Source: Chrysomallon squamiferum (lineage: Eukaryota > Animalia > Mollusca). Taken from it: 64,000 nucleotides of DNA. Every line of letters begins with the position of its first letter. The first letter of the stretch is position 1. The notes under the pieces are model-generated. The model was not told the origin of the DNA and did no database searches. It saw nothing but the letters and a program-made list of their open reading frames with translations. The stretch is taken from the NCBI GenBank assembly GCA_012295275.1, contig CM022673.1, positions 20,584,001 to 20,648,000 of the forward strand, given 5' to 3'. Shown one piece after another: positions 1-64,000 of the stretch. The translations under genes were made by a program, and so were the position numbers.

Positions 1-1007
1 TATAATACAGGTAAATGTGTATGTATGTATGTATGTACGTACGTACGTATGTAGATATATGAATATATATATATAGGTACTGAAAAATTGATGAATAGAT
101 TATATGAATGGATTTTTACAGTTCTTTTTTTTTATCTCTCTCTTTTTTTTATATATATATTTTTTTTTTTTTTTTTTTTTTTTGGAGTTAGTCTGTGAAT
201 TAAAAAACGAATAATAAAAAAACCCTGTGTGTGTTCTAATGGGTTTAAAACGTATAGCTTATTGCCAGTATAGACTTGCCTCGCCGACAGAACAGTGATA
301 ATTCTGTAACAGCATCTCCGCGCCGACCAAATGTATTCCTTCCGACAAGCAACAACTGTGATTGGAGTTACCCCAGATAAAAACTGAAAAGACACCAGCG
401 AATGCCGACGTCGAAGCCGCTAGACGTTATCTGCGTTGTTTTCACGATAAGAGAAACACTGAATCATTGACGAGGGGGAGTGGAAGCAGTCGAATAGCAG
501 TGATGGGAAACACACAAACGAAATGCGCACTGTAAAGTAAATAAGACTGCAAACGAAACTTGAAATTAGGTAACATGCGATAATATGATATAAGGTTGTT
601 GAAAACGTTGCTAGGAACATACCTTTACTTCCACATGTCTGTTTCTTGTTAGTGAACTAAGTGTGAGACTGCCTAATTGGGATAATGTTAAGTTTAGCAT
701 CGCCGTATCATTTTATCGACTGTTTGTTTGCTAGGATTAAAGAGATCCTAACGTTTGTGTTTTTGTTGTTAGAATTTATTTTCAGCAAAGTTTTGTGTCC
801 CGATATATCAAGAATAGAGTTAATCAATAATGATTATTTCACAGGTGAAAATAATTCTACATTTTGAGAAAGATTAGGGATAACGTAGCCACATCTGTTA
901 ATAATATAAACATTTACACATACATTCAGAACATGTATGAGAGAGAGAGGTAGACACAGACAGACAGCCTCTTACCCATAACCTATACACATTTTAATGT
1001 AAACGCA

Positions 1008-1387
1008 CGTACATACATACATACGTATATACATACACACATACATACATACATATATGTAGATATATATATACATACATACATACATATATATATATAC
1101 ATACCTACATACATATATATATATACATACATACATACATACATATATATACATACCTACATACATATATATATACATATATACATACATATATACATAT
1201 ATACATACATACATACATACATATACGTAGATATATATACATATATATATACATACATACATACATATATATATACATATATACATACATATATACATGC
1301 AAACTTACTTACATACATATATACATACATACATACATACATACATACATGCATGCACAAAACACACACACACACACACACACACAC
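1008..1387. repeat. Compound (TACA)n/(TA)n/(CA)n microsatellite
   Basis: Directly visible simple repeats; these explain the YICM/YVCM pseudo-ORFs. Confidence 0.95.
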
Positions 1388-1995
1388 AACAAACCAAGGA
1401 AATAAACAAGTCTGACTATATTACTAGTACATAAAGTAAGTGTAACGTAAGACTGAATTGATTTATGGATATTTTGATGAATGGGTGGATAGACGAACAA
1501 AAATAATAATTATTATTATTCTGAAGGAAACAAAAACAAATGCATAAAAATTAACGTAACGATGAAATAGGTAGATAGCTGGACGATTAAGTAAGAAAGA
1601 AGTAACAATTGTGGTAGAAAAAATTAACTAAAAAGAAAGTAAAACAAAGTAACGAGACAATAATGATTAAATAATTTATGATCATTTCAGGTATTAGGAT
1701 ATATATATACAACAAAAAAGTAATGGAGAAGCAAGCTGGAAGGAATGCAGTCCAAATTACCACACAAATGTCATATTCGACGCGTTTTTCCAGCTCGCTC
1801 TGTGATTTACGATCACTAACTGATCTACGAAACTGTGTGACTGCTGGGAGAACATTACCAAACAATGTGTAATATTCCAGGGGCAAATGCCAGTACATAC
1901 ATCACAGCGACCAAGTGTTTAGTTCTGCTACTCTGAGAAATACGAGGTAAGCGTAACACGTAAACAACACTGGGAACACAACTGAAACATCAAGC

Positions 1996-2363
1996 AAACA
2001 TTACAGGATGTATAATCAGATTATCACGTAAACAAAGCTTATATATTAATCAAAACATTACAGGATATGTAATCAGATTATCACGTAAACAAAGGTTATA
2101 TATTAATCAAAACATTACAGGATATGTAATCAGATTATCACGTAAACAAAGGTTATATATTAATCAAAACATTACAGGATATATAATTAAATTTTCGTGT
2201 AAAGAAAGGTATATATTAATCGAACCATTACAAGATATATAATTAAATTATCGCGTAAACAAAGGTATATATTAATCAAAACATTACAGAATATATAATT
2301 AAATTATCGCGTAAACAAAGGTATATATTAATCAAAACATTACAAGATATATAAACAAATTAT
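1996..2363. repeat. Tandem minisatellite, 56-57 bp unit, ~6.4 copies
   Basis: Unit aaacattacaggatatgtaatcagattatcacgtaaacaaaggttatatattaatca; the 'catt' anchor recurs at 1999, 2056, 2113, 2170, 2226, 2282 and 2338. Confidence 0.95.
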
Positions 2364-2719
2364 GCCAACTTGCATGTGTAGCAGTAAAACTAAAATAGAA
2401 ATAAAAAAGAAAGAAAAGAACAGAAAAGAATCAGTGAAATTACAGCAGACTTTGTATTTTTACCAAATGAATCCCTGTGACTGAATATCGACTACGAACT
2501 GATGCAGTAACACGTTGTCCCAGGCTGAAGGGGAGGAACACTCAGTATCGCTGCACAGCAAATACAGAAGAGGCAGAAGTTCAGTGGTTAGAGCGAAAGC
2601 CTGAAGTTTTCAGCTCAAATGTCCTTATTACGATCTTTTAACTAATTCCTGTCATACGACTAGATAATTAAGTGTTGAGCTATCTATGTTTAGCTATTTT
2701 ACATATACATCCATACCGA

Positions 2720-2810
2720 AAAAAGAAAAACCAAAACAGAACAATCCTCCAAACACAACAAAAAAAAACAAAAAAGAAAAACCAAAACAGAACAATCCTC
2801 CAAACACAAA
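2720..2810. repeat. Short direct duplication (~39 bp, 2 copies) in A-rich sequence
   Basis: aaaaagaaaaaccaaaacagaacaatcctccaaacacaa occurs twice, about 51 bp apart. Confidence 0.85.
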
Positions 2811-3803
2811 AAAAAAAAAAAAAACCGAAGGACAGTGATTTACTGAATATTAATAATTGTTAGTAATAAAATGTTATTGATTTGTAACTGAACGATCAAT
2901 ATATATATAATGAAGATGAATGACATTCACGGTAATAAAGATTCTACTTGTCTGGTAAGGAAAAGTGAAACGACACAGAACAACACTACGAGTATCTCGT
3001 GGTGTTGTGTAAAAAAGTAGACAAGTTTCTTATTTGTTAAAACGAGATGTCAGTGCTCATAGTACCTGGATTTAATCCTTCTTCCTGTGCTTCACGGGCT
3101 TTAACTCATAGAATAAACAGTCCAAAGAATCTCAGTCCTGTTAATGTCGGGAAAAATAACTGTAAAATATCCCAAGTCGGCGGGTGGTATCGATCCCGCT
3201 ACTCATTACCCTTCACGAGGGCTCCACCCCATTGTGATACAGGCCATTTCGAAATACCAGTCACGTGTATATTTAATGATGACATACTGGTACTGCGGGG
3301 GCAGCATTCCACCCTGGCCACATCAAACAAAGGGGACAACAGGTAAGTTACTGGACAGTAGCCAGAATTTGCCCCTCGCCGATTTTCTGTTCTAGAATTA
3401 CAGATGTACATCCGATACCGTAATAGTTCAATACGGGTCCATATTTCCGAGAGGTGAAACAGAGTTTGAAGTCATCTGCCAAATTAGTCACATTCCTCTA
3501 AAGTTATTTATTTTACCTTCAGTTTATGTTTGTTTCCGAAAGCTTGAAGTAATTCGACTTCCCACCCCATTCCTGAGCTATTGGTAAAGAGGTAATTAAA
3601 ATTTATTTGGAATGTGTTTGTGTTTGACAGATATGTCTTGTGGATTGCTTTTGAAGATGTTTTTTCTTTGTGTCCAAGACTCCTTAGTGCTTTTTGTTTA
3701 TAATTTTAGAAATTGACTGGTTTTATTCTATTTTATTTTTAATTTTAATTTAAAAGGACAATTCAAAAGGACAATCTAAACAAAACTAAAAGATATATGT
3801 ATG

Positions 3804-3913
<110 letters not shown>

Positions 3914-4123
3914 AAGAGAGAATTAGATAAAATAATAAAATAATAATAATTAAAAAATTTACTAAAATGACAAATAATATTTTATAAGTAAAGAAGGAAA
4001 TTTAAAAAAATAATCAAGAGCAATTATAAAGAGAGAAAATAATTATAGTAATTACTTATAATCACTAAATTAACAAATGATATATAATATAAGTAGATAA
4101 AACTTACTATTTCAAAAGAAAAT

Positions 4124-4230
<107 letters not shown>

Positions 4231-5207
4231 CAGAGAAACAACAGAAAATATAAAACCCATTCATGCATAAGTAATCAAATCATTAACAAAGCTTTTAGAT
4301 TAAATCATGAGCAGAAAGAGTTTCTTCTAACCTGCCCACGCTGACCTCACGAACTGAAACCATCACGACCCCAAGTCTAAGGAGCCTTTCGGTTAATTAA
4401 GTACGAAGTGGGACAATCTGAACTGCAAACTAACAAAGTGGACCCCCGCTGTTCTCGGCAGTTTTCGATAAGACGAAGTGACAAGGCCAACTACAACATG
4501 TATACCACTGAACTGACACAATCAGGCTCTCTCAGAAACGAATCACCTGGTCAGTTCAGGTTGAAAAGAGCGGAATGTCAGATTAACGGGATCCCGGCCG
4601 TTATCTAATCTGCATGTTGTCGTTTGTAGACAGATTAATGATCTGCTTGTGTTCGCTTCGGCTTTATTTCGTTGTTGGTGTCCAAAACTGAGTTTCAAGA
4701 AGCACAGAGAATTGTTTGTATAGAACACTGGTCTCTTCGCCTAATATTATTTTGTTAATTTTGGAAGTTCCATTTTTTTAATGTTAGTTTTTTTTTAAAT
4801 TAAATAGGAACAGTAGGAATATCTGAGAAATAGTGAATAAAAGAATGAAGGAAGGACTAAATGAATGAATAAAAGAATAATTAGACAAAGAAATGGATTT
4901 ATGAATTTTAAAATGACAAAATAGAGATAAATGAAAGAATGAGATTATAAATAGACGGAAATATAAATGAAAAATTAAATGGTCGAAGAAATGAATGAAT
5001 GAAAAATATAACTGGAAAAAAAAAAAAAAAAAAAAAAGAAAGAATGAATTTAAGAATAAATGGACGAAGCCTTGAATGAATGATTATAAAAATGACCAAA
5101 GAAAGAAAGAAAGACTATTTTAATGAAGAAATGAATGGATGATGAACAGCTGTTCTTGTTAAGGACGCACTCAAGACATTTTAATACTAACACCGCGTTT
5201 TCTAACA

Positions 5208-5567
5208 CAGGGGTTTTCAAACTTTTTGACTTGCGGACCCCTTTATATTTCAGGCTTTACCTTAGGGACCCCCTTATAAACGCTTATGAAATTTATAATA
5301 AATATTTGCTTAAAATAACATATATTTTTACATTTATTTATTTAACAGTATTTAACAAATAGGTTTATTGTCAATTATACACACAGGATTTTTTTAATAA
5401 TACTTAGTGAGAAGGATGTGCTTGCTTGGCTTTGCACAAACTATCAATTCTTGGAGGTATTATTGACAAACATACACGCAAGTCTCTTTCTGGAGCAAGT
5501 CCACGGACCCCCTATCTTGTACTTGCGGACCCCCTGTGGTCCGCGGACCACAGTTTGAAAACCCCTG
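5208..5567. mobile_element. Non-autonomous hAT-superfamily DNA transposon (MITE), 360 bp
   Basis: Perfect 16-bp TIRs: CAGGGGTTTTCAAACT (5208-5223) and AGTTTGAAAACCCCTG (5552-5567). Perfect 8-bp TSD TTCTAACA at 5200-5207 and 5568-5575. Repeated subterminal GGACCCC motifs. An 8-bp TSD with CAG termini is typical of hAT elements. Confidence 0.92.
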
Positions 5568-6299
5568 TTCTAACACACAGTTAAACAACACACACAGTTC
5601 GACAAATCAATAGCTAAACAGTGGCTTGAATGGGAAAATAAAATAATATAAATCGGGCAGTGAAATCATTATTTGGCTGTAAATTGACGGTAAAACATCT
5701 TCAGCACAGTCTGCCAGAGAAAGCTCATACGATAAATTTGAATATTGGAGAATAAATGGACGGATGGACAGAATGATCAGTGCGATAGACAGATATATAT
5801 ATAGAAATAAAGATGGAAGTATGGATGGATGAATGGATGGATGAATGGGTGGATGCTGGATGGATGGATGGATCATTTCACTGCACTGACGAATAATTGA
5901 GAGATAAAGAGAAAATACAAGATAAAGAGAAAATACATTTACTCAAATCACTTTACCAAACAAAACAAGAAAATACTCTTACTGGAAATTTAATGTAAAA
6001 CTTACCAGTTCAAAAAGGCTAGGTTTTATTTTAGTTCCAAAATAAATTACCTATATCAGTTCATAATTAGGTTGTATTGTTATATAGGATTAACGTGATT
6101 TTCTGTAGGTATACACAACTGAACATCTAAATACTTACATACATATGTACATGTCAGTCTATATCTATATATTAACACACACACACACACACATATGCAT
6201 ACATACATACATAACATTATACAAACGTACGTGCAATCACACATTCATTCATACATATATACATACATATGAATTAATATATTCAGATATAAGCGAAAT

Positions 6300-6378
<79 letters not shown>

Positions 6379-7522
6379 TGTCCAATCAAATGAACGTTAA
6401 AGTCATTAAAACTATTTTTAAACTTATATCACTGTTTATTTTAGCTGTAATTAACTGTTTAAGCAAATTAATTTTAAAATAAATGAAATAAACAAACAAA
6501 TAAGTCTAATTAATCTACTTACGATGATTTGAAGCACGTGTCAAAAAGGAAAAAAAAGAAGTTTACTTTGACATGGAAAGTCAGACGATTTCTGATCATT
6601 TCAACGAAACAAGAAGCCAAAACGCTTCTGACATCACGTTAACAATGAGATCTCGTAAAGCAAATGAAAAGTCGGGTAATAAACAGTAATAACTAAAAGT
6701 CAAGTAAAAATGTAATTCGTACAACCAGTGTTGTCTGGCTAAGGATTAGGATTCTGGTATTGCTTTGTGTGAAAGTCCAGTAGTGGGAATGGGCGGGTGA
6801 GAGGGAGGTGAATATATTCACCGCAGGTCAGCAGACGACTTGTTGAACGTCAATGGCTAATAGCAAAATACTTCAGTCAGGTCTCCTTCTCGGTTTTTTC
6901 CTTTCTCCCTAGGGGCGAAAAGCAGCTTATTGCTTCCGTTGACATAAATGACAAGTCTGGACATTGTCCGCAGTTTTGTGGTTATTCAGGTCTTTGCTTT
7001 CAAGTGTGAGTGACCGGCGAACCGTTATAGGCTGTCGTTTTATGGCTCAAGTTTTTATTTTTCATATCGTTATTGTCTTCGTGAGGTCCAAATTGGGCTC
7101 ACATAGTTTAGAAATCATTTACAAAAAATGAATGTACAAAGAAATGTATATTTTCTATTGGATAAATATTTTACTTTTGCTTTTAATTTTTGAAAATAAT
7201 AACAATAACAACGACAACATCGACTATGATAATAACGTTGTTGCTCAACAGACTATTTTTACTGGAAAATGACATTAAAACAAAACAAAGGCAAAAATGA
7301 CAACTGTCAGTCATTCATTTCTTCCACAATGATAGTATTTGTTGCAGCAGCTCTAAAGGCTTCTAAGACCAATTAGCAGCAGTCTACCTTCTGCAGTTTC
7401 TTACAAAGGAAAAGTGCATACCAAAGCCTTTCGTAAATTGGATGTGGTTTAAAAACGCCAAAGCCTAAAGGTCAAGGAGAATTCATCTTGCGACCAATCA
7501 AGCCTTATACCAAACACCTAAA

Positions 7523-7594
<72 letters not shown>

Positions 7595-8224
7595 GTTACC
7601 TTTATGTTTATATATATTTTCTCAAAAATTCAACATCTGTCTTCAATTTCATTTTGTTATTTTTATTTTTTTATTTTTTTATTTTTTTGTTATTTAGGAA
7701 GGCGTATTCCAAAACAGCAAATAAAGTTTACAAAATAAATACCTTTTAATTTTAAAGGTTTTGTTTTTCTCAGCTTAAACAATTCTGTAATAAGCTATCT
7801 CTTTCTTCTGGCATATACCCACCACATACAACAATAACGGGTTTCACGATAACAAGCCTATCTTCTTTCGAGATTTTCTAAAACATATCTTGAAGACGTA
7901 ACGTCAAGGGCGGGAGAGAACCCAGCGGTCTTCCTTTGTGGTTTAAACCGTCACTTCTCTCCGTCCACACTGTCACAAAGACAAACAGACACACGGATCA
8001 CGACCCCCTGCGATGTTTATTTATTGATTTAAATGTCTTTCGGCGATTCCTTTCGCTGGTTCGACAAGTGCTTGTCCCTCAACCACGAAGTTTGTATCTT
8101 CTAACAGAAAAGAACTCTGACAAGGTCCATAACTTTAAATTACAGTAAAAAATTGTATTTGGAATACAAAGATGACATCTTTAAATGCCTAATAATTAAA
8201 GATATATTTGCAAGTTTCGCATTT

Positions 8225-8298
<74 letters not shown>

Positions 8299-8731
8299 CT
8301 TTTCACCGTTTTACGCTGCTTGCACAATATCCTTTAAATGTAATAATTACACTATTTCGTTTGTTGAATAATTGCTATCTCTAAGGAAATAAGCTTTAAG
8401 TAGTTATATCTGAATTCATTGTCCGAAGTGCTAGGAAAAGATTTAAAGAATCTGCCATTGTTTTGATAGTGCACTGAAACACAGGGTGAAACACGCGGAG
8501 CTGGAAGACTGGTATTTGTAAATTATACCTTAGTGTTCCGCTGTGGAAGGTGGAAATATCGTATCCGCCGAAGCTGAAACTTTATAGCACGATTATTATT
8601 CACTAAAAGCTACAAACTGTAAACTTACGTCTATCTCAAATGTACCTTAACTGCAAAACTAGACATACGTTCCTTTTCAACTGTAAATATAGGTAGGATC
8701 TTAATAATATTACTAATAGCAGAAACAACAC

Positions 8732-8732
<1 letters not shown>

Positions 8733-8765
<33 letters not shown>

Positions 8766-8861
8766 AATAATAATAATAACTATAACAGTAACAACAACAA
8801 CAACAACAATAATAATCATCATCATCATCATCATCATCATCGCCACCACCACCACCACCAC
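8733..8861. repeat. Compound trinucleotide tract (GAT/AAT/AAC/CAT/CAC)
   Basis: Visible in sequence. Confidence 0.9.
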
Positions 8862-9335
8862 CTAGTTATTAAAAAATATAAAAGAATATTACCCACTCAA
8901 CAAAAAGAAAAACACATCAGACATGTATATATATAGAGACTAAAACATACATGTACACACATACAGACATACCTACATACTCGCACACACACACACACAC
9001 AGACACACACATAAATGCAAACACACACATACGCACACATACATAAAAACAAGCACACACATACACACATACACACAAATACACACATAGATACATCACA
9101 CTATATAGGTAAAATAATTTATAAAAATAAATAAATAATGGAGAAAAACAAAAGTTTAAGTGACGAAAACAAACTATAATGAAATTATTTAATTTCCTAT
9201 CATTTCTTAATCAAAACTTCCAGAAGCTCTTATTGTAAAAGTGAGAACAAAGCTTTTATTTCTCCTTTCTTTTCCTTACTGCAATGTGGTCCGGCCAATT
9301 TTTTTTTTTTTTTTTTTTAATTTTCACAACAAAAG

Positions 9336-9379
<44 letters not shown>

Positions 9380-10909
9380 CTGTTGCATCCTAAAAACAAT
9401 AAAGAAAAGCTCTGATGAGAAAGAAAAAGAAATAATTGTATGATTTGTTATGTTCTTTGTCACTGAATTCGACAGAGTTAACTACCGTTAACATTTAGTC
9501 TGAGACAGGCATTGCTCTAGATATTATATTACAGATGTGCTGCATACATGAAAAACATTAATACATACTTACATATTTGCAAATACACACAAAGACCAGT
9601 GCATATATACACATTTAAGTATGTACGCAAACAAACAAACACTCATACACACACACATACAAACAAACAATGGCATTTATTTTTAGCTGAATAATGTTTA
9701 TTTTATTTATTTGGACAAACTTAATGTATAGGTAAGTCGAATCAAAATTAAAATAGAGAAGAAGGGAATATTGTAAATATATCAGTGAATAATTGTTTAT
9801 TTGTGGATACAAAACGTTTCCTAAAAATAAAGTTTGACCGCAATTACCTTTAAAAATTTAAACAGTGAATTTTATTCCCATTATTTATCGTTTATATCAA
9901 ATGAGAATTAGCATTTTCCTGTCGTTCCATCTTTTTAAAAAAATAAAGAAATAAAAACAAAAAATAACGAACAAACAAACAAACAAACAAAACTGCCTTC
10001 TGCTCGGTTACAGCATTATCCATGAGTTGTAGTTTAGTTTTGTTTTCACTGCTGCAGGTACTTTTAGCAGAATTAAACTTTGGATAAAAAAGAAAGAAAA
10101 CTATCAAGAAAAACTAAATTATTTAAGTTATTATTATAAAAGAAAAAAAAAAAATTCCAAAAAAGTTTATCATATTATGACAATGAGTAAAAAAGTTTTC
10201 AAAGCCTACAGATGTATGTATGTATGTATGTATGTATCTATCTATTGATCTATCTATATCTACATCTACCTGTCTATCTGTCTGTATCTATCTATCTCTT
10301 TCTATCTATCTATCTATCTGCCTTTATATATATATATATATATAAATTATTTATGTTCATATATGTTTTTTGTGAGTGTTTTTGCGTGCAAATTTGCATA
10401 CGACAAAAATATACAAAAGGACATAAAGAAAGTACAGCTGTACGTTAATGTGACTGTGATGCCAACAAAGGAAACTTTCAATTTTCATTTTAATTTTCAG
10501 CCTATTGCTTGCTTTATCTTTTATTTTTATTTATTTGTCATTGTTATTATTTATGTCAGATATCTTCAAAGAAACTCGGATATAAATCATTCAATGAAAA
10601 ACTCGGCATAACCAAGATCATTAGGCGCGGACATAGACTTATCGTCTGCTTAATTCTGAAATGGCCGCCTCGCTTTAGTTTTACGACGTCATTAGAGGTT
10701 ATGCGTGAATAAATTTATTACCTGGATGCATATAAATCATGTGATATTTTTCAGCTGTGTTTAAGTCATTTATGGCTTCCACTCAGTTTCCCTAAATCAA
10801 AATGTTACCATTAATTACTTCGTTTTTGGCATACAGCAATTTCAGGAATGATTGCCTGAGTTTATTAAAAAATAATTAATTGTTATTTTTCTTTCATTCT
10901 TTCTTTTAC

Positions 10910-10956
<47 letters not shown>

Positions 10957-12767
10957 TTATTATTATTACTATTATTATTTATACTTTTTAATATCTCTCT
11001 CTCTCGCGCGCGGTTCTTTTCAGCATCAGTATAAAAATGACTACAGTAACTTAAATATTACTTAGTTATTAGAGACAAAATAACGTGAGAATTAAAATTA
11101 TTTTATTAGTATATGACATATTTTTTCTTTTTAAAAGTTTTATTTCTTTTTTGTTATTTTTAAAACTGATTTACACACACATAGATATTTCAAAATTATA
11201 TCACTTTTTTCAAGTGTTTTACTGCGGCTGTCATGATTTTAACATGTTTATTATTTTTTTACAATGTTTAATTTCATTAAACTGGTTCTTTTTAAATTTA
11301 ATCACAGACCAGTATAGAACAACAAACATATGAAATACTATTTGTAGCCGAATAAATTCTAAATCGCGCTGGATTTGAAAAAATACTTTATTATAATATT
11401 TATTATTACTATCTTTATTAGTAGTATAGCAGAAGGAGAGATAATAGCAACAGCAACAGTAGTAGTCATAGTAGTAATAGTTGAAGTAGATGTGGTTGTT
11501 ATACACTTGTGCAGTCTTAGTAATAGCGTTAGTAAGATTGATTAGCTGTAAACAGATCAACTAGCAGTAGTAATACAAGTGGTCGGATAATACTATTGCA
11601 ATGAAAACACTAAGTTCTGAGATAGAAATACATACATACACGTACACGAACAATTGCAGACGCACGAAACACACGTGCAGACACAGATTAAAGAAAATGT
11701 ACTTATAAATTTACATCTTTTATAACGTCGCCTTTAAAAAGAGCAACTAAACAAAAGAAATGTTAATTGATTAAGAAAATAAATTTAAAAATAATTAAAA
11801 ACATCTATTGACTATTACCTAACAAAATAGTTTTCTTCGCTTTTCTCTAATGATGAAAATATGTCGTTAAGAATTCGTTGTAGCAATTATTGGAAAACAA
11901 AAACTGATTTAAAACGTCTGCTACTGAAGTTTCAACATCATCATCCTTTGTAGCCATCTGTAAGACTTTATCAACCAATTAGTGTAATTACTTCGATCCT
12001 AAGTCACATTAACAAGGTAGCAGAAAATATCTAATGTCAGTAAAACTAAGCCGTAGATTATTTCTATAACTCGTTACCGTCAAACTATTCCGTTTACAAC
12101 ATAATGATCTTCTCTTTAAAATTTTCCACTTTGTCTCAAAGCTGGAACGAGTCCCACCAATGCTAAAAAAGATGCTGTTTGCTGATCTGTCGCCATAATA
12201 GAATTACGTAACGTAATAGAATGATGTATGTATGTACGTGTACGTACGTTCGTTCGTCTGTTCGTGCTTTCACATATATGTAAGTATTCTCCCTAATAAT
12301 GGGTTGCAATGTTGACGTCATTATCTGTGTATACTTCTTGCGATAAGTTCATGTGCGTGTGCTCACAAGAGATGAAATATATTTATCATTCTGGTGCTGC
12401 CAAACAACAATGTGGAATTTAAGATCAAGGAATGGCACGAGTATAAAATTATGATTAATATTACGATTCTTATCGATTCATTACCTTGTAATGCATTATT
12501 TTGTTAAATTTCATTCATTTTGTATAACAGATCATAAATACATTTATCTTTGTTTTTTAAAAATATATTTATATTCTTCTTAAACTACCATAAATACAGT
12601 GACAACAATTTTAACAATGAAACATTACCTTACTGATGATGCATGGTTTTACATATGTATGTATGTGTAACCAACGTATTTTTGTATGCATATAATACAC
12701 GTAAATACGAATATGTATGTCTATTTACGTACATGTATATAGCTATAACCCCCATTAACTACGCTGA

Positions 12768-13015
12768 AACCCCCCCAAAAATAAATGTTGACGTGTATTT
12801 TTATTTATTTATTTACTGAATTATTTATGTTGTGTTTGTTTATTATTATTACAAGTAAGTTCAGATAATGAATGCCCTGTTAATCTCCATCCCGCAAAAC
12901 AGTATACAAATAACAATAAACAAATTTGGAGAAACCAGATAAAAAGGAGGGATAGAAATGAAATATATCACAGGTATGATTGTGTTTCTTATTGAAATTG
13001 GTATGTGCACGTTGA
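12768..13015 (+). repeat. Local direct duplication, copy 1 (~250 bp)
   Basis: Aligns by eye to 13785-14036 (...aaatgttgacgtgtatttttatttatttatttactgaatt...gaaattggtatgtgcacgt) with scattered substitutions. Confidence 0.92.
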
Positions 13016-13228
13016 AAAACGACTTCACGATTAAATGTGTTTCATATCTCTTGGTACTTTATAATAGCTTTCATTTGAAAACTTTCCTTCCCGACCCCAA
13101 TAATAAAACGGTTAGTTTCTTAGATCCATTTAAACTGGTTTTGTCATATTTGTCATTGATTTGCATGCTTGAATCGACCTCAGTCGTGACGTAACGGTCA
13201 TCCACGTGTCCCCAGAGGATACTCGGAC

Positions 13229-13313
<85 letters not shown>

Positions 13314-13445
13314 CCTTTCATAATAATTTTTTTTTTTTTTTTTTTTTCTCTTCTGAAATGAATGAAACTGTTTTCTAGTCTAGTTGGGTATCAGTAATTT
13401 GGACGTTGAGCTGTCTCTGAGTTCAGAGAAAGTATAAATCGAATT

Positions 13446-13476
<31 letters not shown>

Positions 13477-13784
13477 GTGGGCAAATAGCCACTGTCAACT
13501 GAACGTTAACCCAGGCTGGTACTGTACAAGGAACTGGCAAAGCATTCTCTGAATATTTTTAAACACCTGTAATTAATTAGTATCACGTGCATGCCCACCA
13601 TCAAAACGTTTCGCAGAATCTGTGAATGATGAGATAAACTAATGTACGAACCTGAAAGAACATCTTCATAAAACTGCCAGAACTGTGTTTCGGTATTTCA
13701 CGGAGCTGTGCTGTACTTCACAAATTCCTACATGATTTTGTAGTTTTCACAGCATTACGAAAATAGCGGTATTTTGAATCCATA

Positions 13785-14036
13785 ACCCCCCCCACAAAAA
13801 AAAAAATGTTGACGTGTATTTTTATTTATTTATTTACTGAATTATTTATGTTGTGTTTGTTTATTATTATTACACGTAAGTTCAGATAATGAATGACCTG
13901 TTAATCTCTATCCCGCAAAACAGTCTACAAATAACAATAAACAAATTTAGAGAAACGAAATAAAAAGGAGGGATAGAAATGAAGTATATCACAGGTATAA
14001 TTGTGTTTCTTATTGAAATTGGTATGTGCACGTCGA
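13785..14036 (+). repeat. Local direct duplication, copy 2 (~250 bp)
   Basis: Matches copy 1, offset by about 1.02 kb. Confidence 0.92.
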
Positions 14037-14945
14037 ACAACGTTTTCACAATTAAATGTAACTCCAGAAGCTCTTGCGTTACCTGAAGTATTGAGAAACT
14101 TTGTTCAAGACAGCAAATTTGTATTTCCATCTCCATCGGGAACCAGAATACCTAACCTGACCATATGCAGTAAACAAAGGTCGATAATAAAAACTGTTAC
14201 ATCAAGTGTACGTATGGCAGCACTTAAAAAATGGGGAAAGTTAAACAGGTGTTGCTGTGAAAACAAAATAATTCTTAAAGTACACGTCAGTATTTCTGAA
14301 GTAATTGCAGTAAACGCACTTTGAAGGGTGAAATAAATTGGTGCACTGCACTGTTCCACTGAACGAATTGTCTCAGATATTTTCCCCATTTATTTTTAAA
14401 TTAGTGTTATTCCTTTTTATTTTATTTATTTTTAAATTATTATTTTTTTTATTTACTTAACTTTTAATTAAATAATTACTTTATTTAATTTGTTATAATG
14501 GTATAACTGAACTAAATAAGTTAAAACTTGACAACAACCTCATATTATATTAAATTATTTATAGTTAGACAAATAGAAATCTGTGGATAGGCTGGTCTGT
14601 GATTATTACGCTGAATGAGTTGTTAAAGCATGAAGAATTGAACTGGAATATTGGCTTCTTGCCTTCATTCACCTGAATGAATCACAAATTGGATTTACTG
14701 CAGAATCAAATGATCTTTTTTTCCCTTTCTTTCTTTCTTTCTTTTTTCTTGTTTTATTGTTAATAATATTTTTTCTATTATAATTCATTTGTATTTTTTT
14801 AAATTTATTTATTACTTCATACTTTTTTCATTTTTTTTTTTTTTTTTTTTGAATCCTGAATCAGGCCCATTACTACCCAATGCTATAAAAGAAAGAACCA
14901 GAATTTTTTTTGGATAAAACCCAACAACAACAAACAAACAAATAA

Positions 14946-14986
<41 letters not shown>

Positions 14987-17958
14987 ATGAGCTATAGCAA
15001 GGAAATTCCAGATGGAGCTGTTGTGAACTGAGTTTTTCACCATTGTCTTTTTAGACTAACCTGACCTGCCCTTGTATCCAGTTTGTCACAGATGTAGCAA
15101 ATGTGGGGATAGAAAAAAATAAAAAATGTCTGCTATAATAATAAAATCTGTTTCGGATCAAGGAATAGTCTAACATAAGTCTACTTTTCTTTCATGTGTA
15201 TCCCACTGGTAAGATATTTTTGCAACAATGGTTACTTTTCCTTTTCTTTAATTAATACAAGATGTCAATTCTCCTAAAGCAAAAGCTTTCACAAGATTAT
15301 TTTTGAAAGTATAAGCTTTTGCGTTTCCGGTTTTAAACATTTTTCGACAATGTCAGAAAGTTCTTATAATTCAATTTTCGTGCCGTTTTAGATAAAAATC
15401 ATTATTTATAAAGATTTTAAAAATGTAAATATTTATTTATTTATTATTATTAGTTAAAACAGTTAACAAACAGCATGTATAACTAGATATTCATAATTTC
15501 TAATATCTAGAGTTTGTTACATTTCAATATACACAGGTTTGGAATAGTAATCTTTGTTGTGTTTAAAACAATAAAAGATATGGTTTTATGAAACACATAT
15601 TTTACTTTTTGCAAAGGTACTATTTCTATAAACTTGTATGTTTTAAAAATTTCATGTTTTTGATTAAGTTTTTCGCAAACAGTAATATGGGAGGATGTAG
15701 GTGTCACTGACACCAGAGACAGAAAAATAGTATCACAGCTTTTTTCTTCTCATAAATCCAGAGTTAATGTCCCATAATATTTATAAAATCATGGAAGTAA
15801 GTCATATTACAAAGATGTCATTAAAAGCAGAATGGTGTGGAAAAAGTATTTTTTAAATACAAAGATTGTGAAGGAAAACAAAAATATTTAAAAATTCTAT
15901 AAAAACAGTGTTCTTCACTGTTTAGTGACGAAGGCTAAAATAAAATAAACAACAAACATGGAATAGTGCCAACAGGAAGATATTTTATTACCCCTGGCAT
16001 TCTAAAGTTCAGTATTTGCTAGGGCAAGATGGACAGACATATTATACTGTTTAGCAGTCTCTATTAGAAACAAAAACATAAAAATCATTATTTTAATCAG
16101 TTGTGTGTATTCTACAGACTATGCTACAAACAGTTTTTAATTTATTATTGTTGTTATTTTTATACAGTCACAGTATACATGGTTACAAAGTAAAAGTTGC
16201 AAATAAATAAAAAGATATAAATAAATAAATAATTCACAAAGTGCGCTAATGTACATTGTGAACAATCCTACATCTACTATCACACATTCAATTACATATA
16301 ATTTTTCACACAATTCCAACAAAGATTCTGTTTTTAAATTACAAACTTCATTTTGTTTTCCAAGTTCTGGGGATTCCCTAATTTCTGTTAACAAAAATGT
16401 TTTTAAAAATCCACTTTACTGGTTCACAACCAAACATAAATCTGAAATCTTGCATTCTTTTGTCAGTATTTTGAAACAAGGTAGGCATTTATTAAAATAT
16501 AATTCAGTGGAAAGAATTCTATACTGATCATAATTTTTAAGCATTTTTGGAATTAAATATTTATATACATAAAAATTCATAAGGTTGACATATGTATGAC
16601 ATTAGGGAAATCCCTGTCTGTCTCCATGGTTACGATAGCTAAACAATATTTTTCTTTACAATTCAAATGTGCAAAACTTATTAAAAAAGAAATCAATTCT
16701 AATTAACAAAACAAAAACAAGAAATAAATAAATATATTTAAAAAAAAATCCTTCATTAAAAACAAACTTAAAACTAAGATTCATAAAAATGGAGACAGAA
16801 CTCCTTTCTTCATCCAGGATTGTTTTAAAAAGGAAAAAATAAATAAAGGACAAAACTTTGAAATCAGTTTTTACTTATTAACTCAGTGTCTAAAAAAGTT
16901 TTTTTTTTTTTTCCAAGCAGCATTTACTGGTAAAGGGTTAATATTTTCAAGACTTTGCTTTGTAATAAAAACATCAAACATTGAAAAAAGATGTTAAATT
17001 CAAATAAGCTCAGTCTGAAAATAATTTGCAGCAATAAGCAGTGAAATATGATACCAACAACTGCCACAATTCAAACTGCAAAGTCAAAAACAAAATTTTT
17101 AATTTTAAAAGTCACGAATGTTGTCAATTACATATTACTGCAGTCACAAACATTTAAAATTCCCTTGTTATTCATAAATATATTTATTATTATAATTTTT
17201 TTTTTTATTTACATAAAGAACAAAATACTAGCGAAAGTTTGAGATCCCCCAAAAACTGAAACAGTGCACAAAAGTTAATTTTTTTTCTGCCAAAAGCCAA
17301 CTCCATTTATGTTTTTACTACAAAAGTTCTTCAAATAAATATCTGGCAAAGAACAGCCTAAGTAATACAATAATAGAAAAACAGAACTAGAGATTGTCAT
17401 CTTCTCTTGAAGAAACTAGCATTAGGATGAAAACAATTAAAAAAAAAAAATAAACAAAACTAACAGAGAAGAAATTAATCATTATAACAGCATAGAAAAA
17501 AACCTCTGAGTTAATTATATTTTTTTATCATTTTTATTTTTATTTTATTTTTTTTTCATAAATGTGCATGGCAGACAAAGAATTAATTACACTGTACATT
17601 AAAATAAGCTACTGTAAACAGCTGTCAAGAAAAAAAGTATTTTGAAAAGAAAAAGAGGCAGTATTTATCTATACACAACAGTTTCAGAAAATTCTCTAGT
17701 TGTACCCCATACATTAACGTGGCTATAAACAACTTTAAAATTCACCCACCAGAAAATAAAACACAGCTCAGACCACAGAAACACACTGACAAATTTGTCC
17801 AGAGTAGAAAGAGGTTCGCGGAGTGGACCCTTTTTTGTAGTTCTCTTGTAGCGAAAGAAAGGTTTGGGTTCAAATTTGGAGTATTTTTCTGTATCTGAAA
17901 GATGATCACACGGAGGGTTGTCGAAGGGGGACGAATCAGAGACGCAAACACCGAATAT

Positions 17959-18042
17959 TCAACTCTGAGCTTCCTCAGTTGCAGCCTCCCCCTCCCCTTC
18001 ACCCTCCTTCTTCAGCTGTTCTCGCCACTCTGGTTTCTTAGC
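17959..18042 (-). CDS. TnI: TnI terminal coding exon AKKPEWREQLKKEGEGEGEAATEEAQS*
   Basis: Acceptor ttctttactgcag|GCT, phase 0; stop TGA at 17961-17959. Confidence 0.9.
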   Translation of the reverse strand, partial: AKKPEWREQLKKEGEGEGEAATEEAQS

Positions 18043-19889
18043 CTGCAGTAAAGAAAAACATTTTAAAATTTGACTTAGTTGGTTAGAAAGGTGTAATCAT
18101 TAGCTATTCAGAAAATCTCGTATAATTTTTTAACTTTTTTTTCCAATTACCACACAAATATTTTTGATTTATATCTTTTTACTTCAGGAGCTGTTTGTAT
18201 TCAGATATATGACATGTTAGGGTTGATTCAGGATTTCACAAAATGTTGGACCTCATCAAGTTTTATTAGAAATAAAACAAAGATTGTTAAAAAAAAAAAT
18301 TAATTAAAAAATGGCTTATGTACATGGAACATCAGTGTATATTCAGTAATGAATATGAATGCTTTTCTCATATGTATTTCAAAAAATGTATTTTATCATC
18401 AACTTACATCTTCTTTATCATCCAGAGCAAATTTGTTCTGGCCTGTGGATTTAAGGTTGCTACGGAAATCTCTGGACTCTTTCTTATCCAGCTTGGCAAG
18501 TCTGAAACAAAGAACAACACAAATGTAACGAATTTGCAAAAACTGAATCTGCCTTTGATGAGAAGAAGTATTTAACAAATGAACAAATACACATAGATAC
18601 ACATACACATACTCATAAACACACACATTCACTCAAGCATACAGACCTTTATTTAATATACACACATGCATACACATGAATTATAAGGTGCTTTTTTCAA
18701 ATGCTGATGTATCTTCATACATTTACAATTTTTACTTACTTGCTTTCTGTCTTATTGACTTTTCTAAGGACTGGTTTGATGCTGTAAAAGATTAAAACAT
18801 AAATTACGTACACAATGTCATTAACTTCAACATTACTTATTGTGACTCTGACTTATTAGAAACACTGGAAGTCTCCCCAGACAAACATTTTGAGAGGTTA
18901 TACTTGTTAACCTGGAAAAAAAACACCAATCAGACATCCTCAGAGGATTAAAAATACAATCCTGGAGTGTCCAGTAAAATCATACAGAGACATGAAATAA
19001 ATTCTACCTGAAAATAAAACAGTGTGAAAAAAGTGCAATACAACATTTGTGCTAAGAATTTCAGAATCAACTGACAGCTGAGTGTGTGTGTGTGCTGGCA
19101 AAGGTAAACATTGCAAAGTCTAAAACATATTTTATGTACAGTTTTTAGATTCATTTTCTATTATAAAGTACTTTCCTTTTTTTTAAATTCCTTATTCTTA
19201 TTTGATTTATATTAATTTATATAATTATTTGACATGCTAAAATTCTATATTTAATTGCTGTTTTCAAACATTCATTTTTTTACTTATTTATTAATTTTTA
19301 TAAGGAATGATGACAATATTAATTTTTGATACAGTATATAGTTTCTTTCAATAAGGGAATTTAAGTCAAATGCAAACCTTCATAAAATAAAATCATATTA
19401 CAAAAATATTTAACTTCTGTTAAACTTAAAACATTTTTTAAGTCATTATAGACAAGGGAAATAACTCTTGTTACACCATCAGTTAGAGAGCAAGTACTTT
19501 CCTGCCTACATATTTATATTTAATTAACTGAATTTAAGTAGTATGTTTAATCTGTTTCAAATCAGTTGTAGTTTTTTCTTTCTATTTTTATTTGCATAAT
19601 AATTTATATATATATTAATAGAAATTGTCAACTAAAATAATAGAGAAATGTAAATACATTTTAAAAAATACTAAATTCAAATTGTATATATTAAAAAGCT
19701 GAAATAATTAGTTTTAAAAATTGGTTCTGTAAAAGTTTAATTTTATCAGAAATAAAATTATTAAACAAAAAAAAGTAATAATATTTAGAAAAAATTCAGA
19801 ATTTATGAATTGGATGACCTTGAACCCAAGAAATACATTTTTTCAGTATAAAAATAAATAATTATGCATAAAAAAAATAATAATAATAA

Positions 19890-19943
<54 letters not shown>

Positions 19944-22900
19944 AATAAATAAATAAATAAAAATTACTAATAAAGTATAAAAGTACAAAATATATTTATT
20001 GCTGACTTAAGCAAAACACTAAAAAAATAATAAAGCATTTAAAAAAATAAAGCATTCATGCTCTTCCAAAATATTAAATAAATCAAATTTTTGTAAAAAA
20101 TACTCAGACAAAAACATAATTTCTTAGTGAACTACTTCAAACAAAATTATAAGTAAAATAATTTAGATGCTGACTGAAAACTATCAAATAAATTTTATTT
20201 AGTGAATAATATCTATCATCAAATTATATTTTATTGTTGTTGTTTTTAAAAAACAGCATATTAAAATGTCTTAGTAACATAATCTTTCAAATATGAAAAA
20301 CAGATTGAAATATAAAATATGTTAAAATATAGCATTTGTACAGTATGCAGCTAATTATCTTTAGATTAACATCAGGTTGTTTGGATTTTTAACATTTCAT
20401 TTTTTACTGTGTAACAGAGGTGCACAACACACTGACACATGAAATTACATAATGTGCTGTTAACTTTATCTCATTTAAATCAACACACAAAACAAGGTTT
20501 TAGTCTGAAGAAATGTGAAAAAAAAATTCATTTACACTTAATTTAATGGGTTTAATTCACACCCTAATTATGAAATTATTTATATAAAACAACAAATAAA
20601 TAAATAAATGGACTGAAAAGGGAAATGGGCATGAACTAGTAAATAAAAAATAAAATAAATTTATTTTAAAAATGTAAAATATTGCAATAAATCAGCATGG
20701 ATGCATAGAAGCATACAGGGTGACAAATGTATGTTTACACTAATTTTAATTTTCAACAGGGACCAGTTATAAAGCATGAATCATGCATAGGTGAGATTTC
20801 CAAACAGGTATGTGGATACTTGAGGTTTGATTTAAAAAATAATTTAAAAATTAACAGTAAACTTTTTAATAATAAAAATATATTCTTTTAAAAATAAATT
20901 TTATTTAACTAAAATAATGAATTTTAAAAATAATAAAATTTTAATAACAATAACAATAATAAAAATAACTAAAAGCATAAAAAAAAAAAAAAAAATTTGA
21001 AAACATTGCGCAAACAAATCTAACATCCACTGCAACTGGTGTTTTGTTTTGTTTGTATTTTTCTAAAAAAAAAAAAAGCGGCTGAAACAAAATTTGCCTA
21101 CAGACGCTATATGAATCAAGGTGAAGGTTAGACTAGGTGTGCCCAACTCACACCAAATTGTTGTACTCACAATTTGCCTTTGGTATCATTAACTTTGAGA
21201 GTTAATTCATTGATCTGAAAAAGAAACCAATGATGTTAAATACATTTTTCTAAAATTAAATACTTACAATTTGCCTTTCGCATCATTAAATTTGAGTTGT
21301 AAATTATTTATCTGCAAGAAAAAGCAAAGAGAAAAAAATTATACACATAGTAAATAGAGATTTCTTAAACTTTGATGATGTTTTTCTTTGTTTTCCTTTG
21401 TTTTATTTTTAAAAATAAGAACAAATTTTAAAAAGTAACTTTGTCCTTACAATTTTGAAGTTTTAATTCAAAATGTAGATAACATGTATGAATGCAAAAA
21501 CTCTTGTTTTTATTTTTTATTAGTATTTTTAGAAAAATCTTACAAGTCTTACTCAACAAACAAATGATTATAAATTTTTAATTAGCTTTTAAGAAAATAC
21601 ATGGTTAAAAGTATTTGAAGTGTAACAAATTTAATTTTAAAAATTACTGAGAAAACGTAAAGAATAATTTAATATAAATTTATCATAGTTCATGTTGCTT
21701 TAATTATGAGGAATTAATATTATTACAGATATAGCAATGGATTGTACAAAAATACCTACTAATAAAAAAAAAAGTGTTACATATTTAAATCAATTATTGT
21801 AATTCTCAATTTAAAAAACAAAAATCAGAATTTATTATTATTATTATTTTAATATCAATGGTGGAGTCACAGTTATTGGTGGATTTTTTATTTAATAAAA
21901 AATATGCTGCTTTTAGCAGTGATGTATTTGCTCTAGGTGTAATTTCATTATTTATACTGATCTTTTTATATAACTATTGTTTCTTTCTGTATAACTGTTA
22001 CTGACATTAATATGTCACTGTGTTATTAATATAATTATATCATTGTACTATTAATATTATTAATATTATTAATACTACTACTGCTACAACAGGATACCTC
22101 AAAGTCTTGTTTCCTGATTTTCACTTCCCAGTCAAAGACCTCCTCCTCCAAAACACATATTTTATTATGAAGTTTCTTGCACAGTTGTTGAAGGTCGGCT
22201 GTGAAAAACAACACATTCAGTTTTCAGAGACTGTTTTACAAACATAGTTGTTAAATGCTGTAGATGTGGCTAGTTATATAAAACAAAAACAGTCTTAGTA
22301 AATTCAGATGTCAACTGATAATACACTGAACTCTTTTAGTAATTTTATCTTTTAAGACTACAGATTGACAGAAGATAAGAGATCAGAATTTATATAGACT
22401 ATGAACAAAAATACATTTGATAATACATTTTTAATCCAATATAAATATTAGTAGCATTACTTAGATAATTCATATTAAAAATATGAGTTATGTTGTGACA
22501 GAAAAAACATCTGGTCAAACAAATTGAAACCTACATTAATATTAATTTCCTGATTGATGAAAAATTACTGATCACTGTGATGTCAGTTTACTAAAATAAT
22601 ATAGTGTGTAAATATTCTCTTTTGTATTTAATTAAATGCTAATAAGGACCTTTACACCTTTACTAAAAATATTTGTAAACATTCATTCATTAAATACGAT
22701 ATATTTTCTTGTACATATTACTTTTTGTTAAGTGAAAAAATCTGACTGATTATCAAAACACTAGTATTAAAACATTACAGAAAATAATTTAAACACTTTC
22801 CAAATTAGAAAAGCAAATCTTTAGTTACTTATCAGTAGGTTTTCATAAAGTTAAACATATTTAGTAAAAATCCATAATAATTTATTAAAATGTTTTTAAA

Positions 22901-24250
22901 TAAAGACATTAGAACATAATACATGTACATACTAATCTAGATTTTTTTGTTTAGCAGCTTTTGTTAATGTGAATAGAAAATAGAAACAGTAGAGAAAGCA
23001 CATTTTATGAAATAAATAACATTAAAAATTAGAAAAAGGAAATAAACAAATCATATTTCAAAGTAAATTAACTGAAAAATAATCAGACAAAAATAACCAT
23101 TCTAATTAATCACAATATACATCAGAATAGTAACTTGATTAATTATAGCCTTTGTTTCAAATAATTATTACATGTCAATTAAAAATAATAATAAAATGAA
23201 AAAAAAAAAAAGTGCATAAACAGATTTGCGTGGACAAAAAATAATAACAAATAATAGATAATAAAATATATGCTTATGGCTACAATTAAATAAACCAGAG
23301 TTTTAATAATAGCTATAACATACCAAATATACTGATGCCAAGCACAGGAACAATGCTCTTAATATTTAACATACACTAAGGGAGTGTAAGGATAATTGTT
23401 ACAATAAGGAACTTTAAAAATATTTGACTTAGTTACACAAATTACAAATAAAAGTGTACTTACTGAAATTAATTATAAAGTAAGGATTGGCAGTGATTTA
23501 CAATTATTTAAATTATGATTACAAATACTAAGTTAAATGTAGGATTTGTGTTAAGGTAGTGGATGGATAAAATGTTTGAGAAAAATATAAAACAAAAGCC
23601 AGGGAAATGCTGTTTTCAGAATATTTACCTACACAATGCATGGTGAAACTTTCATATAATTAACATTACAGTGAGGTTCGACAGATATTTAATTCAACTG
23701 TTTTATAAAAGTGATGACCTTTAACATTGTAGATTATAATGACTGGGTTGTCTTGGCATTTAGAGGGCTTGTACCTAAAAGACTGAGTCATCAAGGCATT
23801 CAGGGATATATACTCAAAAGACTGAGGCATACAATGTATTAGAGGACGTACTCGAAAGACTAAGCCATCAATAAACTGGCTATATTAGTAAGAGATAATG
23901 TGGACGTCGGTTTGGAGATTTTATTTTGATAAATGAATGCAATAACAAATGGATAAATAGCTGGCATATTATATTTTGTGGGGTGACTATTATGGATATT
24001 TTAAATCATGATTTGGCTACTTTCTCCTTTTAATGTCATGTTGTAGGATTTCCCATGTTCAAGTTTATGTTGTCTATGGCAAAGTGACATTGTCCATCAG
24101 TATATGTGGTAATGTTTTCTATGTGGTAGCTTAAGCAAAATTTTAACATCACCCAACGGTTCGAGTAGATCAACCTACCAACTGCAAATACAAAGATTCC
24201 TTTAAAGTTAAGCTACTGTAATATATACATAAACATATAAATATCATCAT

Positions 24251-24284
<34 letters not shown>

Positions 24285-24874
24285 GTATTGTTTTATAATT
24301 ATTAATATAAGTATATATCACTGGAGGCATAATTGTTTTTTTTATATATATGAATATTCTAATGGTCCAGGAATTTCATGTTCATAATATTGAATTTATT
24401 TATTGTTTATTTACACAACAGGAAGTTTTATATCTGCTTACCTGAATATTCAAAAGGTCCTTGATTTTAAAGTTTCATGTCTACTTTTATATATATATAT
24501 ATATCTATATACAAACACACACACATAAATGTATGGATGTATGTGCATGTGTCCATTTTGCCTGTATCAGAAATAACAGTTTCATTTTACAGACAACACT
24601 GAATATTCTATGTATATAAAAATTGTAACTCTCAAAATGTAAATGAATCTGTACAAATTGCTTTATACCTTGGTTCATTCCAGAGGTCTCTAATTCTGGT
24701 ACCTGGGCGTTGATGAACTTTTCTTTTTCCTCTGCTTTCCTCTTCGCCTCATTTCTCAAATCTTCAGCAGCCTTCTGCATGATGAGTTTCTGCAACAGGA
24801 AACAGCACAGACATTAATTCCCATGTAATGACCTTGCTTCAACTACAGCATATTTTTCTTTTCATTTTACATAA

Positions 24875-24947
<73 letters not shown>

Positions 24948-25527
24948 TTAAGACAAAGAATTTAATAAAATAAAAATTAATTCAGTCTCAAAATAAAAAA
25001 TATTATATCTTAAAAAACATGAACTTCATTTTCTGAAATTAATCAAATATTTATTCCAAATTAGAAATAATAATGATTATAACAGAACTTATTTAATAAA
25101 TTCAACAAACTCCATTCAGTTTTCACATTTTGTTTCATTATAAAAGTTATTTTTATAAAGGTTGGTTCTTATTTTAGAAACATGACTCAGAATATTTATT
25201 TCCATTATAAACTAACCCAACAGAAAAATTCACTTATTTATCAGTCCTTCTAAATTTTCAAACACATTAATTTTTCTATAATTTATTAGCAACCAATCAT
25301 CTATGGACACTAGCCTACATCATACACAGAATTACAGCTACTTGTCTTTTGTTCCATCCATGCCAATCCCTTCCATAAATAAGGCTTAATTTCTCCCCAA
25401 GTCAATAATTCAGATCATTAAAAAATATACATATATTTTTTTTTTTTATCTTATTTCAGTTTGTAAGAAAACAGGTTAACAAAAAAAAAAATCAATGTAA
25501 ATGTAATATAAACATACAAACAGTAAC

Positions 25528-25576
<49 letters not shown>

Positions 25577-27861
25577 GTGATAATAATAACAATCATACAC
25601 AATCCTAAGATATGTATCAAATTAATTTCCTACAGGCATATAAATAATGATTGAATGATAAAATAAAGTATTTTGTATAAAAAAAAGACCAGCGGATGAT
25701 TCATGTTTGTTAGAAATTTTTGTTTTGTTTTTTTCTTATTTAAAGAAAATACACAATGGTAAATAATTAAATAAAATAATTTCAAAAGATAAAAAAAACT
25801 ACTCATATATTAATAAGCCAGTATCCCAGTCTCAGTGTTGTAACATAAAAAGGTTTTATAAGAATAAAAAAAAATCAAATGTGTGTATAATATATAAATA
25901 TATTAATTGACAAATGAGTGAATAACCATGCCAACAAAAAGCCTCATAAAATTGCAAGTTAAAATTATTGCAAACAGAACATAATTCTGTTAATACAATC
26001 ACTAGATGTATTAATTAATGAATTAATTAATTATTCAAACAGCTCGTTATTAGTAAAGCAACCTTAATGAAAATTTCTCCTACCACAAAATAAAATATAA
26101 GTAACAAAATGGGCTACAAAAAAGTATTAAAAAGAACAAAAAAATTATTTTTGAAATAAACATGTTATTTTCCTGACTACAAGCTCTCAAAAGAGAAATT
26201 ATTTTAAATAAATAATGAGCCATGGCTTAATGTTTAAACAAACAAAAAAGATTATTTTAATTTTTTTATTATTATCATTACTATTTCAGTTACTGTTGCC
26301 ATTATGATTATTATTATTGCTGCAGTTATTATTATCATTAGACTATTTATTTATGACCTGACTTACTCTTTTTAACATTTTGATCTAATTTTGATTTTGA
26401 TAAGTGAGGGGCTGTTACTGGTACAGAATGGAGAAAGTTGGGGTTTCGATATACCTTAAGAAGCTTCTTCTTTTCAGGTGAAAGGCCACCCAGACCTTTC
26501 CTCTTTCCCTTCTTCTTCTTTGCTTCCTCCTCCTTCTTTCGGCGAGCTTCCTGGAGTGGGAGTCGAAGAGGAAGTTAAATACAGATGCATTATGGTAAAG
26601 GGGGGTTAAATAGCAGGCCAGTTGTTTCTCTTAATAAAATATAATTAAATACTCACACTTCCTTTGGTATTGCTGGTTTCAAACATCTATTTAATAGGAG
26701 CTTAAGGAAACAATATTATTACGCAACTGATATAATGAAAAAATAAATAAATATATTAAAAAAGATGTTTATGAAATTAATAAGAAATACAATTTATGGC
26801 TCCAACAGTCTTTTTTTTTTTTCTTTTTTTTTTTTTAACCCAGGTTTTGGTTATTGAACTGAAAAAAAGTTGTTGTTTTTTATATTAGCTATGTTTGTAT
26901 ATAAAAATGTATGTAAGCAATTTCTGAGCATTTTTTTTTTAATCTGACAGAGCTAGGTTTCAGTGCTTAAGAATGCAAGATGGCTGAACCAACTTTTTTG
27001 AAAGAAGCTGGTCACAATTAAAGCTTGAAAATTTGAAAATATAAAGAATTTTTAAATGTAGAAGAAAGGAGAATAAGACCTAAATAAATGTAGATAATTT
27101 TTGTTTTATATGCCAGGCCACAGAGGAAATAGTTTAAATGAAAGAGAGCATTTTAAAATCTTTTTTCTGTTTTCTTTATTCAGTAAAAGATTTAGATGTT
27201 ATTAGCACAAATATTAGTGTATTAGGCATCTAATCTACAAATGTGACAACATGAGAGTGTGTGAGCACATACTGACAGACAGACAGACGACAGGACAGCA
27301 GAGCCAAAGTGCAAGGTGTCAGACAATAAAAGGGGGACCCGTGACCAAAACACAGGCGAACGATTTTAGTAAACTGCAAAATAAATCATTTTAACATTAA
27401 AACTAAATTCATTTCCGCTCATTTCAGATAAAAAAAATTTTTTTAAAAAGGAAAAAAAAGTTGTAATTATTGATGAAAATATTTTACACCAGTTTACACC
27501 AGTTTTGTTTTTATTTTTATTGTTCTTTTTTGTCAAAATTAAATTATACCATTATTAAAATTGAAAATAAAATCGTATATATAAATTTCTGATGGGAATT
27601 TCTTTTTATGTAATTCTGAGCGAAAATAAATTCAATATTATGTTTGCAAGACAATGAACAAAACAACATGACCTGTTTAGCGGCAGGCAAGATTTGGCGA
27701 TTTACAGTTAGGTCTGGTTGCCAGCCATTGCTTCCAAAAGCTTTTCTGTATATTTATTAAGTTAATCTCTCCCAGGTATTTTAATCCTTTTATTCCGTTT
27801 GTTTTAATTTCAAAAAATATTATGGAACAATCTTAGTAAAAAATGACTGAGAAGTTATAAG

Positions 27862-27893
<32 letters not shown>

Positions 27894-30800
27894 AAACAGA
27901 AGAATTTATTGTAGGTTTCACTAGCTTTTCAAAAAAAAAAAAAAAGAAAAAAAAACAAACAAGAAATTTATAAATAGTATAAAGGACAACTTAATTCATC
28001 TTAATGGTATATTTAAATACTGAATTATAATGTAAAGTAATTTATTTTTCCTATTTAAAAATAGAAAAGACCATTTCAAACCTTTTCTCAATATAGTGTT
28101 AATTATGGCAATAAAATTTAAATAAAGAAGTTAGTAAAATGGTTTTTATAAAATAATAAATAGAGAAGCAATAGAATTTTTTTTTTTTTTTTTTTTTTTG
28201 TCTTAATGAAAAAAAAAAAAAAAAAAGAATAAAAAAAATGAAAAAAGATGAAGTTATTCAGCAGTTACATGACATCCACTGGATTTCTCTCTGCACCTCA
28301 AGTTTTTGTTTTCTTTATTTTCTTTTTTCCATTTTTTTCAATTTTTTTTTTTTTTTTTTTTCAATCTAAAAAGAAAGCTAGGCATGCCTATTTCTGATGA
28401 TGTATTGGAATTGCAGCTCTGTTTAGGATTATCAGTCCTTTTGGTCTGTACAAAGTCTTGTTTAAATTTACTAAACTGGTGTAGAAGAATGTGGCTGGCA
28501 AATAAAAGATTGTGATTCATGCCCTGACTGGTGGAAAATACAAAAAGAACAAAGTTACTTCCTGCATCTCAAGCCTGAAACCCTGCATTTCTGCCATTTA
28601 TTACTTGTCACATGATTGCTTTGTTTGCAAATTATTTCTATCATGAGACTTGCTTATGTCTTTTCAAAGAACATTTTGCTATAAATATTAAGGCTACTAA
28701 ATGGGGGGAAACTAAAGACAAAATATATTAAGTATAAGATTTGATTTTGGTGTTTCTGTTTCTTCTGTTGGGTTTTAAAAATTTCTTTTTAATAAAATAT
28801 TAGTTAATTTTAATCAGTTAACTAAACTTCAACTGGCTATCAATTACAGATTTATTTTTAAATAAAATATAAACAAATACCTATGGCTGTCTTTTTAAAA
28901 GTGTGATTCATGTTTGTGTTATGATTTTAAACCAGTTGTTAAATTTATTTTAAAAACAAAGATTTCTTATTTTAAGAAGCTTTAATAATTAAAAAAAAAA
29001 ACCATTAACTGCATTAATTTAATTTTGATACCCATTAAGACATATGAATTCTTATAATTAGATATTCTCTGGTAATACAATGGACTTTAATGGAAAATAT
29101 GCCAAAAGATATGGTTCTTAATGTATATATTAAACTTTAATTTACAAAATATTCTTAATCTGTTACAAATCTGTCAGAAAAGGGTTTTAAAGTTTTGCAG
29201 GGTTTTAAAAAAAGTACAAAAACTGAAAACATGAGCAAGTCTCATCTAACCCTGTTGCAAAAAACACAATGATGCAATTAGACTTACCTCCTCCTGTTCC
29301 TGGCGTTCTCGTTCTAATCTTTCCTCTTCCATTCTGGCTTCTTCTTCCTAAATACGAACAGATATATTAAATTTAACATCAAAACTTTACAGCTTTTGCT
29401 TACAAAACATCCCAACGTCTAATCTTAACTGACAAAGGAAATATCTCAGCAAATTAATCAATGAATGATTCTCTACAATACTTCGAAATATCCTGTCTTC
29501 TGCACTGATTGTTCTGAACAGTTCTGCTTTCAACACAGAGCTGTTTATTGTTTCAGCAGGAATGTTATTGTTAAAATGTGAATTCATAAAGAATATTTTA
29601 AAAATAATCCTCAAAATTTGTTGGTGTAAATTCCAAGTCTGAAAACTTAATGCTTTATTAATCAGCGCAGTAATATGTCATCTTGAACTAGATTTCTGTT
29701 CCTGTCATCATCATATTTACAGAATCCATTACATAAGATCAATATCTGAAAAATATCATTTCTAGATTTGAATTTTCAGTTTGCATAAAGTAAAACTGTG
29801 AAAATATAGCTATCTGATTTGTCAAAGCTGTGGAGGTCAGATGCAGATCTGACTAAAATTCTAATTATGTAATGTAACATGCTTATGATAAAATTCACTG
29901 AATAACTAAATATGTTAATCCTTCAATGTTTAAGATTGATTAAAAAAAATATATACATATATAAAGTTTAGACCCCCAGAGTTTGATAAGCATGTTCTTG
30001 CACTAATTCTTTGGAATATGTTTCATCAATAAAAAGAAAAATCTGGAAATATAGTAATTTCATAAACATTATTTTTTTAATTATAAATTTTTCACTTACC
30101 TGTTGTAAAGATGATTTTGGAATATGCTGACTGATATATCATGCAAATTTATTATTTAACTTTTTTTTTTTAAGGTTGATTTTGCACTGGCATGCATTAA
30201 TATTTACTGAAATGTATTAACATGCATCAATATGTGTTAATATTTACTGAAACTATTAATATTCAACAGTTTGTATTAATAGTTACTGACATGTATTAAT
30301 ATTTACTGAAATATATTACATGCATCAATATGTGTTAATATTTACTGAAACTATTAATATTCAACAGTTTGTATTAACAGTTACTGACATGTATTAATAT
30401 TTACTGACATATATTAACATGCATCAACAAGTATTAACATGCAAATCTTGAGAAAGACTGTTTATAAAACATTTGGTATATTTTTCACATGACCAGCTAA
30501 ACTAAAGTTAAAAACAAAATGTAACTGCTTCAGTCTTTACTGATACTGCACATTCTAAATAAATTAGTGTTTTTTAAAAATAACTCTGTAAATTTTATTA
30601 TCTTTAAAATGTAAATGAGAATGATAAGAAAATGAGAAATGTGCATTATGGCAAAAATACTAAATGGTATGAAAAACAGTATGTTCCAGAATAATAATAA
30701 TAAAAAGCCCAACAAACACTATTCACCATAAATAAATGGATGATATCAAAAATCTTTTTGAAAATAAATCACCATTAGCAGAATAATTTTAAAATGTGGC

Positions 30801-33800
30801 CAATTTAAATAAAAGTTATATATTTTTCAATTACATTATAATAATAATAATAAAAAATTATAATTAAAACAGTAAAAGCAAGATACAAACAATTCATGCA
30901 TTTATACCTATTTACATGTTTTTCAATGTCCTGAAATAAAAGAGTAGATATTTATGTTAAAAACTAATGATCTATTAAATATTTCTTCTGATATCTTGAA
31001 TATATTAAATGCATTTAACATTTATAAAAAGATCCCCAAAACCCACCAGGTATCCAATTGTAAAATAACTTTAAAGTAAAGCAGATACATTCAGAGGAAG
31101 ACTTACATTATCTGCGGTCAAACTTAAAGCAGCTGATGATGACAAACTTTGTGTGGATTTACTTAGTGTGGGTTGAGACCAAACAAGACCTTTGTCAATT
31201 TCCTCTTGAGTAGCATTCACTGCAAGTGAATTTATGTTAAGCACGTTGTCACAGTTGTTGCTTTTTACAACACAACACGATGAAGTCTTTAAGCATTGCA
31301 TTTCAGGACACTGATTATTGTTACTGTTTGTTTTGAAATTATAAAACGATGATGATCTTAATGCCGGTTTGCTACTCGTTTCAGAAATTGATGACTTTTC
31401 CTGAGTCGTGTTATCAGGAATAGATAATTCTAAGTTTTTACTTGTAACGAAACTCTCTGTTGCCAGTTTAAGCTTTCTGTTAAAGTTTGTGTTTCTGGTT
31501 TCAGCCATCTCAACACTTCTTCTGCCTGTTCCTACATCATTCTTAGAGTTTAATCTATTCTCAGCAGAGCCTTCACAGTGTCCTGATAAATGACTTTTGC
31601 TCACTGGTTCTTTTAAAAGTTTCTTTTGTAAACGAGGAATTTTACTTTGATTTGTTGTGTTTCTTAATTCAGAAGAAACATCATCTGATTCAAGTCTTCC
31701 AGAAATGTTTGTAAAGTATGTTGCTGAAGAAAACAAATGATTCTGCTTCTCTTGTGTGACTCTGTGGTTTAAAAAATCTTCATTTTGCAGTGGTTTTGTA
31801 TATTCTTGACAGTGCGACAACAAATGTTTGTGACTGTTCAGTGTTGAAGAATCACTTACTGAGGAAATGTTATCTGTATTTTTTAATTTTCCAATAATAC
31901 CCTTCACAAAAGAACCATGAGAAGGTATACATTTTTCTTGTTTTCTGTCATCTTCCTTGAACACTTCTGATTGGTGGTTTACTGTATCAAGCAAAACTTC
32001 ACATTTTGGAATTTGTAAATCCTTGTGTGTTTTTGAAGTTGTGGTAGATGGATTAGTCATGGCTGAATGATTCTCAGAATTAACATCTCTTTTGAATTTT
32101 GATATAATCTTTGGGATGAGTTTGCTAGAGTAAGCAGCACTTAGATTACTTTTTGAAGCTGGTTCACAAGATTCATTAAGTGGACTCTCAGTAGACTGCA
32201 TCCTAGGTGAGAAAAGTGAACTGTTTGATTTGAAGGATTCGGACATGAAAGGACTTGATGAAAAACTTTCACGCCTTGACTGACTCTCTTCAGAGAACTT
32301 TTTCTGTAGTTCTGAAATATCCAAACCTGATGATAATCTTCTAATCTGCATCCTCCTCTCAGTTTTAATACTTTCCAGTCTGGATGCCTCATTTTCCATT
32401 AAATCTTTAGTCAGCTGTTCAAATTTCTCCAACAAACTAGCAGTATAAGCATTCTTACTGGACATATTTTGAGAAGCAGAATCACTCTGAACTTGCAGTT
32501 TCTCAGATGTTAAAACACTGCTTAATTTTGGACATGATTTGGAATGTGTTAAGCTGCTTTCTGGTAATGGAGATGAAAGACATTTATTTTCATGCAAATA
32601 ATTTTGAGATACTTTGTTTTTTATTGGTTTCAAACAGTTTTTTTCGTTCCCTAATTCTAGATTGTAATCTGACTCTGATTGTATCTGCTTATCAGTGGAT
32701 GTCCTGGGTACTTCTTCTACAATATCAGCAACACTTTTAAGGTCATTATCATTAAATTTTTGCTTCTGCAATTCCAAAGGCTCAGTTATTTGTTTCCGAC
32801 TCAAAGAAGGATCTGATGATTTTCGACTATTAAATTTGACTGGTTTATTTTTCTGCGGGTTGCCATCATTTTGCAGATTACTGAAAAATCTGGATTTAAA
32901 ATCTGAAACTCTAGAACCAGAAAGTGATCTTCGTACTGGTTTTGTTTTAGCTGCAATTTGTTCAGCAGTTTCTGTAACCTCTTTTGACATAGATTCAAAT
33001 CTTTCTAATAAAGCAGTGTACTTTGACTGGGACTTGAAATTGTTTTCATCAACTTTTGGTTTATCTAATTCTAAGTGTAAACCTTGTTTGGTTTCAGTGA
33101 TTTGAAAGTTATTAATTTTAGGGTTATTTTCAACAATATATGTTGTGTTTACTTGATCTGTTTTGTCCTGTGAAACGTTCTTTCTAGTTAAATTACTATA
33201 ACTCAGCCTATGACTTAGTTTCTGTTCAATGTCTGCTTTAGATTTTACTGGTTGAAGCATTTTCACTTCATCTTTATGATTTAAATTCTTCCATAAAGAT
33301 TTGTTATTTCTGTTGAAACTGTCTTCTTTGAGCTGGCTGAAGTGTTTTCCACTGTCACCTGTTTCAACAGACACTGAGGCCAGATTATTTTCAATGGTGT
33401 CTTTACTTTTCTCACTTGTTGCTACATCTGCGTTAAAATTCTCAAATGTTTCAAAAACAGGGGTTATTTCTTCATGTTTGCTTGAAATGTTTGTTTGCAG
33501 TGCAAAATCATTTTTATACTTTTGCTTTAAGACATTATCTTGTTTCACTGTTAAAGACACATTTCCAGAAATCATGCTTAAATGTTTATCTGCTAAGGAC
33601 ACATTACAAGAAATCAAATGTTGGTCTTTTAAAGATATATTACCAGAAATCATGACACTTTCATAATCATCTTTTGTAAATTTTTCTTCTTTTGCCTCTT
33701 TGCTTGGAAATGATTTGTTAGAAAGTGATTTAATATTTTCTATCCTTTGCAACAAACTTGAATTTCCAACAATTGGCTGACTGCTAACAACTGGATGATC

Positions 33801-36800
33801 CTTTGTAATCTGATATATCTTGGAATCACTGACTTGCTTATCAGATTCAAAACTGCTGGTTTTCTGATGTGTCCATTTTTCAAATGGATCATCATCATCT
33901 AGACAATATTTCTCCCGAACTGTCAGTACCTTTTTATCAGTTCTTCTTTTAGGTTTCATTTCAGGTGAAACCGATCTCTTGCCTGCCACTTGGACTGCTT
34001 TCCCCACCTGCTGGACCTGGTCATTTAAAGTGCCCAGGAGCTGGTTTGAGTTGTGCCTTGCCCTGATAACTCCTACAAGTTCCTTCTGTCTTTGTTCACG
34101 CAAAAATTTCTCCTTTCTCACATGACTGAGAGTAGATGCATAATCATTGTTAGACTTTGGATCTCTTAATTCATCATCCATGCATATTGTGTTACCTCCT
34201 GATATATTTTCCATATTTTTAGTTGATGGAATAAACATTGACCTAGTTCTTAATAACCTGCGACTGCTACGTTCTGATGCAAAGTGTTGTGGTCTTCCCT
34301 AAACAAATATCAACACTATTGTTAAATCATTGTACAAAAATATTAGCAAGCAAAAATACAGAGAAAATAACTTTCTAGAAAAACAATTAACATATAAAAA
34401 TTGTTATGTCAATAAGAATTTTAAAATTAAAAAAAAAAAAGAATGAAACCTATTAGATAATACATAAAAATAAAATTTAATCTGTTAATTGCCTTATTAA
34501 ATATGAACAACAACTACACTCACACTATCTTCATGACTACTAATTCTTCTTTTCTCCAGAGAAACAAGACTGGATGGAGTCCAGTCAGTTTGTGTTACAT
34601 CAAGTTCTGGAACACTTCTACTGAAATGTTTCATAGTGGATAGTTCTGAAGGTAACAGTGAAGAGCTCTGATATGAAGAGATGGTCATTGATTTTTCTGA
34701 GCTCAAAGACAATGCTCTTGCTTTGTCTGAATAATGTGATGATCTGTTCAGACAGTCATTGTTCAGTGGAGACTGCCAAGGTTTAGCTGTTCTGTTTAAA
34801 ATCTGAATATAATGCTCTGAGGAATGGTCCTGAAGTCTGTCTAGTCTGCAGTCACTTCTGTAATAAGAAATATGATTGCACAAAGCTGGTGAGCTCTGTG
34901 TTTTCAAAAATGTATGACTTCTTTGACTTGCTCTGCTTCTGGAACTTTCTGTGTTAATACCAGATTCAGAAATGAAACTAGAATTAGGAGAAAAATCAGA
35001 AGAAGCAAGGACAGAATTTTCTGAGCTGTCCAAGCTGAATTTATGTTTCAAGTATGTGCTTATCTTTGGCACTGATGAATGCCTCTTTCTCTCAGTTTGC
35101 CATTGGTTTTGGTTTGAAATGGTGTCTGTGACATGACTGCTAAAGACTTCACTGTTACTGTTTTCATTTGAAGCTGGAAGAGAGCCACGATGTATTCTTA
35201 GCCAGAGTGGTAGATGTGATGGTTTCTGACTATCTGGTGATTCTGTTTTCTCAAGCCTATAACCAGGAGAAGAAAAAGATCTTCTTTGTTTTAGTGACTC
35301 CAGCTCAGTCTGTTGATGTTTCTTAAATTGTTTATCCCATAATTCACATTTTTCCAATTCATCAAAAGGAGGAAGGACCTTTCGACCAATCATCATGACT
35401 GATTTTTTAATTTCTTTTATTTCTTCTCTAGCATTGATATCCATTTTATTTTCAGCATGTCTTTCTGATAAAGCAGTAGAAGCAGAAGCTGATGTTTCAG
35501 TTCCTGTTATTGGAATGTAACCCAAAGAATCCAAATTTCCATATTTGTCTATATTTGACAAAGATGATGAAAAGGTTCTTGATATTAAATCAGTTATAGG
35601 ATTTTGAAATGGAACAGCATAAGCTTTGGTCATTAAATAGTTTGAAGTGTTCACCCTGTTTGGTTTTACTGGGACATTTTCCACCATTTTCTCTAAATAA
35701 GCTCCAGCAGAAGCTTTCAGAACAGTCTGGGCTTCATTATTGTATTTGTCTGCTGAACTTGGTCCTTTCTCTTCAACAAGTTGAGTTTTGTTATTAGGAA
35801 ATGAACATGGTTCATAAGCAGATGTCTGTTTTGAAGACAGATTACTCACACTGGACACTGAGGTCATGTACCTTGGAGATGACACAAACACTGAACTTTC
35901 TACTGGTTCTTGCATCTCTATTGTCTGCACTGAGAAACCTTTCCTTCTTGACTGGGTACCCAATGTAACAACTGCATTAGTATTTACTTGTTTTACATCA
36001 TCTGTTTTTCTTTGGATATAGGAATTATGTTCTATATGTTCACTGTTCTCTAATGTTGAATACGTATTTTTGTTTTCTTCAGAATTAAATATACAAGATG
36101 AATCTTCACTTGTAACATTTTCACCATCTCTGTCATTTTTTAACATCTTGCTACTTACTTCTGTTTCAGGATAATAAAACTGATTACACAATCTGCCACA
36201 GTCTGGAGATAAAATGTTACTTCTGACACTAACCACAGAAGTTTCCTCATCTCTCTGCTTAATTCCCACACTTGAGATATTCACTTCATTCATTACACAT
36301 CCAGAATCATTATTTTCTGTCTGTAGTTTTTCTGCTAGTTCACCATTTTTGTCTAAGGTGTCTTGTTTCTGCTGTTCTTCAATAGCTGCAAAATTTTTGA
36401 CACTGTCTGTGTCACTCACTTCATCCTCAATCTCTGTATTTTCATTTGTATCACATGTTCTTACTGAAACTGACAGAATTTCACTTCCAATGATGGATTC
36501 CAGGCTGGTTGCTGAGCCTTCACATTGTTGTGTTCTGCTGATCACTTCCAGAAGTGCATCATCATCCTCATCATCACCATCAGCAACAGATTCTTTTGTA
36601 TTCACAGAAAACTCTTCACTGTAACAAAAACTGCCATTGTTGTTGACCTCAAAGTTGCTTCCTACCTCTTCACTTTCAGTTGCTTCATTGATTGTTTCAA
36701 AATGATCTGCACAGTCCTGCCAAGGAATCTGTTCCCCAGAATAGCCACAGCATTCACACACTGATTTATTCTTAACATCATTTACCACATCATCAAACTG

Positions 36801-39800
36801 TCCTGGAGGATCAATGCAGTCAGCCTCTTCAGAACAGTCCTCATTGTTTGTAGCTGTACCGGCTGGGTTTTCTATCCAGATTGGAGTCACTTCAGCTACA
36901 GTTGAAGGTGAATCCAGAAAATCAATCTCAACATCCAGATAAACTCCATACTTCACAGAATAATCTTCATCATTCTTATGACCAGCAGGAGAAACATCTA
37001 GACATGTGTTATCAGAAAAGTCGGTTTCTTTCTTAAATATATTAAGTCCATCTTCTTCTTTTGCTGATGACAAGGAATTTGTGGTGTCTGAAGTATCAAA
37101 GTCATGACTGAGAAGGTGCTGCTGATGTTGCTTACTAACTGGAGGACAATCTAAACTGAAACAATCCATGTTAGGAAGACCAGCACATCTGTCACAGGCA
37201 TCAATTGTCTCAATACTTGAAGCTGTTTCAGAAGCATCATAATTAGCCACAAACAAACATGCTTCACTTTTCCAGCTGGACAGAGTTCCAACTTCTTGGT
37301 CATTAAAGTCTGAACCATCAAAGCTGTGACTTGAAGTCTTTAAACTATTTCCACCACTACAGTTAGATTCACACTGTTCCTCACAGGTTTGTAAAATCTT
37401 GTTCTTTATTTCAGCTTCATTTGCAAATAAAACAGAGCCATAATTTTGACACAGAATCTTTTCAATGCTCTGCAAATTTTGGTTATTTATTTTTGCATCA
37501 TTTTCTGACAAAACAGAGTTACTGTTTACCCCTTCATCTACAAATAAGACAGACTGAGGTAAATGAGATTCATCATTTTGCCTAGGAACCTGCTGCCCAG
37601 ATTCCCCTGTTTTACAATCTGATTCAGTTGAACAATCATTCAAATGACAGTCAGCATCCAGACTGTTGTAAAATGCTAGAGCAGCTTCATTGCTTTCAAC
37701 TTTTTTTCTTTTAATTTTGAAATAATATGATTTACTATCACCAGCCTTGTCATTTCCATACATAACATTATGCCATATTTCATCTGCTTCCTACAAATTG
37801 CATATCATGCAAATAAAAAAGGCAAAAAGGTATGTTAGTAATCCATGCAACAATTTTATAAAATAAAACCTATACAACAAACATGATAATTTAATTTCTT
37901 TAAATTTTAATATTATTATTATTATTATTGTTATTATTATTTTTTATTTTTTATTTTTTTTAAAGATATCTGATCATGGCAAGCAGAAAGCTGTAAATGT
38001 AAGCAATTGTTTTCATTTTAACTAATAATTAAAAAATAATTTATATTTGTTTTATACATATTCTCAAAAAATTTAAATGAAACATTTACTACTAATCCAC
38101 CAGAAGTGCCAAAATTCCACAATGACAGATATGAAAGTATACTTTGAAAATACTATACACTTGCTTCTTTATATCATGCATATTATAAATGTTCATGCAT
38201 ACAAGAACACTCTCCATGCATCCTTACCTTTCTGTTCTTTACAGAGAATCTGCTTTAAACTTATACTTTAAAAGCTTTTTTTAAAATGTACACACATTTT
38301 ATATACTTGTACTTTATCACTTACCTGGAAGATATGTAGTCTAGCCCATAAAAAAAAAAAAAATACATACTATCATAATACTTTATATAAATGTGTTTGT
38401 GTCTACATCCCACTGCACCTAGATGTTTAATATATTATGTGAACACACAAAATGTTTTATATCAACCACGTTTTGCACAGCATTCATCTTGTATCAGTCA
38501 AGAAACTAATAAAACATCAGATTGTGAAATGTTTTCATTCTTTCATTGCTGGATGTTTCAAATTCATTTATTCACCATACTTATTTTACCTACCTTGCGT
38601 TTTCTTTCTTCTTCCTCTCTCTTTGCTCGTTCTTCTTCCTCTCTCCGTCTCTGCTCAGCCTCCTGTCGTTTTCTCTCCTTCTCCTCCTCTCTGCGACGTT
38701 CTTCTTCTTCTTCCTCTTGTTGCTGCCGGCGACGCTCGGCTGCTTCTGCTGCTGCTGCTTCCTGGGCTGCTGTGTCGTCTGTTGATGGTTCCTAGCAAGG
38801 GTCAAAGGTCAAAAATGATTATAAAATAACCTAGTGTATGTTTTCAGATGTTTTGTTTATTTTTAATTATATATATAAAACAGTTATACAAAAAAAAGTA
38901 ATGGTAATAATTAAATCATAATTTAAATAAAATATTACTTTATTATTCCCATATTTATAATGATTATAAATGCTAATATCAGACTAAATAATTTGAACAA
39001 ATAAAAAAAAAACACTGAAAATAAACTGAAACAAGTTTGTCTGAATAAGTGAATAAAATTTTACAAAAAAGTAAGTAAATAAACTGAAGGTAAAAGATCA
39101 ATTCAGAGATATTACTTGTTTTTAAATTCTTAACTCAATTCAATGTTACATACAGAAAATAAATATCTGAAAGAGAGAATTTGAAAGGTAAAGAATGAGA
39201 TAAAGAAAGAATAGCAAAATAAGTAAACATTTTAAAGTATAAAGACAAATGTACACACTTTATGGGAAAATAATAAATTAACACCATTAATTTTCATCCT
39301 TTACAACATAATTGATAATCTTTTCTAACAATATACTCAAAAATAAAATTTGTTAAAAATAAGAAAAATTATCCTCTGAAATCTTAAAGAACCAATGAAA
39401 CATGAATTACAAAAACTAATGATTGTTTCACTTCTGTAGTTTATGTTGTTTCTATCATTCCAATATATTCAATCAAGTTAAATTAAATAATAATTTAAAA
39501 AATATGTAAAAACAAATAATTTTCATTATTATATTACTAAATTATTTTTTCATTCAATTTTAATTCTGTTTTCTTAAATTTTATTTATTTTTTTTCTGTA
39601 AGTCTACTACTATGTACTATTGTCTACAAAACAGTCAGTGGATAAGGTTCAGGTAATAGCAGTAAAAGACTGGCATAAACAGGAAATACAAAATAATCAA
39701 ATGGCTGCAATGCTAACTGGTTTTAAAACTAGGACAGGTGTTGAAAAGGAAACTGATTAACTAACACAAATAAGGTGATCACAGGACTGTGTATTTAAAT

Positions 39801-40599
39801 ATTTAAATATTTATGCTACTCTCTAAACAGCAGTGCCAGGATGACAATACACACTTAGTCTAGATCTAGCACCCACAGAATACACCAACCAAACAAACCT
39901 CCTGTTTAGGTTCTTCCTTGGGTGTTTCATCCTGGTTAAATTAAATCAATTGTATTTGTTATAATTCTAAATAATTAAGTATTTGTTCAAGTTGTATTTT
40001 TATTACACTGAATAAATTATATTTGTTAAATAGAATAAAACATCAGAATAATGTAAAATTAAGAACATTGTATAACACATGCTTTAATATTCTCTAAAAT
40101 TAAAACATTAGCTAAATGAAACTAATATAATTAATGCATGCTTTGTTTTATTTTGTTTTTTAATTAAAAAATAAAATCATTAATTAAAAATAAAATAATA
40201 TTAATGATATAGAATTTTATTACATTGTAATGTAAATACTGAATTAAATTTTAAACATTTAATTTTTTTCTGAAAGTCAGTTCATGATGAAGGAAAATTG
40301 GAGTAATCTCCCTTTAAAAACATATAACATTTATCTCAGGGAAGACACAAAAGAGCATGACAGTACAAAATACAGTGCAACACAGAATTTATAGCTAAAC
40401 ATACATTTATGTTAATATAAATGTTTTAATTATAAACTGAATTTCAAAAGAAAGTAAACTATATAAACTGCTTGTTTTCAAAAAGTAAAATAATAATTTT
40501 GTATCTGTAATATTATAGTCAGAACCAAATTTAGAAATTTGTATCTTAAATTATTTGTATATCTTTAATAATTGTATTCATATTGTCTTCCTTATTACA

Positions 40600-40635
<36 letters not shown>

Positions 40636-43600
40636 TGACACAATTGTTATTTGATATTTCTTTGTACAGAAAAATGATTAATTAAAATATTTGTTTGAAT
40701 CACGGCAATGTTTTCTTTAAACTGTAAAAACATATATTTAAAAAGATAATAAAGGTAATAATAAATGTGAAATTTATAAACAAATGGGTTATAAAAATCA
40801 ATTTTATATTACAGACAACAGAAATACAAAACATCTACAAGCACAGGCAGACAGCGAGACAAACACATCATTACTGACTAAGCTTTCAATATATTCTTCA
40901 TTGGTTTGGCATTAACATGGTTAAAATAAATGATCCACGTCAGTAAACCTTTGAAACACCTAGAGACAGTAATTTACACACGTCATGTCTTAATACAGGT
41001 TGATGTTCAGGAGTAGGGCCCACATAACTATTACCTTTTATGTGTTGGCAAATTTCATGCATAGGTGGGCATGGATTTTTACTTTGTTCTTTTACAGTGA
41101 AAAAAAAACAATGGAGAGGCACATAGAGACATAAAACAACTAATGCAGAGTTATAATCAAATTATATAAGACACAGACTGACTTATGTGAGATAGTTTAT
41201 TTGATGATATTATAGAGATATACAAACAGATAAACATACATACAATAACTAATCAGATGATTTAATAAAGCACAGCTTGGTCTGTCTGTATTCGACACAA
41301 ACATTAATCTGTGATATCACTTACTATGCATCAGCCTCACAAATATAACTAATCTACAACATATGACTTTCTACAACATTCTAGCATATGTCAGATACTC
41401 ATAGAAGACATAAAACACAGACAGACAGACAGACGGACAGAGAGTCATTGATCTGTGACATGATTTTAAGGCATGAGCTCAGGTGTTCTGAGAGTGTTAC
41501 AACAATCAGACGGAACATTCCGGTATTTACCTCGGTATCCCCACCCCGTCTCCTACGACTACGAGTGCTTGTTACCTCCTGAAAAGTGACCATGGTCAAT
41601 ACAGAAAACAACAAAAACAAAAACTAAAATCACTGTAAAAAGTGATAAACAAAACTTAAACATAATTTCATTATCAGAGTTGAATTTTTCTCCATTTGTA
41701 ATTTTTTTTAAATATTACTTAACAAAGGCAGGATAAAGATTATTTATAATTCAACTTTGATAATGAAATGTTATTGCAAACAAAACCATGCAGAAACAAA
41801 ACAAGTGTCAGTTTGTTTTTTCAAAGAGTTTTCTTTTTATAATAATAATAGTGTTTTAAAAATTAGTTACGCTGATGATGATCTGTATTTTGCTATTATA
41901 TCAGTTACAGTTTTAATTTTTTGTCTCGAAATCAAAGTTTATGATCTTACAAAAGCCGATAAAATACATATACTTTTTTAAAAGAAAAATTATAATAAAT
42001 TAAATTATAAAACTGATATTTTGGAAATAAAGAAAAAAGAAGAAGAAACTGAATGTCAAAATATTTTTATCACACACTGGTAAATATTGCATACTTTTGT
42101 TAAAGTGTACATGTGATGACAGAAAAACCAGATTATGTACTAGTATATGATAGATTCATATGTTTGTTTATTGTTATTGGACACAACAATCTTAGATAAC
42201 AATAATATAAAATAAAAGCATAATATGATAGTGGAATCTGAGACTTTCATATTGTTGTTTTTTTCTGTTTAAATTTCTGTATAAATTTTTATATAATCTT
42301 TGCAGATTTACTTTGATGTAGAATAACAGTGTTTGGAATGATACATGTAGGTAAAGTGACATTCTTTGGACTGAAATTTTATTATCATATTTTATTATTA
42401 AAAAAGATTGATGTTTATTTAACAAATATATAATTCAACTGGACTGTTCTTTTCATATCATCAAATATTCACTTTAACCAAAGTTGTTTTAATCAAAGCA
42501 AATAAGATTTTAATAAATTCACAAATATCTGACTTTAGCAGCTTTAAAACCAAAAGTTTAAAATATTAGTAAGAACCACCAAAAAACTGAACATTTGAAT
42601 TTCTTCGGCCAAGCTTAAAATTACTTTTATTTTGCAAAACTTTTACAAACTAAATATATATTATTTTCATGTTGTGATTTTTCTTTTATATTTTCTTATT
42701 TTGGAACATGCTGATGCTTGAAATGTAAGGATAAGCCAGAACAATTGGTTACACCTTCAGTTCAGTTCAAAAACATCTAATGTTTATTTCTTGTTGTGAC
42801 CAGACTGTTCAAAAACTGATAAAGATATTTACTTTCCTATAGTTCTCTCTTACTGATAACTGTATATTATCATTATAAAAAAATACATACTTAATAAACA
42901 TTAATATTAAATTAATTAATAATTTGCTAATGGAGTGAATATAGCCAAAACAAGCTGAATTTAGCACCAAAAAGATTTAAAACGATTGCTCCACCCACCA
43001 ATTTACATTAGACTTTGTCTTTTAAGTTTGGCCTTAGATCCTCATAACAGATATATATGTATGACAAAAACTGAAACTCTGAAATTAGAAAACCGTAACA
43101 AATCTACTATAACAATGTCCTAGGTAAGAGAAACAAAAAAGGTTTTGGATGGTTCACCTCTGCAGGAGCTTCGTCCTCACCACCACGGTTACGCCTGCTT
43201 CTTCGACTAGTAGTTTCTTCTTCTGCTGGGGTCTCGGAGGCTCTGCAAACAACACATTTCAACTTTTATAAAATAATTATTTAATCAGTCTTTAAGATAA
43301 AGTGAAAATTAAAATGTTTTGTTACAGTTTTTCAGTTGTTTTGATGAAACCTGAATGAATGTTAAAAATTAAATTTCTATGTATCAATCTGTTGGTCTTT
43401 GCACTGTTATTTTTTTTTTTACATATTTATTTTATTATATTTTATTTTATTTTATTTATCAATGTCACATTTAGGTACCTGTAAATTAATATTTAATTAT
43501 CATTATATTTTTTGATGTATCTTATCATTTTAATTACATAAAACTGAAAAATTACCTGATCTATGATTTGAAAAAGAGAAATCCAAAATTATGTTTTAGA

Positions 43601-46600
43601 TTTAGAAATATCTTTATTAAAATAATGATAATAATAAAATCAATCCTTTTATACTACATTTCAAGTCAAAAATAAATAATGTTAACAACATATTAATTAA
43701 ATTATTCATCATTATTGTTATTAAGGTAAATGAAATAAAAATAATGTGAAAAAACTGGAGTCAAACACACACAGTAGGATTATTATCAGTAATCACAACA
43801 TGCGTAAAAAAAAGAAGTAATTTTAGATAAAATTTATAATTATCTTTATTTCAAATTCTCTGATCTGCCATAAATAAATGAATTAATCATTTTTTTTGTA
43901 ACTCTTTAACTTATTTTAATATTAGATATTAGATATTTAATATTAGAATAATTTATAAAACTTTTGTCAATAAATGATTATTTAAATGATTAAACCAATG
44001 TTTTACATTGCTCAGGTTACTTTTATAGATTAGCAAAAAGTGGTCATTTATATTAACTTTCCCAGAGACAGAAACACATAACTTTGTTAAACCAGACACT
44101 TATCATTTCTAAAAGGGAAATAATTCAGTCAGTACATCAAGTAGGATTGATTCTGAAACCCAGTAATTCTGTAACACATAACCCTGAAACCTTCAACTGA
44201 TATTTTACCTGCAGGTAATCTGATGGAATGAATGAATGATATGATTAAATGATTAATTACCCAGTATGTTTTCAGTAAGTTAGAACAGAAACTAATGAGA
44301 TGTTTATGATAAAGTTGGTTTCAATCAAGCCTGTTTAGATTATACATAATTTAAATTAAACAAAAATGATATCTATTTTTACATAAATTCTGTCATTTAT
44401 TTTATTTTATTATATTATTGTTTGATTATTAATTAATTTATTTATTTATTCACTCATTTGTTTTTTATTTTTTTCTAAATTTGATTTCTTAAAATTATTA
44501 TTTTCGTTTTTTATATTATTTTTAGAAAAAACAAAAAAACAAAACAAAATAAAACATGAATATATGGTTTCCATTTCATGAAAAGTGATATGTTTGTTAT
44601 GTTAAAAAAAGAAACTTCTTACAACTGTTTGTTGAGAAACAGAGTATATCACTGGAAGATAAATTTGCCTTTAAAAATGTCAGTTTATATTTTATTTACA
44701 TAGTTTGTTGGAAAAGATAAGCAAAAACATTTTTTACAAATGAAAATGTAAAAAAAAAAAATTTAAGAAATAAAAACCTAGTAAAAGATTTTCTTTTTAA
44801 AGTTCTTCCATGTATTGAAGACTGTTAAAAAGAAAATAATATAACAGAATACCATACTTATGTGAAAATATACTGCATTTAATTATCTGGGCAATAAAAA
44901 AAATAAATCTTAAATAGTATACCATACAAGAAAAGATACGGCAGTAAAAAACAAAATAACATATTTATTTGTTGGAGAAAGATTACAAGAATACTACACC
45001 ACATCTGACACAGAGCAGAAGAGAAAAATGTTGGCACTCTGCCAGAAGTTCTTGCCTGAGTCGAGCTTCTCTCCGCTCTCGCCTCCTTCGCTCAAGGTCA
45101 TCCTCACCATTAATAGTACTAGACTCACTTGCGTCTCTACATTAACCACACAGAAAAAACATGTTAAGCCACACAGGAGATGATACAAGCAGGGAGGAAA
45201 GAAACAAAAATGGCAAAAAGTTCCTGGAAAACAAAATCTTCAAAACCATCCATAAAAATAAAATAAAACAAATTAATGCATTGAGTAAAACAAAAACAGG
45301 AACACAATTAGGTTTTGTTGCAATCCATGTGGAGAATTAATTATGCATGAGGTGCAGTTAGATTGTTTTTGGATTAAATATAAGGAAATTTATCCTTTTT
45401 GTTAGAAAATAAAAAAATTTGCTGCATTGTTGTTATATCAATTTCATAAAAAGAAGTATTACATTTCTTTTTTTTTACTCTTTTTTTTGATAATCTTATA
45501 AAAATACATACACCTTTTATATAAGCATGAATGATTATTTTTTTCTATCAATAAAAATAAAATTATGAAAAAACATAATAATTCAACCAAACATGGATCC
45601 AACAAATGAAAAACCAAAGAAAGCCACATCAAATTATAATTAAATCATTGCTCTTCATAAAGGGCAGTTTCAACTGCACAGACTAAATTAATTTTATATA
45701 CAAATTATTTCCATGTTACTGTTTTATTTTATTTTAATAATACCACATTTTCCTGGTATAATTCTGAAAGAACTGTAAAAAATCCCTGATTTCTATGATA
45801 AGGCAACTTAGAAATAGTTCATCATCTATAACTACATGGGTTTATTATTTTATACCATACTTTACTTTTAGCTACTGCTGGCTTTAAGAAACTGATAAAA
45901 TAATGACTTGAAAAATACAAAATCTATTTAGTCTATGCCTCCATCACAGTCAGTGAGCAATGATAATTATTCACGTGGAATTTCTTTGGTTTCATATTAA
46001 ATGTTCAATTTATTTTCATATCACTATTTTTAATTTTATTATTATTTTTTTATCACACATGACTGTTCTTAAAGGGAATTAATCAAACATGAAATAAAGA
46101 AAAGGGAAGTAAATCAGATAAATTTCAAACAAAATAATATAAAACACTGTTAAAAAGATAAATAAGGAAAACTAAAAATATAAAAACTGAACAATACTTT
46201 AGAAAAGATTTTTCATCTAAATTTGTGAAACTTTACATATTCAAAATATTTTATTTTCAATTTGTCATTTATTTTTAGATGTCCACAGTAGATAAGTACT
46301 GAAGTTAATTAATTTATATTCAAATGTTCTTAAAGCAGAATTTTTCATATAGTTACAAAAGAAATTAAATTAAGTCTATGTACAAATATTATAATTATGT
46401 GAAACTGATTATGTTATATTGATCAGGTAAAATAATATTTATTAATAAGATGCAGTCATTATGTATTTTCATATGTTGCTTTTTTATTTGCATTTGTGTC
46501 CAGGAACTTGCATGTTTGTGTTAATGAGTTTGTGTATGTATAAGTTTATTCAGTAAGTTAGTATTATACTACAGTTCATGCATATATGCATATGCATACA

Positions 46601-49600
46601 TACATAATATTGTACTTCATTTTACTTATATATTTATGTATGTATATATGTATGTATGGATTTATATATGCATACTTGCATATATATATTATAATGTTTG
46701 CTTATTGCATAATATGTATGTACGTGTAGAATATTGGTTTGTACATGACAGTTTCACTATGGTGTCTTCAGATAACAAACAACACTATGAATTCCTTTTA
46801 TCTCCACAGTCACGTGAACACTGGCCTCTCTCTGGCACAGACATGGGCTGCAAGTGCTCTTCTCCATTAGCTACTCATATTTACAGCATCGTGACATAAC
46901 AGCCTGTATCAGTTTCAAGGATCTTGGCATACAGTTAGATATGCTAACCATCAGGTACTCCAGTTCATGTAACTAGTCCCAGAATGTCTGCTGGCACAAA
47001 CAAGCCAAACTGCACAAGGAATGCATAAAATTGAAGCACTGTCCATAAACATTTCCCTTTGGTCAGAGTTTATCTTTCAGGATTATACACCTGAGAAATG
47101 TATTTCCTTTTTCCTGTAATGACAGGAACTATATCCTGGGTCCATTGCCATGGAAACATCAGAACATATGGTTGAGATATGCTAAGATATGCTCCACTAC
47201 ACATACAGTAAATAAAACATCAAACTTTTGTTGGTGAAGGGGGCAAAAAAATAATAAACAGAATTAACTGCAGAAGCAAACAAACTCTAAAATGACAGGA
47301 AAAAAGAAATCTCCTCAAAGCCAAATATTTACTGTTAAAGTTAAATTTTTTGATACCTTTCTAGCAGATGGCCAGTTGTTGTTGATTATTTTTCCCATTA
47401 TTTTTATTATTACTATTTTTGTTTTTAGTTTTAGTAGAATCTGTAGTAGACATGTTAGTTAAGAAATACTACCAGTCTCAAAACATCTACTTTAGAAATT
47501 TGACTTTTCCTGTGTTATAATTTTATGATTATTACTTTTTCTCTTTTTTCCTATTTTTTTCTTCAGAATACAAATTTGAATAGAAACAACCCTTTTGTCT
47601 ATACTTAATCAAGAAACACTGAGTAACTGCTATAAGGAACCCAATTCAAAGAACTGAAAATAAATCCAATTTTTAATAACTTGATTAAATTTATAATCAA
47701 TTTAGCAAAGATAAGTTTATGCCCTATTGTGCTTGACAAAATGTGTATTGTTTTCCTGCACTATGGTTAATATCCTCATTTACATTTTACAAGTAACAGC
47801 GAACTAACTGATTTTAACTTATAAAACATATTTATATCTTTCAGACTGTAGAGATCTTCTTTATTCAGAAATCATTTTTAAAATTATAACTTTTCCACTA
47901 TTTTCATAAAAGCTAATAAGACCATTTTCAATTACTGTTCAGACTTAAAAATTTATAAGAATAAATGTCTGAACAGATTAGCTTAAGATGTGACAAATGA
48001 AGATCAGTTACATCTCAGTTATCAAACAATAAATGGGATCCAGAAACCATGAACCCTTTCATTCATATTTGTTCATACACTGAGGAAACTTTTCTGTAAC
48101 TAATGCTAATCATTTAAAAAAGTAGTACAATACTGATAAAAATAAAAATGTTCAGGAAAATTAATAAAGAATAATCAAAGTCCAATACAGATAGAATCAA
48201 ATCTATAAAATGAATAAAATAAATATTAAAAAAATCTATAACAACTTAAACAAACAAAAAAAAAACACCCACAAAAACATCCACCAAATTTTTTCCAGAA
48301 GCATTTACTAAATGAACATCAGAGTAAAAAGTAAAAATCACACAAATAAATTAATAATTTTTACCTTCAAAATATTGTCCAGGATTCAGAAAAGATGACA
48401 AAGTGAAATGCCGAAAGGAAATGAGAGCCTTACACCCTACAGAAGACTCTTCACACAGGAAAGATAGAAAACTACTGACTGAAGAACAAACTCTATGGCA
48501 GTCCTACAGAATGACCTGTCAACCAGCCAAGGACCAGCTACCTTATTGAGATGTGCAGCCAGCAAGTTGTGGCAATCAACACTCCCGGAAACAAGAGCAT
48601 ATCTCATTACACTCCTGTCCCCAAAAATAGATTCCATCATAACAATAATATGCACACACATACAGATTTTCTGAGGCATGCCGGTCATGCATTTGTCCTT
48701 TCCACGAGAGTTGTTAGAAACTAGATATCCTTTTGACCAGATGACATTTTGGCCCAAATCACCAGTGCACTAAACATTTAGACAGACATTCCACAGACCT
48801 TTCACTACCAGTCTGCTAATTAACAATCCAAGAAACAGAGAAGACAGTTGATCAGAATTCATTAAATATCATTTGTAAAACCTTGAGTCACAAATGATGA
48901 CAAAATTTTAATACTTACTTTTAAAGATGACAAAGATGACAAACACTGTGTTGTTCTGACTCTAAGCAGCGTGTGAGGATAAAAAGAAAAGTGTTAAGGA
49001 GAAAGGCAGGTGGTTATGGATTGAGAAACCTGATCTGTGAAAAAACGTCAGAGGATGCAGTACACAGAGCTGCGGGGATATTTTCAGGTAAGCAACAAAT
49101 TGTTTATGATAATTTTTCCTTCAACTGACTTCTCCAGAGCTTCAGAAAAAATAATTCCAGCCTTGTAAATAGGCTTTAACAATACTCTTTGTTACTAAAA
49201 TGACTTTTAACATGTTTTAACAATATTCTTTGTAATGTTACAGTTTCAACATGTTCTAACCATAATCTTTGATAATGAAACAATTTTTATGAAGTTTTTT
49301 TTTTCAACAATACTCTTTCATAATGTAAATTTTTCACAATGTTTCATAACCTAAAACTCAACAAACAGGAATTAATAAAAACTGCTAAAACCCAAGTAAA
49401 TCACACTGATTGTTATATACTGTATGCAGCCAAAAGAATACCAGTTATGATACATAATTTTAAAAATAATTTTGGTTCCTTGGTTGGTCACAACTGAACA
49501 TGCCAAATTTGTGTAAAAGGTGGGTAGACTGTATAACGTTATGATTGAAAAAACTAAATCAGAAAACCATATTTATATCTTACAGCAAAATAATTAAAAC

Positions 49601-52533
49601 ACATATCTTTTGATTTTTTTTTTAAACTCATCTTTTATTAATCTGATCCTATAAGTGAGTGTAATTAATTATTCATCAAAGAGTTGATAATGAAACTAAA
49701 CATATCTTGTATTATGTGTGTTATTTTCCAGCTATTGTTCTTACTAGATTCCATTGTACACCAAACAAGCAGTGATGAAACTAGACTCAGTGAATTATGT
49801 TACATTACTCATTAAACATCCAGCAATGAAACTATATAATGTGTGTGTGTGTGTGTGTGTGTGTGTACCATGAATCTATGTATGTTTAACAGAGCTAATG
49901 TGAATATGTGTCCAGTGACTCTCTACTGGTGTTTGAGTATGTCTGTATATGTGTGAGAGATTTGTGAAGTAGTGTGTGTGTATGTGTGTGTGTGTGTGTG
50001 TGTACTGACAAGATAATTCCTTAACGTAAGATAAATACATCTGTAATACAATGAATACAGACTGATGTTAGTTAATTAATAATGTATCTTTATACATACC
50101 TACTAAAATGCAATTTATTTACTGTGATATACATTATATTATGCAAGATGCTTATTTATAAAATATATATATAGATTTTAGTTTATAAATATGTAAGAAA
50201 TAGATATATATATATATAAAGAAATGTATATTATAAGTGTTTTGATAGATAAGATATAAGAACATTAAGTTATAAGTTATATGTATTTGTATTTGGAAGA
50301 TATATAAAATAGAGTAGAAATGAATATTTGAAATAGAATTCTTACAGGTATCTCCTCCAGGTGCTGGTTCTGAAATGTGTACATTGGTTAATGAAAACTC
50401 ATCATTGTTAATTTAAATTGCTTTTCTGATCCTGCTTTAATGCTATAAACAATTTTTAAGACAAAAATGTCTAAAACAACAACTCAAACCTTTATCTTGA
50501 GATGTCTGATATTCAAAGACATTATTATTACATTATTTTATTTTATTTAATAGTTTTAAAGAATGATATCACTGTTTCAAACTGGATTATATATGTTTGT
50601 TTTCACCTTACAACGTTCAAAAAGCTGACACCTGTTTGTTGGAAGTCTGAAGTATATAATTAAAGTTCCACTCATTTTATTAGATTTAACAAGTTTGAGT
50701 GCCTGCCAAACTTCACTTCACTTACTGCTTCAACAAGATAATTAGAAACCAAAACTAAACAAGTTAATTTTTTTTGCATGTAAATCATTTTAACAGTTTC
50801 ACTGTTTCATACATGATATCTATATCAATCTGGGTCAAAGGCCAAGGTCATTTTCATAGTCAAAGATGAAAGTTAAGGTTGTTAATGTTGTGATGACTTT
50901 TAAGAGTATTTTCAAATGTTACAAATATTGTTTATCAGTTTCTGCATATCTTTAGAGTAAATATAAAATAAAGTAAAACTGAATTTAAAAAATGATGATA
51001 AATCTGATAAATTAATGATATGAAATATCCAGTAAATTCTAAAAAAACCACAAGAATAATACTAACAAACTATTACAAGAAAATAGTTTCTTATTTTCCT
51101 CCTATATTTTTATTTATTGTTATTATTATTGTTATTTTGTTGTTGCTGGTGTTGTTGTTGTTGCTGGTGTTGTTGTTGTTGTTCGTTTATAGATAAATAT
51201 CTGATTCTGTAATATTTTCAGATATAGAACATATATATCATTTTGGAACATTCTCATTCTGAGTGTAAATATCTGAAAATGTTTTTGACTGAGGCACTGA
51301 ACTAATATTCTACCCCAATCATTTCTATGAGACAACTTTCTGTGTGCCAAAATAAATTGCATAAAATTTATGTCATAATCACTTTCTAATGTCCCATTAG
51401 ATTTGTTAAAAACTTTTGAATACAAACAAAAAGATACCAATTTGCTGACAGTACTATTTCTTGCATAAATTTGGTAATTTATTTATTTTTATTTTTTTCT
51501 AAAACCTCCACAGATGAATAATGAGTTAAGAATGATAATATATATACTGTTTATCTAATATTTAATACTTCTATAAAAAACTGAAAAAAAAGAAATAACA
51601 ATTTGATACATATATGTTTGATATGAATAATGACATAAGTTCAAAATTCATTATGATATATTTTAAATTCTGTATAGTTCAATGATTAAATTCTTAAATC
51701 TTTTGTGTAGTGGTAAGTAAATACAGCCTAACTGTATGTTACATATTTCCTGTCACTCTAGCAATCTGTCTTTGCTAGTAAGTTAAATCTTTTTTAGTAA
51801 TAATCTCTTGAAGGTAATTTAAAGCAGATATTTTCTCTTTTATTAAGGCATTATTTTGTACATATAAAAATTAGAGTGAAGGGACACATTTCTGTGTATA
51901 AAATGATATCACAATAATTGAAAAAATTTCAGTAATCACAATTCCTCATCAATGTACTGTTTTATTGTCCTGCTTTATTGCTATAAGTGATTGGACAGGA
52001 GGTATAAAGTTACTTTGAATTAAACACATTATATTCAGGCTATCTGTAAAGCGGCCTACAATACTTTAACAATCCCAGTAATACTTTAACTTTTTTTATT
52101 ATATAAGAATTAATAAAATGTAATGTAGGTGTATAACAGCTTCATAAAAAAATAATACAATAAAGGTTAATATAAAATTTTAAAAATTTCAGGAAGCATT
52201 CACAGATGCAAAATTTCATTAAAATGCTGTAAACAGGATGTAAAAGGGTAGCATGCAAATAAAAAAATAAAAAAAGCATAGAAGCAAACAAATGTAAACA
52301 GTTTATTATGAACTGGTTCTAGATTGGGTAACTCTAAACAAATTAAACACAGACTGGTTCTCATTCTTTATGAGTAACACCATCAACAGTAAACAGTTGA
52401 TTTAGTCTGGTGTTCTGTAAGGGGATAAAAAGAAAATTATAAACAGTAAAAAATGGACTGGTACTCACTCTGTGTCTTCACCTCTTGCCCGTCTGCGTCT
52501 GCGTGCCTCGCGGCGCTCTTCTGCGGTGCTCAT
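17959..52533 (-). CDS. TnI: Troponin I gene (multi-exon CDS span, long N-terminal-extension type)
   Basis: The spliced translation contains invertebrate TnI hallmarks: GLGGLSPEKKKLLKKLIMQKAAEDL, DWEVKIRKQDFEINEL, the inhibitory region GKFIKPVLRKV, DFRSNLKS and C-terminal KPEW. All junction phases are compatible. Confidence 0.95.
18408..18501 (-). CDS. TnI: TnI exon (K)LAKLDKKESRDFRSNLKSTGQNKFALDDKED
   Basis: Acceptor tttgtttcag, donor GAT|gtaagt; 94 nt, phase 2 to 0; DFRxNLK motif. Confidence 0.93.
18740..18781 (-). CDS. TnI: TnI inhibitory-region exon (F)IKPVLRKVNKTES(K)
   Basis: Acceptor cttttacag, donor AA|gtaagt; 42 nt, phase 2 to 2. Confidence 0.95.
21171..21214 (-). CDS. TnI: TnI mutually exclusive exon, variant b: INELTLKVNDTKGK(F)
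   Basis: Acceptor ttctttttcag, donor TT|gtgagt; 44 nt, phase 0 to 2. Confidence 0.93.
21268..21311 (-). CDS. TnI: TnI mutually exclusive exon, variant a: INNLQLKFNDAKGK(F)
   Basis: Acceptor ttttcttgcag, donor TT|gtaagt; 44 nt, same phases as and paralogous to 21171-21214. Confidence 0.82.
22098..22198 (-). CDS. TnI: TnI exon (A)DLQQLCKKLHNKICVLEEEVFDWEVKIRKQDFE
   Basis: Acceptor tttttcacag, donor GAG|gtatcc; 101 nt, phase 1 to 0; IT-arm coiled-coil sequence. Confidence 0.95.
23756..23870. repeat. Degenerate ~40-bp tandem repeat, 3 copies (intronic)
   Basis: gcatt..agggN..tacNNaaaagactNagNcat recurs three times. Confidence 0.7.
24669..24789 (-). CDS. TnI: TnI exon KLIMQKAAEDLRNEAKRKAEEKEKFINAQVPELETSGMNQ
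   Basis: Acceptor tttcctgttgcag, donor AAG|gtataa; 121 nt, phase 0 to 1; overlaps ORF 24505..24795. Confidence 0.96.
26455..26550 (-). CDS. TnI: TnI exon EARRKKEEEAKKKKGKRKGLGGLSPEKKKLLK
   Basis: Acceptor ctcccactccag, donor AAG|gtatat; 96 nt, phase 0 to 0. Confidence 0.95.
26657..26686 (-). CDS. TnI: Candidate 30-nt alternative exon MFETSNTKGS (cassette exon or start of a short isoform)
   Basis: attaaatag|ATG...AGT|gtgagt; in frame with the next exon; weak polypyrimidine tract. Confidence 0.45.
29288..29347 (-). CDS. TnI: TnI N-extension exon EEEARMEEERLERERQEQEE
   Basis: Acceptor tcgtatttag, donor GAG|gtaagt; 60 nt, phase 0 to 0. Confidence 0.9.
30191..30443. repeat. Intronic minisatellite: ~98-bp higher-order unit of ~20-bp subunits, ~2.5 copies
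   Basis: attaatatttactga recurs at ~30196, 30295 and 30393, with related subunits between them. Confidence 0.88.
31107..34298 (-). CDS. TnI: Giant exon B of TnI (3192 nt, 1064 codons, Ser/Lys-rich, predicted disordered)
   Basis: Acceptor atttgtttag|GGA is in frame 20 codons upstream of ORF 31071..34238. Donor GAT AAT|gtaagt lies just before the ORF stop. Phase 0 to 0. Confidence 0.8.
34524..37790 (-). CDS. TnI: Giant exon A of TnI (3267 nt, 1089 codons, acidic/Cys-rich then Ser-rich)
   Basis: Acceptor aatttgtag|GAA is in frame 9 codons upstream of ORF 34497..37763. Donor GAT AGT|gtgagt lies just before the ORF stop. Phase 0 to 0. Confidence 0.8.
38594..38791 (-). CDS. TnI: TnI N-extension exon EPSTDDTAAQEAAAAEAAERRRQQQEEEEEERRREEEKERKRQEAEQRRREEEERAKREEEERKRK
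   Basis: Acceptor cccttgctag, donor AAG|gtaggt; 198 nt, phase 0 to 0; E/R/K single-alpha-helix-like composition. Confidence 0.92.
39899..39931 (-). CDS. TnI: TnI microexon DETPKEEPKQE
   Basis: Acceptor aatttaaccag, donor GAG|gtttgt; 33 nt, phase 0 to 0. Confidence 0.75.
41531..41578 (-). CDS. TnI: TnI small exon EVTSTRSRRRRGGDTE
   Basis: Acceptor cacttttcag, donor GAG|gtaaat; 48 nt, phase 0 to 0; a GC/CpG-rich island within an AT-rich intron. Confidence 0.85.
43158..43242 (-). CDS. TnI: TnI exon (x)ASETPAEEETTSRRSRRNRGGEDEAPAE
   Basis: Acceptor ttgtttgcag, donor GAG|gtgaac; 85 nt, phase 2 to 0. Confidence 0.88.
45056..45136 (-). CDS. TnI: TnI exon (x)DASESSTINGEDDLERRRRERREARL(R); 3' boundary uncertain
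   Basis: Acceptor gttaatgtag, phase 2. The best donor is non-canonical CAG|gcaaga (81 nt); an alternative GA|gtgcca after 45038 gives 99 nt. Both preserve frame. Confidence 0.7.
49176..49330. repeat. Degenerate ~40-bp tandem repeat, ~4 copies
   Basis: tt(t/c)aacaata(c/t)tcttt...aat recurs. Confidence 0.6.
50346..50369 (-). CDS. TnI: Candidate 24-nt TnI microexon (E)TSTWRRY(L)
   Basis: Acceptor cacatttcag, donor CT|gtaaga; frame-preserving, phase 2 to 2; a GC-richer island. Confidence 0.55.
52469..52533 (-). CDS. TnI: TnI first coding exon MSTAEERREARRRRRARGEDT(E); the exon begins at 52564 with 5'UTR
   Basis: Acceptor ttttttgcag at 52565, AATCATG start context, donor GA|gtgagt (phase 2). 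Confidence 0.88.
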
Positions 52534-52970
52534 GATTGGTCAGAATTGGTCAACTAACGAAACTCTGCAAAAAACAATAAAAAATTAATTAATACTTTAA
52601 ACCATTGGTTAAAAAATATATATTTTTCCTGTAATATTTGTGAATGAAATATATATAAATTCTTAAATATAAATAAATAATTAATGAGTTAGACTATTTC
52701 CAGTTCAAACCAGTGTTCAGAAAATCATTTTATCAGAGTATATGTTTTTCTCTGCAGTGAGTGATGTTAAAATTAATATTCATTCATTTCTTTAAAACAT
52801 AAATTTGCATAATATTATATACTTCATTTTATTAATTTATAAATACTTGTGTAATTAATTAATCAGAAAACATTAAGTCCAAATGTATTTGTGTGTCTAG
52901 ATATGTCAATGTATATGATGTATGTGTTTATATTTTGCTTATATTTAGTTCTTGTACATTTAAATGTGTA

Positions 52971-53002
<32 letters not shown>

Positions 53003-56000
53003 GTGAGCAAAATAATGACATTCAACAAAATAAATAAGAGATTTTGTTTTTTTCTTTTTTGAAAGTGTTTTTTTCTATCAAGTCATAAGTATCAAATATT
53101 AATTCAGCATCTACAAACACACATCTCTGTGTTTATTAACAGCATCCTTTAACCAGTGCTACAGTTGTGTAACAGTATTTGATACAGACAACAAAACTAA
53201 TTGAATTATTCTATCTCTGACTACTGATGGCTGGATATAAACAGTACTCAGTAGTCCATCCCATCTGGCTACAAGACCAAACACAGATAACATAGATATC
53301 ATGTTACTCTAACTCACAGAAAACAACCAACTCCCCCTCAGGTGTTCAGATAACACCACCCTACTTCTCCCCTACTCCCAATCCTTCCTGCCACTTTCTA
53401 TAAACATTTCTCAACAACTTTCAACAGATTATTTCATTTACAGGCTGCAAAAATTTGGTGGTAAAATTATTCTATCTGCCATCTTGTTTTTGCTTTTTGC
53501 AGGTTGCCATGGTGGCAAAAACGGGCACTGGTACAAGTGTTGGGAAAGGCTTACTAAATAAGGCATTGGCATCGCTAAGATGGAGCCAGAGTGGAAGCCG
53601 ATGCGGCTGTCTACCACTATGAGAGGAATGCACCATCAACAGCAGATATTAGGTTTCTTCTGTGTAGGTGCTCTCAGAAAAAGCCAGTAACATTTCATCA
53701 GCTTATTGTATTTATAACAGAGCACTGAGGCTGCTGAAGTGAAGAAATGTTAGAAAACTGCCAGTATTTAGTTCTTTTTTCAATTTTTTCTGTACATATA
53801 TTATCCTTAATTTTATTAAATGGATACATATTCTCACATTGCAGCCATAAATTATTTTAAGTTATAACAATATTAAAATCTACAGATATTTTTTTTATAT
53901 ATATATTTCAAAAGGTAAATTCAGGTAATCATTGATACACAGCTGTGAAAAATAAATAATAATGTATCTTCCATTTTATTTATTAAAATTGATTAAAAGA
54001 AAAAACTACAGCTTACAGCTCCCATAACAACTTAAAAATACATGACATGATAAACAATTTTTTTTTTTAAAGTGATCTTATGTTCAGAACATGCTTATGG
54101 GAAGTTTTCCAGAGTTCAATTTATATCTTAATAATCTACAGACATATCAAAATTAAAAACCAGGAGCTCATAAAATACTAAACTTTTCTGGACTTTCTCC
54201 AACCCAGTTAATTTACTGTAACATTAAATCAAACACTTCCTTTCAAGATGTGTAAATTAAATTTTTGTTATCAATGTGCGTGTGTGAAGGATGGGTTGAA
54301 AAAACAAAAAAGGAGCAAAGCACTGGTAAGAATCTGAGAAGAATGGTAAGTAAAGTATGGATACTGAATGAAATGAAGAACGAAGATTAAGTTTAAAGTG
54401 AAAACCAGTGCCAAATTTTGCTGATATGAATAAAGTCATTTTATAATTTTTAATGATAGTTTTATTTAGTTCGAAATTTAGCAAAAAATTCTGAAGCTTG
54501 CAAGGATATAAAAATTATTTTATAGTGGCTTATTTTAGATAGGGAAAAGTTAAAAAGAAACCCACCTGAAAACACTAATTGTTAATTTTAAAAGGGGAAG
54601 GGTGAATTAGTTCAGTGACAAAAATTCCTAACAGACTGAGTGAGTCCTTTGCACAGTTCGAGCATCCTCTGTAATAATTATTAGATTGTTTTCTATTTCT
54701 AGAAAGAAATTATGTTTTCAACATAAAATCACCAACTAACAACTGCCAAAGAAGAGTATTATAATTTAAATTTTTTAAATTTTTATTTATTTTTATTTTG
54801 TAATGTGGTACCAATACATGAATTTTTAACTGACAATATATATAAATGTTAAAATATTTTTATACCAAACTGTATTTAATTACCATTCAAAATATTTTGT
54901 TTATTGTATACTTTGAAATAAATTATAATTCCTGACTTTTTTGTGAATGTTTTTGCCAAAGTAACTGTTGGCTTAGCTTTTTAAAAAAATATATATTTAT
55001 AGATATTATTATAAATCCAGAATTTATGTCAGTAGCCAGCATGTCTAGTCCTGGCAGGCATGCTGAAGGTAAAAAGGTGAAAGTTACTGCGAGCTTAGCG
55101 GAAGAAGTCCTTGGAACTTTTTTTTACTGTTTACTGCATGTTAATGATGTTGTAAATTTATTTGTTAATTAAGAATGTGGTTTTACAGTTATATAGATAT
55201 TTTGAAAGTGTTTCATGCATGAAGCTACTTTTGCCATTCATAAATGACTTAATTTACTAAAAGCACTTTTGAAAACTTACAGTTAGATGATAAATTTGAC
55301 ATAGCAGGTTTGGAATATATTTGGATCCAGGGATATTCACATCCCAACTGCATTCTATTTTTTTAAAGATTATTCATCTTGAGAGAGCTGTCCATCAGCT
55401 TTTGTGAAATCACAGGTCTGATCTAACTGGCCTTTCTTTTTTATGTTTATATTAATCACTACATTTATTATTTATATTAATATAGCACAGTTACTAATAA
55501 CATTGAAAATAACATTACTGTGAAAATTATAACGGGAGTTAATAACAATACTATAATACTGAACATTATGGGCTTTTTGTTGCAGTATTTTTTTTTTAAA
55601 ATGTTACCTTCAACAGACACACACAAATATCTTTGCAGTTAGACAGCACACACCATAAATTCTGGAGCAAACAGAAATAAACCCACATGTATCAAAGATG
55701 CTAATAGTCTACAGAAATTCTGGCACAAAGACAAAATACAGAGACAATTTCTAATGAAACAGAACATCTTAGATTTTCATTTACCCAAAAAATTTGTAAG
55801 CACTGTCAAAACTATATGAATAACTTCATGGTACAAAAAGTAACATATTCATGCTGGCAGATGATTTATTTTTAGAACTTATTGCACTATTTGTTCAGTA
55901 TTAATTTATAATAGCATTTATGTTGTGATTTGTTAACTTATTTCAGTATGATGTATGACTACTGCCATAGCTGTGTACACACACACACACAATTTTACAT

Positions 56001-56546
56001 AAATAGATACACAGAGGCACATACAACATATAATACACATACAATATCACTAATATATATTTGGGAGTTCATTAAATAAGGATGGTCCATTTCATTAATT
56101 AATTTAAATTAATAGCATCAGTTTCTTAAAATATATTGTTTTATGTTCAGCTTATATTAAACACAAAATATCACAAGTATATTATATCTCTGACAGTATC
56201 ATTTAGTTACATAATCATTTTAACAGCATATTATTATTATTATTTGTTTTTTGAGTTTATTTTTTTGATATTGTATTGTCATAATTAAATAACACATAAT
56301 CATTTTTTTTTATCTATTTATCTTATTTTTATTTAAATCATTTATAATTTGTTAAAAATCACAAAAATTAAAACACTTTTTTTCAGGATAAAACTTAAAT
56401 CAAAATAATAAAGATTACCAAAGAGTAATTATATAATGAAATAATTTTTGAAAATTAAAAATGAATAAAAGAAAGTTTAGAATAGACAGAGATAACAAAA
56501 GAAACTTGGTCAATTCTTATAAACATATTTTGCAGAATCAACTTAC

Positions 56547-56775
56547 TTGAAGAGAAATACAGGCTGCTACACTCCAAACCACAGATCAAAAGAAAAGATG
56601 CTACCTCCTACACCACTAGTACCTGAATGAAAATCTCTACTGTTCCAATAAGAAATAATGGACTACCTTAACAGAACACCACAAAGAAAACCCACAGTAG
56701 ATCAGAACAGTGTGTGTTACTTCTGACTGCTGTTTAGAAACTAGTACCACATGTTAGGTAGCAGACAGCCACATG
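56547..56775 (-). other. TnI: Probable non-coding 5'UTR exon of TnI (5' end approximate)
   Basis: Strong donor CAA|gtaagt at 56546; GC-richer block; TATA-like element just upstream. The first coding exon has an acceptor, so an upstream exon is required. Confidence 0.5.
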
Positions 56776-56797
56776 CTCAAATTCCATGAAGGGCAAA

Positions 56798-56805
56798 CTT
56801 ATATA
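56798..56805 (-). promoter_or_regulatory. Candidate TATA box (TATATAAG)
   Basis: Sits directly upstream of the putative first exon; the AT-rich background limits its significance. Confidence 0.35.
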
Positions 56806-57575
56806 CAAGTTACACAAGCCCAAAGTGTCTTGTTAAATGACCAGGCATTGGAGCATTCAGTGTAACTATAACCACGTCCAATTTGGGCTTTAAATCCACA
56901 TTAATTAGATAATAATAGAAGATCAAATTAACCATGTGCTCATGGCAGAAGAGCAATGTCTCATGTTTCTTATGCTGGCAGTGAACATTTTTGTTACATC
57001 AGTCATGCTTTGCCAGCCATTATCTCTTGTCCTGATAAAATAATATTTTAATACAGATAATCTTGTGATCATGCAGGGATGTTTAATATCAGTACTGCTG
57101 TGGCAACCATATTTCACTGCTTATTTCAAACAAAAATAACACGTGAGTTATAATTCAAGTACAATCCACTTTTAAAAATAAATTGTTTTTTATTTTCTGT
57201 GTTATGTACTTATATAGACTATATGTATGAGGCAGCAGCAGATTTTCTTTCCCTTTTGAACTTTGTCTGCACCTCAATAATAATAAACTTTATAAAAACT
57301 TTAGAAAAGCAATCTTAATGCGTAGAAGAGTTGGAAATTCCTGCCTGAAAGTATTTATATATTAATATTGTATGAGGTGATATTTGTGCAGATATTTAAA
57401 GAGAAATAAGTGTAAAAGAGTTTGGAATTCTGAGAAAAAATAATGTGTATAAAAATAAACTTTTAAAAAATCAGGTGTTTTGGCAGCCAGCCATGATGAA
57501 TGTAGTCTTTAAATAAGACGGGTAACATTATTGGAAGACACTTTCACCTCCACTCTGAAGCAAAACCATCTGTGG

Positions 57576-57589
57576 GTTGCCATGGAAAC
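57576..57589. promoter_or_regulatory. RFX X-box-like near-palindrome GTTGCCATGGAAAC
   Basis: One mismatch to the canonical X-box GTTGCCATGGCAAC; about 0.8 kb upstream of the putative TSS. Confidence 0.4.
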
Positions 57590-58092
57590 ACCCATGTAAT
57601 ATATATCAGCATCTGTTCATCTTAGTGTATGGTCCCTGTCATATACCTAATTCTACATTTTGGAAATATAGCCATCTTGTTTCTGTTCACTTTTACAAAC
57701 TCACTGGACCAAATAACACATTCCACAACAATGATTCATTCACATAAGTGCTATATTTATAACTTTGAAATATAAATAAAGCAAAATAAGAAATGTTTAT
57801 TTTTAACTTAATTTAATTAAATTTAAGTGTAAAAGGTTGAGAAAAACTCTGTTCTAAGTTCAGCCAGTTTATGTATAATGTCTTCTTTTCATAATCATAT
57901 AACTTTATTAATTTATTAAGAAATATGTCAAGTTTTGATCTAATAATATACTATAATTAATGCTTGCTGAACTTATTTGTTTATTTTAATTTTATGTGTG
58001 TGTGTGTGTGTAAATTTATATTGATTTATTTACTTATTTTATTTGTTTATTTATAAATAATAAAATATGATACTCATCTTTAATAATAATAA

Positions 58093-58123
<31 letters not shown>

Positions 58124-58547
58124 TTAATAATATCAGATGCTCAAATGCATATATCCATCTCTATAATTAGCTGAGATATATCCTATTCCAACCGTACACA
58201 CAACTGATATTTGTGGTACCTTTTTTTAGTGCAGAGTGAATGTTGCCAAATTTTTTATAATATATTAGATCCTGTTACATAATTTTTCCTAACAGCACTG
58301 ATATGTATTTAATCAAAACAAGATGTTTATTGATATAACAGAGAATGAGAAAAAGAGAGACCAAAAGAATGACAGGAAGAGAATAAATTAATAACAGAGA
58401 TAAAGTGACAGAATACAGGGAAAAAAATAATAAAAGGAAAGAAAGTAAATGAGAAATGGTGTAGAGGACTGAGACAGATAGATAAGAACTAGTGAGAAAG
58501 GGAAGAGAGAGAGTGAGATATAGACAGAGAGAGAGAGTGAGATAGAG

Positions 58548-58655
<108 letters not shown>

Positions 58656-61600
58656 TAACCAAATAAATAGATAAATAAATAAATGTCAAGGCAATGTGTT
58701 TAGCTTTTAGAAACAATAGAATTCTGGATAAACATCAAAAAAAAGAAAAAAGAAAAAGGAGATAAAAATGCCTTCATATTGTACTTTAGAAATCAAGATC
58801 ACCTTCAACATTGAGATCTTGGTGTACCTTTCTTGGTTGCATCCCAAATAACTCTGAAATCTGTTACAGATGGAGATAGGCATTTCTGAAGATACTGGGT
58901 CCTTTTGATATACAAGTGTTTGATAAATAGAATTACAGCACTGGCACAATCTGATAAACCAACAAATTGTTTTCTTTACAGCATTTTAAACAATTCACTT
59001 ACTTGAATTATGGATTCTGTAATATGATTTCTAATCATTATTTCTAATCAAACCTTTTTTTTTTTTTTTGATTGTGGCAAGGTATCATCTAAGTGTGTGC
59101 ATTTGTGACTACACGTTTAACTTTTTATCAAATTTTTACAACACTCCAACCTGCAAAATGTAAATGTCACTAAGAGTAACAAACTGATACACCTTAACAA
59201 AATATCATATATTGGTTATAATAAACTTAATAATTATATGTTAATTAAAAGGTTTTAAGAAACAAATGGTATATATTAGGGTTAATATTATATTCAGAAA
59301 AATAAAAATAAAAACATAAAAATAATTTTAAATGTTTCAGGTTTTATAATTCAACAATTTTTCAAAGTTTTTGAATTAACATACTTGATAAAAAATGTTT
59401 CAGGTTTCGTAAACTTTCTTTGAATTTATAAATAAAATACTTGTAAAGTTTACTTTTACTTTAAGAATGTTTATTTTACATAAGAGCACAAGCTTTTGGT
59501 TTCCTTTCCTTTTTTAAAATATATTATGTTTTCTTCTTGTAAAAAATAATAGAAAAGCAAAGGATGAAATGTTCAAGATAAACCATATTCCAATTTATAA
59601 GAAAAGAAAAAATGAAGAAGGTTGAAAAAAACAAAGCTGGGGAAAAAAACAAGAAGAAAAGGAAGAAAAAATTATTAAAAATAAAAACTTTAAAAAAATC
59701 AACTGTAATAATGTTATAAAAACTTCAAGAAGAAACAAGCATATTTCTGAATTGTCACTTGACTGAAAACCTATCATTTATAATTAAAATAATTATTAGT
59801 GAAAAGTTGTCTGGCCTTCAAGGGGCATCACTCCAACCTGCTCCAGATGGTGTTACCACACTGACTGTAATCAGGATGATCTGCAGGCAACACACATGGT
59901 TATATGCTGAGTGCCAGCCAGAAATGTGCACATTACTTGAAAATACACTTTCTGCTATAAATAACATTTATTACTTCTGACATTTTGTATGCACATCTTT
60001 TTTGTAAAAAGAGAGTGAGGTGGAGTAGGAAGCATGAAATAGAGAATTTTTAAAAATATCACAGAAAATATTTTGACATTTTCATCACACACTTTTGTCC
60101 ACTTTCTTAAAACAGGAAAAAATGAGAAAGATAGGAGTAAATATTCTTTGAAAAAAGAAAGACAAATAAAACTGATTAACTGAAGGCTATGGTTTATGAT
60201 TTTCATTTTTTTCTGAAAGACACATATATAAAAATGTATACATAAGAGTTATGTCCATGATGGAAGGATGTTAAAAATTACCAAGGCCAGAACTATAATC
60301 AATAAGGCTGTTTTAAAAGCAGCAGCAAATTTCATTTCATATTTGTCCTGTCTAGTAAATTAATGTTAAAATTGACTATTAAACAAATATTCATTCATTC
60401 AAAAATGAAAAACAACAAAAAGAGATAAAATGGTTAATCCTGTTCCACTGAGCTGTTTTATTCACAAAAAACTTGCTAGAAATCAAATGTTCTGAGAAAA
60501 GAGCACAAAATTAGTAATTTAGCTAAAATATGACTAATATTATTGCAGTCAAACATTTGATATTGTAAAGATCATATCTGATAACAGATAAATAACTTTT
60601 TCACACAAGAACTTGTATAATTTGGCAGAAATCCATTTATTTAACCAGATATTTCTGCATTATATATAAAATATATAGTACTGACCTTTTATTTTTATTT
60701 AAATGTTGCACTATTTAAATGTATTTTGGTAATCACTTAAACTTATACTTCATCTTATTTATTTTTATGGATTATATTCTACTTTAAACAAGAGTTTCAT
60801 CTTTGACATAACATTTTTGCAACCAGTTATATTTTAAATTTCAGAGTTAAAAGATCTAGGCCCTATAAGACTATTTTTTTTCTTTCTGATGATAAATGAT
60901 TTTAATAACTTAGCCATGACCTCGAAATACATTTCTGTTTAAGGCTTTTTGGCATCTTGGTGTAACAGTTCTTTTTACGTTTCACAGATTATTTTTTTAA
61001 ATGTTTTTTTTTTAGGGGGGGCAATTTAATTAGGAATTCTATTTCTTTTTGAAGAGGTTATTATATTATTGCTGACATTTTCTTATCATTATTTATACAG
61101 TATTAGTAGTAACCATAATTATAAAAGTATTACTGATTGTAGTATAGTATTAGAATTTTTATTATCATAATTATTATTATCATCATCATTTCTTAACAGA
61201 TTAAACCAGCCAAGGAAAGGTCAATGAAAGTTAACTAGAAGTTCTGCATTATGCAGAAGTTGCCAGACTAAAACAAGATAAGCAATTATTCCAGGCATTT
61301 ACACTCTCCAGTAAAAATTATTCATGGTGCAATTGTTTCTCTAAAATTCTTCTTAACTAATGACGTATTACTGAAATCAAGACATTCAGTTTTTTTCTAA
61401 TTATATTTCAAAGAAAACAAACTGAAATTAAAAATAAAAAAAATCATTCTGAAGGCTGGCCCTTATCATTTTTGACTCCTAAATCATCACTTGATGGAAA
61501 ATTTCTAAACCAAAAAATTAATCTAAAGTATCTTTTTTTGATTGATAGGTGGCACTGTTGATACAGTATGCTGCAAATTCCATACAAAATCAGCTGAAGT

Positions 61601-62064
61601 CTATTTCTTTAGGACTTGTACTTCTTCAAGAAGTGTTAACTATAAATTCAAATTTCTAATTGGCTTTGTATCTTATCATTTGTAATGCAATTCATCTGGA
61701 AACGTCACATCACTGAAAAGCAACCATGATGCAGATGTAATAGCATTGATACAATAAAATGTTTCACTATGAGAGAAACTAGTGGAAACTTCCTTATTAG
61801 CTGTGATGGCTCCATTTCTGAGTTATCAGTTGCAGGTGAAATCCAGAGGGACAGAGCATTTTCCTAACACTAGAATACAAATGGAAACACATCTGGACCA
61901 GAATCAGTTCAGTTACCCACAGTCTGGACTGATGTTAATTCCTTTACCCACACATCTGGAAGGGTGTAGAATGTTATTTTGGTTTGGAAGGGAGGGTTGT
62001 ATTTATGTCTTCATAAATGTGAAGTGTTATGAGATGTGAAAGAATTTGTGCATTTCAATAGGGG

Positions 62065-62103
<39 letters not shown>

Positions 62104-62385
62104 ATGGATTTTTTTTAACTATTATTATATTTGTTTGTTTGTTTATAAATATATACATGAGTGAAAAAACAAAAATAAAAATCCTCTCTGGACTATATTA
62201 TTCATCACTGTGTTTATGATACAGTGTTTATGAAGTTATTATTTCAAGTTTGAACTGTAAAAAATAAACAAAAACCCCAGTATATTACCATTTGAAATTC
62301 TAATGTTCGTTACAATAAACACATTGATTAAATGTTATTTTATATATGTATAAGTTGGTTTGTAATAAATGTAGGAAATACTCAC

Positions 62386-62446
62386 AAATGAAGCAATGGA
62401 ATGCTGGGGAAAGTACACTGACTGAGTATACCAACACCAAGGTCCC
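62386..62446 (-). other. Candidate internal exon (61 nt) of an unidentified minus-strand transcript
   Basis: Strong acceptor (t)11cag, donor TT|gtgagt; a GC-richer island. Confidence 0.55.
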
Positions 62447-64000
62447 CTGAAAAAAAAAAAATTATTTTATAATACATCTAAAAAAAATAATTATTCTCAT
62501 TTGGTAGTAACTCTGTCTTGAGAAATATCATTATAATGTTAGTTTAAAAAATCTACTACTGTCGTTCAGTATAAACAATTCTTACTGAACATTTATTACC
62601 AGTTCCAACAGAGTTCCAATTTATGTTTTATGTTCAAACGTACCTTGAATATATCTTTCATACATAGAATATGAAGCCATGTTTTTTCTAAACTTTAATA
62701 ATCATTTCTAGTAGCACTGAATTTCTTTTAGTTTTTTCATTTTTTGTTTTGTTTGGGTTTTACTGCTGTTTCTTTCATCTCTTTCTCTTTTTTTTTTTTT
62801 ATTGTTTTATTATTATTGTTGTTGTTGTTGTTGTATATTTGTTATGTTGTACAATTAGGTGTGGAATTAAGCGGTTAGTCAGAACACTGGTTAGGAACTT
62901 AGACTGCATGCAACGTCATGCTGCTGCCTACACAAAGTTAATTAAATCCCCATTAAACCTTATTCTTTAAAATACTCTAATTAACTAACACTAATTTTAT
63001 TAACATCATTTACTGTGATCCCAAGGTTACTCTTTATTGGTTATAAGTATTTTTCATATGTAACAATGTTGAAAATATCTCTACATTTAGCAAACAAAAC
63101 AAAACAAAAACAAAAAAAAAAAGAAGAAGAAAATAAAAAGAAGAAATTTTAAACATCTAGAAATAGTTTGACATGATGATGATTAGCTGCCTCAAAATCT
63201 GCAGTCTTATGAGTATTTATAGAGATATTTTCTCTCTCAGAAATCTGGGATGCATTGTCCCTGAAGTATGAGGCACTGAGTATCCAGTGCTAATGAAATG
63301 ACTTGTATATACAGATGTCATATCTGTTTAACAAATTAACAAAGAATTAAAAAAAAAGTGTTTAAATAAATTATTTATAGACAAGAGATAGTTGATAAAA
63401 CTTTTTCAATTTTAACTTTTTCTTAATTTTCACTTCTTTTATTTTGTTTTTTTACCATCAATATTGTTGCTTTTGTTTGTGTGTTTTTTTGTTTGGTTTG
63501 TTTTCTAAAGAATATTTTAATTATAAAGCTATTGTAGTCACTGTGAACTTTGTTGATTACCATGTTATAATGTGTGTGTGTGTGTTTGTGTGTATAATCA
63601 CACACGCACACACTAAATTTTTCTTTACATCTATAAGTATGTAATTAATTCCAATAAATATGTTTGAAGAGAAACTACAGAAGAATTTTCATTATTTTTT
63701 GGTACATAGTAAATTAATTTCCAACAGTACCTTGTTTCTTCTATTTTTTTTTTTTTTTTTAAGGTATGGTGATAATAATAAAAAACATAATAATAACAAA
63801 TGACAAAGATTCAATGTATATATATATACCAAAGCAAATAAAACTCTTGTGAGGTTTTATGATTACTGGATTCTGATAAATAATTATTAAATTTAGAAAC
63901 TTACCATTTCCATCTGAACAAGTCACATAATTTCAGTTACATTTTCCATCTAAATTGAAACACTTTTCAAAAGACCGTGTTGTAGCTACCACAACATTTT

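Follow-up and report, generated by a model that had tools for sequence, protein, structure and literature searches.

Does a molluscan troponin I (TnI) gene carry two optional exons of more than 3 kb each, and what would such exons add to a protein that is usually regarded as a switch of 20-50 kDa? The question is raised by a 64,000-nucleotide stretch of the Chrysomallon squamiferum genome (hereafter the window; contig CM022673.1, positions 20,584,001 to 20,648,000), in which every feature described below lies on the minus strand.

Two giant exons inside a troponin I intron

The host gene is a molluscan troponin I. Its core exons (26550-26455, 24789-24669, 22198-22098, 21214-21171, 18781-18740, 18501-18408 and 18042-17959) form one open frame, which shares 66-77% identity with 17 mollusc-type TnI cores and also with two metagenome sequences (L002 and L003; class unsettled by the tree). 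Exon 24789-24670 matches the Pfam Troponin family (PF00992; score 27.8 bits, cut-off 26.2, E = 3.5e-6), and two core-exon junctions are seen in RNA contigs. Upstream of the core lie a 60-nt exon (29288-29347), supported by RNA junctions, and an exon that encodes part of an E/R-rich helical extension (38594-38791), the donor of which is used by the skip junction of runs X1 and X2. The 5' coding exons probably extend from an ATG at 52533 down to 39899 (52533-52469, perhaps 50369-50346, 45136-45056, 43242-43158, 41578-41531 and 39931-39899), as modelled from the open frame and from likeness to mussel and octopus N-termini.

Between these two helical exons the minus strand holds stop-free frames of 1,097 codons (37790-34500) and 1,075 codons (34298-31074). 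Within them, giant exon A (37790-34524; 3,267 nt, 1,089 aa) and giant exon B (34298-31107; 3,192 nt, 1,064 aa) are defined by an AG directly before each start and by GTGAGT or GTAAGT directly after each end. Both lengths are multiples of three and all four ends are in phase 0, as are the flanking TnI exons 38791-38594 and 29347-29288; the 225-nt intron that separates A from B (34299-34523) has GT..AG ends and is removed in a contig of run X1. Inclusion of both exons amounts to 2,153 residues. All of the coordinates given by the initial annotation, with the sizes, splice ends and phases of the two frames, were reproduced, and so were its 391-residue skip form and its sum of 2,544 residues, the exon model upstream of 38791 being inferred in both. 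The length of these frames is not a product of chance, since the longest of the stop-free frames obtained in 200 shuffles of 31107-37790 had 184 codons (the mean being 104), and 60-146 stops interrupt each remaining frame of A and B.

Both exons are predicted to encode mainly disordered chains. Exon A is Ser-rich, its first ~600 residues being acidic with Cys, and its AlphaFold2 model has a mean pLDDT of 30. Exon B is mildly basic and rich in Ser and Lys, with predicted helical islands at residues 53-105, 427-451 and 615-676. The models of A and B are mostly of low confidence, and the helices that they predict fall on conserved blocks.

RNA junctions and the exit from exon B

The RNA evidence consists of contigs from four runs, all of one study, and a junction missing from such contigs is not proof of its absence. 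The skip junction 38594>29347 is present in two of the four runs (X1 and X2), whereas the A>B junction and the path from B through a micro-exon to 29347 are each present in one (X1), all with GT..AG ends. Both ends of exon B and the donor of exon A are thus used in RNA contigs, and X1 contigs run along most of A and B. The two giant exons are therefore optional, being joined to TnI exons in some RNA contigs and left out of others. To this extent the cassette arrangement proposed in the initial annotation holds, but two of its junctions, the entry 38594>37790 and the direct exit 31107>29347, occur in 0 of the 4 runs, where contigs cannot show absence. Contigs of X1 and X3 end at 37678 and 37677, leaving 37679-37790 uncovered among the contigs listed, which proves nothing. 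Expression was not judged from RNA depth, because the introns at 24.5-27.5 kb reach the depth of the giant exons. The 15 differences between RNA and DNA in A and B, for which alleles and RNA editing are indistinguishable, comprise 5 synonymous and 10 non-synonymous changes (p = 0.63, no constraint signal); one of them is a stop, present in just one contig (depth 2.8).

The micro-exon (30930-30908; 23 nt, both junctions in run X1) sits between B and exon 29347 and did not figure in the initial description. It has an AG acceptor, and letters +1 to +6 of its donor are those of the donor of core exon 24789-24669. It is the sole observed exit from B, and it shifts the reading frame to a stop 18 codons past B (first base at 29316), 524 nt upstream of the last junction; the product of this route would have 2,349 residues (~265 kDa) and ends before the troponin core. 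The micro-exon also contains a donor that would keep the frame, but its use is improbable, since alone among the 16 donors examined it has neither -1G nor +5G. An in-frame TnI of 2,544 residues is thus unsupported as initially stated: on the observed route the core is out of frame after A and B, and it is in frame only on the predicted direct splice, so that such a protein would require both of the junctions that occur in none of the runs.

With little better than even confidence, we propose that the optional A and B exons add a disordered arm with a predicted weak grip on actin, that this arm serves as a tether or spacer of thin filaments, and that the micro-exon acts as a switch. Exon A would be entered from exon 38594, and a direct B>29347 splice would give a TnI of ~288 kDa that retains its core. 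Such a protein would be anchored at one end by the troponin complex, while motifs in B (see below) might attach to that thin filament or to an adjacent one. Inclusion of the micro-exon would lead to the ~265-kDa core-less product or to a degraded mRNA, and might in this way limit the amount of giant TnI.

It is also possible, though in our judgement unlikely, that the micro-exon is obligatory, and that the only long product, of ~2,350 residues, consists of the N-terminal extension, A and B without the core and works as a separate actin-tethering scaffold. The single observed exit from B agrees with this, its contig depth (7.4) being like that of the skip junction in the same run (6.6); so do the ordinary splice sites of the micro-exon and the coding conservation in a relative, which reaches the end of B. 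However, that exit comes from one contig of run X1, and the less common forms are lost from contigs; gene models of three other molluscan classes read through the corresponding insert into the core without a shift of frame; A and B are both divisible by three with phase-0 ends; and a stop that precedes the last junction by 524 nt is, in general, a classic decay signal.

Relatives of A and B and inserts in other molluscs

Both giant exons are kept in a relative, collinear from end to end at 33-38% identity. The homologue of A (P0003/P0005) is 33% identical over 97%, that of B (P0001/P0002) is 38% identical, and the two are found on contigs of the same two sizes, 15,214 and 16,907 nt. Both homologous ORFs read Val-Ser, which is GTRAGT translated, close to the donor positions of the window, and the relative apparently uses the same donors. 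A single relative was found for each exon, among 1.84 billion representatives for B and among 7,982 scored candidates for A. The possibility that A is a duplicate of B's homologue was rejected (E = 0.37). None of the 7,973 proteins of 1,863-5,000 residues scored against B matched it, which is weak evidence, and 0 of 481 pattern matches of the B profile in JGI contigs were confirmed. The TnI profile recovered 21 loci from these contigs, of which 18 are transcript-like and 3 genomic; a frame of the size of A or B is present at none of them, the longest printed stretch being 407 codons.

Likeness to the relative starts ahead of the first Met of A (residue 10) and a stop codon stands directly ahead of A, both of which speak for entry into A by splicing. 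The same likeness weighs against internal promoters, a rather improbable explanation in which A and B have their own mRNA, read from Met10 of A, and/or the 3' end of B together with the micro-exon forms the leader of a 208-residue TnI; were that leader untranslated, the frame shift would be irrelevant. An in-frame ATG at 29332, with A at -3 and G at +4, could indeed start a TnI of 208 residues and 24 kDa, which resembles the 203-208-residue gastropod TnI sequences P0025, P0015 and P0086. Database models from Mytilus and Liolophura include forms that start inside the insert (P0033, P0071 and P0077), and a Met stands ahead of the first conserved block of A both in Chrysomallon and in the relative. 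Yet A is spliced to B, with X1 contigs along most of both, and five upstream ATGs lie within about 230 nt of the proposed leader.

Inserts at the same place are not confined to the window. At least 500 residues are found in 21 of 44 TnI matches, and an optional disordered insert of 236-759 residues, with the core in frame, lies between the same two E/R-rich helical exons in 53 long models, which come from five species of Mytilus, two of Octopus and Liolophura sinensis (for example, XP_071120885.1, XP_036360316.1 and XP_064603850.1; the survey covered models of up to 2,000 residues, Liolophura isoforms X1-X10 excepted). A short Mytilus form is without the insert, and the gastropod TnI matches named in the search are all short forms. 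The acidic-then-basic order of A and B recurs in the mussel and octopus inserts, while that of Liolophura, a chiton, has no acidic start. Over whole sequences, the likeness of B to Mytilus inserts was borderline among 24 tests (3 and 2 of 100 local shuffles); in the same 24 tests B showed none to the Octopus or Liolophura inserts, and A showed none to any of the other inserts. The other molluscan inserts differ in size, at about 240-760 residues against 2,153 here in two exons each above 3 kb, and have no significant overall alignment to them. The long models are database predictions filed as 'trichohyalin-like' and similar, so that the use of one insertion site in bivalves, cephalopods and chitons has been hidden under unrelated names. 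As far as the sequences allow, the best reading is that of a widespread molluscan long-TnI cassette that is overgrown here. A literature search, with subscription papers mostly outside its reach, found no description of long molluscan TnI isoforms or of these exons.

Candidate actin motifs and known systems

The putative grip on actin comes from a short motif, L/I-x-x-I/L-Q-x-K-F, that the Mytilus, Octopus and Liolophura inserts share with exon B. Whereas an earlier count used a pattern picked after viewing B, here the motif was learned from the three mollusc inserts without window data, as a held-out test. The best motif common to the three inserts beats 200 of 200 shuffles, and the score of its best match in B, at about residue 660, was reached by 10 of 2,000 shuffles. 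In the relative the motif matches best at the orthologous site, with 130 of 2,000 shuffles reaching that score. This site, ISELQKKFS (B residues 661-669; 32292-32318), keeps six of its nine residues in the relative and lies in a helix predicted at 661-676 from an alignment of only three sequences. A second motif, VSDFKSRFF (B residues 464-472; 32883-32909), is identical to the relative at eight of nine residues, compared with 36% across B, and is non-helical in the model built from the same number of sequences.

The mollusc motif fits the spacing of the SFM, VxxLxxxFE, which is described as lying within disordered regions, binding F-actin at 13-89 µM and being present in caldesmon (bioRxiv 10.1101/2025.04.16.649135); the word troponin does not occur in the main text of that paper. 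The strict consensus had 0 matches in the nine sequences scanned, A, B, their homologues and the three inserts among them. A relaxed form (hydrophobic P1/P4, Phe P8) has three sites in B, four in its homologue, one or two in each of the other inserts and none in A, and its count was reached by 210 of 2,000 shuffles for B, a weak enrichment, by 19 for the B homologue and by 8 for Mytilus. The counts of the other relaxed patterns in B are weak as well: one, again with three matches, was reached by 48 of 2,000 shuffles and a third, with one match, by 1,157 of 2,000. No caldesmon-family Pfam match was obtained for A, B, their homologues or the long TnI models. The thin-filament tether suggested at the outset has acquired a concrete candidate in the SFM-like motifs predicted in B, but tethering itself is still a proposal.

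A shade less probable than internal promoters is a passive spacer, the conserved blocks of which would serve as kinase sites or bind partners other than actin, with the micro-exon as a poison exon or splicing noise. The lack of a strict SFM match is in keeping with this, as are the absence of polymorphism-level constraint, the 13 conserved blocks of A, none with an SFM-like motif, and the lack of any significant match when Pfam, PDB sequences and the Atlas were searched with A, B and the conserved blocks (the best Atlas scores, 0.84, are leads only). Still, one and the same motif is conspicuous both in three distant inserts and at a conserved position of B. R/K-R-x-S/T sites are not enriched in A (158 of 1,000 shuffles) or B (207 of 1,000); the homologue of A is the one sequence in which they are (2 of 1,000). 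A nested gene or mobile element sitting by chance in the intron, either of which the initial annotation had recognized as a threat to its proposal, is scarcely credible: A and B have no similarity to troponin, but they are joined directly to TnI exons in RNA, contain no transposase, reverse transcriptase or other domain and no terminal repeats, and gave only the one relative each in the sequence sets searched.

Returning to the tether with its micro-exon switch, a broader version of it appears to us possible but doubtful. Molluscs in general would make an overlooked long TnI, with a disordered arm of repeated F-actin motifs that would make a filament cross-linker of the thin filament's calcium switch. 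Here it would reach ~290 kDa, with the micro-exon deciding whether a giant troponin or a scaffold without the core is made, and the long mussel forms could be the disputed 'caldesmon-like' thin-filament protein of catch muscle. If the arm binds actin, it would be a built-in molluscan thin-filament tether, so far not looked for. In this old dispute, a 2025 review states that catch muscle lacks caldesmon 'despite some evidence'. A long TnI that combines a charged helix with candidate actin motifs of the caldesmon type would be a specific candidate for the protein in question.

Optional exons of several kilobases that encode long disordered spacers are known in ankyrins and titin-like proteins, a different gene family in which no sequence likeness to A or B was found. 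SFM proteins such as caldesmon, XIRP1/2 and SHROOM3 have several short helical motifs, hydrophobic at P1 and P4 and with Phe at P8, in disordered regions (bioRxiv 10.1101/2025.04.16.649135). B has candidate sites of this residue pattern in disordered sequence; unlike those proteins, it has no strict consensus match, and its actin binding is a prediction. The sea-urchin HpTnI (~52 kDa) has a long N-terminal extension in the same variable region of TnI, and its unexpected size is blamed for earlier biochemical non-detection (PMC5341096); the gene described here goes beyond it by 2,153 residues and by alternative splicing. A further case is troponin H of Lethocerus, a heavy muscle-specific TnI of 70-80 kDa enlarged by a low-complexity extension, which is credited with maintaining filament lattice order (PMC13322953). 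That extension is C-terminal and Pro/Ala-rich, in a protein of about a quarter of the size, whereas the present insert is Ser-rich, lies inside the protein on the N-terminal side of the core and carries candidate actin motifs. Troponin H is the largest TnI that we found described in the texts accessible to us, and a product of 265-290 kDa, if made, would be several times larger.

Giant exons within a troponin I gene

By its sequence, the minus-strand gene that hosts the two giant exons is troponin I (TnI): one core exon scores above the Pfam Troponin cut-off, and the assembled core shares 66-77% identity with TnI cores of mollusc type. A tree places it among them, in none of the supported clades (heterobranch, mussel, cephalopod, limpet), and assigns it to no class. 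The form that skips both giant exons has 391 aa, counting a doubtful 24-nt candidate exon (50369-50346, minus strand) required for this length; its reading is unlike other TnI N-termini, and the 5' model may therefore miss further small exons. A predicted exon at 45136-45056 (minus strand) has a GC donor as its frame-preserving end, and GC-richer, coding-looking pieces lie outside the TnI gene at 3019-3635. A database 'troponin' filed under Enterococcus faecium (P0009), 77% identical to the TnI core, is likely animal contamination of that record.

Exon A (37790-34524, minus strand; 3,267 nt) and exon B (34298-31107, minus strand; 3,192 nt) each run from an AG acceptor (37790, 34298) to a GTRAGT donor (34524, 31107). 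Their frames span 1,097 and 1,075 stop-free codons in an ORF scan; the longest in 200 shuffles of the region is 184 codons. The initial annotation had described both frames, and its coordinates, splice ends and lengths all agree with our recomputation. The mean AlphaFold2 pLDDT of 35 for B (3-sequence alignment, with helices modelled at 53-105, 427-451 and 615-676) and 30 for A (2-sequence alignment) fits predicted disorder, and shallow alignments also depress such confidence. Giant exons occur in ankyrins and titin.

Both exons are conserved in a relative. B found one homologue (P0001; 38%, E 1.7e-87) among 1.84 billion representatives, and A found one (P0003; 33% over 97%) among 7,982 scored candidates. 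Because the matches to both exons, cluster mates included, share source contigs of equal sizes (15,214 and 16,907 nt), we infer that the two homologues adjoin each other. Each exon is collinear with its homologue from one end to the other, and identity reaches at least 65% in 8 blocks of B and 13 of A. Both homologous ORFs read Val-Ser (GTRAGT) near the window's donor positions, followed by a short tail. Among the RNA-versus-DNA differences 5/15 are synonymous, which equals random expectation and counts against strong constraint.

Splicing and an overlooked micro-exon

Contigs from four RNA runs of one study, which contain 30-61% of the words sampled from 29000-38999, were placed on 24000-39300 and scored for GT..AG junctions as evidence of presence only; contig depth was left out because introns elsewhere were equally deep. 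Two TnI core junctions were found in 3/4 runs each, the skip 38594>29347 in 2/4, the A>B junction, with its 225-nt intron removed, in 1/4, and an exit from B to 30930 followed by 30908>29347 in 1/4. A and B are therefore optional exons of the TnI transcript and a real feature of the gene. The skip and A>B had been predicted by the initial annotation; its entry junction 38594>37790 and direct exit 31107>29347 appeared in none of the four runs, contigs attesting presence only. A stop-creating difference at 33104 (run X4) and a 2-nt deletion at 37610 (run X3) each occur in one contig at a depth under 4 and are possibly errors.

The observed exit from B runs through a 23-nt exon (30930-30908, minus strand), overlooked in the initial annotation, whose acceptor is pyrimidine-rich and whose donor hexamer is identical to that of one core exon. 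Since 23 is not a multiple of three, translation would end 18 codons past B, within exon 29347-29288, at a stop that precedes the last junction by 524 nt; the predicted product has 2,349 aa (265 kDa) and no troponin core. The predicted in-frame form of 2,544 aa (288 kDa) would thus require skipping of the micro-exon. A donor 8 nt earlier in the micro-exon would restore the frame, yet it is the sole one of 16 examined that lacks -1G as well as +5G. The in-frame giant TnI proposed earlier stays plausible and unproven, the only exit seen so far being one that does not yield it. That the gene makes the core-less product only, and no giant troponin, would agree with this exit and less readily with the in-frame inserts of other molluscs, and we regard it as unlikely.

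Internal promoters driving the A/B transcripts are less likely again; similarity to the relative starts ahead of A's first Met, in favour of entry by splicing. The intron before A contains a candidate micro-exon of 16 nt (38340-38325, minus strand) whose donor is strong; combined with the AG at 37677-37676, it could speculatively open another in-frame route into A, at 37675 (minus strand), and the contigs show no such junction.

An in-frame ATG in good context at 29332 (minus strand), 16 nt ahead of the shifted giant frame's stop, would start a 208-aa, 24-kDa short TnI resembling gastropod models of 203-208 aa, and could offer an alternative use for the B>micro-exon>29347 junction. At 29346-29332 (minus strand) the shifted frame reads KKPEW, a string also encoded by the genuine TnI C-terminal exon; in an exon rich in purines the match is probably fortuitous. 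A 98-bp tandem repeat (30186-30427; 2.5 copies, 95% matches) lies in the intron immediately after the micro-exon.

The same insertion site in other molluscs

When proteins of 71-2,000 aa were searched with a single TnI core exon, 44 of 55 candidates were hits. Of these hits, 21 are at least 500 aa long and come from five Mytilus species, two Octopus species and the chiton Liolophura. In 53 long models (cluster members included; insert ends set heuristically, sequences under 500 aa or without either anchor excluded) the two E/R-rich helical stretches that flank the site of A and B are separated by 236-759 inserted residues that keep the core in frame; a short Mytilus form joins these stretches directly. 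The named gastropod hits are short forms in every case. Most long models are labelled 'trichohyalin-like', 'DNA ligase 1-like' and the like, a few Mytilus entries TNNI1 or Troponin I. The overall sequence likeness of these inserts is borderline to B and none to A; those of Mytilus and Octopus are acidic first and basic later, like A+B, and the chiton insert is without this order. A+B represents the most extreme form of a long-TnI cassette of molluscs that mostly goes unrecognised in databases.

Among models P0071, P0077, P0078 and P0058, those of Mytilus galloprovincialis carry an acidic exon in place of one core exon, and the Gly-Leu-Gly-Gly exon is skipped in an Octopus model; read from the protein models, these swaps and skips are further unreported molluscan TnI splicing. 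In another animal's TnI locus (L021:2054-6850) the core is preceded by long E/R-rich frames, with two intervening frames that give the impression of being transposon-derived.

A putative actin-tethering arm

The best 10-residue motif common to three inserts, from a mussel, an octopus and a chiton, derived with window data excluded, outscores 200/200 shuffles. Its best match in B, at aa 660, has a score reached by 10/2,000 shuffles; the best match in the relative falls at the orthologous position (130/2,000 shuffles), and A gave no match. The motif shares the spacing of the F-actin-binding motif SFM (VxxLxxxFE), which a preprint describes as helical, located in disordered regions and binding F-actin with affinities of 13-89 uM; it is reported there for caldesmon and, as repeats, for XIRP1/2 and SHROOM3 (bioRxiv 10.1101/2025.04.16.649135). 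Strict VxxLxxxFE had zero matches in A, B, their homologues and the other inserts scanned; relaxed matches number 3 in B, 4 in its homologue and 1 or 2 in each other insert, and two motif sites of B conserve 8/9 and 6/9 residues against 36% overall.

If translated, perhaps in particular tissues, A+B would form a long and disordered arm of at most about 0.8 um when fully stretched. The troponin core would anchor this arm, which may grip actin weakly at several points and serve as spacer or tether; inclusion of the micro-exon would turn the core off or route the mRNA to decay. We lean slightly towards this reading as a whole. That A and B are a passive spacer would suit the absence of strict matches and leave the conserved motif sites unexplained; it is a little less probable even than internal promoters. 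A mobile element or nested gene can practically be dismissed given the splicing of A and B to each other and to TnI. More broadly, and only tentatively, molluscs may make unrecognised long TnI whose spliced-in arm, with repeated F-actin motifs, serves as a filament cross-linker.

A literature search, most subscription journals lying outside its coverage, found no publication on giant or long TnI isoforms. In the part available of a 2025 catch-muscle review, the troponin section mentions no long TnI isoform and caldesmon is called absent 'despite some evidence' (PMC12040844); the excerpt of PMC5963113 holds nothing further on isoform size, and that of PMC7589332 cites Bennett and Marston 1990, with a title on a caldesmon-like protein. 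Enlarged TnI is described, in the accessible sections, for sea urchin, at ~52 kDa (PMC5341096), and for Lethocerus, whose troponin H of 70-80 kDa carries a C-terminal Pro/Ala extension linked to lattice order (PMC13322953).

Follow-up and report, generated by a model that had tools for sequence, protein, structure and literature searches.

Predicted RBFOX-type sites before a giant exon of a molluscan troponin I gene

The window, i.e., the whole stretch of 64,000 nucleotides of Chrysomallon squamiferum DNA analysed here, carries what its predicted protein identifies as a molluscan-type troponin I gene. The gene, like all of the exons, introns and motifs described below, is on the minus strand, and we modelled it from the ATG exon to the stop as 19 exons (17959..52564). 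Two of these matched the Pfam Troponin family at 28.7 and 32.5 bits, against a cut-off of 26.2. A protein search with one exon, restricted to proteins of at most 2000 residues, gave 44 matches, all with PF00992; the named ones included Lottia, Elysia, Physella, Patella, Octopus, Mytilus, Liolophura and other molluscs, with one labelled Enterococcus. A molluscan-type troponin labelled Enterococcus faecium (P0006) is probably a contamination. In the part of the gene encoding the troponin core, two similar 44-nt exons lie 53 nt apart (21311-21268 and 21214-21171) and are probably a mutually exclusive pair. The exon at 45136-45038 could end in frame at either of two candidate donors, one of GC type after 45056 and one, weak, of GT type after 45038. 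Downstream of the gene, we noticed by eye a short element resembling a MITE, with terminal inverted repeats (about 5200-5570), and a duplicated segment of ~230 nt (12790-13030 and 13820-14050).

The model contains two giant exons, A and B, which lie between an upstream exon encoding a Glu/Arg-rich N-terminal extension (38594..38791, 66 codons) and a downstream exon of 20 codons (29288..29347). Exon A (34524..37790) has 3267 nt, i.e., 1089 codons, and is bounded by AG and GTGAGT; exon B (31107..34298), 225 nt behind A, has 3192 nt, i.e., 1064 codons, and is bounded by AG and GTAAGT. All four exons are in phase 0-0. The open frames run past the donors by 8 codons in A and 11 in B, and the predicted protein is uninterrupted in all four combinations: it has 391 residues if neither giant exon is used, 1,480 if only A is, 1,455 if only B is and 2,544 if both are, the two exons together adding 2,153 residues.

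Homologs of both exons were found in ENA records. That of exon A (P0064) is a frame of 1,250 residues with 33% identity across 97% of A, the similarity extending to the first codons of A, and that of exon B (P0047) has 1,272 residues and 38% identity. Both finish in Val-Ser, i.e., the read-through of a GTRAGT donor, just as A and B do here. The two homologs sit on contigs 15,214 bases long, and a second version of each is encoded on contigs of 16,907 bases; because the contigs match in size, the homologs are probably neighbours in the other animal. Other searches gave little. Pfam had no family for exon A and only a sub-threshold PCC match for exon B, the best match in the ESM Atlas (0.84) was uninformative, a GTDB scan with P0064 gave no match, and the second half of exon A matched none of 6088 candidates among proteins of 1907-5000 residues. 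No full-length giant troponin I was found in searches of proteins of up to 2000 residues or of 1907-5000 residues.

Words from the region are present in four RNA runs of one study (fraction 0.31-0.63), and contigs from three of the four were aligned, X3 being left out. Those from run X1 span most of A and B. One contig of 393 nt aligns over 352 letters and ends at the donor of A, with 41 letters remaining; its bin depth of 1.8 is that expected if the 41 letters lie at the start of B (1.80-1.82), as against 1.52-1.53 if they are left out, and this fit is an indirect sign that the A-B splice is present in RNA. Downstream of B, the joint from 29347-29288 to 26550-26455 is present in contigs of two runs, its length on the e8 side giving no discrimination between upstream exons. 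The joints from 38594 to A, from B to 29347 and across A and B as a skip are absent among the RNA joints listed. Intronic contigs are present too, and therefore unspliced RNA or DNA contributes; isoforms were not ranked by RNA depth, which contigs cannot do. Contigs are nearly absent over 37684-38117, and we did not count this as evidence. Three RNA runs each have a contig that departs from the upstream exon exactly at the 38594 donor and continues into in-frame sequence rich in Glu, Ala and Lys that lies outside the window, and which is either a chance match of another gene or an unassembled exon. Taken together, the conserved frame, the splice sites and the RNA contigs make it very likely that exon A is a real exon, as the earlier note had argued from the motifs instead.

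Large inserts occupy the same place in troponin I models of other molluscs, i.e., ~579 residues in Octopus sinensis (XP_036360320.1), ~390 in Mytilus trossulus (XP_063400963.1) and ~759 in Liolophura sinensis (XP_064603850.1), compared with 2,153 here. These models share with our gene a large Ser-rich insert placed after the Glu/Arg-rich extension and before the troponin core. Long molluscan troponin I models (P0018-P0046, P0049-P0063 and P0067-P0072) carry names such as trichohyalin-like, histone methyltransferase or DNA ligase 1-like. Molluscan forms of 316-327 residues are without the insert, and their existence beside the long models suggests that A and B would be skipped in some transcripts of this species too. 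When metagenomes were scanned with a troponin I alignment, 21 loci matched, of which 18 look like transcripts and 3 are genomic; none is orthologous to the A-B region.

By BLASTP, exon B had no similarity to the mussel and chiton inserts. A motif like L-x-D/E/S-L/I-Q-x-K-F-E/S is present a single time in exon B (32290-32320) and recurs in the inserts of octopus, mussel and chiton, the proteins concerned being P0047, P0019, P0039 and P0063. It is absent from all four short forms examined and from two long octopus models. What our gene shares with the octopus, mussel and chiton models may also be written like L-x-D/E-L/I-Q-K-K-F. The pattern was composed after the sequences had been seen. We take the motif to resemble short F-actin-binding motifs. 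The N-terminal extension of molluscan troponin I is known to vary in length, as in the 52K and 19K forms of scallop and the long isoform of pearl oyster, but these extensions are much shorter than the insert here and are not known to be regulated by RBFOX. The unusual features are how large the insert is and that inserts from four molluscan lineages, otherwise unalignable, have a short motif in common. No paper on a large molluscan troponin I insert was among the literature matches listed, which cover few subscription journals, and no such insert is described in the available portions of PMC12040844 and PMC5963113.

The intron immediately upstream of exon A (37791..38593; GT-AG, 803 nt, 24.9% GC) contains five sense copies of TGCATG. 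On the plus strand, CATGCA starts at 37806, 37844, 38175, 38194 and 38215, exactly where the earlier note had placed it, corresponding to minus-strand offsets of -21, -59, -390, -409 and -430, counted from the acceptor of exon A (37791). All five GCATG words of the intron have the leading T, and three of the five copies contain the palindrome ATGCAT. The note had proposed antisense density as a check on the cluster, and the intron has no antisense copy against the five in sense. Its expectation of ~0.1 copies per 800 nt equals that from a single-base model (0.09 for the intron), but a realistic value is 0.2-0.4; Markov models of orders 1-4 gave 0.17-0.28 and observed background rates 0.20-0.40, with a worst-case P(≥5) of 5.8e-5. 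When the intron was shuffled with its dinucleotides preserved, five copies came up once in 20,000 trials. Corrected for a scan of the 64 kb, P was 6e-4 for a stretch of 410 nt holding five of the 28 sense copies, 7.5e-3 if the two strands are combined and 8.5e-3 for a span of 803 nt.

TGCATG ranked top of the 4096 hexamers under all three models used, with Bonferroni-corrected P values of 0.0045 and 0.0019 under those trained on the window and 0.54, i.e., not significant, under that trained on the intron itself. Among the 180 permutations of its letters, 168 were at zero, 11 at one and TGCATG alone at five, its one-mismatch neighbours were not enriched (three matches across 18 neighbours), and none of 79 antisense tiles had more than two copies. 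A further seven sense copies lie downstream of exon B (30140..30900), a count reached in none of 5,000 shuffles of that intron, and three of these are copies within a 98-nt tandem repeat (30186-30427). The introns flanking the A-B block, which make up ~4% of the window, thus hold 12 of its 28 sense copies and no antisense copy; after collapsing repeat copies, there are 10 where 0.66 are expected.

A sceptic might hold that the words arose by chance or local duplication in an intron that is AT-rich and also rich in TG/CA, and that they have no regulatory role. The TG/CA content does raise the naive expectation two- to threefold, the self-trained model leaves no significance after correction, and the copies at 37806 and 38175 lie within a 19-nt repeat pair that is 84% identical. 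Tandem arrays also account for the three copies downstream of B and for 16 of the 17 sense copies in one of the genomic troponin I loci from the metagenome scan (L019), which lie in two arrays, are spaced 16-29 nt apart and have a repeating translation. L019 is a warning that repeats can generate such clusters. Against this explanation are the shuffles, the scan-corrected P values, and the flat counts for permutations, one-mismatch neighbours and antisense tiles. No tandem repeat covers the cluster of five. We regard the explanation as improbable, and the clustering of the five copies is likely beyond what chance would give.

Two of the five copies are close to the branch-point region and 3' splice site of exon A, the location expected of a silencer. 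The nearer (37806..37811, -21..-16) lies between the pyrimidine tract and the AG, and the farther (37844..37849, -59..-54) is 3 nt upstream of a TACTAAC (37834..37840, -50..-44), a perfect match to the branch-point consensus that we take to be the putative branch site. From TACTAAC to the acceptor the sequence is AG-free, and the pair of motifs brackets both TACTAAC and the pyrimidine tract. Among the 19 modelled exons, exon A is the only one with TGCATG within 70 nt before its acceptor, and it has two copies there. In folding predictions the -21 copy falls within a 6-bp hairpin. Folding of three segments of the window, compared with shuffles, gave z scores of +0.75, -1.44 and -0.79, i.e., no excess stability, and an Rfam search gave no matches and hence no indication of a structured non-coding RNA.

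This layout resembles closely that of known branch-point silencers of the Fox-1 family. According to the available portions of PMC2777236, copies of UGCAUG upstream of an exon repress its inclusion and copies downstream enhance it, so that the upstream, branch-point-proximal position for which the earlier note had proposed repression is indeed the repressing one. In calcitonin exon 4, an element at -34 blocks binding of SF1 at the branch point, and in worm muscle ASD-1 and FOX-1 repress exon 5B of egl-15, presumably also at the branch point (PMC2777236, in the portions available). Human calcitonin/CGRP exon 4, F1-gamma exon 9 and C. elegans egl-15 exon 5B likewise have multiple upstream UGCAUG copies, and the silencers described in those portions share with our case one UGCAUG beside the branch point and a setting in a muscle gene. 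They differ in that the target here is an exon of 3.3 kb, half of a two-exon block of 6.5 kb, in a mollusc, that copies are also present downstream, and that our case is known from sequence alone.

We therefore favour, with a probability of roughly 0.58, a reading in which the predicted UGCAUG sites mediate RBFOX-dependent silencing of the exon A acceptor. Where RBFOX is abundant, it would bind the copies at -59 and -21 and hinder recognition of the branch point and pyrimidine tract; the spliceosome would then join 38791-38594 to 29347-29288, to give an ordinary troponin I of 391 residues. Where RBFOX is scarce, A and B would be included, adding 2,153 residues to make 2,544 in all. In this scheme we infer the binding protein, the direction of the effect, the occurrence of skipping in this species and the tissue.

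A precedent of a different kind comes from Drosophila, where Rbfox1 binds the mRNA of the troponin I gene (wupA) and alters TnI levels (PMC8742874, in the portions available). As here, the troponin I gene of a protostome carries an Rbfox motif, but the bound motif described is in the 3' UTR, and the available portions of that paper describe no giant insert. The fibre-specific splice events of wupA that were tested depended on Bruno1 and were unaffected by knockdown of Rbfox1, which cuts against assuming that the role is conserved.

The remaining copies fit silencing of exon A less well. The earlier note had treated all five as one cluster acting on exon A, and while this holds for the two near the exon, the other three (38175..38220) lie behind donor-like sites. 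They start 8, 29 and 48 nt behind one at 38227, and their distance from a second one, at 38324, is 105-145 nt. This is the enhancing position for cryptic donors, which counts against silencing of exon A, and by the same position rule the seven copies behind B, which the earlier note had missed, would act towards inclusion, again arguing against silencing. The words might therefore be RBFOX sites whose main target is not the exon A acceptor. The distal three would then enhance a cryptic micro-exon, a recursive site or an internal first exon (38324/38227) and the seven behind B would promote inclusion of B or of a micro-exon, so that the long form or other isoforms would be favoured.

There are several candidates for such targets. 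The window contains three copies of CAGGTAAGT, where 0.23 are expected, and two of the three are in the introns flanking A-B (38324 and 30099), where they may serve in recursive splicing or as donors of micro-exons or of internal first exons. That at 38324 is a CAG/GTAAGT after a T-rich tract (38319..38340) and may mark a frameshifting micro-exon of 16 nt (38340-38325) or a recursive site; that at 30099, also a CAG/GTAAGT, with a TGCATG at -19, may be the donor of an in-frame 27-nt micro-exon (30126-30100; feature at 30094..30126), a recursive site or the donor of an internal first exon. The donor-like AAG/GTAAGG at 38227 would end a candidate micro-exon of 22 nt (38222..38249), and a candidate in-frame micro-exon of 15 nt (30916..30930) has a TGCATG 16 nt downstream. 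The enhancing effect of downstream copies (PMC2777236, in the portions available) agrees with this alternative, as do the three motifs close behind 38227, and a chiton isoform model (P0032) that begins at a Met inside the insert suggests internal 5' ends. Yet joints using the 38324, 38227 and 30099 donors are absent among the RNA joints listed, one contig from X1 reads through the 30099 site without splicing, neither the 16-nt nor the 22-nt candidate has a length divisible by three, and the two copies around TACTAAC are left unexplained. On balance we consider this alternative rather unlikely.

A contig from X5, a run whose type is not on record, spans 37971-39400 and differs from the window by 12 substitutions and 2 insertions. 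The three distal motifs are unchanged, an outcome expected with P 0.82 and hence uninformative. The stretch 37971-38269 is unchanged where 3.4 changes were expected (P 0.03), a weak result whose boundary was picked post hoc.

In the two other genomic troponin I loci from the metagenome scan (L020 and L021), which are distant from our gene, TGCATG occurs within 70 nt of the acceptor in six of six exons that look optional and none of seven core exons, the optional status being our inference and one of the seven core exons per locus being the partner in a probable mutually exclusive pair. One exon carries the word in both loci, and in L021 is accompanied by ACTAAC at -49. The exons were picked by hand, by eye, after the motif list had been seen, and are not orthologs of A, so that the pattern is supporting rather than decisive; L019 was left out of this scoring. 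The probable mutually exclusive pairs are 7908 and 8384 in L021 and 2486 and 3171 in L020, with the upstream member preceded by TGCATG at -27 and -32.

These placements also bear on whether the words, if selected, might be read by some other RNA-binding protein, or by a DNA-binding factor at an internal promoter. The palindrome in three of the copies would suit such a factor, TACTAAC is, we assume, a QKI/HOW-type word as well as a branch-point consensus, and no molluscan RBFOX data, including any splicing case, were among the literature matches listed, few subscription journals being covered. On the other hand, strand biases of 5:0 and 12:0 are what an RNA element would show, as is the way the words are placed with respect to acceptors in three troponin I loci, and every copy is the exact Fox-1 hexamer of vertebrates, flies and worms (PMC2777236 and PMC8742874, in the portions available). 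We thus give little credence to another reader; the TGCATG words are likely to be real RBFOX-type elements, i.e., elements of a known kind, and silencing of the exon A acceptor is the role that we prefer for them.

The motif cluster taken alone is ordinary in kind, and the giant troponin I insert is more unusual. A broader proposal, which we put forward tentatively and regard as doubtful, is that RBFOX may toggle molluscan troponin I between a subunit of 391 residues and a giant of 2,544. The disordered insert of the giant, with its actin-binding-type motifs common to octopus, mussel and chiton, would make it a widespread but mis-annotated thin-filament scaffold of particular muscle or non-muscle cells, and a code of UGCAUG at acceptors might extend across lophotrochozoan troponin I genes. 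The layout described here also draws attention to a giant form of troponin I, six times as long as is usual; its shorter counterparts are concealed in databases by labels of the trichohyalin-like sort. The position rules for RBFOX have so far come from vertebrates, flies and worms, and a clean silencer layout at an exon of 3.3 kb makes the rule directly testable in a mollusc.
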